A DNA stretch of 64,000 bases. Source: Chthoniobacterales bacterium. Lineage in GTDB: Bacteria; Verrucomicrobiota; Verrucomicrobiia; Chthoniobacterales; DYNR01. The stretch is from contig JAOAAX010000005.1 of the NCBI GenBank assembly GCA_026418675.1, positions 13,789-77,788 on the forward strand, read 5' to 3'. The notes below the pieces were generated by a model. It made no database searches and was not told the DNA's origin. It saw nothing but the letters and a program-made list of their open reading frames with translations. Made by a program: the position numbers and the translations under genes. Positions 1 through 64,000 of the stretch are shown piece after piece; position 1 is the first letter of the stretch; every line of letters starts with the position of its first letter.

Positions 1-37
1 TTATCTACGCGCGCCTGTTTTTTTTCGCGAACAGGGG

Positions 38-529
38 TTGGAGCCTCATTCCATGTTTCCTGACTTCTCGCCGGGGCCGATTCCCCCCATTCCTGGCCTT
101 GAGGCAAGGCTTGGTGTTTGCACGGTGGTTGTGGACAACAACGGGCAAGTTCTGCTTGACCTACGATCTGATTGTCATCGCTGGGCGCTCTTTGGTGGGC
201 GTCTTGAGGCTGGTGAGTCCGTTGAACAAACCGCTTATCGAGAAACCTGCGAAGAGACAGGCCTTCAGATTCGCATTGTGCGTTTCCTTGGCTTTTTTAG
301 CAAACCGCGCTGGCGCATTGTTTGCTACCCGAACAATTCCGATTGGCGGCAACTCAACGATGTTGCAATTCTGACTGCTCCAATTCGTGGTTCCCTTACG
401 CTCAGCCAGGAAAGCGACGAACTGCGTTGGTTCGATCCAGCAGAAGTGCCGCCGAACCTCATCCGCCCTGCTATCGAAATTTTCCGCCAAGCTTTTCTTG
501 GCAGTGCTACCCATCCGATTCTGGCCTAG
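38..529 (+). CDS. NUDIX family hydrolase
   Basis: Nudix box GGRLEAGESVEQTAYRETCEETGL fits GX5EX7REUXEEXGU. The ORF opens with TTG at 38; an alternative ATG lies at 53. Confidence 0.85.
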   Translation: MEPHSMFPDFSPGPIPPIPGLEARLGVCTVVVDNNGQVLLDLRSDCHRWALFGGRLEAGESVEQTAYRETCEETGLQIRIVRFLGFFSKPRWRIVCYPNNSDWRQLNDVAILTAPIRGSLTLSQESDELRWFDPAEVPPNLIRPAIEIFRQAFLGSATHPILA

Positions 530-636
530 TTGTTTTCGCCGACACCACATTCCACGCATCCCTCCCCTCGCATTCGTTCTTTTCTTTGGTTTGAATTGAA
601 CAAAAAAATTATCCAAAAAAATTTTCAAAAAATGTA

Positions 637-664
637 TTTACATTTGCACTACATAGTTTAAAAT
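637..664 (+). promoter_or_regulatory. Putative sigma70-like promoter of the pseudopilin operon
   Basis: TTTACA (637-642), a 16-nt spacer, then TAAAAT (659-664), inside the AT-rich 590-686 stretch just upstream of the ATG at 687. Hand-counted and not tested. Confidence 0.35.
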
Positions 665-686
665 ACAGAAAAGAAGATTCCCTCGT

Positions 687-1460
687 ATGGTTCCCCCTTC
701 CAAATTTCCTCTTGCGGGTGAAGAATTGCGCAGAGAGTTTCAATTGCGCACTTTTTCTCTTAGGAAGTTCCGAGCAAAAACTTTCTGCTTAGCAAAGAGA
801 GGCACAGCCAATCCACGTTCCGTGGGGGATCAGTTTGGCTTTTCGCTAATAGAGCTTTTGGTTGTTGTGGGGATATTCGTTCTTCTCATGACGATAGCAA
901 TTCCATCGTTTAGCAATTTTGGGCGGGCGCAAGGGGTTACGGAAGCATCCTATCAGGTTGCAGCGGCAATTGAGCAGGCTCGCTCAGAGGCAATTGCTCG
1001 TAGCGGCTATGTGTGGTTAGCGATTGAAGATGAGGTAGAAGCTGGGACGCGCCAACTCCGTCTTGGAATTGCACTTGTTAAGGATAGCAACCCCACGAAT
1101 CTCTCCTCTGAAAATCTCCAGCCGCTTATTAAGCCAATGACCATTCAACGGGTAGGCTTGGCGAACTCGCAAACCCCTGAGATTGCTGGTGGCGATGAGC
1201 TTTCGTCTCACACTGGCGGTGCCACGTTTCAAGTCGGCAAAGCGCGTTTCCAGAAAGGTTGTTCGCTTCTCTTTGCGCCTACGGGAGAAGTTTCCCTCAC
1301 CGCGCCATCATCCCGAGACGATTTTCGCTTCGATCCCCTTATAGCCATCGGCATCCAAGCTGCCCGAGGTGCCAACAACCTCGATTCCAAAAACTACGCC
1401 GACATTGGAATTGATGGCAGCACGGGCATCTGCCAAATCTACCGCCCAATGAGCCAATAA
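687..1460 (+). CDS. Minor pseudopilin with prepilin-type N-terminal cleavage/methylation domain, GspH/FimT-like
   Basis: Class III signal QFG|FSLIELLVVVGIFVLLMTIAIPSF with Glu at +5. It is followed by AAAIEQARSEAIARSGYVWL, typical of GspH/FimT. A start at 687 gives an unusually long 50-aa leader. An in-frame GTG at 822 would give the short leader MGDQFG. Confidence 0.75.
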   Translation: MVPPSKFPLAGEELRREFQLRTFSLRKFRAKTFCLAKRGTANPRSVGDQFGFSLIELLVVVGIFVLLMTIAIPSFSNFGRAQGVTEASYQVAAAIEQARSEAIARSGYVWLAIEDEVEAGTRQLRLGIALVKDSNPTNLSSENLQPLIKPMTIQRVGLANSQTPEIAGGDELSSHTGGATFQVGKARFQKGCSLLFAPTGEVSLTAPSSRDDFRFDPLIAIGIQAARGANNLDSKNYADIGIDGSTGICQIYRPMSQ

Positions 1461-1503
1461 TCACCCTCTACCGAAGACAAATTGATCCTAAATTGATCCT
1501 ATT

Positions 1504-2040
1504 TTGATCCCGAAAATGAGGACTTTCCCTACACACCAGAAGTTTCTCTCGTCGCGCAATGCCTTTTCGCTGGTTGAAGTTACCCTGGCCCTTGGGATAG
1601 TTGCTTTTGCACTTGTGGCTACTATGGGCCTTCTCCCAGTTGGCCTACGTAGTATTAAAAACTCCAATGAAAGAGCTGCAGCCTCGAGTGTTGCTACTTC
1701 GTATGTAGAAGCTCTTCACGCCGCTATATCCAAAGACAACACTGTCCGCACCATTTTCCCAAACGAAACCACGCTTCGCTCTTTGAGCGCAACTTGCTAT
1801 CAGTTTCCTCGCCTAACCCTTGAAGGTGCTAGTGCAGACGATTCCAAGAAAATCCTTACTGCGGTCGTTGACATTAAACAACTCGAAAGTGATCCTACGA
1901 AAGGTCTTTCGCGGGCAATAGTTTCCGTTGCTTGGACGGCTCAAGCGAATCCTCAATGGAATTCCTCTACTCATTCGTGGAGCCGAGCTGACGGCCATGT
2001 GACCATTCCCGTGCAATTCCTTCCCCGAAAAATCCGTTAA
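1504..2040 (+). CDS. Minor pseudopilin (prepilin-type N-terminus), GspI-like position
   Basis: SRNA|FSLVEVTLALGIVAFALVATMGLLPVG: hydrophobic pilin helix with Glu5, and Ala instead of Gly at -1. Lies 43 nt after the previous gene. TTG at 1504, alternative ATG at 1516. Confidence 0.65.
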   Translation: MIPKMRTFPTHQKFLSSRNAFSLVEVTLALGIVAFALVATMGLLPVGLRSIKNSNERAAASSVATSYVEALHAAISKDNTVRTIFPNETTLRSLSATCYQFPRLTLEGASADDSKKILTAVVDIKQLESDPTKGLSRAIVSVAWTAQANPQWNSSTHSWSRADGHVTIPVQFLPRKIR

Positions 2041-2053
2041 TTTCAGCAAGACA

Positions 2054-2920
2054 ATGTCAACTAAACCCATTCGAAAAGTTTATGTGCTTGATTTAGGCTC
2101 TGTGAGAGGTTTTTCCCTTGTGGAGGTTCTTACGGCTACGGCGGTTCTTGCGTTGATTCTGCTTTTGATGGTTCAAATTACGGACGGCATTCTTAATTCC
2201 ACACGTCTTCAGAATCGGCAACTCGACTCCGTTGCTGCTGCTCGCCGTGCCTTAGACACGATCACAACCGATTTCACGAATGGTATTGTCACCAATGAGG
2301 TATCCATCTTGCTTCGCGAAGCCTCACCCAACATGCCATTCCTTGCTCTTCTAACGAATCGTCCTCCTCCGCGCAACGCATCGCAGCATCGCTTCCTTGC
2401 CGTCCAATACGAATACGATTCTCAGAAGGCAAAGCTCTATCGCAACTACAAATCGGTTAGTTTCTCCGATTCCAAGCTCTTTAATGAAATGGCTTCTTCG
2501 GACTTCAATCGTCCTGACATCCCTTTAGCCGGTGGCATACTTGGCTTTTACCTCGAAGTATTTACTACAGACGAGTCCAATCCGATCAAGGTTCCAAGCG
2601 ATGCTGTTTCCGACGATTGGGCAACGACCTCTGATTACAACGGCTATTCAGTTCCCTCTGGCTGGAAAGCTCTCCTTACGCCATCTTCCTCCTTTGCAAA
2701 AAACCCGGGCAAAACAACCTTTTCTATCCGCATTTGGATGGCTGCCACCGAGCCACAATCCCTCGACCTCCTTGAAAAAACCGGAAAACTTTCCACTACT
2801 CTCGGAATTTTTTCTAACCACGACCCTCGCGATTGGCGGACAGCCCTCGATGCTTCCTCCCTTCCACCGGCTGTCAAATCTTCTACGCGCATCCTCCAGC
2901 GGACTTTCCCTGTAAACTAG
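2054..2920 (+). CDS. Minor pseudopilin (prepilin-type N-terminus), GspJ-like position
   Basis: SVRG|FSLVEVLTATAVLALILLLMVQI. Lies 13 nt after the previous gene; 288 aa. Confidence 0.65.
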   Translation: MSTKPIRKVYVLDLGSVRGFSLVEVLTATAVLALILLLMVQITDGILNSTRLQNRQLDSVAAARRALDTITTDFTNGIVTNEVSILLREASPNMPFLALLTNRPPPRNASQHRFLAVQYEYDSQKAKLYRNYKSVSFSDSKLFNEMASSDFNRPDIPLAGGILGFYLEVFTTDESNPIKVPSDAVSDDWATTSDYNGYSVPSGWKALLTPSSSFAKNPGKTTFSIRIWMAATEPQSLDLLEKTGKLSTTLGIFSNHDPRDWRTALDASSLPPAVKSSTRILQRTFPVN

Positions 2921-2945
2921 CCTATTCAAATTTTACCAATAGCCT

Positions 2946-5900
2946 ATGCAAAAAGCTTACTATCTTCAAAAATTCCGCCGGCTCCGGAATGGATTTTTTT
3001 CTTCGCACCGGCGCAGAGATCGCGGGGTTGCCCTAGTGATTACCCTCTCCCTTCTTGTTCTTGTAACCTTTGCTTCCGTAGCGTTTTTCAGCCGCGCAAC
3101 TTCGAATTACCGTGTCGAGACCACGCGCACCAATCAACAAGTTGTCTCCTCCACCATGCCTTCCGTTGAAGCTTACCTTATAAATCTTTTCCTCCAAGAA
3201 CTCATTGCCAATTCAAACCAAATCGGGAGCAACCCCATCATTTACCAACCCACTGGGGCAGCAAAAATCATCCCCGAATTCAAAGGCACTTCCGCCGTCG
3301 GCAACCCCAACTTCCCTACCCTCATCCGCCAATCCGTCCCTGGCGCCGATCTCAATGCCTCCGGACACAGCACGGAGCAGCCCTCTGCAAACGGCATCTC
3401 AATTCAACCTTCGGCTTGGAATGCGCCAATGCTCCACCTCGGTTCCGGTTTTACCTCCGGTCAGACACCCAACTGGATTTACATCCAGAAAGACAGCTCC
3501 TACTCCGCATCTCCGAATCAAAATACCGTAGGCCGTTTCGCTTACAACGTCTATGAGGTTAGCGGCCTCCTCAACGCCAATGCTGCCGGCTATCCCTCGT
3601 CCGTCTCAGACACCCGAGAATTAAAATCCTCCACTGCCGGTGCAAACCTCAATTCTCTTGGCATCTCATCTAGCGCCATCAGCAACCTTATCCAATTCCG
3701 CACCAACAACTTCAGTGGCAATTACGTAGAACTTGTTCGTTTCGCTCTCCGCTCGGGCTTCCTCTCCTCAACTGTTAGCGTTTCGGGTTCCAACCTCACC
3801 CTCAACCGTTTCACTACACGCCAGGACCTCATCCGCTACGCTACCCGAGTCAATTCAGGTCTTGCCCCAGCCCTTCCCTACTTGACCCACTTCTCTCGCC
3901 ACTCCACCTCCCCCACATGGTCACCCACTACGCCCCAGGGAAGCACCATCGACTACACAGCCTTGGCAAATACGGCTTCAGCTCCCAACCGTTTCCTCCC
4001 CAACGTCCGCGTTCAATCCAGCTTCACCCGAGCCGATGGCACATCAGCGAAAGCTGGCGAACCCCTGCTAAAAAGTCGCTTTCCCCTCTCCCGCCTGGCT
4101 GCAATTGGTCCAAATGGAGTGAATTCTTCTGCTCAAAGCCTAGTGAATGGCCAGCTTACCAACGCCACTCCTGCTACGGTCCAGCGCGATTTCGGCCTCC
4201 GCTGGCAAAATGGCCGCTGGGAATATGTTGGCTCTACAGGTTCTACAGTCCAAAATACGATCAAAACCCTTGCCGAAGTTGCCTCCGAGAACCGCGAACC
4301 GAATTTCTTCGAACTCCTCAAAGCCGGCATCCTCTCCGGTTCGATTGGACATGCTTCTGCAAGCAAGACCATCGCCGGAGCCTTTACCCGAACTCTTGAG
4401 GACGACGAAGACCTCCAGATTGCCCGCATTGCCGCTTGTGTCATAGACCAATTCGATAATGACAACTACCCCACCACGATCAATTTCGGCGGGGTCCATG
4501 TCCATGGAGTAGAGGACATCCCATATCTTTTTGGCATCCTCAATATGGAACGTTGGAGGCACGACCCGTGGGGACAATACACGAATGACAACCCACCCGG
4601 GACTACCTCTCGAAATTACACAATTAGCATGGCTATCAAATGGTCTCCCACATTTTGGAATCCCCACCGCTCCGCAATAACCCCATCCCAACAGCCAACC
4701 AGTATTCGTGCCCGAATTCTCGGAGGTCAAATCACCTCAATCGTCCATACCGGGCTTGGCGCTTCTGGAAATGTTACCGCACTAGACCAAACCATCCCCA
4801 TTCCACTCCCCACTTCCACAACGATTACTTTCTCTTCTCCCTATACCACAAATAACCACTTCCGCGATCGCAACCGCCCGGCAGATGGTAATTTTGCAAC
4901 AGGAAGTTTACCAAGTCAGTTACCCTGGTGGAATAGCAATCCAGGGACTGGTGGGGACAGCTATTGTGGTTTTCCCATCTTAACCAGGAACCAAGCTACC
5001 ATCCGGAATGTTACAACAACTACTGCACAGGGCTGGTTTGCGCGTATTGATGTCAATCAGGCCCAAATTGTCTTAGAATACTACGATGGAAGCGCTTGGA
5101 GAATTTACGATACCGTCGCTGGTTACACGAACCTTCCTATAACAGGAATTACTACAGGTGCAACAGAAAACTGGGAATATGGAACTTGTGCCTTCTGGAT
5201 CCGCTCACAAAATAATGTCGGAAATGATCCCCAATTTTCTGGTAAATGGGACCCACGAACAACCCGTTGGGCTGCCTGTCGCGGAACGAGCACCACCAGT
5301 GGTTCGCCCCCCAATAATTCCATCATCTTCACTCTCTGGAATGTCACCTCCGGCCGTGCAGATTCTTTTCGCTACAACAAACCTTTTGCTTTTCTTTCAA
5401 CCACACCCAACCCCACTTATTTCTCCCGTTGGCCAAATGGGGGGACAACTGTTCAACTGGACGTAAAATTCGCGGACCCGGATGGTGTGGTGCGCCCCAG
5501 CGATGGCTACCTTGGTCCAAACATCCTCCAAAATCCTACAAATACCTCTTTCCGGTATCCCATTCTGCAAAGAAAGTTCCTAAATGTAGCAGAGCTAGGT
5601 TATACTTTCCGGGATACCCCTTGGCAAAGCCTCAACTTTTTCCACGATCGCAGTGCAGACAGCGCTTTGCTCGATTTATTTTGTGTGGACGAAGAAGCTT
5701 ACCTCAGCAACGCTATCAGCGCAGGCAAAATAAACCCGAACACAGCTCCTCAAAAAGTCCTGGAGGCCCTTGCTGAAGGAGTTCCTCGTGACCCCGAGGG
5801 AAGCGGAGGAAATATCAATCCAACTGTAACCGCCCAGGGGTTCTTGAGCTTTAGAAGCAACACAAAACTGACGAACAAAGCCCAATTGGTAAATTTCATT

Positions 5901-6152
5901 TCATCTGGACAGAATTCCGATCCTGAAACTCTCAAATGGCGTCGCGAGGCACCTGTTCGCGCTTGGGCTGACGTCTTCGAAACCCGCAACTGGAACCTCT
6001 TTGCCGATGTAATCGTTCAAGTCGGTAGAGTGCCCCCTGGCTCCTCTGGTTTCCTTGTCGAAGGGCAACAGCGAACGTGGACCTCCGTTGCTATTGACCG
6101 TTTTACTGCCGAAATCCTCGAAAAATCCTCCGAAGTCGTCACCTCAAATTAA
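2946..6152 (+). CDS. Giant GspK/PilX-like pseudopilin (1068 aa), possible filament tip protein
   Basis: N-terminus RDRG|VALVITLSLLVLVTFASVAFF is a pilin-type helix without Glu5, as in GspK. The C-terminal region carries GKINPNTAPQKVLEALAEG (about 5720-5775), resembling the GspK/ComEA-type 'kiNiNTA' helix-hairpin-helix motif. The roughly 800 aa between are S/T/N-rich. Lies 25 nt after the previous gene. Confidence 0.6.
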   Translation: MQKAYYLQKFRRLRNGFFSSHRRRDRGVALVITLSLLVLVTFASVAFFSRATSNYRVETTRTNQQVVSSTMPSVEAYLINLFLQELIANSNQIGSNPIIYQPTGAAKIIPEFKGTSAVGNPNFPTLIRQSVPGADLNASGHSTEQPSANGISIQPSAWNAPMLHLGSGFTSGQTPNWIYIQKDSSYSASPNQNTVGRFAYNVYEVSGLLNANAAGYPSSVSDTRELKSSTAGANLNSLGISSSAISNLIQFRTNNFSGNYVELVRFALRSGFLSSTVSVSGSNLTLNRFTTRQDLIRYATRVNSGLAPALPYLTHFSRHSTSPTWSPTTPQGSTIDYTALANTASAPNRFLPNVRVQSSFTRADGTSAKAGEPLLKSRFPLSRLAAIGPNGVNSSAQSLVNGQLTNATPATVQRDFGLRWQNGRWEYVGSTGSTVQNTIKTLAEVASENREPNFFELLKAGILSGSIGHASASKTIAGAFTRTLEDDEDLQIARIAACVIDQFDNDNYPTTINFGGVHVHGVEDIPYLFGILNMERWRHDPWGQYTNDNPPGTTSRNYTISMAIKWSPTFWNPHRSAITPSQQPTSIRARILGGQITSIVHTGLGASGNVTALDQTIPIPLPTSTTITFSSPYTTNNHFRDRNRPADGNFATGSLPSQLPWWNSNPGTGGDSYCGFPILTRNQATIRNVTTTTAQGWFARIDVNQAQIVLEYYDGSAWRIYDTVAGYTNLPITGITTGATENWEYGTCAFWIRSQNNVGNDPQFSGKWDPRTTRWAACRGTSTTSGSPPNNSIIFTLWNVTSGRADSFRYNKPFAFLSTTPNPTYFSRWPNGGTTVQLDVKFADPDGVVRPSDGYLGPNILQNPTNTSFRYPILQRKFLNVAELGYTFRDTPWQSLNFFHDRSADSALLDLFCVDEEAYLSNAISAGKINPNTAPQKVLEALAEGVPRDPEGSGGNINPTVTAQGFLSFRSNTKLTNKAQLVNFISSGQNSDPETLKWRREAPVRAWADVFETRNWNLFADVIVQVGRVPPGSSGFLVEGQQRTWTSVAIDRFTAEILEKSSEVVTSN

Positions 6153-6158
6153 ATCCCT

Positions 6159-6962
6159 ATGATGCGAAAACAATTCTTATTTTTTTCCCCTTCCTTAGCG
6201 ATCGCAGTATCGCTTCTCTCAACCCCGTTATTACTGGCCCAGACTTCCACGCCGCCGCCACCCCCTCCCCCCCCTCAGCTCCCACTCTTCTTAGAAATTC
6301 CTCCCAACACCACCTTCTCTATCACTATCCAGTATGCGGATACCCCCTCCCAAGAAGAAGCCAAACTCATGGAACTTTCAGGGAATCAAACCTCGCCAAC
6401 GACCGACCGACCCGTATTCGTCCAGTTCTGGCGCGATTCCAATAATATCCGGATAGCTTTGAAACACGAGAACAATGTTCAAACCGAAGGGTATCTCTTC
6501 GAGTCGGGTTTTCTCGTTCGCTCTACAGCCAACAACGAGCAAGCATTTGTGACACCTGCCGATTCGGGCCGCCGAAGCATTCAAAGCTTCTATACAAAGT
6601 TCTTCCCGGCCACCCAATGGCTGGACATGAAGTTTTACAAAGGCACAACCCAAACAGAAACGGGAGAAGTATTCTACGTTTTTGAGCAACCGCCTACGAA
6701 TAAACCCCTCCCACAACTTGCTCCCGGTGAATCTCCACCGCCGGACTTCGATCCATGGGAGTATGTCCTCATGACTGCAAAGCTCCGCGTCCCAACGAAA
6801 TATCCGGCGGAAATAAAAATCGGAGACACTACCTACCAATTTAGCCCGATTGAAAAGTGGACCGGCTCCATCTCCTTGCCGTCCAATTTCCGCCAAGCCG
6901 CTGAAAATTTTACTCAACAAATTTCCATCATCGAGGCCTTCCGCAAAAAAAATCAAAAATAA
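6159..6962 (+). CDS. Secreted hypothetical protein with poly-proline tract
   Basis: Signal-peptide-like N-terminus MMRKQFLFFSPSLAIAVSLLSTPLLLAQ, then TSTPPPPPPPPPQ. Lies 6 nt after the giant gene, so probably co-transcribed. No recognisable domain. Confidence 0.55.
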   Translation: MMRKQFLFFSPSLAIAVSLLSTPLLLAQTSTPPPPPPPPQLPLFLEIPPNTTFSITIQYADTPSQEEAKLMELSGNQTSPTTDRPVFVQFWRDSNNIRIALKHENNVQTEGYLFESGFLVRSTANNEQAFVTPADSGRRSIQSFYTKFFPATQWLDMKFYKGTTQTETGEVFYVFEQPPTNKPLPQLAPGESPPPDFDPWEYVLMTAKLRVPTKYPAEIKIGDTTYQFSPIEKWTGSISLPSNFRQAAENFTQQISIIEAFRKKNQK

Positions 6963-7175
6963 TCCTCTCGACCTTTTCTGTCCTCCTTCTTTTTTTCTCC
7001 TCGATTTGTTCTCCGTGGTTTGTCACAAAATTGCTTGCTTTGTCTATCCCATTTCCACGGAATCACCCATTTTTAGAATTTCGGCCGAAACTTTGTTCCG
7101 CTTCTCTTTAACAAAAAGGGTTAGGTTTTCCGCCGCTGAAAATTTATCAGAATATCTCAAAATTAATGGAGCTTT

Positions 7176-8057
7176 TTGGGAATGGAAGATAAATCGGAGT
7201 CAGAGAGGATAGAGCAGTGGGTTTGGAGCAGGACGGCTTTAGTGAGTGCCGAGGACGAGTGGGAGAAACGGTTAGAATTTTTGCCACCGGGTTCGTGGGT
7301 CATCCTCCGCCGATCCGACCGCAAGCGACTTCTCCTTCGAGCCTACATTGACGAGGAATTAGCGTTCAAACTTCATCGTGAGTTTGGCGGGAAATGCCGT
7401 CCGCTTCCTGTAAATGAATGGCAAAAGGCCCTGCGTCAGCAGACGCGCGTGCTTTCGATCCGAGGGAAACTCTTAATTTGCTCCGACCCAAAGGCTTTCG
7501 AGGAATTCCGCCGATCCTCCTCGTTCCCACCGGCAATATACATTCCTGCATCTTTAGCGTTTGGAACCGGGAATCATCCAACTACCTCCCGTTGCTTGCG
7601 CCTCCTGGCAGACCTCTGTCCAAAATTTACCAACCAACCATTTCATGTTGCTGATGTTGGGTGTGGAAGCGGAATTCTCTCGATTGCCGCGAAATTCCTC
7701 GGAGCGAATACAGTTGAATCGCTCGACTATGACCCCATCTGCATCCGCGAAACCCGCCACAATGCTTACCGAAATGGGGTTGAATTAGAACGGGTCCTTT
7801 TAGCGGATCTTCAAGAATGGGAGCCCATGCGCCCATGCAACCTGATCCTGGCCAATCTCCTCTCGGAAACTCTTATTGGCGGAGCAGAGAAGTTGGCTTC
7901 TTCGTTGGCTCCCGAGGGAATTCTTATTTTCAGTGGTGTGATGCGCTGGCAAATTGAGGAAGTTACCGAAGCCTTCCGCAAACAGGGGCTAAAGGTTACC
8001 CATGCAAACAGCCGAGGCAAGTGGGTTACAGCTCTAGCTAAAAAGCAAGAAAAGTAG
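7176..8057 (+). CDS. prmA: Ribosomal protein L11 methyltransferase
   Basis: FGTGNHPTTSRCLRLL and the SAM motif DVGCGSGILSIAA. TTG at 7176, alternative ATG at 7182. Confidence 0.9.
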   Translation: MGMEDKSESERIEQWVWSRTALVSAEDEWEKRLEFLPPGSWVILRRSDRKRLLLRAYIDEELAFKLHREFGGKCRPLPVNEWQKALRQQTRVLSIRGKLLICSDPKAFEEFRRSSSFPPAIYIPASLAFGTGNHPTTSRCLRLLADLCPKFTNQPFHVADVGCGSGILSIAAKFLGANTVESLDYDPICIRETRHNAYRNGVELERVLLADLQEWEPMRPCNLILANLLSETLIGGAEKLASSLAPEGILIFSGVMRWQIEEVTEAFRKQGLKVTHANSRGKWVTALAKKQEK

Positions 8058-8076
8058 AAACCTCTGCCTGAACGAA

Positions 8077-9159
8077 TCAAAGTTGAGCTAGAACCGTTCG
8101 TGCGGCGGCCTCCCACGTGAATCGCTTGATCTGCTGACTCGCAGCTAAGCCTTTTTGCCTCACAACATCTCGATGGGTAAAGGCAAACTCTAAGTGAGCA
8201 AGGATTTCCTCCAGGCTTGGCTCTACCCAGTCTGCTATCAATTTGCCGTCCTGCTCCATTTGCAACGGTTGATTCTCACGGAGCAGGAAAGCGGATTCTT
8301 CGGTCAAAACGTCCCGTTGACCCGTTGCATACGTTGCAATTGCAGGACGCCCACAGGCCATATACTCCATCAAAACTAAATTTGTTGCGCCTTCACAGCG
8401 GTTCGGAAAAAGACCAATATCAGTGGATTGATAGACTTCGCGCATCCTGTCGTTGGGGACTTCCCCAAGCACAATGGTTCGTTGCAAATCCACCCCATTC
8501 TCCGCTAAGATGTTTTTAAGGATTTCTGTGATGTGAGTTCCACGAAATTCACAGGAAATCCATCGCGAATTTGCCATGCTAACCATGGTTTGCGGCCAAG
8601 GATTGTGCCAGGCATTGACGAACAGAACTTCCTTGTGCCGCTTCTGGAAAATCGAAACGGCCCGAATGACTACGTCCTGAGCTTTACGAAATTCGAATTT
8701 TCCTCCGGAGAAGATTACAAAAGAATCGCGGTTGTTAGGTTCGGAATAGCTAAAAAGTTTTCCATCGACCCCATGAAGGAGAACAAGGCAATTGGGTATC
8801 CCGGCTGCTTTAAGCTTTTCGAGATTCCAGCTCGAGCCGCAGAAAATGCAGTCGAAGTTTTTCGCGTTTTGAATAGAATTTGAATTTAGTTCTTGCTCGA
8901 AGACCGCGTAGCCAAAGTTGCGAATGCCCCGTGCCTTGTAGAGTGGCTCGAAATTGACGTCTTTTAGCACGTTGAAGATGGTTCCGTCGAGAAACTTTCT
9001 ATCTTCGAAAGTGCAGAGGTCCTCCAGGAGGAATGTTCTGGGATAAAGTCTGCGCAACTCGGTCTTTAAGTAATGGCTGCAGGTGCCCCAGCCGAAATTT
9101 TGGCCCCGAGGTAAGCCCAAGTAGAGGGATTGGGTTGCTGTATTCAAGAAGGCAGGCAC
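8077..9159 (-). CDS. GT-B fold glycosyltransferase (family 1/4-like)
   Basis: C-terminal EX7E-type motif region FPNRCEGATNLVLMEYMACGRPAIAT; 360 aa. Confidence 0.7.
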   Translation of the reverse strand: MPAFLNTATQSLYLGLPRGQNFGWGTCSHYLKTELRRLYPRTFLLEDLCTFEDRKFLDGTIFNVLKDVNFEPLYKARGIRNFGYAVFEQELNSNSIQNAKNFDCIFCGSSWNLEKLKAAGIPNCLVLLHGVDGKLFSYSEPNNRDSFVIFSGGKFEFRKAQDVVIRAVSIFQKRHKEVLFVNAWHNPWPQTMVSMANSRWISCEFRGTHITEILKNILAENGVDLQRTIVLGEVPNDRMREVYQSTDIGLFPNRCEGATNLVLMEYMACGRPAIATYATGQRDVLTEESAFLLRENQPLQMEQDGKLIADWVEPSLEEILAHLEFAFTHRDVVRQKGLAASQQIKRFTWEAAARTVLAQL

Positions 9160-9243
9160 TTAGAGTTTCAACTTTAAAAAAAATAGTAAGCGAAAGGGAA
9201 AAGCCTCAAAAGAAGGTAAATTCCCTCAAATTCTAGGGAGTGG

Positions 9244-9615
9244 TCAGGTGGGGAGATAACCGTTCATTTCTCTGAGGATTTCAGGATTGAGCAATTCCAT
9301 GGTTTCATCAGCTAGACCCAAGGTAAGCACTTTCTGTTTTGACATAAAAGTGACCACGCGGTCGTCAAACGTTATGCTTGCCCTCATCGGGAAAACAAGA
9401 TGTTGCTGGAATTCGTGAAAAAATTGGGAAATCATTTTTGTCCTTTCCAGCAATTTTTTGACTTCGGTGGCTGTGACTCGCGTTTTTGCTTCTCCAAAGA
9501 TTAAATTGTTTTCACACCACGCCAGGGAATCTACTTCTGTGTTGAAACTAGGTATATTTTGTAACTTCCTCGATGGTGGTTTCTCCGTCGTATATGTTGC
9601 GGAGACCGTCTTCAC
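9244..9615 (-). CDS. Small hypothetical protein with PD-(D/E)XK-like motif
   Basis: TEVD-SLAWCENNLIFG-EAK gives a D...ExK spacing typical of restriction-endonuclease-fold proteins. The 5' end overlaps the stop of the upstream ATPase gene by 68 nt. Weak call. Confidence 0.3.
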   Translation of the reverse strand: MKTVSATYTTEKPPSRKLQNIPSFNTEVDSLAWCENNLIFGEAKTRVTATEVKKLLERTKMISQFFHEFQQHLVFPMRASITFDDRVVTFMSKQKVLTLGLADETMELLNPEILREMNGYLPT

Positions 9616-11245
9616 GGAGTGTTACCATTCCTTGCTCGATAGCCTTTTGTCGAAGGACAATACCAGGTGCGCGTTCGTTGACGAGTTCGCGGATGGCATC
9701 GGTCATTTTGAGGAGTTCGAAAAGACCTTTTCTGCCTTTGTAACCGGTTTGGTTGCAGACTTCACATCCTTTGCCGAAGAAGAAGTTTTTGTCGCCAATA
9801 TCATAGATGGTAAGGCCAAGAGCATTGAGAGCGGCTTCTGTTGGTTCGTAAGCGGTGCGGCAGGCGCGACAAATTCTGCGGATGAGGCGTTGGGCGAGGA
9901 CTGCTTCGAGAGCTGCGGAAATGAGGAAGGGCTCGACGCCCATATCCACGAGCCGGGTGACTGCCCCTGTTGAGTCGTTGGTGTGGAGAGTAGTAAAGAC
10001 GAGGTGGCCGGTCAGGGAAGCTTGGATGGCAATTTGAGCGGTTTCGATGTCGCGGGTTTCCCCAACCATGATTCGGTCAGGGTCCTGGCGGAGGAATGCG
10101 CGCAATAAACGGGCAAAGGTTAACCCGATAGCCTCGTTGACTTGGCATTGGACAATTCCGTCCACTTCATACTCGACAGGGTCTTCGGCCGTAAGGAGTT
10201 TTGAGTCGAGGGTATTGATTCGGCGTAGACAGGCGTAAAGGGTGGTCGTTTTGCCACTTCCAGTTGGGCCCGTGACGATGAATATTCCATTGGGTCGTTC
10301 GATCAGCTCGCAGATGTAATCATAAATGGGTTTTGGCATACCCAAATTTTCGAGATCGAGATTAACGGAGGAACGATCGAGGACACGAAGGACTACACTT
10401 TCGCCAAACTGAGTTGGAAGTGTGGATACACGGAGGTCAATTGGATTGCCAGCAATGTTTTTTTGAATACGTCCATCTTGCGGAAGGCGGCGTTCGGCAA
10501 TGTTCAGATTGGCCATAACTTTGACGCGGGAGATGATGGGAAGTGCAAGATGTTTGGGAGGGGGGTCCATTTCGTAAAGTGAACCATCCACCCGGTAGCG
10601 AATTTTGAACTCGTTCTCAAATGGCTCGAAGTGAATATCACTGGCTTTGGCTTGGATGGCTTTATCGAGGATAAGATCAACGAAACGGACGATTGGGGCG
10701 GAATTAGCTTGGTTGGCAGCCTCCTGGGCGTTGAAGTTATCGGAGGAGTCGTCTTTTCCGAATTCGATACCTGCGCCTTCTGCGATTTGGGCGAGGATTT
10801 CTTCCATGCTGGCTTCACCGGAGCCGTAATATTTGTCAATCAGTTGTGAGACGCGGGCACGTGGACAAACAGCAAGTTGGATTTCGCGATTGAGAGCGAA
10901 GCGGAGGTCTTCTGCTGTTTGGATATTGAGAGGATCTTCGAGAGCAACGTAGAGGGTGTTTTCGTTTGCTCCAATGGGTAAGGCGCGGTGGAGACGGGCA
11001 AGACCAGCGGGAATTAGGCGGAGAATGGCTTCGTCGGGAGTGAAGTCTTCGAGGGTATAGAATTCGAGCCCCAAACTGTCGGCAATGGACTTGAAAAAAG
11101 TGTTTTCGTCCATGATTCCATGATCAACGAAAACACGGTCAATCGGTTTGCCCGTTGATAGGGACTCTTGGACTAAGGACTGAGCCAGATCGGGGCTGAG
11201 GAAACCGAATTCGACGAAGATGTCAGCTGTATGTTGAGGGTCCAT
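9548..11245 (-). CDS. gspE: GspE/PilB-family type II secretion / type IV pilus assembly ATPase (copy 2)
   Basis: Walker A GPTGSGKTTT, Asp box LTAEDPVEY, Walker B IMVGETRD, His box LTGHLVFTTLHTND. Tetracysteine CRAC...CEVC. N-terminal GSPII_E_N-like domain present. Confidence 0.93.
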   Translation of the reverse strand: MDPQHTADIFVEFGFLSPDLAQSLVQESLSTGKPIDRVFVDHGIMDENTFFKSIADSLGLEFYTLEDFTPDEAILRLIPAGLARLHRALPIGANENTLYVALEDPLNIQTAEDLRFALNREIQLAVCPRARVSQLIDKYYGSGEASMEEILAQIAEGAGIEFGKDDSSDNFNAQEAANQANSAPIVRFVDLILDKAIQAKASDIHFEPFENEFKIRYRVDGSLYEMDPPPKHLALPIISRVKVMANLNIAERRLPQDGRIQKNIAGNPIDLRVSTLPTQFGESVVLRVLDRSSVNLDLENLGMPKPIYDYICELIERPNGIFIVTGPTGSGKTTTLYACLRRINTLDSKLLTAEDPVEYEVDGIVQCQVNEAIGLTFARLLRAFLRQDPDRIMVGETRDIETAQIAIQASLTGHLVFTTLHTNDSTGAVTRLVDMGVEPFLISAALEAVLAQRLIRRICRACRTAYEPTEAALNALGLTIYDIGDKNFFFGKGCEVCNQTGYKGRKGLFELLKMTDAIRELVNERAPGIVLRQKAIEQGMVTLREDGLRNIYDGETTIEEVTKYT

Positions 11246-11266
11246 GAGGTCGGAAAGTTAAATACA

Positions 11267-12958
11267 CTAGCTGGAATCGGCCATCGTTATGGCAATGACT
11301 TCTTCGGCTGTAGTCAAACCGGCGAGGACCTTGCGAACTCCATCTTCGCGGAGGGTGCGCATTCCCATTTCGCGGGCACGATTGCGGAGTTGGAGGCTGG
11401 TTGCATTGGAAACGATTAGGTTGCGGATTTCGTCGTCAACAACAAAAATTTCAAAAATCCCCATACGGCCACGGTAGCCTTTGTAACGACATTGTTCGCA
11501 GCCAGTGGGACGCATGGTATTGGCGTTTGCCAACATCGCAGCGTCAATCCGAAGAGTGCGCATTTCATATTCCGTAGGAGTGCAAGGCTTTTTGCAATGA
11601 GGACAAAGACGTCGGACCAGGCGTTGGGCCATGGCGGCGCGCAGCGCACTTGCAACAAGAAATGGTTTTATTCCAATGTCCACGAGACGGGCGACGGAGC
11701 TGGTTGCGTCGTTGGTGTGGAGGGTGGAAAGGACGAGGTGACCAGTGAGCGAAGCATTGATGGCTATTTGTGCTGTTTCAGCATCGCGGATTTCTCCGAT
11801 CATAATAATATTGGGAGCTTGCCGGAGGATAGAGCGGAGAGCAGCAGGGAAGGTCATTCCGATTTCTGCTTTTACTTGCACTTGGTTAATTCCGCTCATT
11901 TGATATTCGACGGGGTCCTCAACTGTGATGATTTTGCGATCAGGTTTGTTGAGAACATTCAGGACAGCATAGAGGGTGGTGGTTTTGCCACTTCCTGTCG
12001 GACCGGTTACAAGCAGGATCCCATCTGGCAAAGAAATGAGACTTTCAAATTTTGATTGATCGTCGCTAAAGAAACCAAGCTCTGGAAGCCCTAAAACGAG
12101 GGAGGATTTATCAAGAATACGCATGACGATGCTCTCGCCGTGCACAGTTGGGATGGAGGAGACGCGTAAGTCTATGGATTTTTGTCCGAGGCGGACTTGA
12201 ATGCGGCCGTCTTGAGGTAAGCGTTTTTCTGCGATACTCATGGTGCCGGTCATGATCTTGAGCCGGCTAATGATAGCGGCGTGGAGTTTTTTAGGTGGAC
12301 TGGGCATTTCTTGCAGAACGCCATCAATACGGAAACGGACACGAAATTTTTTCTCCATCGGTTCGAGATGGATGTCGCTGGCACGAGCTTTGTAAGCATC
12401 GAGCAAGAGCATAGTGACCATTTTGATAACAGGCGCTTCGTCCACGTCTTCCTGGCCTGCGCCTGCGTCTCCTTCGCCAGAGATTTCGATGCCTTCGGCA
12501 ATTTGTTTAATCAACTTTTCCTTTTGTTCCTGCTCGGCCGAGTAATATTTGTTTAGGGCGAGATCAATCTGCTCTGGGACAGCGCAAACGAATTCAAGGT
12601 TACGTTGGAGGAGGTGATTTAGTGCGTCAAAAGAGTCAATGTCCATAGGGTCAGCAACGGCAATGACAAGAGCATCATCGCGTTGCTGGATGGGGATAGC
12701 TCTATAGCGGCGGGCAGTTTCGGCACTGAGCAAGGAAATAACTTCGTCGGGGATGGATAAATTGGAGAGATCGACAAAGTCGAGCCCGCATTGAGCAGCG
12801 AGTGTTTTTGCTACGTCTTCGCGGGTGAGGATACCAGCTTCAACAAGACCTTCGATAACTTTGCCTGGATGGGTTTGCCTCGCAGCTTGAATTTGGCTGC
12901 GGGTGACCATGCCGGAGTCCTGGAGGACTTCCAAGACGTATTCTTCGCTAATCGTCAC
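11267..12958 (-). CDS. gspE: GspE/PilB-family type II secretion / type IV pilus assembly ATPase (copy 1)
   Basis: GPTGSGKTTT, ITVEDPVEY, IMIGEIRD, LTGHLVLSTLHTND, CPHC...CEQC. Same full-length architecture as the gene 21 nt downstream. Confidence 0.93.
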   Translation of the reverse strand: MTISEEYVLEVLQDSGMVTRSQIQAARQTHPGKVIEGLVEAGILTREDVAKTLAAQCGLDFVDLSNLSIPDEVISLLSAETARRYRAIPIQQRDDALVIAVADPMDIDSFDALNHLLQRNLEFVCAVPEQIDLALNKYYSAEQEQKEKLIKQIAEGIEISGEGDAGAGQEDVDEAPVIKMVTMLLLDAYKARASDIHLEPMEKKFRVRFRIDGVLQEMPSPPKKLHAAIISRLKIMTGTMSIAEKRLPQDGRIQVRLGQKSIDLRVSSIPTVHGESIVMRILDKSSLVLGLPELGFFSDDQSKFESLISLPDGILLVTGPTGSGKTTTLYAVLNVLNKPDRKIITVEDPVEYQMSGINQVQVKAEIGMTFPAALRSILRQAPNIIMIGEIRDAETAQIAINASLTGHLVLSTLHTNDATSSVARLVDIGIKPFLVASALRAAMAQRLVRRLCPHCKKPCTPTEYEMRTLRIDAAMLANANTMRPTGCEQCRYKGYRGRMGIFEIFVVDDEIRNLIVSNATSLQLRNRAREMGMRTLREDGVRKVLAGLTTAEEVIAITMADSS

Positions 12959-12985
12959 GGAGGTGAGGATTTTGGAGTTTTGTGG

Positions 12986-13975
12986 TTACTGAGAAGGAGA
13001 GGGGGATGTGGAGTTTTGTTCCCACGAGAAAATTCCGATGCGGCGGAATTTGTTGTAGCGTTTTTGAAGGATATCCGCAATAGGGTGTGGGGTGAGGGTG
13101 CGTAGAGCGTTGAGGAGGGAAGAGTAGAGTTTTTCTGCGGCGAATTGTGGGTTTTTGTGAGCGCCGCCGGGTGGTTCAGGGACAATTTCGTCTATGATTC
13201 CGAGGTCAAGGAGCGAACGAGCATCGAGCTTGAGAGCTTCGGCAGCTTCGGGGGCGTGGCGACGGTGTTTCCAAAGGATAGCCGCGCAGCCCTCGGGACT
13301 TATGACGGAGTAATAGGCGTTTTCGAGCATAAGGACGCGGTCGGCAACTCCAATGCCTAGTGCACCGCCGGAACCGCCTTCGCCAATTACAACTGCAACA
13401 ATGGGAGTTTTGAGGACCATCATTTCGCGAATATTCACGGCAATAGCTTCAGCAATATGGCGTTCCTCAGCGCCTATGCCGGGATAAGCGCCCGGTGTGT
13501 CAATGAAACAAACGACTGGGAGAGAAAATTTTTCTGCCAGCTTCATGACGCGAAGGGCCTTGCGATAGCCTTCGGGATGTGGACATCCAAAATTTCGGAG
13601 AATATTTTCTTTTGTATCGCGGCCTTTTTGTTGGCCAATAATTGCGCAACGGAACTCGCCTATTGTGGCAAGACCACAAGGCATGGAGGGGTCATCACCG
13701 AAGAGGCGATCCCCATGCAATTCGATAAAGTCATTACAAAAGAAGCGAACATAATCCAAAAAGAAGGGGCGTGCGGGGTGACGAGCGATTTGAACGCGTT
13801 GCCAGGCGGAGAGGTTCTGGTAGATTTCGCTACGAAGTTTTTCCAACTTTTCCTGCATGCGGCGAATTTCGCCGGTGAAATCCACACGACTGTTTTCCGA
13901 TTGCTTCAACAGTTGTTCTATTTGTTCTTCGAGCTCGGCAATGGGTTTCTCGAAGTCAAGTAAGGTGGATTTCAT
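12986..13975 (-). CDS. accA: Acetyl-CoA carboxylase carboxyltransferase subunit alpha
   Basis: N-terminus LDFEKPIAELEEQI. Carboxyltransferase core FIDTPGAYPGIGAEERHIAEAIA and IGEGGSGGALGIG. Confidence 0.93.
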   Translation of the reverse strand: MKSTLLDFEKPIAELEEQIEQLLKQSENSRVDFTGEIRRMQEKLEKLRSEIYQNLSAWQRVQIARHPARPFFLDYVRFFCNDFIELHGDRLFGDDPSMPCGLATIGEFRCAIIGQQKGRDTKENILRNFGCPHPEGYRKALRVMKLAEKFSLPVVCFIDTPGAYPGIGAEERHIAEAIAVNIREMMVLKTPIVAVVIGEGGSGGALGIGVADRVLMLENAYYSVISPEGCAAILWKHRRHAPEAAEALKLDARSLLDLGIIDEIVPEPPGGAHKNPQFAAEKLYSSLLNALRTLTPHPIADILQKRYNKFRRIGIFSWEQNSTSPSPSQ

Positions 13976-14014
13976 GGAGGGTTTGTAATGCGCTACGCGT
14001 GGATCGAAGGATTG

Positions 14015-14851
14015 CTACTCGATTATGACGGGAGTCCCGCGTTTGACGAGAAGAAAAACCTCTTCGAGATCGGGTTGAGCAAGGAGAAGACCAGCGGGCA
14101 GTGGGGGGGTATTGCCTGCGAGGGTAGGTTCGGGTAAAGTGCGGATGGAGATGGAAGTGCCTTCGAGAGGGATGATTTTTTCGGCATCTACATATTGCGG
14201 GGTTCCGAAAGCAAATCGCTCGCCGTTGGCCAAGGCCATTTTTTCACGGACTTTGGTTTCGCGCAATTGGTTAGGGACTTGATGGAGCGTTAATGGATAG
14301 GCAAGGAGTAATTCTTCACCATTAAGGACGAAGAGGCGATTTTCGGAGCGGGAAGCGATCAGTTTTAAGTTTGGTTTCGGGATAAGGAGTTCCTGGCCGA
14401 GTTGGAGCTGAAAGTCGAGGAGATTGTTGACTTTCATGATCCAATCGGGAGAAACGTTATGCTTAGTTGAAATTTTATTGAGGGAGTCGCCGGCAGCTAC
14501 CCGGTAAGTTTCTTTCCATGGGGTTGGGAGTGGAGAGAAGAGTAAGCGAGCACCGTAGGTTGTAAGCAAGTCGAGAGCATCACTGCGAAATTCTGAATCG
14601 GGGTGTTCGTTGAGGTAGGAGCGAATTAGCTCTAAGTTTTTGTCAGGATTATGTGGGTCGAGCTTCTTTATGAGGTCACGCCAAGCAGTTTTACTGGGAG
14701 GTTCTGGCGGGGGTTGTGTATCCAGTTTTTCGAGTTCGGCTCGTTCTTTTTTAGGCTCGATGTAAAATTCCTTGGCGAGGAAGTAAGTTCCCGCAGCCAT
14801 TGCTGCGAGGACAGCGATTAGAATTACAATAAGAATCGTTCTTAGGATCAT
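14015..14851 (-). CDS. Membrane-anchored LysM domain protein
   Basis: N-terminal TM helix ILRTILIVILIAVLAAMAAGTYFLA. LysM YRVAAGDSLNKISTKHNVSPDWIMKVNNL. The C-terminal tail resembles a YkuD fold without catalytic His/Cys. Confidence 0.7.
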   Translation of the reverse strand: MILRTILIVILIAVLAAMAAGTYFLAKEFYIEPKKERAELEKLDTQPPPEPPSKTAWRDLIKKLDPHNPDKNLELIRSYLNEHPDSEFRSDALDLLTTYGARLLFSPLPTPWKETYRVAAGDSLNKISTKHNVSPDWIMKVNNLLDFQLQLGQELLIPKPNLKLIASRSENRLFVLNGEELLLAYPLTLHQVPNQLRETKVREKMALANGERFAFGTPQYVDAEKIIPLEGTSISIRTLPEPTLAGNTPPLPAGLLLAQPDLEEVFLLVKRGTPVIIE

Positions 14852-14878
14852 GGGGTGGGGGAAAAGCTAGCCAAGCTT

Positions 14879-15397
14879 TTAAATTAAGCCGCGTCGTTTC
14901 CACTCGTTAATGTTTTCCAATGAGGAACGACGGATAAGATCGGAAGTGAACTTGAGCAAACAAACTTCCCACGCTTCGTCAATGCCCGCGATAAGAGCTG
15001 TTCTTTCCTGTCGTTGAATTTCTTCAGAGAGACGGTTGATGGCTTCTTCTAATGTATTGTTGAGTATATGCTCCGAAAAGTCAGTTTTTCGGAGGGTAAA
15101 TCCGTAGCGGAGAATTTTAATAAATTCGGAGTTTTGCTCGAGCCAGTTGGCAAATTTTTGGGCTTTTTCCCCAAATCCTTCGAGGAGCATGCGTTGGAAG
15201 TATTGAGGTGAGACAATGCGTGGGCGTTCTGCTTCGATTTGGCCGTTTCGAACTTTTACACGGTGGACTTCATCCATCAATTCCGTAACAAGGACGAAGC
15301 GGAAAGTGGTTGTGCCGAATGTTTGGATGAGCTGTTCGGGTTCGATAATGACGCGTGTGTTTTCTAGAGCGAATTCAAAGTCATCCTGAGAGATCAT
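14879..15397 (-). CDS. Hypothetical protein
   Basis: 172-aa ORF packed tightly between the LysM gene and pgk. No motif recognised. Confidence 0.5.
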   Translation of the reverse strand: MISQDDFEFALENTRVIIEPEQLIQTFGTTTFRFVLVTELMDEVHRVKVRNGQIEAERPRIVSPQYFQRMLLEGFGEKAQKFANWLEQNSEFIKILRYGFTLRKTDFSEHILNNTLEEAINRLSEEIQRQERTALIAGIDEAWEVCLLKFTSDLIRRSSLENINEWKRRGLI

Positions 15398-15436
15398 TGG
15401 CGCGGAAACTCAATCTAAACAAAAAGCAGAGGGCAG

Positions 15437-15470
15437 CAAACGAAAAGCTCCAAAAATATTTTCTTGGAGC
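15437..15470 (-). terminator. Possible rho-independent terminator downstream of pgk
   Basis: 7-bp stem gctccaa/ttggagc (15447-15453 and 15464-15470). On the minus strand it is followed by TTTTCGTTT. Confidence 0.4.
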
Positions 15471-15561
15471 AATTCGAGCCGCCCTGCATTTGCCGGGTGC
15501 GTAATCTTTGCTCGTTATGAGAAAGGTTGAATAAGATATAAAAAGGACTTATTTATCGGAA

Positions 15562-16809
15562 TTAATTTTTTTCGGAGAGAGCTGCTACGCCGGGAAGGAT
15601 TTTGCCCTCGAGAAGCTCGAGGCTTGCGCCTCCGCCAGTGGAGCAGTGGGAGACTTTAGTATCTACGCCGAACTGTTTGGCTGCAGTGGCAGTATCGCCG
15701 CCACCAACGACGGTTACAGCGCCCCGGCTTGTAGCTTCGGCAATGGCGTTAGCTACGGCGCGCGTTCCACCTGAGAAAGCTTCAAATTCGAAGACGCCGA
15801 CGGGGCCGTTCCAAACAATGGTATTGGCGCGGGATATAACTTCGGTGAAGTTTTTTATGGTTTGTGGGCCGCAGTCGAGTCCCATCCAACCATCGGGGAT
15901 GCCGTCTGCTTCTGTGGTGGTTCGTGTGGAAGCGTCGGCGGCGAATTTGTCGGCACAGAGGAAATCTACAGGGAGGTGAATTTGGACGTTTCGCTCTTTT
16001 GCTTTTGCCATGAGTTCGGGGACAATATTAGCGCCATCTGGATCGAACAAGCTGTCCCCGATGGGCATGTTTGAGAGGACCTTTTTGAAGGTGTAAGCCA
16101 TGCCTCCTCCGATGATGATTTCGTCCGCTTTGTCGAGGAGGTTGCGTATGAGTGGAATTTTGTCGGCGACTTTTGCCCCGCCGAGGATTGCAAGGAGAGG
16201 ACGTTTAGGGTGGTCGAGGACAGCGGCGAATGCGTTGAGTTCTTTTTCCATGAGGAAACCAGCGACGCGGTCCGGGAGCTCGATTCCGACGACGGAGGAG
16301 TGAGGACGGTGAGCTGTGCCGAATGCGTCGTTGACATAAACGTCGCCAAGTTTGGTTAAGCTTGCACGAAAGGCTTTGACTTTCTCGGGATCGGCTTTGA
16401 TTTTTTCGCCTGCTTCATTTAAGCCTTTTCCTTCCTCTTCGAGGTGGAAGCGGACGTTTTCAAGGAGGATAACGGACCCTGGGGTAGGGTTAGCACAGGC
16501 GGCTTCGACCTCTGGGCCTACGCAATCGTTTAAGAAAGTGACGGGTTTGCCGAGGAGCTCTTCGAGCTTTTTAGCAACCGGAGCTAAGGTGTATTTGGGT
16601 TTACGGGTGCCGTCTGGGCGGCCGAGGTGGCTCATGAGGATGACGGCTTTTGCTCCGTTGTCGAGAGCATAGCGGATTGTTGGGAGTGCGGCTTCGATGC
16701 GCTGAGTGTTGGTGATTTCGCCGGTGTTTTTGTCTTGAGGGACGTTGAAATCCACACGCATGAGGACGCGTTTGCCAGTGAGGGAAATGTCGCGGATTGT
16801 TTTTTTCAT
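15562..16809 (-). CDS. pgk: Phosphoglycerate kinase
   Basis: RVDFNVP, SHLGRP, and the C-terminal [14 protein letters not shown]. Confidence 0.95.
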
Positions 16810-16909
16810 TGGGCTTTGAAGTTGTTGTTACTGCAAAAGATAAACTTATCTTTTATTGTTTTGGGAGAGTTTAGAAGTATAGAGTTTTGTGCTTGTGCCC
16901 TTAAAGGAG

Positions 16910-16943
16910 GAGCCCCGGGGTTAGGGAGAAGCGGCCGGGGCTC
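16910..16943 (-). promoter_or_regulatory. GC-rich intercistronic hairpin between gap and pgk
   Basis: Perfect 9-bp stem gagccccgg (16910-16918) / ccggggctc (16935-16943) with a 16-nt loop. No clear U-run follows. Confidence 0.3.
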
Positions 16944-16978
16944 GGTGGATTTAAGAAGGTTTGATGAAGGCAGGCTTG

Positions 16979-18061
<1,083 letters not shown>

Positions 18062-18179
18062 TTAGACAAACGAGGGGTTTATCGTTTTAAAGAGGAGAGG
18101 TCAACGGCAATTTCAGGTGGGTTAAGTGATGGGCGAGGTAAAGGTAAAAAAGAGGATTTATTTATCCTTTGAATGAATT

Positions 18180-20384
18180 TTATTGTTTAGAGGATTTTCT
18201 GCTGGAGGGACGAGATGAGCCTGAACGTGAAGAGAGAGATTTTTTGCGGGGTGGGGAGGTTGGAGTGAAAAGGATAGGGCCTGCGTCGGTGGTGATTTGT
18301 TTGGGTTGAGAGGATAGCTGTGAGGAATAAGCGGGGCGTATTTCGACCAGAGAGAAGGAATCTTCGATGCGAATTTCGCCGATAGCTGAATGGGGAAGGT
18401 CGCAGACGACTTCTACAAGGGCTTGGAGGTCGTGTTCGCGTATGCCGTGTTCGCGTCCAACTGAAATGCGGAGCCAGCGGGCATGATCAATTGCGGCCTG
18501 CGATTTTGAGCGGGACAGTTTTTGTGGGAATGGGACGTTTTCTTCTCGAAGGACTTCTGCTACGCGGTCTTCGTTGGAGGGAGGTTCGAAAGATTCTTCA
18601 GGTTTGGGTTGGGGAGGAAAGGATGGTTCGGTAGAAGATTTTTCGGTGTGGGATAGGATTTGTGAATCGGCGAAGGGGGCTTCGGTGGAAGAAATGGGGG
18701 CAGGATTCTCGTGGGATTGAAGTGATGAGGTTGGGGGGGGCTCGTCCTGGTGGCTATTGCTGAGGGAGGAGTCGTAGGATGTAGTTTCACTGGATTGACT
18801 TGGAGGTGATGGGGTATCGGGGGCGGTTCGTTGTGACGGGCTTTCGTCTTGCTCTAAGGGGAGGGCTGGCTGCTGTTGAGGGGGGATTCTCTGTCTTGAT
18901 GCTCGGGTGGCTCTTTTTTCGGTCAGGCGTTCGCGCCAAGGTTTGCGGGTATTGGATTTGCGGAGCGGTGTTGTTTTTTGGACAGATTGATCGTGATTTG
19001 AGGGCTGTGAACGTTGAGTCTCTGATGGAGGAGGTGTTTCTTCCGACGGAGGAGTGGAGGGAGAAGATTGTTTTTCGATGTGAAGTGCGAGTAAAGCAGC
19101 GGCGAGTTCAGTAGGTGGGATTCCGTTTAAGGTGATGCTCTGAATTGCGTCGAGACAAAGGCTAATTTTACCAGAGCGGAGACGGCTAAGGGCAGCATCA
19201 AGGGTTGTAGAGAGAGAGGTTGTAGAAATGGATGCAATTGTCGGAATTCTACGCCATTGGAAACGGCGGGAGAGTTTTTTCTCGAGGAGGCGGATATTTT
19301 CAATCTCGGATGGAGTTGTTAGGAAAGAGGATGCTGTGAATTGGTTGGGTGGCGCTTGGGCAAGGAAAGTGAGGCGATGGAAGTAGGAGGTTATGTCGAA
19401 AGGTGGTTCATAGTGGATAATGAAGTTTGAATTTAAATTTGTGAGGAGTAAGGAGGCGGCTTCGGTGAGGATGAGGCAACGTATGGACTGCCGGAGAAAA
19501 GCACGATGAGCGGAAGTGATTTCTTCTGGAGAGGAGGCACTGTGGAGTAGGGAGCAGGGAATGTTGCGCGACGTGAGGAAATTTGCGGCTTTTTTTGCGG
19601 AATTGCGGTTTGTGCAGAATGCAATAGCTTGAGGGGAACCGTGGCTGAGAAGTGCCCAGAGGAGGGCTTGTGGTTTGTTTTGCGGCAGTGTTTCCCAAGA
19701 GGTTTCTAAGTTGGGAGGAGGGGTAGGTTTGCTTTCTGGTGATGGGATTTCGAGTGTGACAAATGAAGGGAAATGTAAGGGACTGGACACGAGAGAATCT
19801 TCGTCCGAGCTGAGGATCAGGAATTGGTTAGATTTGATTGAGTGGATAAGGGAGGGGAGATGAGGTTTGCTGTGTTGGAATTTTTCGGGGTTAACAACGA
19901 CGGTGAGCTGGAAGGAGTGGCGAATGGGATTGTGGAAGTAGTTTTCGTGCAAAAAAAGGATATTGCTATCTTTTAATACGGAAGGGGAATTGTCTGGATT
20001 GTAAAAAGAGAGGGAGAGTCCATGGTGGTGAGGGGCAAGCTCGAGGAGACGTTCAGCCAGGGCTGAGGAAAATTCTGGCTCAGAAGAGAGGATAAGGATT
20101 TGGGGATTGGGGAAATTACGATTAAGTAGCTCGAGGCAAGCGATGGAGATAGCAGTAGAGAGGCCAAAGTTGCGTTGGTAGGGGATGAAGAGTGATTTGG
20201 ATGAGAGAAGATGAGAGAGAAGAGTGAATTGGAAAGGGGAAGGGATTTCGATTCCTTCGTTGCGCAGAGCTTGAAGGGTTTCAAGTTGTATTCCCAGTTC
20301 CTCGAATGAAGCGGTGAACATTCTGGGAAAGGGTGTAGTTTTATTTTGCAGGTTTGCGCAAGCGAAAGCCGACTGGGGTGACAA
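18180..20384 (-). CDS. Degenerate DEAD-box helicase-like protein with DbpA-type RNA-binding C-terminus
   Basis: The helicase scaffold aligns, but motif I is YQRNFGLST, motif II VVNPEKF, motif III SSD and motif VI HRLTFLAQ. The C-terminus RISVGREHGIREHDLQALVEVVCDLPHSAIGEIRIEDSFSLVEI resembles the DbpA RBD. The linker is long and P/S-rich. An alternative start MFTASFEELGI lies at 20321. Confidence 0.6.
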   Translation of the reverse strand: MSPQSAFACANLQNKTTPFPRMFTASFEELGIQLETLQALRNEGIEIPSPFQFTLLSHLLSSKSLFIPYQRNFGLSTAISIACLELLNRNFPNPQILILSSEPEFSSALAERLLELAPHHHGLSLSFYNPDNSPSVLKDSNILFLHENYFHNPIRHSFQLTVVVNPEKFQHSKPHLPSLIHSIKSNQFLILSSDEDSLVSSPLHFPSFVTLEIPSPESKPTPPPNLETSWETLPQNKPQALLWALLSHGSPQAIAFCTNRNSAKKAANFLTSRNIPCSLLHSASSPEEITSAHRAFLRQSIRCLILTEAASLLLTNLNSNFIIHYEPPFDITSYFHRLTFLAQAPPNQFTASSFLTTPSEIENIRLLEKKLSRRFQWRRIPTIASISTTSLSTTLDAALSRLRSGKISLCLDAIQSITLNGIPPTELAAALLALHIEKQSSPSTPPSEETPPPSETQRSQPSNHDQSVQKTTPLRKSNTRKPWRERLTEKRATRASRQRIPPQQQPALPLEQDESPSQRTAPDTPSPPSQSSETTSYDSSLSNSHQDEPPPTSSLQSHENPAPISSTEAPFADSQILSHTEKSSTEPSFPPQPKPEESFEPPSNEDRVAEVLREENVPFPQKLSRSKSQAAIDHARWLRISVGREHGIREHDLQALVEVVCDLPHSAIGEIRIEDSFSLVEIRPAYSSQLSSQPKQITTDAGPILFTPTSPPRKKSLSSRSGSSRPSSRKSSKQ

Positions 20385-20404
20385 AAAAGATGTTTTTGTC
20401 TAAA

Positions 20405-20995
20405 CTATGGAGAAGTTGGGAAGCTGAGACCGAGCGGCTTGCCCATTGGATATTTTTCACAGGAGAGGAAATCTGGTGCGTTGGCATCACGCGGAGCGAG
20501 TTTTGGGCGGATGCCGATGGGGATTGGCCAAAAGATTCCAATTTTTGGGTCATCCCAGCGGAGGACACGTTCATCGCCGGGGGAATAGTAGTCGGTGCAT
20601 TTGTAATGGAAGTCTGCGTAATCCGATATAACGAGGAAGCCGTGAGCGCAGCCAGGTGGTGCCCAAAGGCGTTCGTGGCAAGCGGAAGTGAGGACACGTC
20701 CGTCCCATTGTCCGAATGTGGGGGAGCCTTCGCGGAGGTCCACAATTACATCAAAGACTGCACCACTTGAAACCCAAACAAGTTTCCCTTGAGCATGACC
20801 ATTGACTTGGTAGTGGAGGCCACGGAGGACGTATTTTTCGGAACGGCTGTGGTTGTCCTGGACGAAATCGAAGTCGAGGCCGATGGATGCGTAAGTTTTG
20901 CGGTTCCACATTTCTAAGAAGAATCCACGCTCGTCGCCGTAGGTTTTGGGAGTGATGAGGAGCGCGCCGTGGATTTTAAGTTTTTCGACTCTCAT
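20405..20995 (-). CDS. rfbC: dTDP-4-dehydrorhamnose 3,5-epimerase
   Basis: [34 protein letters not shown]. Confidence 0.92.
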
Positions 20996-21899
20996 TGGGG
21001 GTTGATGGATGTGTGGGTGGATTGGAGTGATTTATGAGTTGAAGGAGGTATTGTCCGTAGGTGGATTTACCGTAGAATTGGGCAAGTTGGCGGAGTTGGT
21101 CGAGAGAAATCCAGCCTTGGTTGTAGGCGATTTCCTCAAGGCAAGCGATGCGGAGGCCTTGGCGGTTCTGGATAGCGCGGACAAAATCTGCAGCTTCGAG
21201 AAGAGAATCGTGGGTGCCAGTATCGAGCCAAGCGATTCCACGGCCGAGGCGTATAACATGGAGGGTGCCTTTTTCAAGGTAAATGCGGTTTAGGTCAGTA
21301 ATTTCGAGCTCGCCACGTGGCGATGGACGGAGGGTTTTTGCATAATGACAGACATTGCTGTCGTAGAAATAGAGTCCTGGCACTGCCCAACGGCTAGTAG
21401 GCGAGGGAGGTTTTTCGATGATAGCAAGAGGTTTACCGGATTGATCGAACTCAATTACGCCATAGGCAGAAGGGTTGCTGACCTCATAGCCGAATATGGT
21501 AGCGCCTGTGGTGCGGGCGTGAGCTTCTCGGAGTTTGGCGGTTAGATCGGCCCCATAGAAAAGGTTGTCTCCTAGAATGAGAACGGCTGGGTGGCCGTTG
21601 AGGAATTCTTCGCCGAGGAGGAAGGCTTGAGCGAGACCATCGGGGGAGGGTTGCTCGGTGTAGGAGAATTTGACCCCGAAACGGGAGCCGTCGCCGAGGA
21701 GGCGGCGGAAAGCGGGGAGGTCAGTTGGTGTTGAAATGATGAGGATTTCCCGGATGCCGGCTAACATCAGGACACTGAGTGGGTAGAAGACCATCGGTTT
21801 GTCATATATGGGGAGTAATTGCTTAGAGGTAGCGAGAGTGATGGGATGTAGGCGTGTGCCGGCACCGCCCGCCAAAACGATTCCTTTTCGGGATAACAT
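20976..21899 (-). CDS. rfbA: Glucose-1-phosphate thymidylyltransferase
   Basis: [17 protein letters not shown]. The Pro-rich C-terminal tail overlaps rfbC by 20 nt. Confidence 0.93.
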
Positions 21900-21934
21900 G
21901 GTAATCTTTGGGGATTCCTTAAGATTTTGTTATT

Positions 21935-22834
21935 TTAAAATGAGTTGTGAATGAGCAATTCGTTAATGGTGCGTTGGACGCCGAATTGCCAGGGAGGGAG
22001 TTGAAGGCCGAAGGTGCGACAGAATTTGGAGGTATCGAGGCGTGAATTCAGTGGCCTTTTTGCTATGGAGGGATATGCGGAAGAGGGGACTGGCTCGATT
22101 TTGGTGGTGGGGAGGGTATGGCCGAGGTCTCGAGCGGTTTGGCAGATGAATTGTGCGTATTCGTGCCAGGAGGTTTCACCAGAAGCGCAAAGGTGATAGA
22201 GACCGCATTTGGAGGGGTCGTCTAGTGTTTGGAGGATTGCATGTGCTGTGGCATCTGCTAGGAGTTCAGCGCTGGTGGGGGCGCCGATTTGGTCACAAAC
22301 GACATTGAGGGATTCGCGTTGTTTCGCAAGTCGGAGGATAGTTTTAGGGAAGTTATGGTTTCTTGGGCTGTGGACCCAACTTGTGCGAAAGATAAGCCAA
22401 AGGCAGCCTGCTTCCTGGATGGCGTTGTCACCCTGGAGCTTGGTGCGGCCATAGACGTTGAGTGGGCGAGGGTCGTCCGTTTCTACCCGGGGGGCTGAAC
22501 CGGAACCATCATAAACGTAGTCGGTTGAGTAGTGAACGAGCAAGGAGCCGAAGCGAGATGCTTCTCGGGCTATTGCGGCTGGTGAATCACGGTTAAGTGT
22601 TGCGGCTAATGCCGGCTCGGATTCAGCTTTATCAACGGCAGTGTAAGCAGATGCAATGACAATGACTTGCGGAGAAGTTTTTCGAACTGTGGAAGCTACT
22701 CCTTCGGGATAACTGAGGTTGCCACAGAAATCACGGCTTGAGGAGGAAAGTGCTATTACTTCCCCCAATACCGAGAGCGAACGAACCAATTCCCAACCTA
22801 CTTGTCCGTTTTTTCCGAATAGGAGTATTTTCAC
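21935..22834 (-). CDS. rfbD: dTDP-4-dehydrorhamnose reductase
   Basis: MKILLFGKNGQVGWEL N-terminus and the YGRTK catalytic motif. Confidence 0.9.
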   Translation of the reverse strand: MKILLFGKNGQVGWELVRSLSVLGEVIALSSSSRDFCGNLSYPEGVASTVRKTSPQVIVIASAYTAVDKAESEPALAATLNRDSPAAIAREASRFGSLLVHYSTDYVYDGSGSAPRVETDDPRPLNVYGRTKLQGDNAIQEAGCLWLIFRTSWVHSPRNHNFPKTILRLAKQRESLNVVCDQIGAPTSAELLADATAHAILQTLDDPSKCGLYHLCASGETSWHEYAQFICQTARDLGHTLPTTKIEPVPSSAYPSIAKRPLNSRLDTSKFCRTFGLQLPPWQFGVQRTINELLIHNSF

Positions 22835-23009
22835 TGAAATTCTGAGAATAGCGTTAAAGCGGATGAGATGTTTATAAAAATTGTGATGCCGCTAATAAGA
22901 CAAAAGTGAAGCTATTCTAGCATTTTTTGTTATTTGAGTAGAAATCAAAGTAAGAACTTGAGAGAACCCAAAGATTTTTTTGGGTATTGTGGAAGGGGTG
23001 GATGGGAAG

Positions 23010-23702
23010 TTAGTGGGGGCTGGAGGGAGTTGTTAATGTTTTTGGGGAATTTTCAGAAGCGGGTTGGGGTTGTGGCGAATTTCTATATTGACGATATTGA
23101 TTGATTAATTTTTCGATAAGCTCTTCCTCTTTTTTTTGGCGTTCTTCATGATACCTTTTGCGGAGTTCGCGTTCGATGGTGGCACGTTCCTCCCAAAATT
23201 GTTCGAAAAGAGCTTGGCGTTCGGAAGGAGAAGGAGACAAACCTGAGTTTTCGATTGCCTGTTGGAGACGCTGTTGGGTTTGCTGGCGTAGCTGATGTGC
23301 TTTTTTTCTCATCCAGTATCGTTCGGAAGGTTCCAGTTGCTCCCATTGACGGCGGTTAGCTTTGTGAAATTGTTGGTATTGTTGAGTTGGAGGGGGTAGA
23401 ATGGGAAACGGAGGTGGATTAGGATGGGGAGGAGGGGAAGGGTTTTGATGAAATTGGATTTGGTTGGATGGAAAAGGTGGAGGAAAGGGAGGAAGCGGTT
23501 GGAGCAAATGTAGGTTATGAAAGTGAGGAGGGTTTGCTTGTGAAGAAGAAAAATGTTGAAGTTGTGTTTGAGGCAAGGGGGATGATATTGGTGAGGGGGC
23601 TGGTTGAGCAAAGAGTTGAGAGGCCTGAGATAGTGCTAAGAGGCAGATAAGGAGGAACTTGGATCGAGCTGAAGAAACAAGAGGGGAAGGGAGGGTGTTC
23701 AT
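23010..23702 (-). CDS. Secreted Pro/Gln-rich hypothetical protein
   Basis: From the ATG at 23702 the signal peptide reads MNTLPSPLVSSARSKFLLICLLALSQASQLFAQ. A P-rich middle is followed by a charged helical C-terminus (RQWEQLEPSERYWMRKK...). The start overlaps the upstream stop as ATGA. The ORF track start is 23723. Confidence 0.55.
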   Translation of the reverse strand: MNTLPSPLVSSARSKFLLICLLALSQASQLFAQPAPSPISSPLPQTQLQHFSSSQANPPHFHNLHLLQPLPPFPPPFPSNQIQFHQNPSPPPHPNPPPFPILPPPTQQYQQFHKANRRQWEQLEPSERYWMRKKAHQLRQQTQQRLQQAIENSGLSPSPSERQALFEQFWEERATIERELRKRYHEERQKKEEELIEKLINQYRQYRNSPQPQPASENSPKTLTTPSSPH

Positions 23703-24097
23703 TTTGTGGATGCAAACATCCATATTTCTTGCTCAAAATGGTCAAGATAAATATCGAGGTTAGAGATAATTTCTTCGTCTAAGAAGGGAGAGGGTGCATT
23801 GAGGGAAGTATTAGGAGATGTAGTGTTGGATGGGGTAGGGAGCTGGGTGATAGCTAGAATTATGGCAAGCAGAGTGCAAATACTAAGAGCAATTGGGGTT
23901 AGCTTTCTAATAAATTCAAAAGTAATTGGTGAAGGAAGTGTTAGCGGTTTTTGGCATGAATCATTTACGTAGTTAAGGGTTTTTGATACAAACCAAGGAT
24001 TTGTAGGGGGTTTTGGAACTAAATCGAGGAGGAGTTCAATTTTGTCTGGAGTTTTAGTTGGAGTTTGAGATGAGGGGGTTTGTTGTTTTTTTTGCAT
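23699..24097 (-). CDS. Single-pass membrane hypothetical protein
   Basis: One TM helix, TPIALSICTLLAIILAITQL. Translationally coupled (ATGA) to the downstream P-rich gene. Confidence 0.45.
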   Translation of the reverse strand: MQKKQQTPSSQTPTKTPDKIELLLDLVPKPPTNPWFVSKTLNYVNDSCQKPLTLPSPITFEFIRKLTPIALSICTLLAIILAITQLPTPSNTTSPNTSLNAPSPFLDEEIISNLDIYLDHFEQEIWMFASTK

Positions 24098-24148
24098 TGT
24101 CCTTTTTAGATAGAAACACCTGTGAACAGGAAAAGTTTTATTAAAAAT

Positions 24149-24185
24149 AAAAAAACTCGGCGCCTGCGAAAAGCAAACGCCGAGC
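24149..24185 (-). terminator. Rho-independent terminator downstream of the porin gene
   Basis: Stem ctcggcg (24156-24162) / cgccgag (24179-24185). On the minus strand it is followed by a run of 7 T (24149-24155). Confidence 0.7.
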
Positions 24186-24225
24186 TTGAATGGCTTTCGA
24201 ATTTTAAGGTTTTTTTTGGTTTGGG

Positions 24226-25698
24226 TTAGAAGGTAACACCGGTGTAGAAGCCGAGGATTGCACCATTTTCGACGTTATCAGTTCCGTTTGGACGGATAAC
24301 GTATTGGGCAAATGGTTGGAGGAAGGCCCAACCATTAATTTTGATACGGTAGCCCCACTCTAACAACATGGTGTAGTCCTGCCAAGCACGTCCGCGTTGA
24401 CGACGAGCAAGGTTGCTCAAATAACTATAATTACCGTAAGCCAGAGCGAATAAGGCTTGGTCATCATCACGTCCGGGAATGAGACCTTTATAAACCAGCC
24501 CTGAATGGAAATAGAGTGGATATGTGTTGTTGTATTTAGGGGCGAAGGTAATGAGGTTAAAAATGCTCAGGCCTTGGTCATTCTTTTTTTCTTTTTTCTT
24601 GGGAGCAGATGGAACGTAATCCTTAGAGTGTTTGGTAGCCTTTGCGCTTTTGTCGTGGACTACTGGTTCATGAACAACATGGCTAGGCTCGCGATAGAGC
24701 ATTTGGTCGAGCTGCCAGTAGAAACCATATTGACCCCAGTTGTAGGTTCCATTCCAAGAGCGGCGTTCGTTGCCCCAATAATAACCACCGAAAGCATATT
24801 TCCCAGGAAGTTCGGCGGAACCGATTTTTGGTGTAACACCAGCCTCGGCCATAACCATTAAGCCGTTTTTACTGGTGTCTGGAGCAAAGCCTTCGAAGGC
24901 TAAACCATGGTTACCACTGTCAGTGGCATGGGGATAAGCCATATAAAGCCCGGCCTTTGTGTAGGACCAATCTGTGGGTTTAATTTCTAGAGTGCCACCC
25001 CATGTTGAGAAGCTTCCTGAGAATGGGATATTGCCTCCAATTCCTTTTGCACTTTGGATTGCATTGTTCAAGAACAACTTCGAAAGCGGCTGATCAATGA
25101 AATCTTTATTCGGTTGGACCCAACCACCTCTGAGAACAAGCATGTCCTTGACGGGGAGGAGGTCTCGTGAAGATAGCTGAAGCCCAAAGTTCATGAGACG
25201 CCATTGAACACCGCTAGCCCAAGCTGTCGGATTGAAGAGTCCGCTACCTTGGACGAAATAATTTGGGTTAACTTGTCTGAGGTCGTTTGCACGTGGGCGG
25301 TCATCGCGCCAACGGACTTCACCGAAAATTGAAGCAACACGCAGTGCTTCTACGTCAAAAAGTTCTCCAAAGTTGAGATTTCCGTTGAAGCTGATTTGCT
25401 GATCCCAGAAACCTCTAGCTCCTCTTTGGCTATCAATAACACCAAAGTAAGCGCCGTCGTATTTACCACCGAGGCTTAGCCCATGGTCTTTCAATTCATC
25501 ACGCAGGCCAAACCAGTTGCCTGTTAAATTCTTTCCGTCCCACCATTCCTCGAGAGCGGATTTTTCTTTTTTTTGGGAAGTGGTTGGAACTGTTGCTTTT
25601 TGAGCCAAGGCACTGGTGGTTGAATAGTGGAGAGGCAACAGTGCTGTTGCTCCAACTATTACTCGCAAGCAGATTTGATTCAATTTGCTTTTTCTCAT
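24226..25698 (-). CDS. Carbohydrate-selective porin, OprB family
   Basis: Signal peptide. OprB hallmark NLTGNWFGLRDELKDHGL (compare LTGDWGGxRxxL). Aromatic-rich beta-barrel pattern ending in a C-terminal Phe (GVTF). Confidence 0.7.
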   Translation of the reverse strand: MRKSKLNQICLRVIVGATALLPLHYSTTSALAQKATVPTTSQKKEKSALEEWWDGKNLTGNWFGLRDELKDHGLSLGGKYDGAYFGVIDSQRGARGFWDQQISFNGNLNFGELFDVEALRVASIFGEVRWRDDRPRANDLRQVNPNYFVQGSGLFNPTAWASGVQWRLMNFGLQLSSRDLLPVKDMLVLRGGWVQPNKDFIDQPLSKLFLNNAIQSAKGIGGNIPFSGSFSTWGGTLEIKPTDWSYTKAGLYMAYPHATDSGNHGLAFEGFAPDTSKNGLMVMAEAGVTPKIGSAELPGKYAFGGYYWGNERRSWNGTYNWGQYGFYWQLDQMLYREPSHVVHEPVVHDKSAKATKHSKDYVPSAPKKKEKKNDQGLSIFNLITFAPKYNNTYPLYFHSGLVYKGLIPGRDDDQALFALAYGNYSYLSNLARRQRGRAWQDYTMLLEWGYRIKINGWAFLQPFAQYVIRPNGTDNVENGAILGFYTGVTF

Positions 25699-25820
25699 AG
25701 AGTTATGCTTATTGCGGTTTGGGTTAATAATGGTTTGGTTGTTACCAAACGGCCAAAGACTCTATCAGAGGAGAGAAAATGTGCAAGAAAAAAAAGCTTT
25801 TTGACGAAAAGTCAAAAAGA

Positions 25821-26711
25821 CTAGTAAAACGAGAAAAAGGAAGGATTTTTAAAAAGAATCAGCAATTTTTGTGCCAGCGGTAAACGCACTTTTTTATTCC
25901 ACAACTTAGTAGGTCCGACTTCTGTGAGTTTTTTAAATAACGTGTTGTAGATGAGTCGCATAGCTTCGGCTGCTTTGAGACGCGTTTTATCCTCGTTAGG
26001 AGGGCCAGCTTCTAATTCCGAGTAAAGATTTCGAGCTTCGAGGGCCAATTTTTTCCAAACGAATGGATAACCAGGACCAGGGTGCCCTTGCAGCCAAGAT
26101 TCTGGACGTTCTCCGAATTCTTCTAACCAAGCAAGGGGGAAGTAAATCCGCCCTTGTTGTGCATCCTCTCCTACGTCCCTAAGAATATTTGTCAGTTGGA
26201 GAGCAAGGCCGAGATTGACAGCATATTCTTCGCTTTTTGGATTTTTGCATCCAGTTATTTGATTGCAGGCAAGGCCTACTGCACCGGCTACGCACCAGCA
26301 ATAGTGTTTCAAATCTTCGAAGCTGCGAAAAAACTTCAGGTGTATATCTGCTTCTACTCCTTGTAGAATTGCTTGCAACAGGAATGGTTTTATATGTCTG
26401 CGGGTTAGAATGTCTTGCAAATCAACTGGCAAATTAGCTTTCCCAATGAGAGCTTGCTGCCAGAGCTCGACCCATTCTAGCTTTTCGCTGTAAGTGAACT
26501 TTGGTTTATCTGCGATGTCATCTACAAACCGACAAAATGAATAAAAAATTTCCATATCTTTCCGCTGATCTTTGGGCAGGCAGAGCATGGCTAGAGCGAG
26601 GTTTGACTTGAGGTAAGTCAAGACGCGTGAAATAAGGCTACCTTTCAACATTTTTTCAGGTAACCTAATTGATTCTTTATTTCCCATGCCCCTTTTATTA
26701 ATTGATCTCAA
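25821..26711 (-). CDS. Squalene/phytoene synthase family protein (HpnC/HpnD-like)
   Basis: Asp-rich motifs FCRFVDDIAD and NILRDVGEDAQQGRIYFP; 296 aa. The exact start is uncertain. Confidence 0.8.
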   Translation of the reverse strand: MRSINKRGMGNKESIRLPEKMLKGSLISRVLTYLKSNLALAMLCLPKDQRKDMEIFYSFCRFVDDIADKPKFTYSEKLEWVELWQQALIGKANLPVDLQDILTRRHIKPFLLQAILQGVEADIHLKFFRSFEDLKHYCWCVAGAVGLACNQITGCKNPKSEEYAVNLGLALQLTNILRDVGEDAQQGRIYFPLAWLEEFGERPESWLQGHPGPGYPFVWKKLALEARNLYSELEAGPPNEDKTRLKAAEAMRLIYNTLFKKLTEVGPTKLWNKKVRLPLAQKLLILFKNPSFFSFY

Positions 26712-26783
26712 TTCTGCCCCAATTTCTTCGCTCTTAAAAACTGGAGTAGTGCTATGATCTACTTTTCCACTTCTTAGGGAGCT

Positions 26784-27746
26784 TTAAATTCCCACTGCTT
26801 GCCGAACTCTTAGGATAACGCTTTTTGCTACTTCTCTTGCCTTTTCAGTTCCTTTGCGGAGGATATCCTCGACAAGTCCTGGTTGCTTCTGGAGCTCCTC
26901 TCTGCGCCGTCGCATTGGTTCAAAGTAGTCGAGGACAGCTTCGAAGAGTTGTTTTTTATACTCTCCGTAACCAGTGCCTCCCTGTCGAAACGATTCTTCC
27001 ATTTCCTTTGCTCTATCCTCTCCTGCCACAAGACGGTAGAGCGTAAGCAAAGTTGAACCTTCAACAGGTTTCGGTTCTTCAAGAGGAGTGCAATCTGTTT
27101 TAATACCGAAAATCTTTTTTCTTAACTCCGCTTCTGTTCCGAACAAAGGAATTGTATTTCCGTAACTTTTACTCATCTTTTGGCCATCTGTGCCAGGAAC
27201 GACAGCGGTATCCTCTCGAATTAATGGTTCTGGTAATTTAAACACTGTCCCGAAAGTCTCGTTAAATTTAATTGCCAAGTCCCGTGTGACTTCCAAGTGC
27301 TGCTTTTGGTCGCGACCGACAGGCACCACGTCGCTGTCATAAACCAGAATATCTGCTGCCATGAGGACAGGATACGAGAAAAGCCCATGACTAGCAGGTA
27401 ATCCTTTAGCTTGCTTATCCTTGAAAGAGTGGCAGCGTTCGAGCAATCCCATAGGCGTTACCGTGCTCAATACCCATGCAAGCAAGGGAACTTCTGCAAC
27501 TTCCGACTGTCGGAAAAACGCTGTTCTTTCTGGATTGAGGCCACAGGCTAAAAAGTCCAAGGCCAATTCGTGCACATACTGTCGCAAAGCATCGCCGTTT
27601 CTAACGGTCGTTAGGGCGTGTAAATCTGCTATAAAGTAAAAGGCTTCGCCGCGCTCCTGCAGTTCGATTGCAGGCAACATCATTCCGAAGTAATTCCCTA
27701 AATGTGGAGCTCCGGTTGGTTGAATTCCCGACAGAATTCTCATCAC
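26784..27746 (-). CDS. trpS: Tryptophan--tRNA ligase
   Basis: SGIQPTGAPHLGNYFG (HIGH region) and KMSKS. Confidence 0.95.
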   Translation of the reverse strand: MMRILSGIQPTGAPHLGNYFGMMLPAIELQERGEAFYFIADLHALTTVRNGDALRQYVHELALDFLACGLNPERTAFFRQSEVAEVPLLAWVLSTVTPMGLLERCHSFKDKQAKGLPASHGLFSYPVLMAADILVYDSDVVPVGRDQKQHLEVTRDLAIKFNETFGTVFKLPEPLIREDTAVVPGTDGQKMSKSYGNTIPLFGTEAELRKKIFGIKTDCTPLEEPKPVEGSTLLTLYRLVAGEDRAKEMEESFRQGGTGYGEYKKQLFEAVLDYFEPMRRRREELQKQPGLVEDILRKGTEKAREVAKSVILRVRQAVGI

Positions 27747-27890
27747 TTCTACTGACCCAATTCATTTTTTCTTCTTCTACTTGATATGTCAAAAAATTGT
27801 CTCTTTTAAATAGGATCAGGATTTTCCAATAATGGACATTCAACTCATTTAAAGTGCGTCCCACTTTCTTTACCATTCCGGCATAAATAA

Positions 27891-29981
27891 CTAGTTTCCA
27901 ATTCCTATCTGCTGCCAAAATTCCTCTGCTGTCTGATTTGGGGGATCGCTGGGGCGTCTTATTTTAAAAATGGTTGGCATATATCGCAGAAAAAGCAAAC
28001 GTCTTCGTGCGTCTGCGGCATCGCGTTCGTCCACAATTAATTCCCTGAGAGGGAAGCGCGATATTCCTACGATTGTTCGAAGCGCTGTTCCCGTAATATC
28101 AAGCTTTCTGAGTTTTGGGGCTTTAAGGCCGTTGATATCAACAAGACCTGTATTTGCGAGGTCCAGTTCTTTTAACTCTGGAGTTTGTGGCAGCCAGTCC
28201 AAAGTTTGAAGCGGCGATCCTCGGAGGCTTAGTCGTTCCAGACGTGAAAAGGTTATCTGTGGTTTTGATTCAAGCTGAAGGGTGCTGTCTAGAATTTCGA
28301 GACGTTTTAAGTTTTCGGCGACCAGTAATTCGAGTTGAAATTCCTTTGCTCCCTTTATCGTGAATTCTTTCAAAGGCAAGCTTTTTAATCCTTCCAACGA
28401 CATTTTCCCTGCCTCTTCTATTTGCAGAATCCAGCCATCTTCTTTGACCTCGACTGCAATTCTTGCATTATGCAATTTAGCTTCCTGCCATAGCGAATTA
28501 AATGCTTTTCGGAGCTCTTTTGGGACATGTTCCGGAAGTTGTACAAATGGAGCAATTTCCTCGTTGAGTGGGGCTTGTGTTTCTTGACTATCTATTTCAG
28601 CTTTACTTAGAATCAATTCGCTTTGTGTATCTGTTTGAGGATTAACAAGTTCTTTTATTTCGGATTTTTCTACCGGTGAAATTTGAGATTCGCTCCACTC
28701 CGAATCGTAAGGCGAAGCGTTGGGAGTAGGTTCAGGAGGAGTTAATTCAGTTTCATGGTTTAACGTGAAAGCGTTTTCTGTTAAAAGAGCCTCTGGATTT
28801 GTCTTATTTCCCACAGGGGCTTCTCTTGGGAATGAGGTATTGGAGGATTTGTGGAACCCAAAGTAGTTCTGCAAGATCCCAATACCTCCAAAAACCATTC
28901 CAACCAAAATCAGTGCAGTAACTAGCTCCAAGTTTATATGTTTGGTTTTTTTGGTCCTTCTAGAGGGTATGAGCAGTCCTGTTTTTTCATTTTGGCAGCT
29001 CTTTTTGGCTGTTGCTTGAATTTCTTCGAGCGCTTCAGCGAATTCGATCGCATTTCGATACCGTTTCCGAAAATCCTTTGAGAGGGCCCGCATACAGACT
29101 TCTTCCACATCTTCTCGAATGTTTGCTCGCACTTCGCGGATTTTTTTTCCTTTGTGTGCCTTTAAAAGCTCCAGATCAGTTGGAAGGTTCCCTGTGGCTT
29201 CAAAATACCGCCGTCCTGTTAAAAGCAGGTAGAAAATTGTTCCAAGGCTATAAACGTCGGCCCGCTCGTCCACCCGATCACTATCTTCAGCTTGTTCTGG
29301 GGCCAGATTCTCCGGGGTTCCTATGACTCTCCCGCTTCCTGCGAAAGGTCCTGGATGCCATCCGCGAATCTTTGCTAGGTCAAAGTCCACAATTACAGGG
29401 TAACCATTGCGGTTCAGCAGAATATTTCCGGGCTTTAAATCTCGATGAATCACTCCGCAGCGGTGCACCTTTCCCACTACCTGGCAAATTCTCAACATTA
29501 GGTCCACAGCAACCGCCTCCGGAAAACTCCTTCCAATTTGCGGACGGCATGCAGCCTCGGCAGCTTTTTCTATAACTGACAAATTCATCCATTTTTTTGA
29601 GATTCTCTCGATTAGCTCTTCGAGATGATGTTCTTGGCTTAGTGGAAGCAAGTTTTCCTGAATAGGCTCATAGACGAGATCACCGAGCGAGATTCCCTCC
29701 ACATATTCCAGAGCGAGGTAAACGCAATCCGCTTCCTCCCCAAATTCGACGAAACGGCGTATTCCGGGAAAGTTTAAACGTTTGAGAATTTCTGTTTCCC
29801 ATTGGAATTTCTGGAAGCCTTCCTCGAAATCGGCGCATTCCTTTTGTAGAATCTTGAGCGCCACACTGAATCCGTTTTCATCACGGGCTTTCCAGACAAC
29901 CCCCCTACTTCCTCTTCCTAACTGACCTTCAATCACAAACTTTCCAATTCGACGGCCAATTGGGATTTGTCCATCACTCAC
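27891..29981 (-). CDS. Membrane Ser/Thr protein kinase with C-terminal leucine-rich-repeat domain
   Basis: Kinase motifs VALK, HRDLKPGNILL, DFDLAK and APE. TM helix LVTALILVGMVFGGIGIL. C-terminal LRRs, for example LKELDLANTGLVDINGLKAPKLRKLDITGTAL. Confidence 0.88.
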   Translation of the reverse strand: MSDGQIPIGRRIGKFVIEGQLGRGSRGVVWKARDENGFSVALKILQKECADFEEGFQKFQWETEILKRLNFPGIRRFVEFGEEADCVYLALEYVEGISLGDLVYEPIQENLLPLSQEHHLEELIERISKKWMNLSVIEKAAEAACRPQIGRSFPEAVAVDLMLRICQVVGKVHRCGVIHRDLKPGNILLNRNGYPVIVDFDLAKIRGWHPGPFAGSGRVIGTPENLAPEQAEDSDRVDERADVYSLGTIFYLLLTGRRYFEATGNLPTDLELLKAHKGKKIREVRANIREDVEEVCMRALSKDFRKRYRNAIEFAEALEEIQATAKKSCQNEKTGLLIPSRRTKKTKHINLELVTALILVGMVFGGIGILQNYFGFHKSSNTSFPREAPVGNKTNPEALLTENAFTLNHETELTPPEPTPNASPYDSEWSESQISPVEKSEIKELVNPQTDTQSELILSKAEIDSQETQAPLNEEIAPFVQLPEHVPKELRKAFNSLWQEAKLHNARIAVEVKEDGWILQIEEAGKMSLEGLKSLPLKEFTIKGAKEFQLELLVAENLKRLEILDSTLQLESKPQITFSRLERLSLRGSPLQTLDWLPQTPELKELDLANTGLVDINGLKAPKLRKLDITGTALRTIVGISRFPLRELIVDERDAADARRRLLFLRYMPTIFKIRRPSDPPNQTAEEFWQQIGIGN

Positions 29982-30102
29982 AATTTCAAGCTACCAATCT
30001 TAAAAGATTTATCATCTTCGAAGGAGCATTTGCTCCCCTTCTTCCCTTTCAACACAATTTCAGCTTAAATTCCCGCGATCTCAATCTCTACATCTTCTTC
30101 TC

Positions 30103-30843
30103 ATGCCAAAACTTTCCATCAAACTCGAAGAGCTCGATCAGAACCACCCGATTGAGCAAGAGGAATACAAACGCATCCTGAAAGACTACCAGCTTCGGTT
30201 GCTTGAACGCCAACTTGCTCTAAAAAATACCAAGCGATCTGTTATAGTGATTTTTGAAGGCCCGGATGCTGCTGGCAAAGGCGGGGCAATTAAGCGCATT
30301 GTTGAGCGTCTCGATCCCCGTTATACACGGGTTTATTCCATCGTTAAGCCTACACCTGAAGAATACCAACACCACTACCTTTGGCGGTTTTGGACGAAGC
30401 TCCCCGCATATGGAACTATGGCTATCTTCGACCGGTCGTGGTATGGGCGTGTTCTTGTTGAGCGTGTTGAAGGTTTTGCCACTGAGCGCGAGTGGAAGCG
30501 TGCCTATCGCGAAATCAACGAATTCGAGCGTTGGCTTACCGATGACGGAGCCGGCATCGTGAAAATATACCTCCATATCACAAAAGACGAGCAACTTGTT
30601 CGTTTCCGTGCCCGAGAAGCAGACCCTTACAAACATTGGAAAATTACCGATGAAGATTGGCGCAACCGCAAAAAGTGGGATGAACATGTAAAGGCGGCCG
30701 AGGAGATGTTTGAGCGCACGCATACGGATTACGCACCTTGGCTCGTTATTCCTGCCAATTACAAATGGTATGCTCGGATCGAATCTGTAAAAGCTGTTTA
30801 CGAATGCATCAATCGGCTACTCGAGGAAGAAGACATTGACTAA
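30103..30843 (+). CDS. ppk2: Polyphosphate kinase 2 family protein
   Basis: FEGPDAAGKGGAIKR Walker A and RFWTKLPAYGTMAIFDRSWY; single-domain size of 246 aa. Confidence 0.88.
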   Translation: MPKLSIKLEELDQNHPIEQEEYKRILKDYQLRLLERQLALKNTKRSVIVIFEGPDAAGKGGAIKRIVERLDPRYTRVYSIVKPTPEEYQHHYLWRFWTKLPAYGTMAIFDRSWYGRVLVERVEGFATEREWKRAYREINEFERWLTDDGAGIVKIYLHITKDEQLVRFRAREADPYKHWKITDEDWRNRKKWDEHVKAAEEMFERTHTDYAPWLVIPANYKWYARIESVKAVYECINRLLEEEDID

Positions 30844-31377
30844 TTTCCGGAAAATAAACCTTTCTGCCGGAATTGTTCGAACGAACTCGTTAGATGCGAT
30901 TATTATCTGTCCGAGTTGGGAGAATTTGGCTCAACATCCCATAGTTCCCAGAGAATAAATTCTGCTCATTGGAAGCCAAAGTGGCCGAAATTATCTGAAA
31001 TGGACCAGAAGGCATAGGTGCCAATGTGAGGGTTTTCTCTTTGGTAGGGACTGGAGAAAACCTAAACGCCCTCGCACCTGCCCATGCACTTTGCTTTTTC
31101 GGACACGTTCATCCGGGTTTCTTCACATTCTGCGGATGATGCGGATGACGCCTTGAGCAAACTGCGGCGAGTTCTTCAGTCTTTAGTAATGCGAGGCGCT
31201 CGAACGGTCAGAAGGGCTCATCTTCGGAATCGTTGTTGGAGATGTGTGGATTTTCTATGCCCTTTCCCACTTTGCCGGAATACTTCGCTCCCCCCTCCGT
31301 TTTCTGGTTAAAAAAAATGTGTAAGCACGCTGTAACTATCTCCGGAAGTTAAAAGACTGAATAGGGGGTGATATGCT

Positions 31378-31409
31378 AAAAAAAAAGCGGACTTTAAAGT
31401 CCGCTTTTT
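31378..31409. terminator. Bidirectional rho-independent terminator between ppk2 and tal
   Basis: Stem gcggact (31387-31393) / agtccgc (31398-31404), flanked by an A-run on the left and a T-run on the right. Lies 33 nt past the tal stop. Confidence 0.8.
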
Positions 31410-31441
31410 ATGGAAATAGCAGGTGGTTTCGTGATGTTTGC

Positions 31442-32398
31442 TTACTTTAGTTCTTCTCCAACGAGTTGCTCAAGTTTACGAATATCTGCGGCGAAACGGC
31501 GGATGCCATCGGCCAGCCTATCAGTTGCCATTGCGTCCTCATTGAGCAGCCAACGAAAGTTTTTTTCATCAATTTTAATCTTTTCGACATCAGAGGCTGC
31601 GGCGTCTTCTGGCGAAAGTTTGCGGGTGACGGGGTCTGAGCTGGAGTGGAGTTTTTCAAGCAGCTCTGGACTGATCGTGAGCAGATCGCAGCCGGCCAGC
31701 TCCACAATTTCCTCGGTATTTCGGAAGCTAGCGCCCATGACTTCCGTGGTGTAGCCGAACTTTTTGTAGTAGGAGTAAATTTTTTTGACGGACTGCACGC
31801 CGGGGTCGTCAGCCCCTTTGAAATCTTTGCCAGTTGTAGCTTTGTAGTAATCGAGAATTCGTCCTACGAATGGAGAAATCAACTTTGCACCGACTTCCGC
31901 GCAGGCAACTGCTTGCACGAGCGAAAACAACAATGTCATGTTGCAATTTATTCCCTCCTTCTGAAGGACTTCGGCAGCCCGAACACCTTCCCATGTGGAT
32001 GCTATCTTGATCAGGATTCGTTCGCGCGGAATGCCTCGCTTTTCATAGAGCCCAATTAGTTCTCGCGCTTTTTGAATCGTTCCATCAACGTCAAAGGAAA
32101 GCCGGGCATCTACCTCGGTGGAAACTCGCCCTGGAACGATTTTCAAAATTTCGCAACCAAATTCGACGAGTAAGTCATCAATTATGCGTGCGATTAAGGC
32201 GTCGCGCGTAAGAGGGGAAGTGCGGTTATTGGCGACCGAGCGTTTGACAAGTTCACGATACTCGGGCTGTTGAGCCGCCTTACAAATTAGAGTTGGATTG
32301 GTTGTTGCATCCTGAGGGGAGTATTTCCGCATCGTTTCGAAATCTCCCGTATCTGCAACAACGGTGGTGTATTGCTTCAGCTGTTCCAATTGGTTCAT
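31442..32398 (-). CDS. tal: Transaldolase
   Basis: [38 protein letters not shown]. By alignment to the TalB N-terminus the second Met (32398) is the likely start. The ORF track start is 32440. Confidence 0.93.
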
Positions 32399-32592
32399 AG
32401 GGCTGCTCAAGTTTTTAACATTATCTGACCTATTCTGCAATTGGTTTACTCGGGTTTGGTTTTCCCTTTAATTGGTTCTGTTGGTTAAGGTGCTCTCGAG
32501 AAACGCAGGTGGAATTATTTAGCGGCTTTTTATTTCTAAAATTTCTAAAAATAAGTAGTTTTTTTGATTGGTGGAGATTGGGGAGAGTGCAG

Positions 32593-33033
32593 TCATGAAG
32601 TTATGCGTCGGAGCTCTGCTAGTCGCTTTTGCAAATTTTGCTCAGCGCAATCGATTACTTCCCTTAGTTTTTCGGCGGAGATGCACTCCGCGCCGAAGGA
32701 AGTGACGGTCATGCGCTCCATGCCATCATTGGTTGCAACGATAATCGAGTGTTCCTGAGAATACTTAGCTACCAACCGTTCAATGATTGCGTCTGCTGTA
32801 AGTCCTTTGCGCGAATAAAATACCTGCAATCCTTCCGTGACGTGTTCCGATTGGTTTTTTCCGCCGCTGCCATCAAAAACCAGCACGACGTGAACACCGG
32901 TATTATCGGAGTAACGGAGAAGTAAATCTTTAATTTTCTCTCTTGCACTCAAGCCGCTACGAGCTTGAGCTGCCTTCAGCTCTGGCCAGGCATGAATTAC
33001 GCTATGGCCATCGACAATCAGCACCTTTGCCAT
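32593..33033 (-). CDS. NYN domain protein, YacP-like
   Basis: MAKVLIVDGHSVIHAWPELK N-terminus, typical of the YacP/DUF901 NYN family; 146 aa. Confidence 0.7.
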   Translation of the reverse strand: MAKVLIVDGHSVIHAWPELKAAQARSGLSAREKIKDLLLRYSDNTGVHVVLVFDGSGGKNQSEHVTEGLQVFYSRKGLTADAIIERLVAKYSQEHSIIVATNDGMERMTVTSFGAECISAEKLREVIDCAEQNLQKRLAELRRITS

Positions 33034-33317
33034 ACTTGGAGGTTGGAGGGTATGTTGCTTTATTCTAAAACGAAGCTACAGACGAATCCACAGGAGGTGG
33101 AACCGTTAACGAGGGAGAGTGAGAAGGATGTCTTTTTTTATAGTGCTACTTTAACTTTTAGGGAGAGCCAGAAAATAGGATAAACGACATATTTAAACAC
33201 AGAGAAGAATTAATAATTCTAGCAGCAAACAGTGAAATGGCGAAATTTGTTGATGGAGAAAGCGAACTTTCTTATGAGTTGTAGTGAAAATTGCTTACTG
33301 TAATTTGTTAGTCTTTT

Positions 33318-35309
33318 ATGGGGAAGAGAGAGTTTTCGCCGAGGGACTTGGGTGATTGGTTCCGATTAATACTTGGAGGGAAGCGCTCTCCAACCGATCC
33401 CGGTGTTTTCCATAAACTCTCCCTCATTGCAGTTCTGGCGTGGGTTGGGCTAGGTGCGGATGGTATTTCTTCGGCATGTTATGGGCCGGGCGAGGCATTT
33501 AAGGCTCTGGGGGAACATCAGTATTTGGCAGTAATATTAGCGCTGATGATAGTGGTAACTGTATTTGTCATCAGTGCGAGTTACATGCAAATAGTGGAGC
33601 ATTTCCCAACTGGTGGTGGAGGTTATCTAGTAGCCAGCAAGCTGCTGTCACCACAAGCTGGAGCCATCGCGGGAAGTGCTTTGCTTGTCGATTATGTCCT
33701 AACCATAGCTACTTCAATTGCTAGTGGAATGGATGCAGTCTTTAGCTTGCTTCCAGTTGAATGGAGCGGATTCAAGTTGTGGGTGGCGTCGGCTTTGCTC
33801 CTTGGAATGGTCGTTTTGAATTTGCGGGGAGTGAAGGAGTCAGTAGTGCCAATTGTGCCTGTTTTTTTTCTGTTCCTCTTAACTCACGTGGTTGCTATTC
33901 TTGCAGCAGTAGTTATTAATTTTGATCAATTTGGTGAAATTTTTCGACAATGTGCGGGTGATTTCTCAAGAACAAGGGAAGAAATTGGCTTGATGGGAGT
34001 TTTGGTGCTGCTTCTGCATGCCTATAGTTTAGGGGGAAGTTCCTATACGGGTATCGAAGCTGTGAGTAATAGCATGGGGTCTTTGCGTGAACCGCGTGTG
34101 GAGACTGCGAAGCGGACGATGACGTATATGGCTGTTAGTCTTGCTGTGATGGCAGGGGGGTTGATTTTAGGTTTTCTCCTGATGCGGGTTTCCCAAGGTG
34201 GGGAAGGGAAAACCTTAAATGCTGTTTTTTTTGAAACATTGACGAGAGAGTGGCCTGGGGGAGGAATTTTTTTGACAGTGGCACTAATTTCTGAGGCGCT
34301 TATTCTTCTGGTTGCTGCGCAAACGGGGTTTATGGGAGGGCCGGCTGTTTTGGCTAACATGGCATTGGATCGTTGGATGCCCAATCGCTTTTCGCTGCTT
34401 AGCGACCGGCTCGTTACCCAAAATGGAATTATGGGGATGGGACTTTCGGCCTTCGTTGTGCTGTGGTTAACGGGTGGATTAGTATCTACTCTTGTTGTTC
34501 TCTATGCAATCAATGTTTTTGTTACTTTTTTCCTTTCCCAACTGGGAATGGTGAGGTTGTGGATTAAGTCTCGTTCCAGTGATTCGGCTTGGCTTAAGCA
34601 CCTTATGATAAACGGAGTTGGGTTGGTTTTAACGACGATTATTCTCGTAGCGACGGTATGCTTAAAGTTTTTCGAAGGTGGTTGGCTAACGATTGTGATT
34701 ACAGGAACCCTCATTGGCCTCGCTTTTCTGGTTCGGAAACACTACCGAACCACCCTCTTGGCTCTGAAAAGATTGGATTCGCTCGTTGAGGCAGTTGGCT
34801 CTGCTCAAAATACCGTGGGAGTTGACCAATCCTTGGCCACGGAATGCCCACCCAATGAACGAACTGCGGCGATCCTCGTCAATGGCTATTCCGGCCTGGG
34901 CCTACATTGCCTCTTTCAAGTGTTGAAGTTGTTTCCTGGTCAATTCAAAAATTTTATTTTTCTGCAGGTTGGATTGGTGGATGCTGGTAAGTTTAAGGGA
35001 ATTAAAGACATACAAAAACTGGAAAGAAAGGTGAAGAAGGAATTGGGGCATTATGTTTCTTACATGCGCTCCCAAGGGTTCTGGGCAACAAGCTTTTACT
35101 CGATAGGCAACGATGTTGTGGATGAAGTGGAGCGGTTGGTTATGAAAGTGAACGAAAAATTTCCCAACTCTATGTTGTTTGGAAGCCAGTTAGTTTTTGA
35201 AAAGGAAACAATTTGGACGCGGCTTTTGCACAATTATACTGCTTTTTCGATACAACGTCGGCTTTACCAGCGCGGTTTGCCAATGATCATTCTCCCAATT
35301 CGTGTGTAA
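33318..35309 (+). CDS. APC superfamily permease with a C-terminal cytoplasmic domain of about 200 aa
   Basis: About 12 hydrophobic helices. N-terminal LGADGISSACYGPGEAF resembles the KimA-type motif. A soluble tail follows from about residue 470. Confidence 0.75.
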   Translation: MGKREFSPRDLGDWFRLILGGKRSPTDPGVFHKLSLIAVLAWVGLGADGISSACYGPGEAFKALGEHQYLAVILALMIVVTVFVISASYMQIVEHFPTGGGGYLVASKLLSPQAGAIAGSALLVDYVLTIATSIASGMDAVFSLLPVEWSGFKLWVASALLLGMVVLNLRGVKESVVPIVPVFFLFLLTHVVAILAAVVINFDQFGEIFRQCAGDFSRTREEIGLMGVLVLLLHAYSLGGSSYTGIEAVSNSMGSLREPRVETAKRTMTYMAVSLAVMAGGLILGFLLMRVSQGGEGKTLNAVFFETLTREWPGGGIFLTVALISEALILLVAAQTGFMGGPAVLANMALDRWMPNRFSLLSDRLVTQNGIMGMGLSAFVVLWLTGGLVSTLVVLYAINVFVTFFLSQLGMVRLWIKSRSSDSAWLKHLMINGVGLVLTTIILVATVCLKFFEGGWLTIVITGTLIGLAFLVRKHYRTTLLALKRLDSLVEAVGSAQNTVGVDQSLATECPPNERTAAILVNGYSGLGLHCLFQVLKLFPGQFKNFIFLQVGLVDAGKFKGIKDIQKLERKVKKELGHYVSYMRSQGFWATSFYSIGNDVVDEVERLVMKVNEKFPNSMLFGSQLVFEKETIWTRLLHNYTAFSIQRRLYQRGLPMIILPIRV

Positions 35310-35338
35310 AGGGCTGTTTAAAGGTGTGGTTATGAGAT

Positions 35339-37135
35339 CTAGAAGAGCTCGCTATACCTTTGTTGAGCATGAGATTCGGAGAGGGAAAATACACTTGCGT
35401 GGTCGCTGAGACTCATGGCCTCGAGGGCCAAAGCTTGGCACTCAACAAAAGAAAGGGAGCAAATGGCTTTTTTTACACGCGGCACGAGGCTTGGGGCTGT
35501 GCTCAACTCGTCGACCCCTAAGCCAACGAGGAGGGGGATAAGGCAGATGTCGCCTGCCATTTCGCCACAGACACCGCACCAAATACCTGCATCGTGAGCA
35601 GCTTCAGTAGTGATGTGAATAAGTCGCAAGATTGCTGGGTGAGCTGGCTGGTAGAGGTGGGCGATGCGTTCATTGACGCGATCTACCGCGATTGCATATT
35701 GGATTAAATCGTTTGTGCCGATGCTGAAGAAGCTTACTTCCTTGGCTAGCCATTCCGCACTTAAGGCTGCGCTTGGCAGCTCAATCATGGTTCCGAGTTC
35801 CATTTCTGGCTGGAAGGAAGCTCCCTCCGCGGATAGCTCCCGCTTACATTCCTCGATGATTTTTTTAGCGGCCCGCAATTCTTCCACACCGGAGATCATC
35901 GGTAACATCATCCGAACATTCCCATACACTCCTGCTCGGAGGATTGCTCGGATTTGGGGTTTGAAGATTTCTGGGTGCTCGAGGCAATATCGAATCGCGC
36001 GGCAACCGAGAAAAGGATTCTGTTCCTTAGGCAGGTCGAGGCTTTCCGTAGATTTGTCGCCTCCGATGTCCAACGTCCGGATGATAACGCTGTGGGGTTT
36101 ACACCGTTCCGCAACTCGAGCGTAATTTTTGAATTGTTCTTCTTCGTCGGGTGGGTGTTTGCGATTCAAGTAAAGGAACTCTGTGCGGTAGAGGCCAATG
36201 CCTTCTGCACCATAACGGAGGACTTCTTCGGCTTCTTCGACCAATTCGATATTAGCAGAGAGGATGATGCGGCGCCCATCTATGGTTTGGGCTGGCATTT
36301 CACGCAGTGTGCCGAGCCGTTCCTCTACTTCTTCCTTTTCAACTTCAATGCGGCCGTAACGTTCTAAGGTTTCGATGGAGGGGTTAAGGACGAGAGTTCC
36401 GGTGTAGCCGTCAATGAGGAGATCATCTCCGCTGGCGATATGTCGGCAGAGTTCAGGGATGCCGACGACGGCGGGAATGTCCAATGCTCGAGCCATGATG
36501 GCTGTATGCGAGGTTTTGGAGCCAGCTTCCGTGGCGAAGCCCAAAACAAGCTCGCGATTCATCATGGCGGTATCGGAGGGGGTAAGGTCGTGAGCAACGA
36601 CGATGTGCGTGCGGTCGCTTGTTCCAATAGCTTTGGACTCCTTACCAAGGAGATGGCGGATTACACGCCGAGCTACATCTCGGATGTCCACGACTCGTTC
36701 CCGCAGATAGGGGTCGTCAATAGCTGCAAGGGAACGGCAGTATTTCTCGGCAACTCGATGGAAACAGGTTTCGATGTTGAATCGGTCTTTTTCTAGAGTT
36801 CGAAGGACTTCATCAATGAGAGTCCGATCTTCAACGACAAGCAAATGTGCATCGAAGATCCCGGCATCTGCGGCGCCAATCGAAGAAGCAATTTTCTCCT
36901 GCAATTCAAGAAGCTCGGCACGTGTGGCAATAAGAGCTGTTTCGAACCGAGCGATTTCGGTCGGCATTTCCTCGGGTTGGATTTTCCGAAAGGGGACTTC
37001 CTCCTCCTCAACCCAATGAACGAGTGCCTCCCCATGGGCGATTCCTGGCGCTACTGGAATTCCTCGGAAAAACTTCTCCGGCCCTTTCGAACCATACCGC
37101 TTCGGAGAATTTTCAAAACTGTTTGCCACAATCAA
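35339..37135 (-). CDS. ptsI: Phosphoenolpyruvate--protein phosphotransferase (PTS Enzyme I)
   Basis: Active-site His region GSKTSHTAIMARALDIPAVVG and the PEP-binding motif FFSIGTNDLIQY. Confidence 0.93.
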   Translation of the reverse strand: MIVANSFENSPKRYGSKGPEKFFRGIPVAPGIAHGEALVHWVEEEEVPFRKIQPEEMPTEIARFETALIATRAELLELQEKIASSIGAADAGIFDAHLLVVEDRTLIDEVLRTLEKDRFNIETCFHRVAEKYCRSLAAIDDPYLRERVVDIRDVARRVIRHLLGKESKAIGTSDRTHIVVAHDLTPSDTAMMNRELVLGFATEAGSKTSHTAIMARALDIPAVVGIPELCRHIASGDDLLIDGYTGTLVLNPSIETLERYGRIEVEKEEVEERLGTLREMPAQTIDGRRIILSANIELVEEAEEVLRYGAEGIGLYRTEFLYLNRKHPPDEEEQFKNYARVAERCKPHSVIIRTLDIGGDKSTESLDLPKEQNPFLGCRAIRYCLEHPEIFKPQIRAILRAGVYGNVRMMLPMISGVEELRAAKKIIEECKRELSAEGASFQPEMELGTMIELPSAALSAEWLAKEVSFFSIGTNDLIQYAIAVDRVNERIAHLYQPAHPAILRLIHITTEAAHDAGIWCGVCGEMAGDICLIPLLVGLGVDELSTAPSLVPRVKKAICSLSFVECQALALEAMSLSDHASVFSLSESHAQQRYSELF

Positions 37136-37292
37136 GACCTAAAAAAACCCCCCATGAAAATCAAGGAAAATCCCTTGCTTTGCGAACTCTAGAGGTGTTT
37201 TTTAAAGAGGATAAAATTATCCTTAAACTGATGCGTATTCTTTTTCTCCCTTGAAATTGGGGTGAAGTTTCTGCAAATTTCACGCTTTATCA

Positions 37293-37517
37293 ATGAAAGC
37301 AGAAATTCATCCCGACTACTACGAAACGACGATTACCTGCACATGTGGAACTGTTTATCACACCCGATCCACACGTCAGAATATCAAGATAGGTATTTGT
37401 GCTAACTGCCACCCATTTTTTACCGGTGAGCAGAAATTTGTGGATACTGCTGGCAGAGTTGAGAAATTTGCCCGCCGTTATGGCAGTGTGAAGGCTGCGC
37501 GCCGCAAGAAACTCTAG
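37293..37517 (+). CDS. rpmE: 50S ribosomal protein L31
   Basis: MKAEIHPDYY...CTCG...CANCHPFFTG, the Zn-ribbon type A form. Confidence 0.95.
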   Translation: MKAEIHPDYYETTITCTCGTVYHTRSTRQNIKIGICANCHPFFTGEQKFVDTAGRVEKFARRYGSVKAARRKKL

Positions 37518-37539
37518 CTTTTCTCCCCCGAAGGAAAAA

Positions 37540-37581
37540 GACGGCAGCCGGAGAAGTGTCGGCTTCCGTCTTTTCGTTTTT
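37540..37581 (+). terminator. Rho-independent terminator after rpmE
   Basis: 11-bp stem gacggcagccg / cggcttccgtc with one mismatch, followed by TTTTCGTTTTT. Confidence 0.7.
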
Positions 37582-37639
37582 CAGGATAAATTTATCGTGA
37601 TTAGACGAGCCATTATTTGCGAACAACTCTGAGGTGGTG

Positions 37640-38755
37640 ATGGACTTTAAAGCATTGCTGGAACGCAGCCGACAACGGCTTTCTGAGCTGGATACAATTA
37701 TTGCTTCTCCCAACCTCTACGATTCTCCGGCCCAAGCGCGCGAGATACTCCGCGAGCATGCCCGTTTGAAGGGCCAACTTCAGCTCTGGGAGGAACTACA
37801 GCAAATTGAGCGTCAGCTTATTGATAACCAAAAACTTCTAGAAGACCCCACTTCGGACCCCGAGCTCATTGCCCTTGCTGAGGAGGAGATTCGGACTTTC
37901 GAAAAGCGTGCCGCTCATTTACGGCGCCAGCTTCAGGCTGCGCTTCTTCCGCCTGAACCGGGGGAGGAACGGGATGCAATTGTAGAAATTCGTGCCGGAA
38001 CTGGAGGTGCAGAGGCAGCCCTTTTTGCTGCCGACCTTTACCGGATGTATTGCAAATATGCGGACAGTGCCGGCTATCGGATCGAGCAGCTTGACCATAG
38101 TCCCTCTGATCTTGGTGGTTTTAAGCAAGTAGTTTTTCGGGTTAGTGGGGAAGGGGTATTTCGACGTCTTCGCTACGAGAGCGGGGTGCATCGCGTTCAA
38201 CGCGTCCCGGCGACGGAGGCACAGGGGCGGATTCACACTTCGACAGCAACGGTTGCGGTGTTGCCGGAAGCGGAGGAAGTTGATGTCGAGATCCGTCCCG
38301 AGGATTTACGAATCGAGGTTTGTCGGGCAAGTGGACCTGGTGGGCAAGGAGTCAATACAACTGACTCTGCTGTCCAAATACTTCACATCCCAACAGGGAA
38401 GATCGTTCGATGTCAAGATGGCCGAAGCCAGCTTCAGAATCGCGAGCGCGCCCTACAAATTCTCCGTTCGCGTTTGCTAGAGGATAAAATCCGAGAGGAA
38501 CGAGAAAAATACTCTGCGCATCGTCGCAGCCTTATAGGAAGTGGGGGGCGCGAGGAGAAAATCCGCACTTATAATTTTCCGCAGAACCGTGTAACGGACC
38601 ATCGAATCGAGCTGACTCTCTACACGCTCGACCGCTTTCTCGAAGGCGAAATTGGGACGATGCTCGACGCGCTTGAAGCTGCTGATCTCGAGCAGCGAAT
38701 TCGGGAGGCAGAAGGCCCCTCTTCCTCCGCTCCGTCATCCTCGCCTCCGGCTTAA
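37640..38755 (+). CDS. prfA: Peptide chain release factor 1
   Basis: PAT tripeptide (VQRVPATEAQGRIHTS) and the GGQ motif GPGGQGVNTTDSAV. ATG at 37640; the ORF track uses GTG at 37634. Short Ser/Pro-rich C-terminal tail. Confidence 0.95.
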   Translation: MDFKALLERSRQRLSELDTIIASPNLYDSPAQAREILREHARLKGQLQLWEELQQIERQLIDNQKLLEDPTSDPELIALAEEEIRTFEKRAAHLRRQLQAALLPPEPGEERDAIVEIRAGTGGAEAALFAADLYRMYCKYADSAGYRIEQLDHSPSDLGGFKQVVFRVSGEGVFRRLRYESGVHRVQRVPATEAQGRIHTSTATVAVLPEAEEVDVEIRPEDLRIEVCRASGPGGQGVNTTDSAVQILHIPTGKIVRCQDGRSQLQNRERALQILRSRLLEDKIREEREKYSAHRRSLIGSGGREEKIRTYNFPQNRVTDHRIELTLYTLDRFLEGEIGTMLDALEAADLEQRIREAEGPSSSAPSSSPPA

Positions 38756-38830
38756 TTCATCGGGAAAAGAAAGCTTTCTTAACCATCCTTGCACGGAGAG
38801 AAAAAAATTTCGACTGGACCGAGCGAGAGT

Positions 38831-39742
38831 ATGGATGTCCTTGCGGTTCTCAAGGCTGCAACGGATTATCTTGCCAAAAATCAAATAGAAAATCCCCGTC
38901 TTAACGCGGAATACCTTCTCGCTCATACACTTAATCTCCGCAGGCTCGATCTTTACTTGATCTATGACCGGCCGCTCTCAGATGCGGAAAGAGCTCCCCT
39001 GCGCTCTTTGATCCGCAGACGAGTTGCTCGTGAACCCCTCCAATACATTCTTGGTTCCTGGGATTTCTGTGGTTTTCCTTTAAAACTAGACAAACGAGTC
39101 CTTATACCCAGACCAGAAACCGAACTTCTTGTCGAATTTATTCTGAAAAAACTGCCGGCTTCGCAATCGGTGAGAGCGGCGGATATTGGGACGGGGAGCG
39201 GGGCAATTGCAATAGCTTTGGCCGCAAAATGTGAAAGGTGGGAAGTAATCGCAACAGATATTTCCTCCGAGGCTTTGGAAGTTGCCCGTGAAAACGCGAG
39301 AGCTCATTCTCTCGATAACCGTATCAAATTTATTTGTTGTGATCTTTTGCCAGATGGGGAAGAAAAATACGATCTGATTATCGCTAATCTTCCGTATGTT
39401 CCATCACCTCTGTTGGAGGTAGTTCCAGAGGAGGTGAAGCATGAGCCGCGAGTGGCTCTGGATGGTGGTGAAGACGGGCTGGGAATCCTTCGCCGGCTTA
39501 TAAGTTTGGCTCCCTCGCGTTTGAGTGATTCGGGGTGCCTTGCATTGGAGTTTGGCGATGGACAAGAGGCTGCCATAGAGAGCTTGCTCAAAGCAGCAGG
39601 GTTCAGGAAAATTTCTTTTCATAAGGACCTTGTTGGGAAATGGCGTTTTGTAGTTGCCGCAATCGGCTTGTGTGAAAGAATCAGTTTTTTATGGTTGATG
39701 AATCTTCTGGTGGCTCTGCAGCAGGTTGGGGGGCTTCCCTGA
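38831..39742 (+). CDS. prmC: Release factor glutamine N5-methyltransferase
   Basis: DIGTGSGAIAIALA SAM motif. The catalytic tetrapeptide reads NLPY (IIANLPYVP) rather than NPPY. ATG at 38831; the ORF track uses TTG at 38789. Confidence 0.88.
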   Translation: MDVLAVLKAATDYLAKNQIENPRLNAEYLLAHTLNLRRLDLYLIYDRPLSDAERAPLRSLIRRRVAREPLQYILGSWDFCGFPLKLDKRVLIPRPETELLVEFILKKLPASQSVRAADIGTGSGAIAIALAAKCERWEVIATDISSEALEVARENARAHSLDNRIKFICCDLLPDGEEKYDLIIANLPYVPSPLLEVVPEEVKHEPRVALDGGEDGLGILRRLISLAPSRLSDSGCLALEFGDGQEAAIESLLKAAGFRKISFHKDLVGKWRFVVAAIGLCERISFLWLMNLLVALQQVGGLP

Positions 39743-40071
39743 ATACGGAGCAAATTCTGGAATTCTTCAGTGGGGATCGCGACGCATCCCTTGAAATTGT
39801 CAAGATGGCTATTTTTGATGTGCGGAGACTGTGGCAAAATGCACAAGAGCTTTGTAAACAAGCTGACTGGCAGAGACTTGGGCGCACTCTTCACAGCTTG
39901 CGTGGGGCGATTTCGACATTCGGTTTTAATTCTCTTCAACAAGAGCTGCGGAGGCTGGAGGATATTTGTGATTTGGGACGGCCGGTTGTTCTTGATGGTC
40001 TTTCCTCTGCAATTACGGACTTTCTTGATTACGCTCAAAAGCGCGGGGACGAGCTTGAAGAGAGGAAGTAA
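39691..40071 (+). CDS. Stand-alone HPt (histidine phosphotransfer) domain protein
   Basis: HPt signature LHSLRGAISTFGF (compare HxLKGxxxxxG); 126 aa. Overlaps the prmC 3' end by about 50 nt. Confidence 0.65.
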   Translation: MVDESSGGSAAGWGASLNTEQILEFFSGDRDASLEIVKMAIFDVRRLWQNAQELCKQADWQRLGRTLHSLRGAISTFGFNSLQQELRRLEDICDLGRPVVLDGLSSAITDFLDYAQKRGDELEERK

Positions 40072-40098
40072 TTTACTACTAAGTGGATTTTTTCGATT

Positions 40099-41088
40099 TT
40101 GACGGCCGATTCCCATCACAACTCCCTACCACCTCTCTTTGCAACTCTTGAGCAGCGGCTGGGGACCGATATGCTCTCGCGGCGGCTTTTCCTGCAAGCC
40201 ACTCATTCTGCAGGCCTAACTCATCAGGGGGAGGGGGTTTTTGTCATCGAACGTATTTTACCAATAGATGTCATTGTCTGGTTTTTTCTTTGTTTATTTG
40301 GTCTTCGGAAGGCTGGTTTACGCGGAGCGCGCGATTTGAGGGTCGAGGAGAATCAAGTCAGTTCCGAGCGTATTCCTGCGGCTCTTGATGGATTTCGCAT
40401 TCTGCATTTGAGTGACCTTCACCTTGATCTTCAGACGGGTATTCTCGATGTTCTTCTCCCAACTCTTGAAAGAACACCTTATGATTTGGCTGTCATCACA
40501 GGTGATTTTCGGAACAAAACCCGTGGTGAATTTGCCACTGCTATTCGAGAGACTGCGATCCTGCTGGAGTATCTCAAGAAGCCGGTGTTCGGTGTTCTTG
40601 GGAACCACGATTTCGTTGAAATGGTTCCATTCCTTGAAGATGCAGGATTATCCTTGCTTTTGAATGAAGCAAGTTTTTTTGATTATAAAGGAGCTAGAGT
40701 TGTCCTTGCTGGTATTGACGATCCGCACTTTTACAGGACACACGATTTACCGAAGGTAGCAGCTTTAACGAGGGAACTTTCAACGCCGCAGAGTTTCCGG
40801 GTTCTGCTTTCACACAGTCCGGAAACGTGGCGGGAGGCCGAAGGTCATTTTGATTTAATGCTTTGTGGGCACACGCATGGCGGGCAAATTTGCTTACCTG
40901 GGGGAATTCCGGTTGTTCGCAATGCGCGCTGTCCTTCGAAGCTGTTAGCCGGTGCCTGGAGGTATGGGAATCTCATTGGCTATACCTCGCGGGGGACTGG
41001 ATGCTGTGGGGTTCCGGCGCGTTTTTTCTGTCCTCCGGAAATAACGGTTCATGTTTTCAAAACTATAGGTGGTGGTGCTGCCGGGTGA
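40099..41088 (+). CDS. Membrane-associated metallophosphoesterase (YkuE-like)
   Basis: ILHLSDLHLD, ITGDF, GNHD and CGHTHGGQ motifs, with an N-terminal hydrophobic segment. TTG start. Confidence 0.85.
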   Translation: MTADSHHNSLPPLFATLEQRLGTDMLSRRLFLQATHSAGLTHQGEGVFVIERILPIDVIVWFFLCLFGLRKAGLRGARDLRVEENQVSSERIPAALDGFRILHLSDLHLDLQTGILDVLLPTLERTPYDLAVITGDFRNKTRGEFATAIRETAILLEYLKKPVFGVLGNHDFVEMVPFLEDAGLSLLLNEASFFDYKGARVVLAGIDDPHFYRTHDLPKVAALTRELSTPQSFRVLLSHSPETWREAEGHFDLMLCGHTHGGQICLPGGIPVVRNARCPSKLLAGAWRYGNLIGYTSRGTGCCGVPARFFCPPEITVHVFKTIGGGAAG

Positions 41089-41115
41089 GGGGGGGAGTAA
41101 GGCGCTGCAGCTTAT

Positions 41116-41907
41116 TCAGCGAAAGAGGAACCAGATTCCGAAAGCTGCAATGGCGAATTCGACGATGCGCAGAAAGGTGGTAGTGCTGAGCTGTTCAAGG
41201 ATTTGTTTGCCGAGGTAAGTTCCGCCGATCATGACTGGACCTAGCATCAATCCTTGAAGCCAGAGATGGGGTTCCATTGCTCCCAGTCCTTGATACATAG
41301 ACAATTTGACGATGTGGAGGATGGCCGTTCCGAGGGCTTCTGTTCCGATGAAGGCGCCTTTGACGAGACCGAAGGCAAGGTAGAACGGAGCAAGGAAGGG
41401 GCCGGCGCTTCCGACGAGAGCGGAAACGAGGGAAAAAGCGGAGCCGATGGCAACAAACCAAGGGGCTGAGAAGCCGGCCTTTTGCTGAGGTTTGAACCAA
41501 CGGTAAATTGCCGTGGCGAGTAAGAATGCACCGAGGAACTTAAGAAGCCCTACATCTGGGATTTGGGTGAAGAGCCAGGCTCCAAGGATAGCACCAGGGA
41601 CGGAGCCAAGGGAGAACCAAGCAACCACTTTGAGCCGGATTTCTCGCCAATTCCACCCCACCCGCGATAAATTTCCCAGCAATTGGCAAACTGTGTAGAG
41701 GGGAACGGCTGCGCGCACCCCAAATGCCCAGACCAAAACAGGGAGGAGGAGGACGCCGCCGCCGGTTCCAGCGATAGCAGCGACGGTGGCTCCAACGAAG
41801 GCTGCGGCGAGGACGCCGAGCCATTTGAAGATTTGGACGCTTGTGAGGGAGGCGGTGAGGAATTCACTTACTAGCGGGAGAGAGGTTCCAATTTCTTGCG
41901 GCATCAA
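41116..41907 (-). CDS. TauE/SafE family sulfite/anion exporter
   Basis: 263 aa with about 8 Gly/Ala-rich TM helices and the internal duplication typical of the family. Confidence 0.7.
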   Translation of the reverse strand: MMPQEIGTSLPLVSEFLTASLTSVQIFKWLGVLAAAFVGATVAAIAGTGGGVLLLPVLVWAFGVRAAVPLYTVCQLLGNLSRVGWNWREIRLKVVAWFSLGSVPGAILGAWLFTQIPDVGLLKFLGAFLLATAIYRWFKPQQKAGFSAPWFVAIGSAFSLVSALVGSAGPFLAPFYLAFGLVKGAFIGTEALGTAILHIVKLSMYQGLGAMEPHLWLQGLMLGPVMIGGTYLGKQILEQLSTTTFLRIVEFAIAAFGIWFLFR

Positions 41908-41944
41908 GGGGTGTGGGGGCGAGGGAGGAGGAAGGTGTGGGAGG

Positions 41945-42646
41945 TTAGCTTTCCTGAGAATTTTGGGCTTGGGCGAGTTGTGTTCCCTGGGTTTCTAACC
42001 AAGCGCGGAATTTCTGCATGGCTTTACCACGGTGGCTAAGCTTGTGTTTCTCGTCTGGGTTCATTTCGGCGAAGGTTAACGAGGAGCCAATCGGAACAAA
42101 GAAGGGGTCGTATCCGAAACCGCCGACACCTCGTGGGTTCGTTATGATACTTCCCTCCACAGTGCCATGAAATTCTGCCAGAATATTGTTGCGGAGAGCG
42201 ACTGCCAGGGCACATTGAAACCGTGCTGTGCGGGCAGGTTCTGGCACACCTTCCAGTTTGCGGAGGAGCAACTCCAAATTTTCGGCATCGGTTGCGTTTT
42301 CGCCGGCGAAGCGTGCGGAGCGGACGCCGGGAGCGCCGTTAAGCGCGTCCACTTCTAAGCCTGAGTCATCGGCGAGGGTGAGCCATGGGGAATGGAGGGA
42401 TGTTTCGAGGGCTTTAATCCTTGCGTTTTCCTGGAAGGTTTTTCCATTTTCGATCGGCTCTGGGAAGGGGGGCAGCGAATCGATCCCTAGGACGAGCCAA
42501 CGTGGGCCGATAAGCTGCTGCAACTCGAGCAGCTTTTTGGGATTGCGTGTAGCAAGAACAACCCGCACTTTTGAGGAAAGGGGTTCGGGATGTTGACTTT
42601 GCTGAGGAGGAGATAGATTTAGCGCACGTTTAGCGCACGACGCCAA
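41945..42646 (-). CDS. rdgB: Non-canonical purine NTP pyrophosphatase (RdgB/HAM1)
   Basis: VVLATRNPKKLLEL and GFGYDPFFVP. An alternative GTG at 42568 gives a typical length of about 207 aa and removes the 17-nt overlap with pal. Confidence 0.9.
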   Translation of the reverse strand: MASCAKRALNLSPPQQSQHPEPLSSKVRVVLATRNPKKLLELQQLIGPRWLVLGIDSLPPFPEPIENGKTFQENARIKALETSLHSPWLTLADDSGLEVDALNGAPGVRSARFAGENATDAENLELLLRKLEGVPEPARTARFQCALAVALRNNILAEFHGTVEGSIITNPRGVGGFGYDPFFVPIGSSLTFAEMNPDEKHKLSHRGKAMQKFRAWLETQGTQLAQAQNSQES

Positions 42647-43154
42647 ATTCTGCGCGGCGATTTTTGGCCCAAGCTTCTTCGTTGTCGCGTGGGTCGGCTG
42701 GCATTTCTTCGCCGAAACTGACGGTTTGCAAGCGGTCTGCGTTCACGCCGTAATTGATGAGAGCGGAACGAACGGCTTGTGCGCGGCGCTCGCCTAAGCC
42801 GCGGTTGTATTCTTCTGTGCCACGGTTATCGGTGAAGCCGGCGATAATGACGTCGTTATTTCTTTCCCGTAAGCTGCTTGCAATTTGTTGGACCTTCGTC
42901 ATTTCGGAAGGGGAGATGGTGTAAGAATCGAAGGCAAAATAAATAGGGGGAAATTCCGAACGACTGACGTTACTGCCGAAGAAACTTACCCCTTCGTTTC
43001 TTTCTGGGAGGGGTGTGCCGAGGACGTAATCGCTATCCACTCCGGCGAAGCGGTCTTTGTCTTTGCTAGCGCACGCAGCGAGGGTCAAGAGGGTTGCTCC
43101 AAATAAACCTGCACGGATCAAACTTGTCATACCGATTTTCATGTCAGCAACCAA
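42630..43154 (-). CDS. pal: Peptidoglycan-associated lipoprotein (OmpA-family)
   Basis: Lipobox LTLAAC. OmpA-like domain FAFDSYTISP...GFTDNRGTEEYNRGLGERRAQAV. Confidence 0.88.
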   Translation of the reverse strand: MVADMKIGMTSLIRAGLFGATLLTLAACASKDKDRFAGVDSDYVLGTPLPERNEGVSFFGSNVSRSEFPPIYFAFDSYTISPSEMTKVQQIASSLRERNNDVIIAGFTDNRGTEEYNRGLGERRAQAVRSALINYGVNADRLQTVSFGEEMPADPRDNEEAWAKNRRAEFGVVR

Positions 43155-43414
43155 AGAAGAGCGAAACTTGTCTTTGCTGCAATAAAATTTTCTTGTGCAT
43201 CTTGGAGTTATTGGAGGAATTCGGTATCATTGGAAGGGGCGTTCGGGGGGGGAAGGGAGGGGAGGCTGAACCTTGGTTTTGTTCGTTTGTGGACTTTAGG
43301 GAAGTGGAGGCACAAAGTGCGGTCCAGTTCTGGTAGGATGGGTAAGGAGAAATGAGAAATGGCTTTGGAGAGTTCTGATTAACAGAGAATTAGGAGGGAA
43401 CGGACAAAGAGTTG

Positions 43415-43486
43415 TGCCAAAGGAGGGATTCGAACCCCCGACCCAGGGCTTATGAGTCCCTTGCTCTACCGCTGAGCTACTTTGGC
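43415..43486 (-). tRNA. tRNA with anticodon CAU (elongator Met or lysidine-modified Ile2)
   Basis: Hand-folded cloverleaf: acceptor GCCAAAG/CTTTGGC, D arm GCTC-AGCGGTA-GAGC, anticodon loop CTCATAA, T arm GGGGG-TTCGAAT-CCCTC, discriminator A, no encoded CCA. The G1-C72 and C11-G24 pairs argue against an initiator. Confidence 0.85.
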
Positions 43487-43587
43487 TGCTTAGCTGTGTT
43501 TTGAAAAGTTAAACATTGCCTGTTCAGAGTCAACAATTTTCTTTTTGAGCGGGGATGTTCGCTCTAGGCTAGAGGACGAATTCGGGC

Positions 43588-44490
43588 ATGAGTTCTGGAG
43601 TAAACATTCTCGATGGGAAAGCGATAGCGGAGGAAGTCCATGCGGAGACGCAACGGCGTGTTGAAGCATTGGAGGTGCATGGGATTCGGCCGGGGTTAGC
43701 AGTTGTGCTTGTGGGAGACAATCCTGCGTCGCGGATTTATGTGGAGAATAAGCATCGGACAGCGAGCCGGTTGGGTTTTTTCTCGCGTAAGATTGAATTG
43801 CCAGCGGATTGCCCAAAAGAGCAACTACATGAAATCCTCAATGCTTTAAATTCAGACTCGGCAATTCATGGGATTCTGGTTCAATCCCCACTTCCCTCGC
43901 ATTTGGATGAGGAGGAGGTTGTTGCGGCAATTTCTCCGGAGAAGGATGTGGATGGTTTCCATCCTGTGAATGTTGCAAAACTTGCGTTGGGGCATAGCGA
44001 CGGATTTGTTCCTTGCACGCCGTTGGGGATTTTGCGGCTTCTGCAGCACATCCGGTTTCCTGTGCCGGGGAGCCACGCGGTTGTGGTTGGGCGGAGCCGT
44101 ATCGTTGGTAAACCGATGGCGCTTTTGTTGCTGCAGCGCGGTCCGTTGGGAAATGCCACTGTTACGGTTGCACACTCTCAGACACGGAATTTAGCCGCAA
44201 TAACAAGGCAAGCGGATTTGCTCATTGCAGCAATTGGGCAGCCGAATTTTTTGGGTTCCGAGCACGTGCGAGAGGGGGCTGTGGTGATTGATGTTGGGAT
44301 TAACCGGATAGCGGATGCTTCTGCGCCACGGGGCTATCGGCTTGTGGGGGATGTTCGGTTCGAGGAGGTAGCGCCAATCTGCCGAGCGATTACTCCCGTG
44401 CCGGGTGGAGTTGGGCCGATGACAATCGCCATGCTTCTCCAGAATACGGTGCTTGCTGCCGAGCGTGCGGTTGGTTTGGGTAGAAGCTAG
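43588..44490 (+). CDS. folD: Bifunctional methylenetetrahydrofolate dehydrogenase/cyclohydrolase
   Basis: ILDGKAIA, VLVGDNPASRIYV, VVVGRSRIVGKPMALLL, PVPGGVGPMT. Confidence 0.95.
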   Translation: MSSGVNILDGKAIAEEVHAETQRRVEALEVHGIRPGLAVVLVGDNPASRIYVENKHRTASRLGFFSRKIELPADCPKEQLHEILNALNSDSAIHGILVQSPLPSHLDEEEVVAAISPEKDVDGFHPVNVAKLALGHSDGFVPCTPLGILRLLQHIRFPVPGSHAVVVGRSRIVGKPMALLLLQRGPLGNATVTVAHSQTRNLAAITRQADLLIAAIGQPNFLGSEHVREGAVVIDVGINRIADASAPRGYRLVGDVRFEEVAPICRAITPVPGGVGPMTIAMLLQNTVLAAERAVGLGRS

Positions 44491-44638
44491 AAGTCGGACG
44501 TAGGAGGATAGGGTAGTGGCGAAGTAAGCTAGTTGAGCTTTTTGCTAAGTTGGGCTGCTCCGGGGAATTTAAGGCGGAAGAAACTTTCCGGGCTTTCCAA
44601 TTTCCAAATCCATCGTTAGAAATTTCCTACTCAATGCG

Positions 44639-45358
44639 ATGTGGATGAAAAAAAATTCCTTCTTTGTCGGTTTTTTTGGCCATGTTTTCCATGTTTTTGA
44701 GAGGATTTTGTCACCCTCTCTTTTGGTTATTGTGGTATTTTTTTGGGGGGCTCGGGTTGCTGCTTCGCAGGTTGCTTCTGAGACAGGGATTGGGCCTGAA
44801 GTTGCAGACTTCTACGTCCTTTTTCCTGGGGAGAAGAAGCCGCGTAAGTTTGTGATTGCTCTTTATGATGGAGTGGCGCCGCAAACGGTTGCGAATTTTA
44901 AGGAGCTTGTGAGGCGAGGATTCTACCGGCACCATTTGTTTCACCGGGCTATTCCCGACATCCTTGTCCAAACAGGTGATCCTCTTAGCCGGCGGCGGGC
45001 GGCGAGGACAGGCACAGGTGGGCCGGGATATACCTTGCCTGGGGAAATCCGCCTGCCTCTGCAGAGGGGATGTGTAGCGATGGGGCGGTTGGATGATGCG
45101 ATCAATCCGGCCTACCGCTCCAATGGCAGTCAATTTTTCGTAGCGCTTTGCGATTTGCCGGAGCTGAACGGAAAATACACGGTTTTTGGCAAGGTGATTG
45201 AAGGGATGGATGTCCTTTCAAAGATTTCGCAAGCCCGCACAGATACAAATGATTTTCCTGTCCAAAATTATAGGATTGTTCGGACGGAACTTGTCAAACG
45301 GGTGCTTGGAGCGGTGTCAGGAGCGGTTGGGGAGGGGGCACGAGCAAAAGCCCGCTGA
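44639..45358 (+). CDS. Cyclophilin-type peptidyl-prolyl cis-trans isomerase, exported or anchored
   Basis: FHRAIPDILVQTGDP, GSQFFV and YTVFGKVIEGMDV, with a hydrophobic N-terminus. Confidence 0.88.
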   Translation: MWMKKNSFFVGFFGHVFHVFERILSPSLLVIVVFFWGARVAASQVASETGIGPEVADFYVLFPGEKKPRKFVIALYDGVAPQTVANFKELVRRGFYRHHLFHRAIPDILVQTGDPLSRRRAARTGTGGPGYTLPGEIRLPLQRGCVAMGRLDDAINPAYRSNGSQFFVALCDLPELNGKYTVFGKVIEGMDVLSKISQARTDTNDFPVQNYRIVRTELVKRVLGAVSGAVGEGARAKAR

Positions 45359-45438
45359 GGGGAGGGATGGAATGCGGAGGGTAATTTGGAGAGTTGGAGA
45401 GGCCTGCAGAAAGCCCTTTTTTGCAATTTTCGGTTAGC

Positions 45439-46554
45439 ATGAAACGATTCTTGATTCTGACAGCGTCGTTTGGAGAAGGCCACAATACTGCTGCGCGAAG
45501 CATACACGAGGCACTTTTGGAAATTGGCCGGGGAGAGGTTGAATCGGAAATTTGCGATCCTTACCAGCAAACGAATCCGAGGTTGAATCGGGGATTGCAG
45601 AAGTTTTATTCGGTTGCAATAAACCGGTTGCCGCGGATTTGGGCCGGGATATTTGGTTTGTTGGCAGTTCCCGGCCTCTTGGAAGCCGGGCTGCCGCTGT
45701 TGGCTTCGCTCAAGGAAGCACTACGGAGGAGGTTTCAAGAATTTCGACCGGATTGTCTAGTTTCGACGTATCCCGTTTATAGTTTTCTCTGGCGGGAGAT
45801 TCTGCGGGAGAGCCCGTTTTTGAAGCTTCGTTTGGTGACGGTCGTAACCGATTCGGCGAGTATCAACAGTGCGTGGTATCGGAGTGGATCGGATTCGTTT
45901 GTTGTGTGTGATGAGTGGACGGCCAAGACGTTGCGGGAGGCAGGGGTAGAGGAGGGGAGAATCCACGTTCTAGGCTTTCCGGTTCATCCGCGCTTTTCTT
46001 CGCTTCGTCCGAGGTTGGTGGAGGAGTGCACGCCCCCGTATCAGATTCTCTACTTACCCTCGACGCGGCGAAGGCTTGCAATTGAGGTAGTGAGTCAGCT
46101 TTTACAGAATCCGCAGCTAGAGTTGGTTGTTGTGACTGGAAGGAACGAGAATCTACACGAGGCGTTGGTGCGTGCAGGGTTTGATCATGCGCCGCATGTG
46201 CGGTTAATTGGATGGACGGACCAAATGCCGGAGCTGCTGGCATCGAGCCATTTGTTCTGCGGGAAGCCTGGTGGAGCAATTGTGCAGGAAGCGATTGCTG
46301 CGCAGACACCGTTTTTGGTGACACATGTTGTTCCCGGTCAGGAAGAGGGGAATGCTGCCTTGCTGGAACGGATTGGAGCTGGGAGGATTCTGAAGGACGG
46401 TGCGAGGGAATTGCCGGTAGCGATTGAGGAGGTTTTTGCAAACGATGGGAAGCAGTGGAAGGAATGGAAGCGCAATCTCCTAGGTTATAGCCGACCGGAT
46501 GCAGCACGGCGGATTGCTCGTTTCCTAATGGATTTCTGCGAAAAACCTTCGTGA
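45439..46554 (+). CDS. MGDG-synthase-family diacylglycerol glycosyltransferase
   Basis: MKRFLILTASFGEGHNTAARSI N-terminus (MGDG_synth domain) plus a GT28-type C-terminal half. ATG at 45439; the ORF track start is 45394. Confidence 0.75.
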   Translation: MKRFLILTASFGEGHNTAARSIHEALLEIGRGEVESEICDPYQQTNPRLNRGLQKFYSVAINRLPRIWAGIFGLLAVPGLLEAGLPLLASLKEALRRRFQEFRPDCLVSTYPVYSFLWREILRESPFLKLRLVTVVTDSASINSAWYRSGSDSFVVCDEWTAKTLREAGVEEGRIHVLGFPVHPRFSSLRPRLVEECTPPYQILYLPSTRRRLAIEVVSQLLQNPQLELVVVTGRNENLHEALVRAGFDHAPHVRLIGWTDQMPELLASSHLFCGKPGGAIVQEAIAAQTPFLVTHVVPGQEEGNAALLERIGAGRILKDGARELPVAIEEVFANDGKQWKEWKRNLLGYSRPDAARRIARFLMDFCEKPS

Positions 46555-46596
46555 GGGGATGGAGTTTATCCAGGAATCGTTTTGGAGTCTTTCTGT

Positions 46597-46920
46597 ATGA
46601 AGCAGCCGATACGGCCCGTCACGATCCAACCTGTAGGCAAGGAGCTAGCGATTGCGTGGAACGATGGAAGGGAGAGTTATCTGCCGCTGGAATTTTTACG
46701 GCGGGCCTGCCCGTGTGCTGTCTGTGGAGGTGAGCCAGACGTGCTGGGGCGGGTTGTGCGACCAAACGTAGAGTATGTGCCAGAGAGCTTCGAGCTACGG
46801 GGAATAGAATACGTTGGGGGATATGGGATTCAGCCGAAATGGGGGGATGGACATCGGACGGGAATCTATTCGTGGCTTTACTTGTTGCGGTTAGACGAAC
46901 AGCTTCGGCAAAATCCATGA
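46597..46920 (+). CDS. DUF971 family protein
   Basis: LAIAWNDGRESYLPLEFLRRACPCAVCGGE and YGIQPKWGDGHRTGIYSW. Its stop overlaps the cdsA start as ATGA. Confidence 0.75.
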   Translation: MKQPIRPVTIQPVGKELAIAWNDGRESYLPLEFLRRACPCAVCGGEPDVLGRVVRPNVEYVPESFELRGIEYVGGYGIQPKWGDGHRTGIYSWLYLLRLDEQLRQNP

Positions 46921-47807
46921 GTAGCAAAGGCGTTACGTTTTTGCTTCGGCTTTCGAGCACTGTTGCTCTGTGGGTGCTAACGCTTATTGGGATTTTTTCG
47001 GGGCAGGAGGTTCTTTTTGCAGTTTTTATTGGTGGGGTGGGGTTGCTCGGGCTGTGGGAATATTTCCGGATGTTGCGGGTTGGCAACCTGCCAAGCTTTC
47101 CCACGACTGGGCTTGTTTGTGCAGCAGCGTTGCTATCAGGCAATTTCCTCTATTTGCGTGTCTATGGACCAGAAGCAGGCTTTGACTTCGAATTGGCTGT
47201 TTTGGTTTTTTTGATTGTCGCGGTTTTTGCACGGCAAATTTTTGCTCCAATTCGTGGGACTCATACCTTGGAAGCATTGGCAAATACGCTTTTCGGACTG
47301 TTCTATATCCCGTTTCTGTTTAATTTTTTGACTAAAACAGTATATTTGACACCCCGGCTGGAGAATGGCGCGCTTAGCGGTCAGTTTTATGTGCTCTATG
47401 TGGTGTGTGTTACGAAGTTTTCGGATATGGGAGCCTACGTTGTTGGGATGCTGTTTGGGCGACATCCGTGTGTGACGCATATAAGCCCGCGGAAGACATG
47501 GGAGGGGCTCGGTGGGGCAATTTTTGGCGCATTTTTAGGGAGTTTCTTGCTGTTTTTCTTGTTGCGGGAGCGGTTGGCGCTGTTGACGGTAGTGGATTTT
47601 GTGCTGTTGCCGCTGATGTTGGGAGCTGCGGCAATTGTCGGGGATCTGGCGGAATCGGTTTTGAAGCGTAGTGCTGGGATTAAGGATTCTGGGGGGGTTT
47701 TGCCCGGGATTGGGGGAGTTTTGGATTTGATAGATAGCGTGTTATTTACAGCGCCGATGTTTTATTTTTATCTTCGGCTGATAGCTGGAGCTGGGATGGA
47801 AGTATGA
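46917..47807 (+). CDS. cdsA: Phosphatidate cytidylyltransferase
   Basis: Multi-TM protein with GDLAESVLKRSAGIKDSGGVLPGIGGVLDLIDS, the CdsA signature with His->Ile and Arg->Leu substitutions. ATG at 46917; the ORF track start is 46839. Confidence 0.85.
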   Translation: MSSKGVTFLLRLSSTVALWVLTLIGIFSGQEVLFAVFIGGVGLLGLWEYFRMLRVGNLPSFPTTGLVCAAALLSGNFLYLRVYGPEAGFDFELAVLVFLIVAVFARQIFAPIRGTHTLEALANTLFGLFYIPFLFNFLTKTVYLTPRLENGALSGQFYVLYVVCVTKFSDMGAYVVGMLFGRHPCVTHISPRKTWEGLGGAIFGAFLGSFLLFFLLRERLALLTVVDFVLLPLMLGAAAIVGDLAESVLKRSAGIKDSGGVLPGIGGVLDLIDSVLFTAPMFYFYLRLIAGAGMEV

Positions 47808-48982
47808 ATCAGCAACGGAGGATTGTGTTGCTGGGTGCGACAGGATCGATTGGGCGGACGGTGCAGAAGGTTGTGCGATCGCTGCCGGAACGTTTGCGAA
47901 TTGTTGGGATTTCTGCGAATCGGGATGCGGAAGGGTTGCTTGCAGCAGCTGAGGAATTTCGGCCGGTTGCAGTATGTGCTGGAGAATGCGCGGGCAGGAT
48001 CAGTAATACTCGACTGCCTGCTGGTGTGCGGCTTTTGCGTGGTCAGCAGGGTTTAGTGGAGCTTGCGACGCTTCCCGAGGCTGATATTGTGTTGGTTTCG
48101 ATTGTAGGCACGGCGGGATTGGCTCCTGCGCTAGCGGCGATTCGAGCGGGGAAGGATTTGGCGATTGCCAGCAAGGAGATTCTGGTGATGGCTGGCTCGA
48201 TTGTGATGCGTGAAGCGGCTTTGCATGGGGTTAAGATTCTGCCCGTGGATAGTGAGCACAATGCGATTTTTCAGTGTTTGGAGGGGAAGGTGGGACAGCC
48301 GATTCGGCGTTTACTTTTGACGTGTTCTGGAGGGCCGTTTCGGCAGATGCCGGTTTGTGAGTTTGAGCATGTGACACCTGAGATGGCGCTCCAGCATCCG
48401 ACTTGGCAAATGGGGAAGAAAATCACGGTGGATTCTGCGACGCTTTTCAATAAGGGGCTAGAAATGATCGAAGCCCATTGGCTTTTTGGGGTGGAGATGG
48501 CGAGGATTGAGGTGGTGATTCATCCGCAAAGCATTATTCACTCGATGGTGGAATTTGCCGATGGGAGCATTTTAGCCCAAATGAGCCATACGGATATGGC
48601 GTTTCCGATTCAATATGCCTTGACGTATCCGGAACGGGTGGCGGGAATTTTGCCACCGTTGGATTTTGCCAAACTGGGGAAGCTTGAGTTTGATATTCCT
48701 CGGGAGGCGGATTTTCCCGCTTTGCGGCTAGCCCGGGAGGCTGGAACGCGGGGTGGAACGTTTCCGGCTGCGCTCAACGCGGCTAATGAAGTTGCTGTTG
48801 AGGCTTTTCTGCAGAATCGGATTCGCTTTCCGGCGATTTGGGAAATAGTTGAGGCGGTGTTGGAGAAGGTGGAGCCAGTTTTATCTCCTGAACTTGGAGA
48901 GATTCTAAGAGCTGATGCGAGAGCAAGGCAGTTGGCTGAAGAGCTAATCGCAGGGAGTCCGGGGGTAACATCGCCGAAGTGA
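47804..48982 (+). CDS. dxr: 1-deoxy-D-xylulose-5-phosphate reductoisomerase
   Basis: LLGATGSIGRT and PVDSEHNAIFQCL. ATGA overlap with cdsA. Confidence 0.95.
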   Translation: MNQQRRIVLLGATGSIGRTVQKVVRSLPERLRIVGISANRDAEGLLAAAEEFRPVAVCAGECAGRISNTRLPAGVRLLRGQQGLVELATLPEADIVLVSIVGTAGLAPALAAIRAGKDLAIASKEILVMAGSIVMREAALHGVKILPVDSEHNAIFQCLEGKVGQPIRRLLLTCSGGPFRQMPVCEFEHVTPEMALQHPTWQMGKKITVDSATLFNKGLEMIEAHWLFGVEMARIEVVIHPQSIIHSMVEFADGSILAQMSHTDMAFPIQYALTYPERVAGILPPLDFAKLGKLEFDIPREADFPALRLAREAGTRGGTFPAALNAANEVAVEAFLQNRIRFPAIWEIVEAVLEKVEPVLSPELGEILRADARARQLAEELIAGSPGVTSPK

Positions 48983-49068
48983 GTTCTCACGGAAGGGGGG
49001 CAAGAGGGCCAGGAAGGAACAAGGTGCTCTCCGGAAGGTGAGAGAAGGGGAGCTTTTCGGTTGTCGGG

Positions 49069-49097
49069 TTGACGTTTTCTGTTTTTTCGTTTAATTT
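49069..49097 (+). promoter_or_regulatory. Putative sigma70-like promoter for the small ORF at 49103
   Basis: TTGACG (49069-49074), a 17-nt spacer, then TAATTT (49092-49097). The -10 element ends only 5-8 nt before the GTG/ATG, so the transcript could be leaderless. Confidence 0.35.
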
Positions 49098-49102
49098 AAA
49101 AG

Positions 49103-49477
49103 GTGATGAATAACCAGCCCAAGATCAATCTTCCGTTAGCGAAACGTATTTATCTTCATGCCTACATGAGAGGGTTTCGGAAGGCATTTACAAAGGGTTT
49201 TGTGATGGGTTTCGAAAGGGGGTTCAAACAGGGGATTGACCAAAATGAATCAAACCCACCTTCTCATCGTAGTTCTGCTTCCGCTTTTCCAATAATGAAG
49301 CGGAAACTGAAGCAAAAAGCGTTGAAGTGGAAATTAATTGGGAAGATTGAGATGCTGGAGCAGTTGATGGGAATGAAGAAGACGAGGAATTTTTCGTTAA
49401 CGTCCCTGAGGGCGAAGGAACTAAAGCAGCGGTTGCAGCATCTCGAGAGTCTCTACAGGTTGGAATTCCAGCGCTAG
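49103..49477 (+). CDS. Small basic hypothetical protein with a GF-repeat
   Basis: RGFRKAFTKGFVMGFERGFKQG shows a four-residue GF periodicity, followed by a helical or coiled C-terminal half. No family recognised. Confidence 0.45.
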   Translation: MMNNQPKINLPLAKRIYLHAYMRGFRKAFTKGFVMGFERGFKQGIDQNESNPPSHRSSASAFPIMKRKLKQKALKWKLIGKIEMLEQLMGMKKTRNFSLTSLRAKELKQRLQHLESLYRLEFQR

Positions 49478-49606
49478 TTGACCGGCGAGGCGGGGTTTTT
49501 TATTCGAAGTCATTTGGAGGTTAGAAATTTAATTAATGGGGGCGAGCCTTCCGCGAACGAGCTGACAAGAGGAAAGGTGTCGTTTTTCTGGTGTGGGAGG
49601 TTTTTT

Positions 49607-49630
49607 TTGCAGAAAGGATTGCAGAAAGGA
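49607..49630. repeat. Perfect tandem duplication of a 12-mer
   Basis: ttgcagaaagga occurs twice (49607-49618 and 49619-49630), ending 5 nt upstream of the GTG at 49636. Confidence 0.9.
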
Positions 49631-49635
49631 ATTAG

Positions 49636-50583
49636 GTGCGGATGAAGATTGAGCGAGGAGAAGTTGTGGAGTGGGTGCAGCCGTTGCAGGGGAAGGTCGT
49701 TGGAGTTACTGGTGCAAGTGGCTTTCTGGGGAGGAGTGTTCGAAAGGCATTTCTAGCAGTTGGAGCGAAGGTTCTCCCTTTCTCCCGAAGACCAGCAAGG
49801 CTTGAGTGTTTCGCAGGCGAAGAGACTGCCCGGGAATTTCGAACGGATGGGAAGTTGGATTTTTCGGAGTGCCAAATTGTTCTGCACTTAGCAGGGGAGA
49901 ATGTTTTCGGAGTTTGGACACAGAAGAAGCGCCAGCGGATTTTGGAATCGCGGATTGAGGGGACGAGGGCAGTCGTAAGAGCTATTCAGAGGAGTGCACA
50001 GCCAGTTACTTTGATTTGTGCGAGTGCAACAGGCTTTTTTGGGGACCGAGGGGAGGAGGAATTGACCGAGGATAGTCCAAGGGGTAATGGGTTCCTGGCG
50101 GAAGTTTGCCAGCGCTGGGAGGCAGAAGCGCGGAAGGCGGAAGAAAACGGAGCGCGAGTTTGTATTGTTCGACTAGGGATGGTGTTGGGGAAAACCGGAG
50201 GGGCCTTTCCCATTCTGAGGAGTTTGTTTTGGTTTGGTTTGGGGGGGATGGTAGGCAGTGGGAAGCAGTGGATGCCGGCAGTGCATATTTTGGATGCGGT
50301 GCGAATTTTTTTGGCTTTGGCTGCGGATTTAAGGTTGTGCGGGGTGTTTAATGCGTCGGTTCCAAGTCCCTTTCGGAGTGAGGAGTTTGTTTGGGAGTTG
50401 GCTCGATTGCTTCGCCGGCCGGCGATTTTTCACCTACCGAGCTTTTTTGTGAGGATGGTATTGGGGGAATTGTCGGAGTTGATTCTGGCAAGTCAGAGGG
50501 TTTTTCCGAAGCGGCTTTTGGGAATTCCATTCGGGTTTGTTGCACCGAATCTGAAGGATTTGCTTCAGAAAGCCTTGGAGTGA
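49636..50583 (+). CDS. TIGR01777-type SDR (epimerase family protein with DUF1731 C-terminus)
   Basis: VGVTGASGFLGRSV, GKQWMPAVHILD, and the C-terminal ASQRVFPKRLLGIPFGF. Confidence 0.8.
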   Translation: MRMKIERGEVVEWVQPLQGKVVGVTGASGFLGRSVRKAFLAVGAKVLPFSRRPARLECFAGEETAREFRTDGKLDFSECQIVLHLAGENVFGVWTQKKRQRILESRIEGTRAVVRAIQRSAQPVTLICASATGFFGDRGEEELTEDSPRGNGFLAEVCQRWEAEARKAEENGARVCIVRLGMVLGKTGGAFPILRSLFWFGLGGMVGSGKQWMPAVHILDAVRIFLALAADLRLCGVFNASVPSPFRSEEFVWELARLLRRPAIFHLPSFFVRMVLGELSELILASQRVFPKRLLGIPFGFVAPNLKDLLQKALE

Positions 50584-50759
50584 GGGTAGTGTTGGCTTTT
50601 TGCAAATGGGACCAATTTTTTGAGGAACCTTTTGGGGTGATGGGGAGGTTTTCAGTTTTGGGAAGTAATTGGTTCGCGAGGTTGGAGGATGGTTTTTACG
50701 AAAATTTAAATTTTTGGAAATTGACGGTTCTGCGAGAGTTGAATTGAAATGAAAAATCT

Positions 50760-51644
50760 ATGCCGCCAGTGCCTACGAAAATTGCAATTGTTTATGATTA
50801 TGACCTGACTTTGAGTCCGCGCTACATGCAGGATGAAGCAATTTTCCCCCACTTCGGAGTGGACGCCGGAAAATTTTGGCAGAGGTGCTCAGAATTGGTT
50901 GAGCGCGAGGGCTTTGACTCGGAACTCGCTTACATGAAGAATCTCCTCGATACCCTACGGATTGACCGGCCAAGTAATGCGGACTTGCGAAAGCTCGGCG
51001 AAAAGTTGACTTTTTATCCAGGATTGCCGGAGATGTTCGAGGAGTTGGAGAGGGAAGCTCTCACGGAGGAACAGCGTTCGGTGGGGATCCATATCGAGCA
51101 CTATATTGTTTCATCGGGATTGAAAGCGTTGTTGGAAGGTTCAAGGTTGGCGAAGCACGTTCGCGCAATTTTTGGATGCGAGTTTGCTGAAGATGAGATG
51201 GGGCGAATTTGCTTTCCCAGCCGGGTGATCAGCCATACGCAGAAGACACAGTTTCTCTACCGGATTAATAAGGGATACTTGGATATGAGCCAGGATGTGA
51301 ATGACTTTGTGCCTGAGGAGGCGAGACCTGTGCCATTTTGCAATATGATCTACATAGGAGACGGGCCAACGGATATACCGTGTTTTACGGTTATGCAGCG
51401 GAATGGGGGACATGCAATTGCCGTCTATAATCCGGAGGACCCGACGAGGCGAAGTTTCCGGAAATGTTTTGAGTTGGCTGTGCATGCGCAGCGCGTGCGG
51501 TGCTTTGCGCCGTCGGATTATCGCGCTGGGTCTCAATTGCGGTTGATTCTTGAAGAGTTTATTCAAGAGATTGCCGGAAGGATCCTTGGACGGATGAAGG
51601 AGGAAACAGGGGCGCTTTTGGTGCGGGCTCCGGGTCATCGGTGA
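50760..51644 (+). CDS. HAD superfamily hydrolase-like protein
   Basis: Motif I VYDYDLTL (DxDxT) and motif IV YIGDGPTDIPCF. Confidence 0.7.
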   Translation: MPPVPTKIAIVYDYDLTLSPRYMQDEAIFPHFGVDAGKFWQRCSELVEREGFDSELAYMKNLLDTLRIDRPSNADLRKLGEKLTFYPGLPEMFEELEREALTEEQRSVGIHIEHYIVSSGLKALLEGSRLAKHVRAIFGCEFAEDEMGRICFPSRVISHTQKTQFLYRINKGYLDMSQDVNDFVPEEARPVPFCNMIYIGDGPTDIPCFTVMQRNGGHAIAVYNPEDPTRRSFRKCFELAVHAQRVRCFAPSDYRAGSQLRLILEEFIQEIAGRILGRMKEETGALLVRAPGHR

Positions 51645-51655
51645 GGGGCGAGGTG

Positions 51656-53524
51656 CTAGATTTTGTCGAGGTTTTTAATTTTCTGTTCGAGCTCGAGGGT
51701 GGAGTGAGCTTTGTTTCTTCGGAGGAGGAAGAGGGCTAGGAGAATGGCTGCGAGACAGAGGAGCAGGAAAAGCCAAATCCACGGGAAGGGTTTGGGAGCG
51801 GGGGGGAGGTCGGTTTCGGCAGAAAAGAGGTCGGAAGTGGAGATTAGGTAGTTATGAGTGTTGAAGACGGCCACGCGAAAGAAGATGCGCACACCAGGTG
51901 GGAGAGAGTGGATAAGGGCGCAGACGCGATTGTCGGTTGTAGGGGCTATTTCTGCATTGGGGATTTTTTGCCAAACGATGTTCGGAGGGTTGCCAGGGGT
52001 GATTTCAACGGAGCGAACCTGAAGTTCGATTCGGCCGCCGGTGGGGATACTCTGTTGCCAATCCATTAGGATGGAATTAGTAGTGATTGCGAGGATGCGG
52101 AAATTTTGGAGTTGAAAATCTGTTTTTTGGGAATTTAGCGGTTGGAGTTCTCCGAGAAGGAAGGGGTTGTGAGGGGGTGGAGTTGGATGTGGGGAGGAAG
52201 CGTCGGCAAATGCATTTTGGGTGGGGAAAGTTGGGGGTGCGGGGGGAGGTGCTGTTGCCTGGACATGGATAGTGAGGGGTTCTTCAGAACCGTGGATATG
52301 GATTTTGCCTTCGTGAAGACCAACATGGGTGGGGTCGAAGGAGAGGTGTATTTCTTTGGTTTCTTGTGGTTGGAGGAGAAGGTCAGAAGGACCATGGACA
52401 GGTAGCCATGATGGGGTTTGAATGGAGATTTGAGCTGGTGCGCCCCCGGAATTACGAAGGGAAAAGGTGAGTGTGGTGGAATTTTGTGGAAAAACTTGTC
52501 CGAAATTTAGGTTTTGTGAAGGAAGGACGTGGATGATTGGAGGTGACGGGAGGAGGTGAAAAGGGATGCGAAGGGAATGATTAAGTGCGGTAAGGGTTAT
52601 GTTGCCCGTGCTTTCTGCTCCGGAGCTGCAGGCGGCTTCTATTTCGAGGAATTTGTCTGAATATGGAGGAATGAGGAGGGTGCTTGTAGAGCGGAGGACA
52701 GGTGGGAGTTCGACTTCGAATGAGAGGGAGGATGGAGTCCTGTTTTCGATAAGGAGTTTGGCTTTTCCGTTTGGTTGAGGGATGGTGAGTTCCCTTGGGG
52801 TTACGCGGAAAGGAAGTTTGGCGTTGGCTTTTACGAGGGTTTGGGCTGAAGGGTCATGGGAGAAGCGGATGGAACCGAGGAATTCTTCTTCGGTTTTTGG
52901 TTCATAAAATACCTGTAAGTCGTAAAAACTTTTGGGGGGAATGCGGATTTGTTGGGTTGTGGGGAGGAGAAAGGGGGGGTCGGCGGAAGGTGTGGTTACG
53001 AAAGGGGAACCGCCGTGGTTTTCTATGCGCAAAAATGCCGTGAGATTGGAGCCGACATAGACAACACCAAGGTCAAGGGAGTTAGGAATGATAGGTTCAG
53101 GAGGGCGTTGGACTATGTGAATTGTGACTTTTGCAGGTGCTGAGACGGGACTTTTAGGAGATTTGACGGCGTAGAGGAATTCATCGGTGCCACTTGGAGC
53201 AGGTTTCTGGTGGGTGTAGGTGATGAGGGCTTTTCCGGGTTCGATGGAGCGAAGATTTTGGAGTTTACCGAATTTGGGCTTGGTGCGAAGAAGGAAGATG
53301 GCTTCTTTGGCATCACGGCCTATGGCTTCAAGGGCAATGTCCACAGTTTCTCCAAGATAGACTTTTGCTTGAATGGATTGAGGGAAGGGAGGGGGAGGGT
53401 CGAGTTCGGCTTCCTTTTTTCCGGCATAGGTGAGGTGGCAAAAGAGAAAGAGGAAAAACGATAGGAGGGAAGTTCTGAGAAAGCTGAGTTGCGATACGCG
53501 GAGCGGTGTGGTTTGAAGGAGCAT
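51656..53524 (-). CDS. Surface-anchored hypothetical protein with Ig-like or Fn3-like beta repeats
   Basis: Signal peptide (LLSFFLFLFCHLTYA). Repeated beta-strand-rich segments with Pro-rich linkers. C-terminal TM anchor WIWLFLLLCLAAILLALFLL followed by RRNK. Confidence 0.55.
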   Translation of the reverse strand: MLLQTTPLRVSQLSFLRTSLLSFFLFLFCHLTYAGKKEAELDPPPPFPQSIQAKVYLGETVDIALEAIGRDAKEAIFLLRTKPKFGKLQNLRSIEPGKALITYTHQKPAPSGTDEFLYAVKSPKSPVSAPAKVTIHIVQRPPEPIIPNSLDLGVVYVGSNLTAFLRIENHGGSPFVTTPSADPPFLLPTTQQIRIPPKSFYDLQVFYEPKTEEEFLGSIRFSHDPSAQTLVKANAKLPFRVTPRELTIPQPNGKAKLLIENRTPSSLSFEVELPPVLRSTSTLLIPPYSDKFLEIEAACSSGAESTGNITLTALNHSLRIPFHLLPSPPIIHVLPSQNLNFGQVFPQNSTTLTFSLRNSGGAPAQISIQTPSWLPVHGPSDLLLQPQETKEIHLSFDPTHVGLHEGKIHIHGSEEPLTIHVQATAPPPAPPTFPTQNAFADASSPHPTPPPHNPFLLGELQPLNSQKTDFQLQNFRILAITTNSILMDWQQSIPTGGRIELQVRSVEITPGNPPNIVWQKIPNAEIAPTTDNRVCALIHSLPPGVRIFFRVAVFNTHNYLISTSDLFSAETDLPPAPKPFPWIWLFLLLCLAAILLALFLLRRNKAHSTLELEQKIKNLDKI

Positions 53525-53700
53525 TTTTTTGGTAATAAAATGGGGAAGTGGAGGAGATCAAGGTTTAGGGCATAAGTGACAATGAGAGGAGGTAGGAGAA
53601 GATTCGTGGTCGTAGGCGAAGTGATAGGATGAGCACGAAGTTAGAAGCGAATTTTTTGGGGATGGAAAGGGATAAACGTGTGTGGTAGGGAAAAAAAGCA

Positions 53701-54177
53701 ATGAGTTCCAGACGGTATCGCCCAAACGTGGCATTAATTTTGGAGCGAGAGGTAAGTTTTCTTGGCACGGAGGTATTGATCGGCGAGAGATCAGACATGC
53801 CAGGGACATGGCAATTTCCTCAGGGAGGAGCGAAGCCAGGAGAGTCTTTGCTCGATGCCCTCGCCAGAGAGGTTGAAGAGGAGATTGGCTTGAAGCCTGA
53901 TGCTTATTTTATATTAAAGCAACTCGGCCCTTACCGTTATGATTTTCCACAGGGAAAGATTAAGGAGGGTTTTGGAGGACAGGAGCAAACGTATTTCCTT
54001 GCAAGGCTTAAGGAACCGAATTTATTTCAGCTTGAAGGAGAAATACACAGCGAGGAGTTTTTGCGACTGCGGTGGGTGAAGCCTAAAGATTTTGAGTTGA
54101 GTTGGGTAGCACCGTTTAAACGTGAAGTTTATCGCCAGCTTTTTTCCGATTTGTGGCAAATCGAGTTAAAAGCTTAA
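53701..54177 (+). CDS. rppH: RNA pyrophosphohydrolase-like NUDIX hydrolase
   Basis: YRPNVALIL N-terminus and the Nudix box GGAKPGESLLDALAREVEEEIGL. Confidence 0.8.
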   Translation: MSSRRYRPNVALILEREVSFLGTEVLIGERSDMPGTWQFPQGGAKPGESLLDALAREVEEEIGLKPDAYFILKQLGPYRYDFPQGKIKEGFGGQEQTYFLARLKEPNLFQLEGEIHSEEFLRLRWVKPKDFELSWVAPFKREVYRQLFSDLWQIELKA

Positions 54178-54194
54178 AGGCAAATAATTGAATT

Positions 54195-55346
54195 TTGGAA
54201 GCGGTCTTGAAAATCTTGGTGATTTGTTACGAGCATCCGCCAGTTGGAGGGGGAGGGGGACGCGTTGCGTCGCAAATCGCACAGGCTCTCGCAAAACGGG
54301 GACATGAAGTTGGTTACTTGACGGGGAATGTTGGAAAAAGAGGGAAGGAATTGTTGCCAACGGAAGAAGTGATAGATGGAGTTCGGGTTTGGCGAGTCGC
54401 AACGAACCGGAGAACCGTTGACACATGTAGTGTGCCGGAAATGTTTTTTTATTTGGTTTATAGTCTTTTTCCTGCTATTCAGAGGATTAGGGCATGGAAG
54501 CCGGATATTGTGCACGCCCATTTCGCTGTGCCTAGTGGAGCGGTGGCTTTTGCTGCGGCAGTTTTTTCCCGTGTGCCTTATGTTTTAACGGTTCATTTGG
54601 GGGATGTTCCTGGTGGGGTTCCAGAACAGACGGACAAGCTTTTCCGTTTTTTGAAACCGTTTACCGTTCCGATATGGCGGTGTGCAAAAGGAGTTACAGC
54701 GGTGAGTAGTTATGTAGCGACGTTGACAGAAAAAGCGTATGGGTCTCGGCCAGAAGTAATTCCGAATGGAGTTGCGATGGAACCTGTTAGAGAAATTTCT
54801 GCTATTTCCGATCCCGTGAGACTGCTCTGGGTAGGGAGAATGAGCGTGCAGAAGAATCCACTGTTAGCCCTAGAAGCTCTTGCGCATATCAGGGAGGAAA
54901 ACTGGAAGTTGGAAATGGTCGGAGATGGGCCCCTTCGCCGAAATGCTGAAAATTTTGCTGAGCAAATGGGGATAGCGTCAAAGGTTTGTTTTCACGGTTG
55001 GCTTGAAAGTAGTGAGGTTTGGCGTTTGCAGCGGGAGTGTCCCATTTTATTGCTTACTTCTTTGCATGAAGGGATGCCAATGGTAGCTGTGGAAGGCTTA
55101 ATGGCAGGCATGGCCATCCTTTCTACATGCATACCAGGTGTTGAAGATGTCGTCGAAGACGATTGGAATGGACGCAAAATGCCTTTTCATCCAGATTTAA
55201 TTGGAAATGAAATTATAAGCTTGCTTCGAGATCCGAAGAGATTGTTTTTTTACAGAACAAATAGTCAAAAAAAAGCGAGGGAATTCTCTTTGGAGAGGGT
55301 TGTGGAAAAATACGAATTTATTTTGACTAAAAAATCGAAGAAATAA
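54195..55346 (+). CDS. Glycosyltransferase family 4 (GT-B)
   Basis: ILVICYEHPPVGGGGGRVASQIAQALAKRGHEV and the EX7E region SLHEGMPMVAVEGLMAG. TTG start. Confidence 0.82.
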   Translation: MEAVLKILVICYEHPPVGGGGGRVASQIAQALAKRGHEVGYLTGNVGKRGKELLPTEEVIDGVRVWRVATNRRTVDTCSVPEMFFYLVYSLFPAIQRIRAWKPDIVHAHFAVPSGAVAFAAAVFSRVPYVLTVHLGDVPGGVPEQTDKLFRFLKPFTVPIWRCAKGVTAVSSYVATLTEKAYGSRPEVIPNGVAMEPVREISAISDPVRLLWVGRMSVQKNPLLALEALAHIREENWKLEMVGDGPLRRNAENFAEQMGIASKVCFHGWLESSEVWRLQRECPILLLTSLHEGMPMVAVEGLMAGMAILSTCIPGVEDVVEDDWNGRKMPFHPDLIGNEIISLLRDPKRLFFYRTNSQKKAREFSLERVVEKYEFILTKKSKK

Positions 55347-55360
55347 TTTGAAGTTGATTT

Positions 55361-56200
55361 ATGTATAAAGGAAATAAACAACAAGGGAAGAAGCAAGGAC
55401 GAATAGAAAGAAAATTTGAAGAATTGCGGGAAAGTGGGCAATCAGCGCTTGTAGTTTATATAACGGGCGGAGACCCGGATGTTAAAAGATCTTTTGCCGT
55501 AGCTGGTGCAGTTGAGGAAGCCGGTGGGGATATATTGGAGCTTGGTATTCCGTTTTCGGATCCTTTGGCAGATGGACCGGTGATACAAGCAGCAAGCACA
55601 CGGGCATTGCGTGCGGGGACGACGGTAGAGTTGCTGTTGGAAGGGTTGCGAGAGTTTCGACGCCATTCAGAAATTCCCGTTGTTTTATTCACTTACTTGA
55701 ACCCTATTTTTGTTTATGGAATGGAACGCTTTTTTATGGATGCTGAGGAGGCAGGAGCCGATGGGGTTTTGATCCTGGACTTGCCGCCAGAGGAGGAGAG
55801 ACAAATGGGAGGGGAGCTTCGGTTTGGAGGATTGCGAAGAATTCGCCTTGTGGCGCCAACTACGACGGAGGAGAGAATTAAAAGGATTTGTCAGAAAGCA
55901 GATGGGTTTGTCTATTATGTATCGCGAGAGGGGGTAACAGGAGAGCGTGAGGATTTGGCAGCGGGTCTTGGGGAGAGGATTTCGTTGCTAAAACAGTATG
56001 CCCGGGTGCCGATTTGCGTTGGGTTTGGTATTTCTAGTTCAGAGCAAGTTGCAGCAGTTGCGCGTGTGGCAGATGGCGTTGTAGTGGGAAGTGCGGTTGT
56101 GAGAAGAGTGGAAGAATTTGGCTGTTCTACAAATTTGGAGGGAGAAATCCGGAAATTTATCACGCCGCTTGCAAAGGCTGCGCATGAGAAATCTTTCTAG
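55361..56200 (+). CDS. trpA: Tryptophan synthase alpha chain
   Basis: LELGIPFSDPLADGPVIQ and GFGISSSEQV. No trpB is adjacent. Confidence 0.93.
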   Translation: MYKGNKQQGKKQGRIERKFEELRESGQSALVVYITGGDPDVKRSFAVAGAVEEAGGDILELGIPFSDPLADGPVIQAASTRALRAGTTVELLLEGLREFRRHSEIPVVLFTYLNPIFVYGMERFFMDAEEAGADGVLILDLPPEEERQMGGELRFGGLRRIRLVAPTTTEERIKRICQKADGFVYYVSREGVTGEREDLAAGLGERISLLKQYARVPICVGFGISSSEQVAAVARVADGVVVGSAVVRRVEEFGCSTNLEGEIRKFITPLAKAAHEKSF

Positions 56201-56217
56201 AAAAACAATCAAGGGAA

Positions 56218-56637
56218 ATGAAGATTCATCAGTCGGTTTTTTTTGTCCCTACGAATGGAAAAGGCACATATGAAATTACTGAGCGGGTGCAGACGGTTGT
56301 TTCGGAGGGAGGAGTCCTAAATGGATTAGCGCATGTTTTCTTGCGCCACACGAGCGCTAGTCTTGTGATTTATGAAAATGCTGACCCGACAGCCCGCAGG
56401 GACTTGCACTCCTGGATGGAGAAGCTTGTGCAAGAGGGAGATCCTATCTTGTGCCATACCCTAGAAGGACCGGATGACTCGACTAGCCACTTGCGAGCAG
56501 CCTTAACGAAAACCTCTGAAACTATCCCAATCGCGAAAGGACGGCTCGCGTTAGGAACATGGCAGGGGATTTTCCTTTTTGAACACAGGCGTTCGCCCCA
56601 CCGCCGAGAAGTTGTTGTTACTGTAATTGGGATATAA
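56218..56637 (+). CDS. yjbQ: YjbQ/UPF0047 family protein (secondary thiamine-phosphate synthase)
   Basis: HTSASLVIYENADP and GPDDSTSHLRAAL. Confidence 0.85.
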   Translation: MKIHQSVFFVPTNGKGTYEITERVQTVVSEGGVLNGLAHVFLRHTSASLVIYENADPTARRDLHSWMEKLVQEGDPILCHTLEGPDDSTSHLRAALTKTSETIPIAKGRLALGTWQGIFLFEHRRSPHRREVVVTVIGI

Positions 56638-56733
56638 GAGTTTTATTTTGGAGCGAAGGGTAAAATAAATTTTAATTTGAAATGAAATTTACTCTTGCGT
56701 ATGGGATAAAAATCTGTGTTTTTATAACAGGCT

Positions 56734-57234
56734 ATGGCAGCAAAGAGTGAGCTGGAAACTGTATTGCCGGAAGTTTTCGCAGATTTGGCAGACGTTTTTG
56801 GAAATCCACCTTCGCACGGCTTAGTATTTGGTTTGCTCTTTGCTTCGTCGGAGGCATTGGCGCAGGAACAAATTGCGGAGCGGCTTGGGCTGAGCATGGG
56901 TGCAGTGAGTATGGCGCTCAGAGCCCTTGAGGGGTTTGGCGCAGTAGAGCGACTTTCGAACAATGGCAGCCGCGCACACGCAACTTATACTGCTAATAGG
57001 AATTTGCGACCACTAGTGGTTGGTTTCGTCCACAACCGACTTCGACCAAAGTTGGAAGCAAGTTTAGAAAAACTTGATCGCTTGCAGGAACAATTTTCGG
57101 GGGATGCCCTTAACTCTGATGAGGAAAAGCAGATTCATTTGTTACAAAAAGTGCGCAATTGGCACAAGCGAGCTGTTCAGATCCTCGACTCGGCTGATTT
57201 TTTACTGAACCTTTCTTCAAAAGGTAATTATTGA
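56734..57234 (+). CDS. GbsR/MarR-type winged-helix transcriptional regulator
   Basis: GLVFGLLFASSEALAQEQIAERLGLSMGAVSMALRALEGFGAV. Last gene of normal composition before the AT-rich block. Confidence 0.7.
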   Translation: MAAKSELETVLPEVFADLADVFGNPPSHGLVFGLLFASSEALAQEQIAERLGLSMGAVSMALRALEGFGAVERLSNNGSRAHATYTANRNLRPLVVGFVHNRLRPKLEASLEKLDRLQEQFSGDALNSDEEKQIHLLQKVRNWHKRAVQILDSADFLLNLSSKGNY

Positions 57235-57326
57235 GTTTTTTCTAAGAATCAGTTTCATGATAAGTGGTTTCATGTGGTTGCATGAAGAACCATGTGCGGT
57301 AGCTTTATCTACAAATAAGCTAAAAA

Positions 57327-58094
57327 ATGCGGGAATTGCTGAGAAAATTAATATTTTATTTTGCAAATAAATGTGGTTTAATTGTTAAGCGTAAGAGTCC
57401 TTATAAATATCAAGAGCAAAAGAGTTTCTCTTCAATTATTCCGAGTTGGAATGACTTAATGTTTTCAATTCATGGTAAAAATATTTATGAAGGTTTTCTA
57501 TTTAAGGATTATTTTCCAGATATTGAAGGTTGGTTTTCAACTTCACCTGCATTTGAATACCTATTAAGTTTAGTAAAGCCCAAATTTGTGATTGAAGTAG
57601 GCACATGGAAAGGGGCATCGGCGATTCACATGGCCAGAATTTTACAAAACTGGCACCACGATTTTAGAATTTTATGTATTGATACATGGCTTGGGTCTTT
57701 GGAATTTTGGGAAGATCACTCAGACCCCAAACGCTTTCTCTCTCTTGAATGCAAGCACGGCTATCCTCAAGTCTATTATCGGTTCCTTGCTAATGTTTGC
57801 TATGAGGGGCTTCAAAACCACATCATTCCTTTTCCTTTGCACTCTTCGTCCGCAGCAATTTGGCTGATGCGTAAGGGGGTTGTAGCCGATGCAATTTATA
57901 TAGACGGGAGCCATGAAGAGGAAGATGTTTTTCAGGATATTTTTAATTTTTATCAAGTGACGAAAAAAGGGGGGATTATTTTCGGAGATGACGTTGAGCT
58001 AGCCGGAGTCCGAAATGCTTTAGTAAATTTCTGTAAAATTAAACACATTAATTGGAAACGAAATGAAAATAAGTGGTATTTGACAGTTTCCTAA
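57327..58094 (+). CDS. Class I SAM-dependent methyltransferase (sugar O-methyltransferase-like)
   Basis: VIEVGTWKGASAIHMA (motif I) and AIYIDGSHEEEDVFQD. Confidence 0.72.
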   Translation: MRELLRKLIFYFANKCGLIVKRKSPYKYQEQKSFSSIIPSWNDLMFSIHGKNIYEGFLFKDYFPDIEGWFSTSPAFEYLLSLVKPKFVIEVGTWKGASAIHMARILQNWHHDFRILCIDTWLGSLEFWEDHSDPKRFLSLECKHGYPQVYYRFLANVCYEGLQNHIIPFPLHSSSAAIWLMRKGVVADAIYIDGSHEEEDVFQDIFNFYQVTKKGGIIFGDDVELAGVRNALVNFCKIKHINWKRNENKWYLTVS

Positions 58095-58096
58095 AG

Positions 58097-58945
58097 ATGC
58101 CGAAACTTTTTGTAACAGGGGGGACAGGGTTCCTAGGGGGTTACTTTATAAAGCAGGCATTGAAAGAGGGTTTTATAGTTCGAGCAATTACGAGAAAGTC
58201 ACCGCCGTTTGAGTTGGATCATTTGGAATGGATTTTAGGTGGGCTAGGTGAATATAAGACGGAATGGATGGATGGAATTGATGCAATCGTGCATATAGCT
58301 TCGGCAGGAGTTTCTCCAAAACCAATTAGTTGGCAAGAAGCTCTTCAAATCAACTTGTGTGAAAGTCTTGGCCTTTTTCAATTTGCTAATGAATTAGGCG
58401 TTAACAAATGGGTAGTAATTGGCAGTTGTATGGAATATGGCCTTAGCGGAAACAATTATGAATTTATCCCTGTAGATGCCGAACTCATTCCAGTGGGGCC
58501 TTACGCAACATCTAAAGCTGCTTTTTATCTAACAATTTCAGCATTTTGTCGTGAAAAGCGGGCTTATTTAAGCTATCTGCGTCCTTTTCACTTTTTCGGT
58601 GATGGCCAATACGAGAAAAACTTTTGGCCAAGCTTGAAAGCAGCAGCAATTGCTGGACTTGACTTTCCAATGACTAAGGGTGAGCAAATCCGGGATTTTA
58701 TTTCCGTTCAAGCTGTTGTAGAGGAAGTTCTTCAGCACACCTGCGAATTACTTGAGCTAAAGAAACCGCAAATAAAGATTAAAAATATTGGTTCTGGAGT
58801 TCCGCGAACCTTGCGATCTTTTGCTGAGGAGTGGTGGCATTTCTGGAAGGCTAAAGGTCAATTGCTTGTTGGAGCTATGCCCTATAGAGAAAATGAAATC
58901 TTTCGATTGGTGCCGAATTTAACTCCCAAAGTCATTTTTTTATGA
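58097..58945 (+). CDS. NAD-dependent epimerase/dehydratase family SDR
   Basis: LFVTGGTGFLGGYF Rossmann motif and the YATSK catalytic motif. ATG at 58097, directly after the upstream stop; the ORF track start is 58073. Confidence 0.82.
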   Translation: MPKLFVTGGTGFLGGYFIKQALKEGFIVRAITRKSPPFELDHLEWILGGLGEYKTEWMDGIDAIVHIASAGVSPKPISWQEALQINLCESLGLFQFANELGVNKWVVIGSCMEYGLSGNNYEFIPVDAELIPVGPYATSKAAFYLTISAFCREKRAYLSYLRPFHFFGDGQYEKNFWPSLKAAAIAGLDFPMTKGEQIRDFISVQAVVEEVLQHTCELLELKKPQIKIKNIGSGVPRTLRSFAEEWWHFWKAKGQLLVGAMPYRENEIFRLVPNLTPKVIFL

Positions 58946-59994
58946 AAATTCTTATTACAGGAGGATGTGGATTTTTAGGGTCAAATCTAGCTTTTGAGTT
59001 TCTGAAAAATCAAGAGGAAGTTGTAATTGTTGATTCGCTTTACCGAGTTGGAGGAAAACAAAATCTTGAATGGTTAAAAGCAAATTCCAAGGAAAAGCAA
59101 TTTCATTTCTATCAAGTAGATATTGCTTGCGATAAAGAACTTGAAATGATATTTCAAAGGCATGCCCCTTTCGATTATATCTGTCATTTTGCTGGACAGG
59201 TTGCGATGACCACCTCATTAAAGGATCCTAAAAGAGATTTTCTCACTAATGTTGTTGGAACCTTTAATTTGCTTGAATTTGCTAGAATATATTCTCCGGA
59301 AACTTTTCTTGCTTACAGTTCAACAAATAAGGTTTATGGAGACTTAAATTTCGTAAGATTGCGTGAAACTCCTACTCGTTATGAAGCTGTTGATTTTCCG
59401 AATGGTTTCGATGAGACACTTCCCTTAGATTTTGCTTCGCCGTATGGATGCTCAAAGGGAGCTGCAGATCAATATGTTCGAGATTGGTATCGAAACTTCG
59501 GCATTAAAACGGTGGTTTTTCGACATTCCTCAATATATGGTGGCAGACAATTTTCTACTTATGATCAAGGATGGGTGGGCTGGTTTTGTAAAAAGGCTAT
59601 AGAGCAAAAGAACGCATGGCTAAAAGGTGAAATTCCTGAACCATTCACAATTTCAGGAAGTGGTAAACAGGTCCGAGATGTCCTTCATGCTGAAGATTTA
59701 ATAAACTTATATTTGATGGCATTTGAAAAAAAGGAACAAATTGCTGGCGAGGTTTTTAATATCGGTGGAGGCATAGATAATAGTCTCAGTCTTCTTGAAT
59801 TATTTTCTTTCTTGGAAAATTTATTAGAAATGCCGAAAAAATTAATTTTTAATAGAACAGAAAGACGTAAATCCGATCAGGATTTTTTTGTTTCAAGCAA
59901 TAAAAAAGCAAAGGAAAAGTTAAATTGGGAACCCAAAATTAGGTATATTTGTGGAATTCAAAATGTATTAAATTGGATTAATAATCAAAATTAA
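58942..59994 (+). CDS. CDP-paratose 2-epimerase (tyvelose epimerase)-like SDR
   Basis: ILITGGCGFLGSNLA, AGQVAMTTS, SSTNKVYGD, SPYGCSKGAADQY, VVFRHSSIYGGRQFSTYDQGWVGWFC, ISGSGKQVRDVLHAED. These blocks closely match what I recall of Salmonella RfbE. Confidence 0.8.
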   Translation: MKILITGGCGFLGSNLAFEFLKNQEEVVIVDSLYRVGGKQNLEWLKANSKEKQFHFYQVDIACDKELEMIFQRHAPFDYICHFAGQVAMTTSLKDPKRDFLTNVVGTFNLLEFARIYSPETFLAYSSTNKVYGDLNFVRLRETPTRYEAVDFPNGFDETLPLDFASPYGCSKGAADQYVRDWYRNFGIKTVVFRHSSIYGGRQFSTYDQGWVGWFCKKAIEQKNAWLKGEIPEPFTISGSGKQVRDVLHAEDLINLYLMAFEKKEQIAGEVFNIGGGIDNSLSLLELFSFLENLLEMPKKLIFNRTERRKSDQDFFVSSNKKAKEKLNWEPKIRYICGIQNVLNWINNQN

Positions 59995-59995
59995 A

Positions 59996-61036
59996 ATGCA
60001 TTATATAAATGATATAAAAGAAAAAAAATTTCTTTCCATAGCTATTCCTACTTATAACCGTGTGAATCATGTAAAACAAAGAATTGAGGAATTGTTGCCA
60101 CAATTAAATGATGAAACCCAAATTATTATTTATGACAATGGGAGCGATGAAATAAATGATTTGCTAAAATATATTGATAACAAAAGAGTTTTTTACAAGA
60201 GATCAATATCAAACTTAGGTATGACAGGTAATTTTTTACGTTGCATGACACAGACACTATCTGAATGGATTTGGGTTTTAGGCGATGATGATCCTGTAAA
60301 AGATAATTGTTTAAAAACAATTCTTGGAGTTTTAAAAAAAACAGAAGCTTCAATTGTAAACTTTACAACTGATGCATGCTTTAATAATTCTAATAAATTA
60401 ATATTAAATTTGAGTGAGCTTTTAATGATAAAAGACGTTAGTTCACTGCTGCATTTTTCATCTAATGTTTATAAATTAGAAACTGTAAAAAAAACATTTC
60501 ATGTTCTGGCAACATCATGTTTTACTTATGCTATGCATGTAGTTATAATTACAAAAGCCTTAGAGAATATTCCCGACTGTAAAATGGAATTAAGAGTTGA
60601 AGAAATATTGAAAAAAAACAATTTAAACCCGCGAAGGTGGTCAACGCTTGAAGTTGCCATGGGTTTAAGTGTTTACCCTTGTTTTGTAAACCAAATAGAT
60701 TTAAAAAAAATATGTTCAAATCAACTGAGAGCATCGACGAGATGGATGCTTTTATGGGCGCTTGGGGATATAAAAAATATAAATGAGATAGGCATGTGGA
60801 AATTAGCTGTAAAATTTACAAATAACAATCTTAAAGTATTTGGTTCATCGCTTCTCAATCATTTCTATTATTTTATATCCAAAAATAAAAATTTTAAAGA
60901 TTTTTATAGAGACTTTTTTTTATCAATACTTTTGCTTTTACCAAAAAATTTAATTTACTATATAGCAAAGTATATGAGATCTAGGTTTTTAAAAACAAAC
61001 CAACGAGAATATACTGTTTTAAGTGAATTCAAATAA
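59996..61036 (+). CDS. Glycosyltransferase family 2 (paralog a)
   Basis: LSIAIPTYNR, IIIYDNGSDE, WIWVLGDDDP (DxD motif). Long C-terminal extension ending in VLSEFK. Confidence 0.8.
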   Translation: MHYINDIKEKKFLSIAIPTYNRVNHVKQRIEELLPQLNDETQIIIYDNGSDEINDLLKYIDNKRVFYKRSISNLGMTGNFLRCMTQTLSEWIWVLGDDDPVKDNCLKTILGVLKKTEASIVNFTTDACFNNSNKLILNLSELLMIKDVSSLLHFSSNVYKLETVKKTFHVLATSCFTYAMHVVIITKALENIPDCKMELRVEEILKKNNLNPRRWSTLEVAMGLSVYPCFVNQIDLKKICSNQLRASTRWMLLWALGDIKNINEIGMWKLAVKFTNNNLKVFGSSLLNHFYYFISKNKNFKDFYRDFFLSILLLLPKNLIYYIAKYMRSRFLKTNQREYTVLSEFK

Positions 61037-61037
61037 A

Positions 61038-61793
61038 ATGAATTTAGGTCGTTTCATTTATTTTTCATCTGAATTAATAAATGATTTTCTATTTAGAAGA
61101 AAATTTTTGAAAAATTATTTAAAAAGTTACTTTTATGAAAAATCATTCTCATATCCATGTATAAATTTAGAAACCAAGACAATCGTTGATATTATACCTA
61201 ATGCAGAGGAAGAGTGTGTTAAGCTTTCAGGAATATTTGAAATTCCTAAGTTTCCTTTAGGTATTAAATCCGAGAGATTTTTTACAGCATCAACGAATTT
61301 AGTAGATTCTTTTTGTTTAGCTTTATTTGCTAAAAAATTTGCAAAAGAAAAGATACTAGAAATTGGAACATCTTTTGGAGAAACAGCGTTAACGTTTGCA
61401 TTAAACTCTCCCGAAAATTGTGTCGTTTATACAATAGATATTCAAAATACTTTGAGTAATCCGACGATTGGACGGAAATTTCGTAATAAAAATATTGAAA
61501 AAAAGATTAAATTTTACTCAATGGATATTGAAAGAGTTTTTTCCATTTTACCGCCAAAGTCTGTTGATATAATATTTATAGATGGGGATCATAGTTATGA
61601 AGGTGTTAAGAAAGACACTGAATACTCTTTAAGTTTGATTAAAGATAATGGTATCATAATATGGCATGATTGTTGTGTAATGTTTTTAGATGGCGTTGTT
61701 AAATATTTAGATGAATTGAAAAAAAATAAAAATTTAAAAATTATAAAAATAGCACACACAAATTTAACATTAGGTTACAAAATTGAGATATAA
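61038..61793 (+). CDS. Class I SAM-dependent methyltransferase (second copy)
   Basis: ILEIGTSFGETALTFA and IIFIDGDHSYEGVKKD. ATG at 61038, one nt after the upstream stop; the ORF track uses GTG at 61023. Confidence 0.72.
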   Translation: MNLGRFIYFSSELINDFLFRRKFLKNYLKSYFYEKSFSYPCINLETKTIVDIIPNAEEECVKLSGIFEIPKFPLGIKSERFFTASTNLVDSFCLALFAKKFAKEKILEIGTSFGETALTFALNSPENCVVYTIDIQNTLSNPTIGRKFRNKNIEKKIKFYSMDIERVFSILPPKSVDIIFIDGDHSYEGVKKDTEYSLSLIKDNGIIIWHDCCVMFLDGVVKYLDELKKNKNLKIIKIAHTNLTLGYKIEI

Positions 61794-62787
61794 GTTCAAA
61801 TATTCTGTAGCAATACCAACATATAATCGAAAGAAGGAATTACATCAAACATTAACAATTTTAAATGAACAGTTAGATAAGAATATCAGTATATGGATAT
61901 TCGATAATGGTAGTAATGATGGAACATGTGAATTAGTAAAATCTTTGATCACCACTTTTGATAACAATGTTATTTTAAAGCGTTCACTCCATAATATTGG
62001 CATGCCTGCAAATATTGCAAGATCACTATTAAATACAGACGCCGAATGGATATGGTTGCTGGGAGATGATGATATACCTTTGGAAAATTCAATTCAAAAT
62101 TTTATAAAATTGACTGAAAAGTATAAAAATGGAATAATTGAGTTCAATTCAAGTGGGGGGGCTATTGAAACAGATATTATCATTCAAAACTATGATGATT
62201 TTTACAAATATCATGATTTAGTTAAGACAGTTTTTATATCATCACATATATTTCACAAACCTTCAATAGAAAAATTTTTGGGGATTCTATATTTCGCTTC
62301 CTTTACATTTGCTCCCCACTCTGTTCTTGTTTTAAGGTTATTGGAACATGGTTATGGGAATTTATATTTGGATACTTGCTCATTATTAAAAAGTTTCTAT
62401 CATGCAAAGCGATGGTCAACCTTAGAAGCTGGATTTGGAATAAGTTTACTTCCTGAATTTATATCCAACAAAAAATTTAAAAAGCTTTTTTCACAAAGGC
62501 TTCTTTTAGATTTATGTTGGCAATTAAGCTTTGGGTTAACTGAAATATACGATCAAAAAACGGCTGAGCGTTGGAAAGATACAGTGAAACATGTTTTTGC
62601 AAATCTGAAGAATTATGGTGCAAAAATATTTCCAATAGGAGATAAGTATAGAAAACCAAAAAAAGTTGAAATAAAAGATTTTTTTATTATTGCAATTGCC
62701 CTTGTTTTACCAAAAAAAATATTGTTAAATATAGCTCAAAAATTTAGAGCTAAACATAAAAGAGAGATAGTTTTAAGTGAAAAATAA
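61783..62787 (+). CDS. Glycosyltransferase family 2 (paralog b)
   Basis: YSVAIPTYNR, IWIFDNGSNDGT, WIWLLGDDD, KRWSTLEAGFGISLLPEF, tail VLSEK. Collinear with the gene at 59996. TTG start overlapping the MT stop. Confidence 0.8.
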   Translation: MRYKFKYSVAIPTYNRKKELHQTLTILNEQLDKNISIWIFDNGSNDGTCELVKSLITTFDNNVILKRSLHNIGMPANIARSLLNTDAEWIWLLGDDDIPLENSIQNFIKLTEKYKNGIIEFNSSGGAIETDIIIQNYDDFYKYHDLVKTVFISSHIFHKPSIEKFLGILYFASFTFAPHSVLVLRLLEHGYGNLYLDTCSLLKSFYHAKRWSTLEAGFGISLLPEFISNKKFKKLFSQRLLLDLCWQLSFGLTEIYDQKTAERWKDTVKHVFANLKNYGAKIFPIGDKYRKPKKVEIKDFFIIAIALVLPKKILLNIAQKFRAKHKREIVLSEK

Positions 62788-62805
62788 TTAAATAGTAAGT
62801 AAAAA

Positions 62806-64000
62806 TTGAATAAATCAGAGCGTTTTTTACTCGATACGAGCACAAGAAACCTATTAAAAATAATCTATTCTTTAGGCAATTTTGTTGTCACATGGTGGTT
62901 AGTTCAAAAGCTTGGTGAAACTGGATTTGGGATTTACCGAAGTGCCACTGCTTGCGTTGGACTTCTCAGCATAGCAAGTGGTGGTATGATTTCCGCTGCA
63001 TATGGGATGGTCGTTGAACACATTGCAAAAAATGATCAAGCAAAGGTGGCGGCCGTCGTCTGGCATTCTTTTCGTTTTTTAGGGAAAATTGGGATTGTTT
63101 TATTGATTTGTTCTCTACCTGTTGGATGTCTCATGGCCTTTTTGTATAAGATTCCTGAAGTTGATTTTTGGAATTTTTCGTTAACTGCAGCGATTGCAGC
63201 GGGATCCTTAGTCATGGGCTTTTTTTCAATGCCCTTCATTTGGGTAATACAAGCTAGGCAATTAGAATTTCTATCTAATATACTTCATATCCCATTAGCA
63301 TTTCTAACACCTTTAATTGTTGTTCTATCCTTAAATTGGAAGGCTGAACCTTGGATTCCTTCTTTGTCTACATTTCTAATGGTTTGCATCGGTAATGTGA
63401 TGTGTATAATACTCAGCTTGCACCTCCATCCTTGGTTAAGAAAAAAACATGCAGTTGAAATAAATTTTAAAGAAATTCATTCGAGGACATACTATGGATT
63501 AATGGAACAAATTTCTGCTTCTCTTTTGGCACAATCACTAGCTTGGGGGATCACATCAACCAAAGGCCCAGCGGCATACGGGATGGTAGCAGCATCGATG
63601 ACATTTTTTTCTTTTGCGCGCGATATGTTTTCAACGATATCTTGGACATTAATAGCACCTATTGGAAGTATTTACTATTCTGGAGATCATAAAAAATCAA
63701 TCAAAATTTGGATTGAGGTAACATGTTTTCTCTCTTTTTTATCTGGTGTTTTAGCACTAATATTGTCCGTATATAATTCTACTTTAATATCAATGTGGCT
63801 TGGTCCAGAAATGTCTCTTGGATTAAAAGAGAATGTGGTTTTAGCAATCGGCTTTTTCTTTTCAACGATTCTTTACACTACATCTGCTTCAATTTATGCA
63901 ATAGGTGGTTTAAAAATTCGCGCATGGTTTTTTGTTGCTGAATGTGTAATTTCTATCATTTCAATATGGTATTCTTCAAAGTTCTATGGAATTTTTGGTG
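62806..64000 (+). CDS. Wzx-like polysaccharide flippase (MOP superfamily), 3'-truncated by the window edge
   Basis: Absent from the ORF track because no stop is reached. My hand translation from TTG 62806 (preceded by an in-frame TAA at 62800) stays open for 398 codons. It is very hydrophobic (for example LLKIIYSLGNFVVTWWLV, IGIVLLICSLPVGCLMAF, VLALILSVYNSTLISMWLG). The position fits a glycan cluster. Confidence 0.6.
   Translation, partial: MNKSERFLLDTSTRNLLKIIYSLGNFVVTWWLVQKLGETGFGIYRSATACVGLLSIASGGMISAAYGMVVEHIAKNDQAKVAAVVWHSFRFLGKIGIVLLICSLPVGCLMAFLYKIPEVDFWNFSLTAAIAAGSLVMGFFSMPFIWVIQARQLEFLSNILHIPLAFLTPLIVVLSLNWKAEPWIPSLSTFLMVCIGNVMCIILSLHLHPWLRKKHAVEINFKEIHSRTYYGLMEQISASLLAQSLAWGITSTKGPAAYGMVAASMTFFSFARDMFSTISWTLIAPIGSIYYSGDHKKSIKIWIEVTCFLSFLSGVLALILSVYNSTLISMWLGPEMSLGLKENVVLAIGFFFSTILYTTSASIYAIGGLKIRAWFFVAECVISIISIWYSSKFYGIFG

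Follow-up and report, generated by a model that had tools for sequence, protein, structure and literature searches.

A probable DeaD/CsdA-derived pseudohelicase with an eroded RecA-like core and a retained RNA-binding C-terminus in a Chthoniobacterales bacterium

A 713 aa protein encoded on the minus strand of the 64,000-nucleotide stretch of Chthoniobacterales DNA analysed here (the window) is probably a pseudohelicase derived from DeaD/CsdA, acting as an ATP-independent RNA binder or scaffold that is likely to be dimeric. Judged from the sequence, the RecA-like domains have lost the residues for ATP binding and hydrolysis (motifs I, II, and VI), motif III, which couples hydrolysis to unwinding, and the canonical RNA grip of the core (motifs Ia, GG, Ib, IVa, and V); the dimerisation domain, RNA-binding domain (RBD), and basic tail appear to be conserved about as in working DeaDs. 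This reading is supported by homology, motif loss, domain-specific erosion, a retained hydrophobic skeleton, and a selected reading frame, as well as by a precedent for core decay with RBD retention in the proteins P0136, P0172-P0176, and P0077. The domain order is RecA1-like, RecA2-like, three-helix dimerisation domain, a disordered linker of about 190 aa, DbpA-family RBD, and basic tail. The features are as follows (minus strand throughout; residues in 713 aa numbering):

18180..20321 (-), pseudohelicase coding sequence, 713 aa from ATG 20321, stop codon at 18180-18182
19737..20321 (-), degenerate RecA1-like (DEAD) domain, residues 1-195, from phmmer to 5gju
20229..20306 (-), Q-motif region FEELGI...GIEIPSPFQ, retained, from the 61-sequence alignment
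20154..20180 (-), motif I (Walker A) remnant, YQRNFGLST against AQTGSGKT, from HMMER to 1hv8 and 5gju
20067..20084 (-), motif Ia remnant, SEPEFS against PTRELA, from the alignments
19878..19898 (-), motif II (Walker B, DEAD) remnant, VVNPEKF, from column analysis
19803..19811 (-), motif III remnant, SSD against SAT, from the alignments
19251..19724 (-), degenerate RecA2-like (Helicase_C) domain, residues 200-357, from Pfam Helicase_C
19440..19475 (-), motif V remnant, LILTEAASLLLT against LVATDVAARGLD, from the HMMER and MAFFT alignments
19350..19379 (-), motif VI remnant, HRLTFLAQAP against HRIGRTGRAG, from the HMMER and MAFFT alignments
19062..19244 (-), DeaD-type dimerisation domain of three helices, residues 360-420
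18489..19061 (-), disordered linker rich in Ser, Pro, Thr, Gln, and Glu, residues 421-611, with the basic patch KTTPLRKSNTRKPWRERLTEKRATRASRQR
18252..18488 (-), DbpA-family (DeaD-type) RRM-like RBD, residues 612-690
18183..18251 (-), basic Ser/Arg/Lys C-terminal tail, PRKKSLSSRSGSSRPSSRKSSKQ, from the sequence; disordered in the AF2 model

The homology to DEAD-box proteins proposed in a first-pass annotation of this DNA agrees with both Pfam and phmmer matches. In a phmmer search of the PDB, residues 26-125 match the N-terminal domain of E. coli DeaD (5gju, E=2e-9) and residues 214-401 match CshA and M. jannaschii DEAD. The Pfam profiles with which that annotation had proposed to confirm the motif positions are matched in part: Helicase_C (PF00271) aligns to residues 237-338 (E=2.5e-9, 37.8 bits, above the cut-off of 23.5) and the DbpA RBD profile (PF03880) to residues 637-689 (E=7.5e-9, 36 bits, above the cut-off of 25.6), but DEAD (PF00270) finds no match in the pseudohelicase even at E<=10. 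The homology of RecA1 is based on the 5gju match and on the tblastn alignments, which are single, collinear, and free of frame changes. DeaD_dimer (PF25399) is matched at E=6.5e-4 and 20.1 bits; this score lies under the cut-off of 23 and counts against the favoured explanation. The dimerisation domain, at residues 381-439 of the longer 734 aa open reading frame (ORF), had been missed by the annotation; with it set apart, the linker shortens from the roughly 230 aa first estimated to about 190 aa. The overall architecture is considered to be of the DeaD/CsdA/Hera type rather than the DbpA type. An AF2 model, the confidence of which is largely borrowed from an input alignment of canonical helicases, gives most 10-residue blocks of the core a mean pLDDT of at least 74 and many of at least 90. 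Block means are 60-95 in RecA1, with 60-90 over residues 111-200 and the lowest values (60-67) at 181-200; they are mostly 86-97 in RecA2, with one block of 77 around motif VI. The dimerisation-domain helices (362-383, 387-398, and 403-419) are modelled with block means of 90-95 and the RBD with 79-97; pLDDT is below 50 across residues 422-611 of the linker. The best Foldseek matches of this model are CshA, DbpA, and Hera, with E-values down to 1e-25. A fold of two RecA-like alpha/beta domains is also supported, independently of the model, by the hydrophobic pattern that the core retains.

The helicase motifs were read from HMMER alignments, a MAFFT alignment of 61 sequences including the query, and a check of the translation; substitutions have affected every one of motifs I, Ia, GG, Ib, II, III, IVa, V, and VI, so that only the Q-motif and the hydrophobic skeleton are left. 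The replacement of motifs I, Ia, III, V, and VI described in the first-pass annotation is thereby reproduced. In motif I the columns read T50R, G51N, T52F, and K54L, the P-loop Lys thus being replaced by Leu. In motif II they read L144N, D145P, E146E, A147K, and D148F, and the AF2 strand ends at residue 143; the register first given, VVNPEK against VLDEAD, could equally be shifted by one residue to VNPEKF, and the D-E pair is absent either way. Motif V has changed from TDxxARG to TEAASLL, and in motif VI the arginines of GRTGR are replaced (R319F, R322Q), leaving only the H-R pair. The RNA-binding motifs of the core are lost as well: GG is replaced by NP, TPGR of motif Ib by HENY, and QxxR of motif IVa by PxxI. 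Among the highly conserved columns 34 of 113 are kept, including 4 of 19 Gly, 1 of 9 Arg, and none of the 7 Asp. The Q-motif residues F6, G23, P29, and Q31 are kept, F6 and Q31 occupying invariant columns of the 61-sequence alignment. Intact Walker A and B motifs, which the annotation had regarded as evidence against its own reading, do not reappear on realignment, and the protein is still considered to be a DEAD-box derivative that, judged from its sequence, would be incapable of canonical ATP hydrolysis; RNA-stimulated ATPase and unwinding activity are predicted to be absent.

It could be argued that the protein remains an NTPase or helicase with non-canonical residues relocated within the fold, since it keeps the F, G, P, and Q of the Q-motif (adenine recognition), the motif VI H-R pair, and a Glu close to motif II, and instances of catalytic residues that have migrated are described in pseudoenzyme reviews (PMC10211241). 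This is very improbable, as simultaneous replacements affect the Lys and Gly of the P-loop, the Asp of Walker B, the conserved arginines of motif VI, and motif III, and the P-loop is occupied by the bulky residues R, N, F, and L.

The erosion differs by domain: the core is decayed, and the dimerisation domain and RBD lie in the normal range. Identity to the family consensus is 22% in RecA1 compared with 61% in canonical DeaDs (z=-9.5) and 25% in RecA2 compared with 57% (z=-6.1); for the dimerisation domain it is 29%, where canonical DeaDs average 36% (z=-0.7), and for the RBD it falls inside the canonical range (z=-1.1). From the canonical P0009 to the query, Pfam scores go from 173 bits to no match for DEAD, 115 to 37.8 for Helicase_C, 46.7 to 36 for DbpA, and 26.3 to 20.1 for DeaD_dimer. 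Within the core, strongly hydrophobic columns are still hydrophobic in 45 of 54 cases in RecA1 (p=5e-12) and 26 of 38 in RecA2 (p=3e-6); pooled, 77% are kept versus 62% +/- 4% under simulated neutral drift. For conserved Gly, Arg, and Asp the figure is 14% versus 38% under simulated drift. In the core, G at the first and second codon positions has dropped by about 63% of the distance to its third-position value, so that most residues there seem almost free of constraint, a point against the favoured explanation; the drift of these positions to the G-poor, C-rich bias of the strand indicates relaxed constraint.

This compositional drift is massive, and it lends some weight to the view that only the RBD and basic tail, perhaps with the dimerisation domain, are functional, and that the N-terminal 350-400 residues form a drifting translated leader without structural role, whose frame is preserved solely because any stop or frameshift within it would cost the protein its C-terminus. 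Such a leader would also account for the loss of nearly all conserved polar and Gly residues, the unmatched Pfam DEAD profile, the lower AF2 confidence in the second half of RecA1 (60-90 over residues 111-200), and, through selection on the downstream domain alone, the stop-free frame. It is nevertheless thought to be an unlikely account, one to which perhaps a minor share of belief is owed: the hydrophobic core pattern is kept well above both background and the neutral-drift expectation, the core aligns collinearly with no change of frame, and deletions should shorten a leader that is dispensable.

Neutral drift to the observed divergence, simulated without indels, introduces about 12 stops on average in 623 codons (9-12 with the observed bias, which gives 7.5 in the 375-codon core), and none of 200 replicates is stop-free. 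A chance open frame was rejected on this basis, and the reading frame is considered to be under selection, in line with the earlier statement that the long intact ORF is unlike neutral decay. The companion statement, that the gene is maintained and not decaying, clearly holds for the frame and the hydrophobic skeleton, as well as for the dimerisation domain and RBD; it does not extend to the surface of the core. The same simulations, with indels left out, argue against the gene being a non-functional relic, that is, a pseudogene still lacking a stop or frameshift by chance. A relic would fit the loss of all catalytic motifs, a composition moulded by mutational bias, and the orphan status of the protein at >50% identity among 1.84 billion representative proteins; it is improbable all the same, given the conservation of the dimerisation domain and RBD inside the canonical range and an upstream leader like those of neighbouring expressed genes.

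The ORF list gives 18180..20384 (-) with a TTG start (734 aa), and the in-frame TTG at 20384 would add 21 residues relative to the ATG at 20321. The ATG is likely the start codon, as it agrees with the NCBI gene model and with where DeaD proteins usually begin; the 713 aa product is identical to MCX7712641.1, "helicase-related protein [Chthoniobacterales bacterium]". With this start the gap to rfbC, stated as 20 nt on the basis of the TTG, becomes 83 nt, and a functional meaning of the rfbC adjacency is not apparent. The upstream leader is A/C-rich and lacks a Shine-Dalgarno sequence, and neighbouring genes have similar leaders. No sigma-70-like promoter or terminator-like site is found in the same-strand intergenic regions flanking the gene, no Rfam element near it, no tandem repeat in its linker by repeat scan, and no second DEAD-box gene within the 64-kb window. 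A role in a defence system was rejected, as the similarity to DpdF and PsyrT reported by PADLOC is no more than weak and generic, of the Helicase_C type. The third-position composition of the gene equals that of the neighbouring housekeeping genes, and a 1380-nt stretch is present in a second MAG (contig L001) with 100% identity at the nucleotide level; an assembly artefact or recent import was rejected on these grounds, and the identity of the two copies offers no polymorphism for dN/dS.

Searches for relatives return no ortholog of the pseudohelicase at >50% identity among the 1.84 billion representative proteins, nor any in the GTDB species genomes searched or, with the full protein or the RBD alone as query, in JGI metagenome contigs; this lack of orthologs and of sequence variation counts against the favoured explanation. 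The best non-self relatives in the exhaustive search are canonical DeaDs with dimerisation domain and RBD. A word-indexed homolog search with the full protein yields nothing, the candidates being swamped by low-complexity words, and the core alone recovers only 13 weak canonical helicases. Exact-protein look-up finds no further contig carrying the 713 aa product, P0171, or the GAPDH of the window; in the 10-kb flanks of 80 gap-homolog loci, gap-pgk is the sole conserved linkage and no DeaD-like gene lies beside gap. The RBD alone has no match in the PDB by phmmer, and with the RBD family profile (A2) the best match is 5b88, the RBD of E. coli DeaD (3e-21), followed by YxiN (2.7e-15) and DbpA (1e-14).

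E. coli DeaD/CsdA (RecA1 5gju, RBD 5b88) and the verrucomicrobial P0002, P0009, and P0019 share the domain order of the query including the basic tail; unlike them, the query has all ATPase and core RNA-binding motifs replaced, and it reaches only 45.9 bits with the NCBIfam DeaD equivalog PRK11634, far under the cut-off of 989. DbpA and YxiN have an RBD of the same Pfam family (PF03880) but lack the dimerisation domain and long linker. The query RBD aligns to DeaD RBDs with no gap within the domain; its helix alpha-1, QALVEVVC, departs from the strongly conserved GAIANEA, which counts against the favoured explanation. Assignment to DbpA/YxiN was rejected, as the dimerisation domain and linker intervene, the profile favours the DeaD RBD, and the NCBIfam DbpA equivalog PRK11776 gives 57 bits under a cut-off of 524. 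The "DbpA-like RNA-binding tail" of the first-pass annotation is thus a DbpA-family RBD (Pfam, 36 bits) of the DeaD type and not of the DbpA/YxiN type. Hairpin 92 of the 23S rRNA, the ligand then expected, is not favoured by the dimerisation domain, the DeaD relatives, and the best profile match 5b88, and specificity for it cannot be assumed.

Hera from Thermus thermophilus resembles the query in having a dimerisation domain, an RRM-like RBD, and a basic disordered C-tail; its core and dimerisation-domain chains match the query by sequence, and the core also by fold. In Hera the RBD and Arg-rich C-tail dominate RNA affinity and the tail is needed for high-affinity binding (PMC3695512), which supports the pseudohelicase reading; the query tail is analogous to this tail in position and charge. 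Hera is however an active ATPase and helicase with a short linker, in place of the disordered linker of the query. Its RBD carries a Hera-specific N-terminal guanine-binding addendum and is unmatched by the RBD profile at E<=1, and its alpha-1 helix holds key RNA-binding arginines where the alpha-1 helix of the query departs from the consensus.

Precedents for helicases without catalysis are documented elsewhere. Utp25p, a DEAD-box-like pseudohelicase of the yeast SSU processome, has degenerate or dispensable motifs (PMC9539457); it shares the DEAD-box-like fold of two RecA domains and acts in an RNA/ribosome context, but is eukaryotic, essential, and conserved across species, has its accessory sequence at the N-terminus, lacks a DbpA-type RBD and dimerisation domain, and is no close homolog of the query. 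PriA from Deinococcus radiodurans is an SF2 pseudohelicase that does not hydrolyse ATP or unwind and retains nucleic-acid binding and partner interaction (PMC4504706), the same evolutionary logic as is proposed for the query; it is a DNA replication-restart helicase and not a DEAD-box protein, and its loss is phylum-wide and was shown biochemically. In the literature searched, no bacterial DEAD-box pseudohelicase was found; the cases documented there are Utp25p and the bacterial DNA helicase PriA.

A comparable pattern is seen in the DeaD-derived P0136, P0172-P0176, and P0077, the cores of which have lost motifs Ia, III, V, and VI while a DbpA-type RBD is kept. In contrast to the query, these proteins retain Walker A GxGKT and a DExD-like motif II (DDAD in P0077), score 85-92 bits with Pfam DEAD, and have a very strongly conserved RBD (74-90 bits). 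P0136 and P0172-P0176 form a multi-member family of about 50% identity with no detectable dimerisation domain; P0077 keeps DeaD_dimer (38 bits). The query scores 52-58 bits with P0077 and P0136 and up to 91 with canonical DeaDs; as neither is closer to the query than canonical DeaDs are, the degeneration is considered to be independent. The triple-RBD protein P0182 follows the same trend of core decay with the RBD kept.

Under the pseudohelicase reading, the protein would be made and folded, would dimerise through its dimerisation domain, and would bind RNA by its RBDs and basic tails without ATP turnover; the ligand would most likely be rRNA or another structured RNA. It may tether, chaperone, or scaffold RNA, or else partner or compete with an active DeaD paralog, with the core kept mainly as a structural body whose surface would have drifted under the G-depleting, C-enriching strand bias of the locus. 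What defines DEAD-box proteins is that they clamp and unwind RNA in an ATP-dependent manner. A wider and more tentative proposal is that the gene encodes a natural bacterial DEAD-box pseudohelicase, either a dimeric ATP-independent tether or chaperone or a heterodimerising regulator of an active DeaD, and is one instance of recurrent decay of the DeaD core. If true, core decay with the RBD kept would be a recurrent and so far undescribed bacterial trend, represented also by P0136/P0172-P0176 (independently), P0077, and P0182; it would imply that the C-terminal modules of DeaD function independently of the helicase, and the query would be a ready-made separation-of-function variant revealing the accessory domains' own roles. 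The main limit is the restriction to one protein, known from uncultured MAGs, for which no orthologs were found; the multi-member P0136 family may serve better as an experimental entry point.

The locus also illustrates clearly how a strong strand-specific mutational bias can reshape the amino-acid make-up of a protein under weak constraint: the pseudohelicase has lost Gly, Arg, Asp, and Val and gained Ser, Pro, and Leu.

The putative pseudohelicase lies within a 734-codon ORF that runs without interruption from a TTG (window 18180..20384, minus strand); the start codon is likely the ATG at 20321, giving a 713 aa product, because the N-terminus MFTASFEELGI then resembles those of canonical DeaD proteins (e.g. 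MQKPSFAELGL in P0009, a verrucomicrobial homolog), the product is identical to NCBI MCX7712641.1 from a 123-kb contig, and the leader is A/C-rich and without a Shine-Dalgarno sequence, like the leaders of the gap, pgk and rfb genes. On the same strand rmlD, rmlA and rmlC lie upstream and gap and pgk downstream; no functional connection to these neighbours is apparent. Start-site contexts examined in the window (n=15, from 14 genes) include none with a recognisable Shine-Dalgarno sequence (0/15), and most of the leaders are A/C-rich and G-poor (e.g. 18026-18055, 16810-16839 and 20322-20351). The final 871 nt of the gene and the beginning of gap are also found on contig JANWWE010000442 of a second MAG, GCA_025055915.1, which is 100% identical to the window across 1380 nt with zero variation; an assembly artefact is therefore ruled out as the origin of the sequence.

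Homology of the protein to DEAD-box helicases is significant in profile and pairwise searches. Pfam matches comprise Helicase_C (E=2.5e-9), the DbpA RBD (E=7.5e-9) and DeaD_dimer (E=6.5e-4); phmmer against the PDB aligns ORF residues 26-125 with 5gju, the E. coli DeaD N-terminal domain (E=2e-9), and 214-401 with CshA and M. jannaschii DEAD. The DbpA, CshA and DeaD equivalogs of NCBIfam are all matched far under their cut-offs, none of which is reached. The first-pass annotation had described a DEAD-box scaffold with every catalytic motif substituted; these substitutions reappear in the HMMER alignments and in a MAFFT alignment of 61 sequences (A1), and realignment gave no Asp-Glu pair in motif II.

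Core motifs of canonical DeaD and of the putative pseudohelicase
Motif I: canonical AQTGSGKT; pseudohelicase YQRNFGLS
Motif Ia: canonical PTRELA; pseudohelicase SEPEFS
Motif II: canonical VLDEAD; pseudohelicase VVNPEKF (register uncertain by one residue, Asp-Glu pair absent either way)
Motif III: canonical SAT; pseudohelicase SSD
Motif V: canonical LVATDVAARGLD; pseudohelicase LILTEAASLLLT
Motif VI: canonical HRIGRTGRAG; pseudohelicase HRLTFLAQAP
Core RNA-binding motifs: GG to NP, TPGR to HENY, QxxR to PxxI; all lost

Only 34 of the 113 columns at least 80% conserved in canonical DeaD are kept (Gly 4/19, Arg 1/9, Asp 0/7). A cryptic NTPase is a rival reading, and F6, G23, P29 and Q31 of the Q-motif are still present; judged from the motifs listed, canonical DEAD-box ATP binding, ATP hydrolysis and RNA clamping should be impossible for this protein, and by family-defining motifs it falls outside the active DEAD-box family.

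The domain boundaries were drawn from an AF2 model (mean pLDDT 74) whose input was an alignment of canonical helicases; the model supports the boundaries and is weak evidence for real folding of the degenerate core.

Domains of the putative pseudohelicase (713 aa numbering; ORF numbering is higher by 21)
~1-195: RecA1, block-mean pLDDT 60-95, lowest at 111-200
~205-357: RecA2, block means mostly 86-97
362-419: dimerisation domain, three helices, block means 90-95
422-611: disordered linker
612-690: RRM-like RBD, block means 79-97
After the RBD: basic C-terminal tail, disordered

The DEAD-box core and DbpA-family RBD proposed earlier stand; a probable DeaD-type dimerisation domain had been overlooked, and is seen as a Pfam DeaD_dimer match at ORF residues 381-439, in the CshA NCBIfam match, which extends through it, and in the AF2 helices. 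Foldseek with the model matches CshA, DbpA and Hera. A profile of the RBD family including the query (A2) matches the E. coli DeaD RBD first (5b88, E=3e-21), ahead of YxiN (2.7e-15) and DbpA (1e-14); this match and the dimerisation domain point to a DeaD/CsdA/Hera-type protein, not the DbpA/YxiN type first suggested.

Erosion of the pseudohelicase is domain-specific.

Identity to consensus by domain, and Pfam bit scores
RecA1: query 22%; canonical mean 61%; z -9.5; canonicals at or below query 0/57
RecA2: query 25%; canonical mean 57%; z -6.1; 0/57
Dimerisation domain: query 29%; canonical mean 36%; z -0.7; 15/57
RBD: query 29%; canonical mean 41%; z -1.1; 8/57
Pfam DEAD: P0009 173 bits; query no match
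Pfam Helicase_C: P0009 115; query 38
Pfam DbpA: P0009 47; query 36
Pfam DeaD_dimer: P0009 26; query 20

Third codon positions of the gene (C 0.43, G 0.06) equal those of its neighbours (gap, pgk, rfb genes), so the gene has long been resident here and exposed to their extreme strand bias. Within the core, G is 0.18 at codon position 1 (0.29-0.41 in neighbours) and 0.10 at position 2 (~0.17-0.22), ~63% of the way down to the third-position value; because of this depletion Gly, Arg, Asp and Val are lost and Ser, Pro and Leu gained. The composition shows relaxed constraint, with most core residues nearly free to change. There are two rival explanations: the gene may be a lucky pseudogene, or only its C-terminal module may matter, with the core as a drifting leader. 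In simulations, a canonical DeaD was back-translated and left to drift neutrally with the bias observed here, by substitutions only (200 replicates). At 36-44% residual identity ~12 stops arise in 623 codons; for the core alone the figure is 7.5, and neither was stop-free in any replicate (0/200 each). Strongly hydrophobic columns are still hydrophobic in 45/54 cases in RecA1 (background 37%, p=5e-12) and 26/38 in RecA2 (background 31%, p=3e-6); hydrophobic sites stay so at 77%, versus 62% +/- 4% under drift, whereas G/R/D sites are kept at 14% versus 38%. The simulations are model-based and do not replace dN/dS. Taken together, these observations suggest that selection preserves the reading frame, buried skeleton, dimerisation domain and RBD, and not the catalytic/RNA-binding surface of the core; the earlier view of a maintained, non-decaying protein thus holds for the former and fails for the latter.

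When 1.84 billion representative proteins were searched exhaustively with phmmer, the identical fragment alone came out better than E=1e-30; next come canonical DeaD helicases whose motifs are intact (~25% identity, <=91 bits). No relatives were found in GTDB species genomes, in JGI metagenome contigs, or beside gap in 80 other genomes. Yeast Utp25p is a DEAD-box-like pseudohelicase (PMC9539457) and D. radiodurans PriA a pseudohelicase among bacterial DNA helicases (PMC4504706); literature searches found no bacterial DEAD-box pseudohelicase. The picture is clean and free of internal contradiction; its basis is one orphan protein from MAGs. Proteins P0136 and P0172-P0176 (524-589 aa, ~50% identical among themselves) share an eroded-core pattern with P0077 (549 aa): all retain GxGKT (Walker A) and have a DExD-like sequence as motif II (DEVD/DELD; DDAD in P0077), but PTRELA (Ia), SAT (III) and the Arg-Gly of motif V are missing, as is motif VI (which reads HRLxHLxEGG). 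DeaD_dimer gives 38 bits in P0077 and no match in the others; DbpA-type RBDs are present in all of them, with very strong conservation (74-90 bits). They form an independent, more conserved DeaD-derived group, and because they show the same pattern, DeaD core decay with RBD retention seems to recur. Where annotated at source, they are named 'ATP-dependent RNA helicase DeaD'. Among other proteins met in the searches, P0182 (460 aa) is RecA2-like but degenerate at its N-terminus, after which three DbpA-type RBDs stand in tandem; P0037 (1675 aa) has ~six tandem DEAD-domain-1-like units, most with GKT, a degenerate motif II (LDDA) and no Helicase_C; P0140, a DeaD homolog with Trp replacing conserved Gly (WWQPY, VVWTPGR, HRIWRTWRAW), looks as though it comes from an organism in which TGA encodes Gly (code 25) and had been translated with TGA read as Trp.

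The pseudohelicase would work like a pseudoenzyme version of DeaD/CsdA: made in the cell, it would dimerise through its dimerisation domain and bind RNA through the two RBDs and basic tails of the dimer, perhaps aided by a basic patch of the linker. Its role would be ATP-free, as an RNA tether, chaperone, scaffold, or partner or competitor of active DeaD. RNA affinity of Hera is dominated by the RBD (helix α1, strand β2) and an Arg-rich C-tail (PMC3695512); like Hera, the pseudohelicase has an RBD and then a basic tail, however α1 reads QALVEVVC, unlike the conserved GAIANEA, and RNA specificity may therefore differ.

Strand bias across the window is extreme: minus-strand genes at ~11-23 kb have third-position C of 0.38-0.50 and G of 0.07-0.13, plus-strand genes at 47-55 kb G3 of 0.30-0.46 and C3 of 0.07-0.11, and the plus-strand gene 2946..6152 C3 of 0.41. 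Cumulative GC skew (window 1-64000) is lowest at ~8 kb, where genes converge; this could be an origin-like switch at which genes lie head-on, or else an inversion or mis-join. Overlapping minus-strand ORFs at 23010-23723 and 23699-24097 are Pro/Gln/Ser-rich without a Pfam match; they are probably weakly constrained proteins shaped by strand bias, since positions 1 and 2 are G-depleted as in the pseudohelicase (position 1 G 0.14-0.15). At 58000-64000 G+C falls from ~50% to 27-37%, and this region may be a horizontally acquired island, e.g. of glycan genes. Two tandem paralogous secretion ATPases with T2SSE/MshEN domains are encoded at 9548-11245 and 11267-12958, both on the minus strand.

Follow-up and report, generated by a model that had tools for sequence, protein, structure and literature searches.

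At the end of the window, as we call the whole 64,000-nucleotide stretch of DNA analyzed here, lie 6.8 kb of AT-rich sequence in which an ordinary low-GC glycan cluster of an uncultured soil-type bacterium begins. This block probably represents the 5′ portion of a surface-glycan operon of the LPS O-antigen/outer-core or exopolysaccharide type, located in the Chthoniobacterales core chromosome downstream of trpA, yjbQ, and a GbsR/MarR-like gene. Seven tightly packed plus-strand genes follow the boundary in the order MT-SDR-SDR-GT2-MT-GT2-membrane protein. Pfam searches returned the same domain order that a first-pass annotation had given, and gene content and packing support its reading of an operon-like glycan assembly locus. 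The window genes correspond to NCBI proteins MCX7712678–85 of a Chthoniobacterales (Verrucomicrobiota) MAG, and the features are as follows:

56734..57234, + strand: GbsR/MarR-like winged-helix regulator; weak wHTH matches; MCX7712678.1
57235..57326, + strand: leader separating the regulator gene from MT1; 92 nt, with a hairpin and a 12-mer
57327..58094, + strand: MT1, class I SAM-dependent methyltransferase (Methyltransf_24); PF13578 1.6e-14, PF04989 1.4e-6; MCX7712679.1
58097..58945, + strand: SDR1, extended SDR, 282 aa; Pfam Epimerase 4e-24; MCX7712680.1
58942..59994, + strand: CDP-tyvelose (CDP-paratose) 2-epimerase homolog (TyvE family, SDR1E); PDB matches
59996..61036, + strand: GT2a, family-2 glycosyltransferase; PF00535 1.3e-19
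61023..61793, + strand: MT2, class I SAM-dependent methyltransferase (Methyltransf_24/cation-dependent O-methyltransferase type); PF13578 1e-17, PF01596 9e-9; MCX7712683.1
61783..62787, + strand: GT2b, family-2 glycosyltransferase, modeled GT-A fold and helical C-terminal domain; PF00535 2.4e-18
62806..64000, + strand: predicted Wzx-like MOP/PST flippase, N-terminal 398 of 508 residues, TTG start; profile-profile comparison; MCX7712685.1

At the probable starts, the seven same-strand genes overlap by up to 11 nt or are spaced by no more than 18 nt, in agreement with the overlaps and short gaps described before. The TTG starts that had been proposed hold for GT2b (61783) and the flippase gene (62806), where TTG is the sole possible start, whereas GTG 58073 as the start of SDR1 is probably an ORF-extension artifact; ATG 58097 (MPKLFVTGG) agrees with the NCBI protein and with homologs. 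For MT2, the NCBI start is GTG 61023, and ATG 61038 is an alternative.

A sharp compositional boundary next to a conserved regulator gene

G+C content falls from 0.492 (positions 1–57234) to 0.328 (57235–64000). A maximum-likelihood scan of 40–64 kb placed the change point at 57196 (LLR 316), just upstream of the leader and 39 nt from the edge at 57234 in the first-pass annotation; this and the sliding G+C drop agree with the abrupt AT-rich block described there, and its spot counts (16/60, 21/60, and 33/60) were all exact on recount. In 1-kb windows, the island ranges from 0.25 to 0.41, against an upstream minimum of 0.417, and it consists of three blocks of ∼0.38 (57.2–59.7 kb), 0.27 (59.7–62.9 kb), and 0.37 (62.9–64 kb). 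GC3 is 0.41–0.49 in five upstream genes versus 0.17–0.34 in island genes, GC1 and GC2 are also lower in the island, FYMINK residues are more frequent (36% in the island versus 21%), and AAA accounts for 58 instead of 16 of every 1000 codons. Much of the shift therefore lies in amino-acid composition. Because the host already favors T-ending codons, the synonymous part of the shift to AT-rich codons noted earlier is mainly AAA/AAG and GAA/GAG.

The left flank is core genome. The MarR-like gene has a host-like G+C content of 0.48 and is a conserved left neighbor of the glycan locus, with homologs at 61% (L005), 53% (L004), and 38% (L011) identity; polysaccharide genes come after it in L004 and L011, and the L005 contig ends ∼220 nt past it. 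Its product, which matches Pfam MarR and DprA_WH and NCBIfam CudC and MarR_EPS weakly, may regulate the cluster. The leader carries a perfect 9-bp hairpin (57271–57296) and the 12-mer TGCGGTAGCTTT (57295–57306). L005 carries an identical 12-mer in its orthologous leader, with a separate 9-bp hairpin immediately 5′ of the motif. An Rfam search with 57235..57326 returned no match, and we found no consensus promoter or terminator in this segment.

Given that the organism is a MAG, misbinning or a chimeric join at the boundary is conceivable, with an AT-rich block of another organism mis-joined at ∼57.2 kb. The composition change is very sharp, and the contig of a second MAG that also encodes the MarR-like protein stops inside that gene, ∼150 nt before the boundary. 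However, the junction is continuous in a 123-kb contig, with co-oriented genes and the 92-nt leader; the independent assembly of the relative L005 shows both the leader motif and the fall in G+C, and relatives bear glycan loci at the same site. We regard such an artifact as highly improbable.

Recent import versus a long-standing glycan locus

The first-pass annotation had proposed that the block was acquired from a low-GC donor, that is, a recent horizontal acquisition of 6.8 kb or more that has yet to ameliorate. Consistent with this, G+C is 0.33 versus 0.49, all three codon positions have moved with amino acids AT-driven, and the three compositional sub-blocks suggest a mosaic. The homologous cassette in L006, L011, and L013 has a host-like G+C of ∼0.52, so these genes are not AT-rich by nature. 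Furthermore, each of the seven island proteins is a singleton 90% cluster, and the flanking MarR-like protein is also found in the second MAG. Against a recent import, the left edge shows no mobility signature: there were no integrase or transposase ORFs in 53.7–64 kb, no tRNA nearer than 43414, and no repeats at the edge, the same outcome as in the first reading. In addition, L004 and L011 have polysaccharide loci at this site. In L005, the closest relative (a trpA-yjbQ-marR contig), the leader 12-mer is conserved and G+C drops to 0.34–0.40 over the final 200 nt of the contig, right behind the MarR-like gene. The closest flippase homolog, L001, lies on a contig of 0.33 G+C from the same sample as L005. 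An orthologous AT-rich locus in relatives, which the earlier annotation would have taken as a sign of ancestry, is thus indicated in part, by the L005 drop and by L001, which is putatively linked to L005. The matches point to no named low-GC donor; the best ones for GT2b are metagenomic and ≤44% identical. Since similar clusters lie at the same chromosomal spot in relatives, a recent import is not supported, and we consider it unlikely. Instead, the position of the locus is probably old in the lineage, with a content that is exchanged or fast-diverging, and low G+C is usual in hypervariable glycan loci.

The SDR pair points to a CDP-activated sugar

The two adjacent SDRs of the earlier description are both present, and they can be sharpened to a reductase-like enzyme and a CDP-tyvelose 2-epimerase homolog. 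SDR1 carries GxxGxxG and YxxxK motifs and is 46%–49% identical to the SDR preceding TyvE in L006, L011, and L013. It is 28%–32% identical to plasmid SDRs adjoining rfbF/rfbG/rfbH, one of which is annotated as CDP-abequose synthase; identity to the reference reductases is only about 29%. Judged from these relationships, SDR1 is probably a paratose/abequose-synthase-type reductase acting on an NDP(CDP)-4-keto-(di)deoxyhexose. The TyvE homolog matched PDB 9RL0 (TaTyvE of Thermodesulfatator atlanticus), its best solved relative, over its full length (E 4.7e-131, 440 bits), as it did 1ORR (Salmonella TyvE; E 7e-110, 370 bits). It keeps the VAM, TNK, YxxxK, and YDQGW segments and is 59%–62% identical to its counterparts in L006, L011, L013, and L017. 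Together, a paratose/abequose-synthase-like reductase and a TyvE homolog point to a CDP-activated hexose or deoxyhexose. A cytidylyltransferase, a CDP-glucose dehydratase, ddhC/D, wzy, wzz, and a priming transferase were all absent from the 64 kb, and the identity of the sugar and the Wzy-dependent route are therefore predictions.

Enzymes of the TaTyvE type act on CDP-glucose itself (PMC7851689, PMC13098431), so a deoxy sugar is not required. It is possible, if doubtful, that the window homolog likewise serves only CDP-glucose/CDP-mannose interconversion and that the glycan is built of ordinary (methylated) hexoses, without a 3,6-dideoxyhexose (paratose, tyvelose). The score for TaTyvE exceeds that for Salmonella TyvE, and rfbF/G/H/I are absent from the window and from the conserved cassette core. 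The NAD-binding and YxxxK segments of TaTyvE are kept in the window protein, as are the TNK, VAM, and Gln205-loop segments used for glucose/mannose handling (PMC13098431); the latter three are, however, also kept in Salmonella TyvE and thus do not discriminate. Unlike TaTyvE, the predicted epimerase is encoded among GT and flippase genes and has an SDR as its partner; this SDR1, always adjacent to TyvE, resembles CDP-4-keto-deoxyhexose reductases in size and type. A DegT-family protein and dTDP_sugar_isom are encoded upstream in L013, and the L001 locus contains a bona fide rfbF, with 67% identity to that of Azospirillum. The rfbS-rfbE pair of Salmonella is the classical analog of the SDR1-TyvE pair and also speaks for a deoxyhexose.

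A core cassette shared with other lineages

SDR1, TyvE, the two GT2s, and the flippase form a core cassette, and all five are found in three other metagenomic lineages (L006, L011/L012, and L013/L014), with partial cassettes in L002/L003, L007–L010, and L017. An amine-oxidase gene lies between the SDR1 homolog and the GT2-flippase pair in L002/L003. Related loci often carry GT9 and once Wzy_C, and also GT4, FkbM and Methyltransf_11 methyltransferases, and MBOAT.

In Salmonella enterica group D and Yersinia pseudotuberculosis, the order is rfbS(prt)-rfbE(tyv)-rfbX(wzx)-rfbV(wbaV), and the rfb block is low in G+C. The window similarly has a short SDR, then a TyvE homolog, GT2s, and a Wzx-type flippase, in a low-GC block within a higher-GC chromosome. 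In contrast to rfb, ddhA-D (rfbF/G/H/I) are not adjacent, SDR1 is distant from annotated abequose/paratose-type reductases, the locus holds a pair of paralogous GT2s plus two methyltransferases, Pfam does not recognize the flippase, and the host belongs to the Verrucomicrobiota.

GT2a and GT2b are paralogs, 32% identical over their full length. GT2a is 39%–44% identical to the second cassette GT2 of L006, L011, and L013. GT2b homologs (39%–44% identical) adjoin TyvE and/or the flippase in L006–L009, L011, L013, and L017, which makes GT2b the transferase most consistently linked to TyvE. In GT2b, the GDDD motif is invariant, and the best PDB folds for its AF2 model (pLDDT 91.5) were TarP, TarS, WrtF, and RmlT. 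Both GT2s are TarP-like GT-A fold paralogs, the fold being modeled for GT2b. Like the wall-teichoic-acid glycosyltransferases TarP and TarS (Foldseek E 1e-10, TM about 0.6–0.66), the GT2b model has a DxD motif and a C-terminal domain of helices, but identity is 15%–16% only, the organism and acceptor context differ, and the resemblance is of fold alone.

A divergent flippase and the likely product

The frame from 62806 is open to the window end, and its 398 residues are 100% identical to MCX7712685.1 (508 aa, "hypothetical protein N2035_03320"), so the last gene runs off the window, as had been noted. Its product had no Pfam or NCBIfam match, even at E ≤ 10. An exhaustive profile search of 1.84 billion representatives yielded six further clusters at E < 1e-30, a small clade of ∼7 clusters, and ∼160 weak full-length matches; four of five weak matches scanned contained Polysacc_synt/MatE domains, and one also MurJ. 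By profile-profile comparison (hhalign), the protein aligned with Polysacc_synt proteins over 505 columns at 100% probability (E 3.4e-43); its structure model was of low confidence (pLDDT 40.6). By these profile searches, the membrane protein is a divergent MOP/Wzx-type flippase, as the first-pass annotation had called it. Like MOP/PST flippases (Wzx; Polysacc_synt PF01943/PF13440), it has about 500 aa, is predicted to be all-helical, shows full-length profile homology, and is placed in a glycan gene cluster; unlike them, it reaches none of the Pfam or NCBIfam thresholds. Of the Wzx/Wzy-type polysaccharide proposed before, the Wzx-like part thus stands, whereas Wzy dependence is suggested by Wzy_C and GT9 in related loci, with wzy, wzz, and the priming transferase absent from the window.

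The product might instead be a protein O-/N-glycan, another wall-polymer decoration, or a glycolipid. In fold, GT2b most resembles GT2s that decorate polymers (TarP/TarS, teichoic-acid decoration), MOP flippases serve many lipid-linked glycans, and neither wzy nor wzz was found in the window. However, a TM of about 0.6 at 15% identity indicates a GT-A GT2 and nothing more specific, and GT9 (heptosyltransferase family) together with Wzy_C in related loci points to LPS. We consider these other products quite improbable and favor an O-antigen or exopolysaccharide. In its assembly, a cytidylyltransferase encoded outside the window would form the CDP-hexose from glucose-1-phosphate, with dehydratases, also encoded outside, if the sugar is a deoxy sugar. 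SDR1 would reduce the 4-keto group, and the TyvE homolog would invert C-2. The GT2s would transfer sugars to a lipid-linked acceptor at the cytoplasmic face, MT1 and MT2 would methylate sugar hydroxyls, and the flippase would move the unit, still lipid-linked, to the other side of the inner membrane for polymerization or ligation by the products of genes beyond the window.

Two locus-specific methyltransferases

Of the O-methylated sugars proposed earlier, the two methyltransferase genes are present, and sugar O-methylation is a prediction from matches to superfamily models only (Methyltransf_24/CmcI/TylF type), with scores far below any equivalog cut-off. MT1 has a weak CmcI/rhamnosyl O-methyltransferase match (NCBIfam NF045824, 27.9 bits versus a cut-off of 400) and had no PDB relative by sequence. 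MT2, placed between the two GT2 genes, had weak PDB matches only, to CCoAOMT-like O-methyltransferases. Like class I SAM sugar O-methyltransferases of the CmcI/TylF/CCoAOMT-like group (e.g., the mycobacterial rhamnosyl O-methyltransferase), MT1 and MT2 match Methyltransf_24, RMNT_CmcI, TylF, and Methyltransf_3, but with a score far under the equivalog cut-off. No homolog of MT1 or MT2 was found in any related locus compared; both are specific to the present copy of the locus, and related loci have unrelated methyltransferase families in their place.

A sharp compositional boundary at the left of a probable glycan locus

The features considered here are as follows.

56734..57234, + strand: MarR-like gene, the left neighbour of the island
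57235..57326, + strand: leader, before the first island gene
57235..64000, + strand: island, encoding in order a methyltransferase (MT1), SDR1, a TyvE homologue, GT2a, a second methyltransferase (MT2), GT2b and a flippase
62806..64000, + strand: flippase gene, running off the window

Seven + strand ORFs make up the island; neighbouring ORFs overlap by up to 11 nt or are separated by up to 18 nt, and their products are consecutive NCBI entries (MCX7712679-85). GT2b (61783) and the flippase (62806) can begin only at TTG. The GTG at 58073 probably reflects over-extension of the ORF, and the ATG at 58097 agrees with the NCBI protein and its homologues. Pfam confirmed the gene order proposed in the first-pass annotation, returning a methyltransferase (Methyltransf_24/CmcI), two SDRs, a GT2, a methyltransferase (Methyltransf_24/Methyltransf_3) and a GT2. 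All gene functions assigned here are predictions from sequence. As expected of a Wzx/Wzy-dependent O-antigen or EPS locus, the two GT2 and two SDR genes are clustered closely on the + strand. We found no Wzy polymerase, Wzz/PCP regulator or priming phosphoglycosyl transferase within the 64-kb window, and a metagenome scan for the downstream contig returned only relatives at 31-35% identity. The remainder of the window is core genome (FolD, CdsA, Dxr, PGK, GAPDH, AccA, PtsI, RF, TrpA, YjbQ). RmlA (NTP_transferase) and RmlD are encoded 35 kb upstream of the island at host-like G+C (20976-22834, - strand), so dTDP-rhamnose may be available to the host.

Per-kb G+C was 0.43-0.56 across 1-57 kb and 0.38, 0.40, 0.34, 0.27, 0.26, 0.31 and 0.36 from 57 kb on. 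Overall G+C was 0.492 left of 57234 versus 0.328 to the right, and the maximum-likelihood change point fell at 57196 (LLR 316). The abrupt AT-rich block described in the first-pass annotation is thus real and sharp: its three G+C spot counts were all exact on recount, and the shift is present in the per-kb G+C values. GC3 was 0.17-0.34 in island genes versus 0.41-0.49 upstream, and G+C, GC3 and change point all set the block apart from its flanks, as in a horizontally acquired island. Synonymous codon change was seen mainly in the AAA/AAG and GAA/GAG pairs. GC1 and GC2 were lower too, and FYMINK residues rose from 21% upstream to 36% in the island, so the shift lies largely at the level of protein composition. 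Both the size of the shift and a mosaic of three G+C sub-blocks within the island (~0.38, 0.27 and 0.37) favour recent import; however, the left edge showed no mobility signature (integrase, transposase, tRNA or direct repeats), and the nearest tRNA lies at 43414.

A milder low-GC stretch lies at 23000-34000 (0.43-0.46 versus ~0.50). It encodes an OprB-type porin, a squalene/phytoene synthase, a TrpS/TyrS-class tRNA synthetase, a Ser/Thr kinase with LRR, PPK2 and transaldolase, and no obvious island features were seen there.

The trpA-yjbQ-marR site in relatives

We then considered the same chromosomal site in relatives. In two related loci, L004 and L011, polysaccharide genes directly follow a MarR-like homologue (53% and 38% identity, respectively), which argues against recent import. 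The closest relative's contig (L005) carries trpA (69%), yjbQ (78%) and marR (61%), and just downstream of its MarR-like gene, over the final 200 nt of the contig, G+C also falls from 0.65 to 0.40 to 0.34. L001, a 0.33-GC contig with the closest flippase, was recovered from the sample that also yielded L005; if the two belong together, this too would count against a recent arrival.

A second Chthoniobacterales MAG (NZL93_00305, 4826-bp contig) encodes the identical N-terminal 116 residues of the MarR-like protein (window 56734-57081), and its contig ends inside that gene, ~150 nt before the AT-rich block. The island proteins form singleton clusters with no second member, whereas their MarR-like neighbour recurs in this MAG; the difference favours recent import. 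Together with the contig end, it hints at strain variation, or at loss of the island in assembly or binning. Import also gains from the host-like G+C (~0.52) of the island's cassette of genes in the related loci L006, L011 and L013, but no named donor emerged, and the best matches of GT2b are at most 44% identical.

With the left edge bare of mobility genes, glycan genes at the same site in L004 and L011 and no named donor emerging, we consider recent import the less likely explanation. The most economical reading is that the locus is an old, fixed glycan site with AT-rich, variable content, as in classical O-antigen loci. Of the first-pass interpretation, an AT-rich glycan locus with a Wzx-type flippase stands, and acquisition from a low-GC donor is not shown.

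The island genes form a recurrent cassette by homology

Judged by homology and gene order, the island genes form a recurrent cassette of SDR1, the TyvE homologue, two GT2s and the flippase.

Gene order in related loci. Percentages are identity to the window protein.
L006: SDR1 (47%), TyvE (61%), small 23S_IVP gene, GT2b-like (43%), GT2a-like (42%), flippase (35%), GT2
L011/L012: MarR-like (38%), IVP, Glf, epimerases, GT4, SDR1 (46%), TyvE (60%), GT2b (42%), GT2a (39%), flippase (31%), GT2, GT2, GT9, GT9, GT4
L013/L014: SDR1 x2, TyvE (59%), GT2b (39%), GT2a (44%), Polysacc_synt flippase, GT2, GT4, MBOAT, GT9
L017: TyvE (62%), GT2b (43%)
L002/L003: SDR1 (48%), amine oxidase, GT2 (30%), flippase (42%), GT2, GT9
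L007-L010: GT2b-like, flippase, GT2, GT2, GT9, Methyltransf_11, GT4 ... Wzy_C
L001: closest flippase (47-52%), with FkbM methyltransferase, GT9, 500-aa membrane protein, GT4, RfbF

For two of the lineages with the cassette, the window MAG and L011, annotation or a MarR-like homologue in the flank gives a link to Verrucomicrobiota. Among the related loci, GT9 and Wzy_C (the latter in a protein of L008) point to LPS-type glycans as the likely products. The RfbF of L001 is genuine (67% to Azospirillum rfbF).

Several loci contain or are headed by small 23S_rRNA_IVP (four-helix-bundle) genes (L004 1005-1451; L006 2326-2688; L011 956-1342; L002 15824-16180); the window copy has none. In L013, MazE- and Phd-type antitoxin genes lie among the sugar genes. 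L002 encodes a 452-aa amine-oxidase/NAD_binding_8 flavoprotein between its SDR1 homologue and the GT2-flippase pair (3156-6351), and the head of the L011 locus includes UDP-galactopyranose mutase (GLF).

SDR1 and a TyvE homologue may act on a CDP-hexose

The second SDR matched characterised TyvE over its full length (E 4.7e-131 for 9RL0; 7e-110 for 1ORR, Salmonella TyvE). The alignment shows that it keeps the NAD-binding GxxGxxG, the catalytic YxxxK, and the TNK, VAM and Gln-loop segments (PMC13098431). 9RL0 is TaTyvE, which interconverts CDP-glucose and CDP-mannose (PMC13098431, PMC7851689). The window protein is a clear homologue of CDP-tyvelose 2-epimerase (SDR1E, EC 5.1.3.10 family), with predicted C-2 epimerase activity.

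SDR1 (282 aa) has only weak relatives of solved structure, the best being NDP-sugar 4-epimerases at E 4e-12. Its best annotated relatives share 28-32% identity with it and are encoded by immediate neighbours of rfbF/rfbG/rfbH on plasmids of Bacillus and Azospirillum; one carries the annotation CDP-abequose synthase. Given these neighbours, the SDR1-TyvE pair appears to resemble rfbS-rfbE, the pair of Salmonella group D. The window encodes no glucose-1-phosphate cytidylyltransferase, CDP-glucose 4,6-dehydratase, or E1/E3 genes of the CDP-3,6-dideoxyhexose pathway, and tblastn of the window with RfbF returned no homologue, just a weak N-terminal match to RmlA. We found no paper linking Verrucomicrobia with tyvelose or paratose, and the supplement of PMC7851689 does not hold a paratose synthase sequence for direct comparison.

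Glycosyltransferases, methyltransferases and a divergent flippase

GT2a and GT2b are paralogues, 32% identical across their full length, with PF00535 matches of 1e-19 and 2e-18 and an invariant DDD motif (D95-D96-D97). A GT2b model (pLDDT 91.5) matched the GT-A enzymes TarP, TarS, WrtF and RmlT. By family match, DxD motif and this model, both are predicted GT-A fold family-2 glycosyltransferases. A polyprenyl-phosphate glycosyltransferase assignment (GtrB/ArnC-like), suggested by a C-terminal hydrophobic helix, was dropped because the model fits best to soluble TarP/TarS-type enzymes.

MT1 and MT2 are barely related to each other and match superfamily-level models only (Methyltransf_24/CmcI/TylF/Methyltransf_3). 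The rhamnosyl O-methyltransferase equivalog NF045824 scored 27.9 bits, below its curated cut-off of 400; this weak match belongs to MT1, which has no relative by sequence in the PDB. Homologues of MT1 and MT2 are absent from all tabulated loci (L001-L003, L006-L014, L017), among which predicted methylation nonetheless recurs, via unrelated enzymes. Export by an ABC transporter after terminal methyl capping was considered and rejected, since a MOP flippase is present and the window has no ABC transporter.

The run-off ORF corresponds, at 100% identity, to residues 1-398 of the 508 aa of the NCBI entry 'MAG: hypothetical protein N2035_03320 [Chthoniobacterales bacterium]', encoded on a 123,004-bp contig. 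That contig carries MCX7712678-MCX7712685 under locus tags N2035_03285 to N2035_03320. It matched nothing in Pfam (even at E<=10) or NCBIfam. When 1.84 billion representatives were searched exhaustively with a profile, only about seven clusters at E<1e-10 and ~160 weak full-length matches of ~500 aa were returned; of five weak matches scanned for domains, four have Polysacc_synt, Polysacc_synt_3 and MatE, with MurJ as well in one of the four. Aligned with hhalign, the close clade matched Polysacc_synt-bearing proteins at 100% probability (E 3.4e-43, 505 columns). From this profile-profile match the run-off protein is a divergent MOP/PST (Wzx-type) flippase with a predicted transport role, which bears out its first-pass assignment as Wzx-like although direct Pfam and NCBIfam scans were negative. 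Searching the PDB with a profile of the flippase alignment gave no match, and an AlphaFold model from a two-sequence alignment was unusable (pLDDT 40.6). Neither Pfam nor NCBIfam recognises this clade (window 62806-64000 and P0002-P0007), which carries the NCBI label 'hypothetical protein'.

A possible assembly pathway and its relevance

We propose that genes outside the window would supply a CDP-hexose, which SDR1 would reduce and the TyvE homologue would then epimerise at C-2. The GT2 pair would move sugars onto a lipid-linked acceptor, MT1 and MT2 would methylate the transferred sugars, and the MOP protein would flip the lipid-linked unit across the membrane for downstream functions to polymerise or ligate. 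The sugar could be a 3,6-dideoxyhexose or plain mannose/glucose; rfbF/G/H are not in the window.

The locus is of a familiar low-GC, hypervariable kind and changes no general concept. Verrucomicrobiota surface glycans are almost unstudied, and even an ordinary locus offers concrete handles: a putative TyvE-type C-2 epimerase, together with its conserved partner reductase and a dedicated pair of GT2s; a group of flippases that Pfam and NCBIfam overlook; and a fixed chromosomal site, trpA-yjbQ-marR, at which glycan loci differ among relatives. This site could serve strain typing and studies of phage/predation ecology in soil and freshwater metagenomes.

A conserved motif in the leader

The ops core, of the JUMPstart/ops antitermination element, is GGCGGTAGnnTG. 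Upstream of the first island gene, the leader carries TGCGGTAGCTTT, identical in the orthologous L005 leader; hairpin and motif together span 57271-57306 in the window and 1824-1864 in L005. GCGGTAGC is the core of the ops/JUMPstart element of enterobacteria, and of that element the two leaders share just this core; a perfect 9-bp hairpin lies just 5' of the motif in each, each leader's hairpin being its own. A single copy of the motif is present in the window, against a chance expectation of 0.76, and what is notable is therefore its conservation alone. Rfam, with its JUMPstart model, gave no match at E<=10 in either leader.

The most far-reaching reading of the locus strikes us as quite improbable. 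It holds that the cassette, which seems to occur in uncultured lineages alone, is a glycan module not described so far that builds a CDP-derived, C-2-epimerised (deoxy)hexose unit; that a new Wzx clade unseen by current family models exports this unit, methylated here by two recruited methyltransferases; and that the conserved hairpin and GCGGTAGC leader act like ops, as the site of an antiterminator paralogous to NusG, in a lineage other than Proteobacteria.

In L011, a GCTACC..GGTAGC palindrome lies right after the MarR-like gene.
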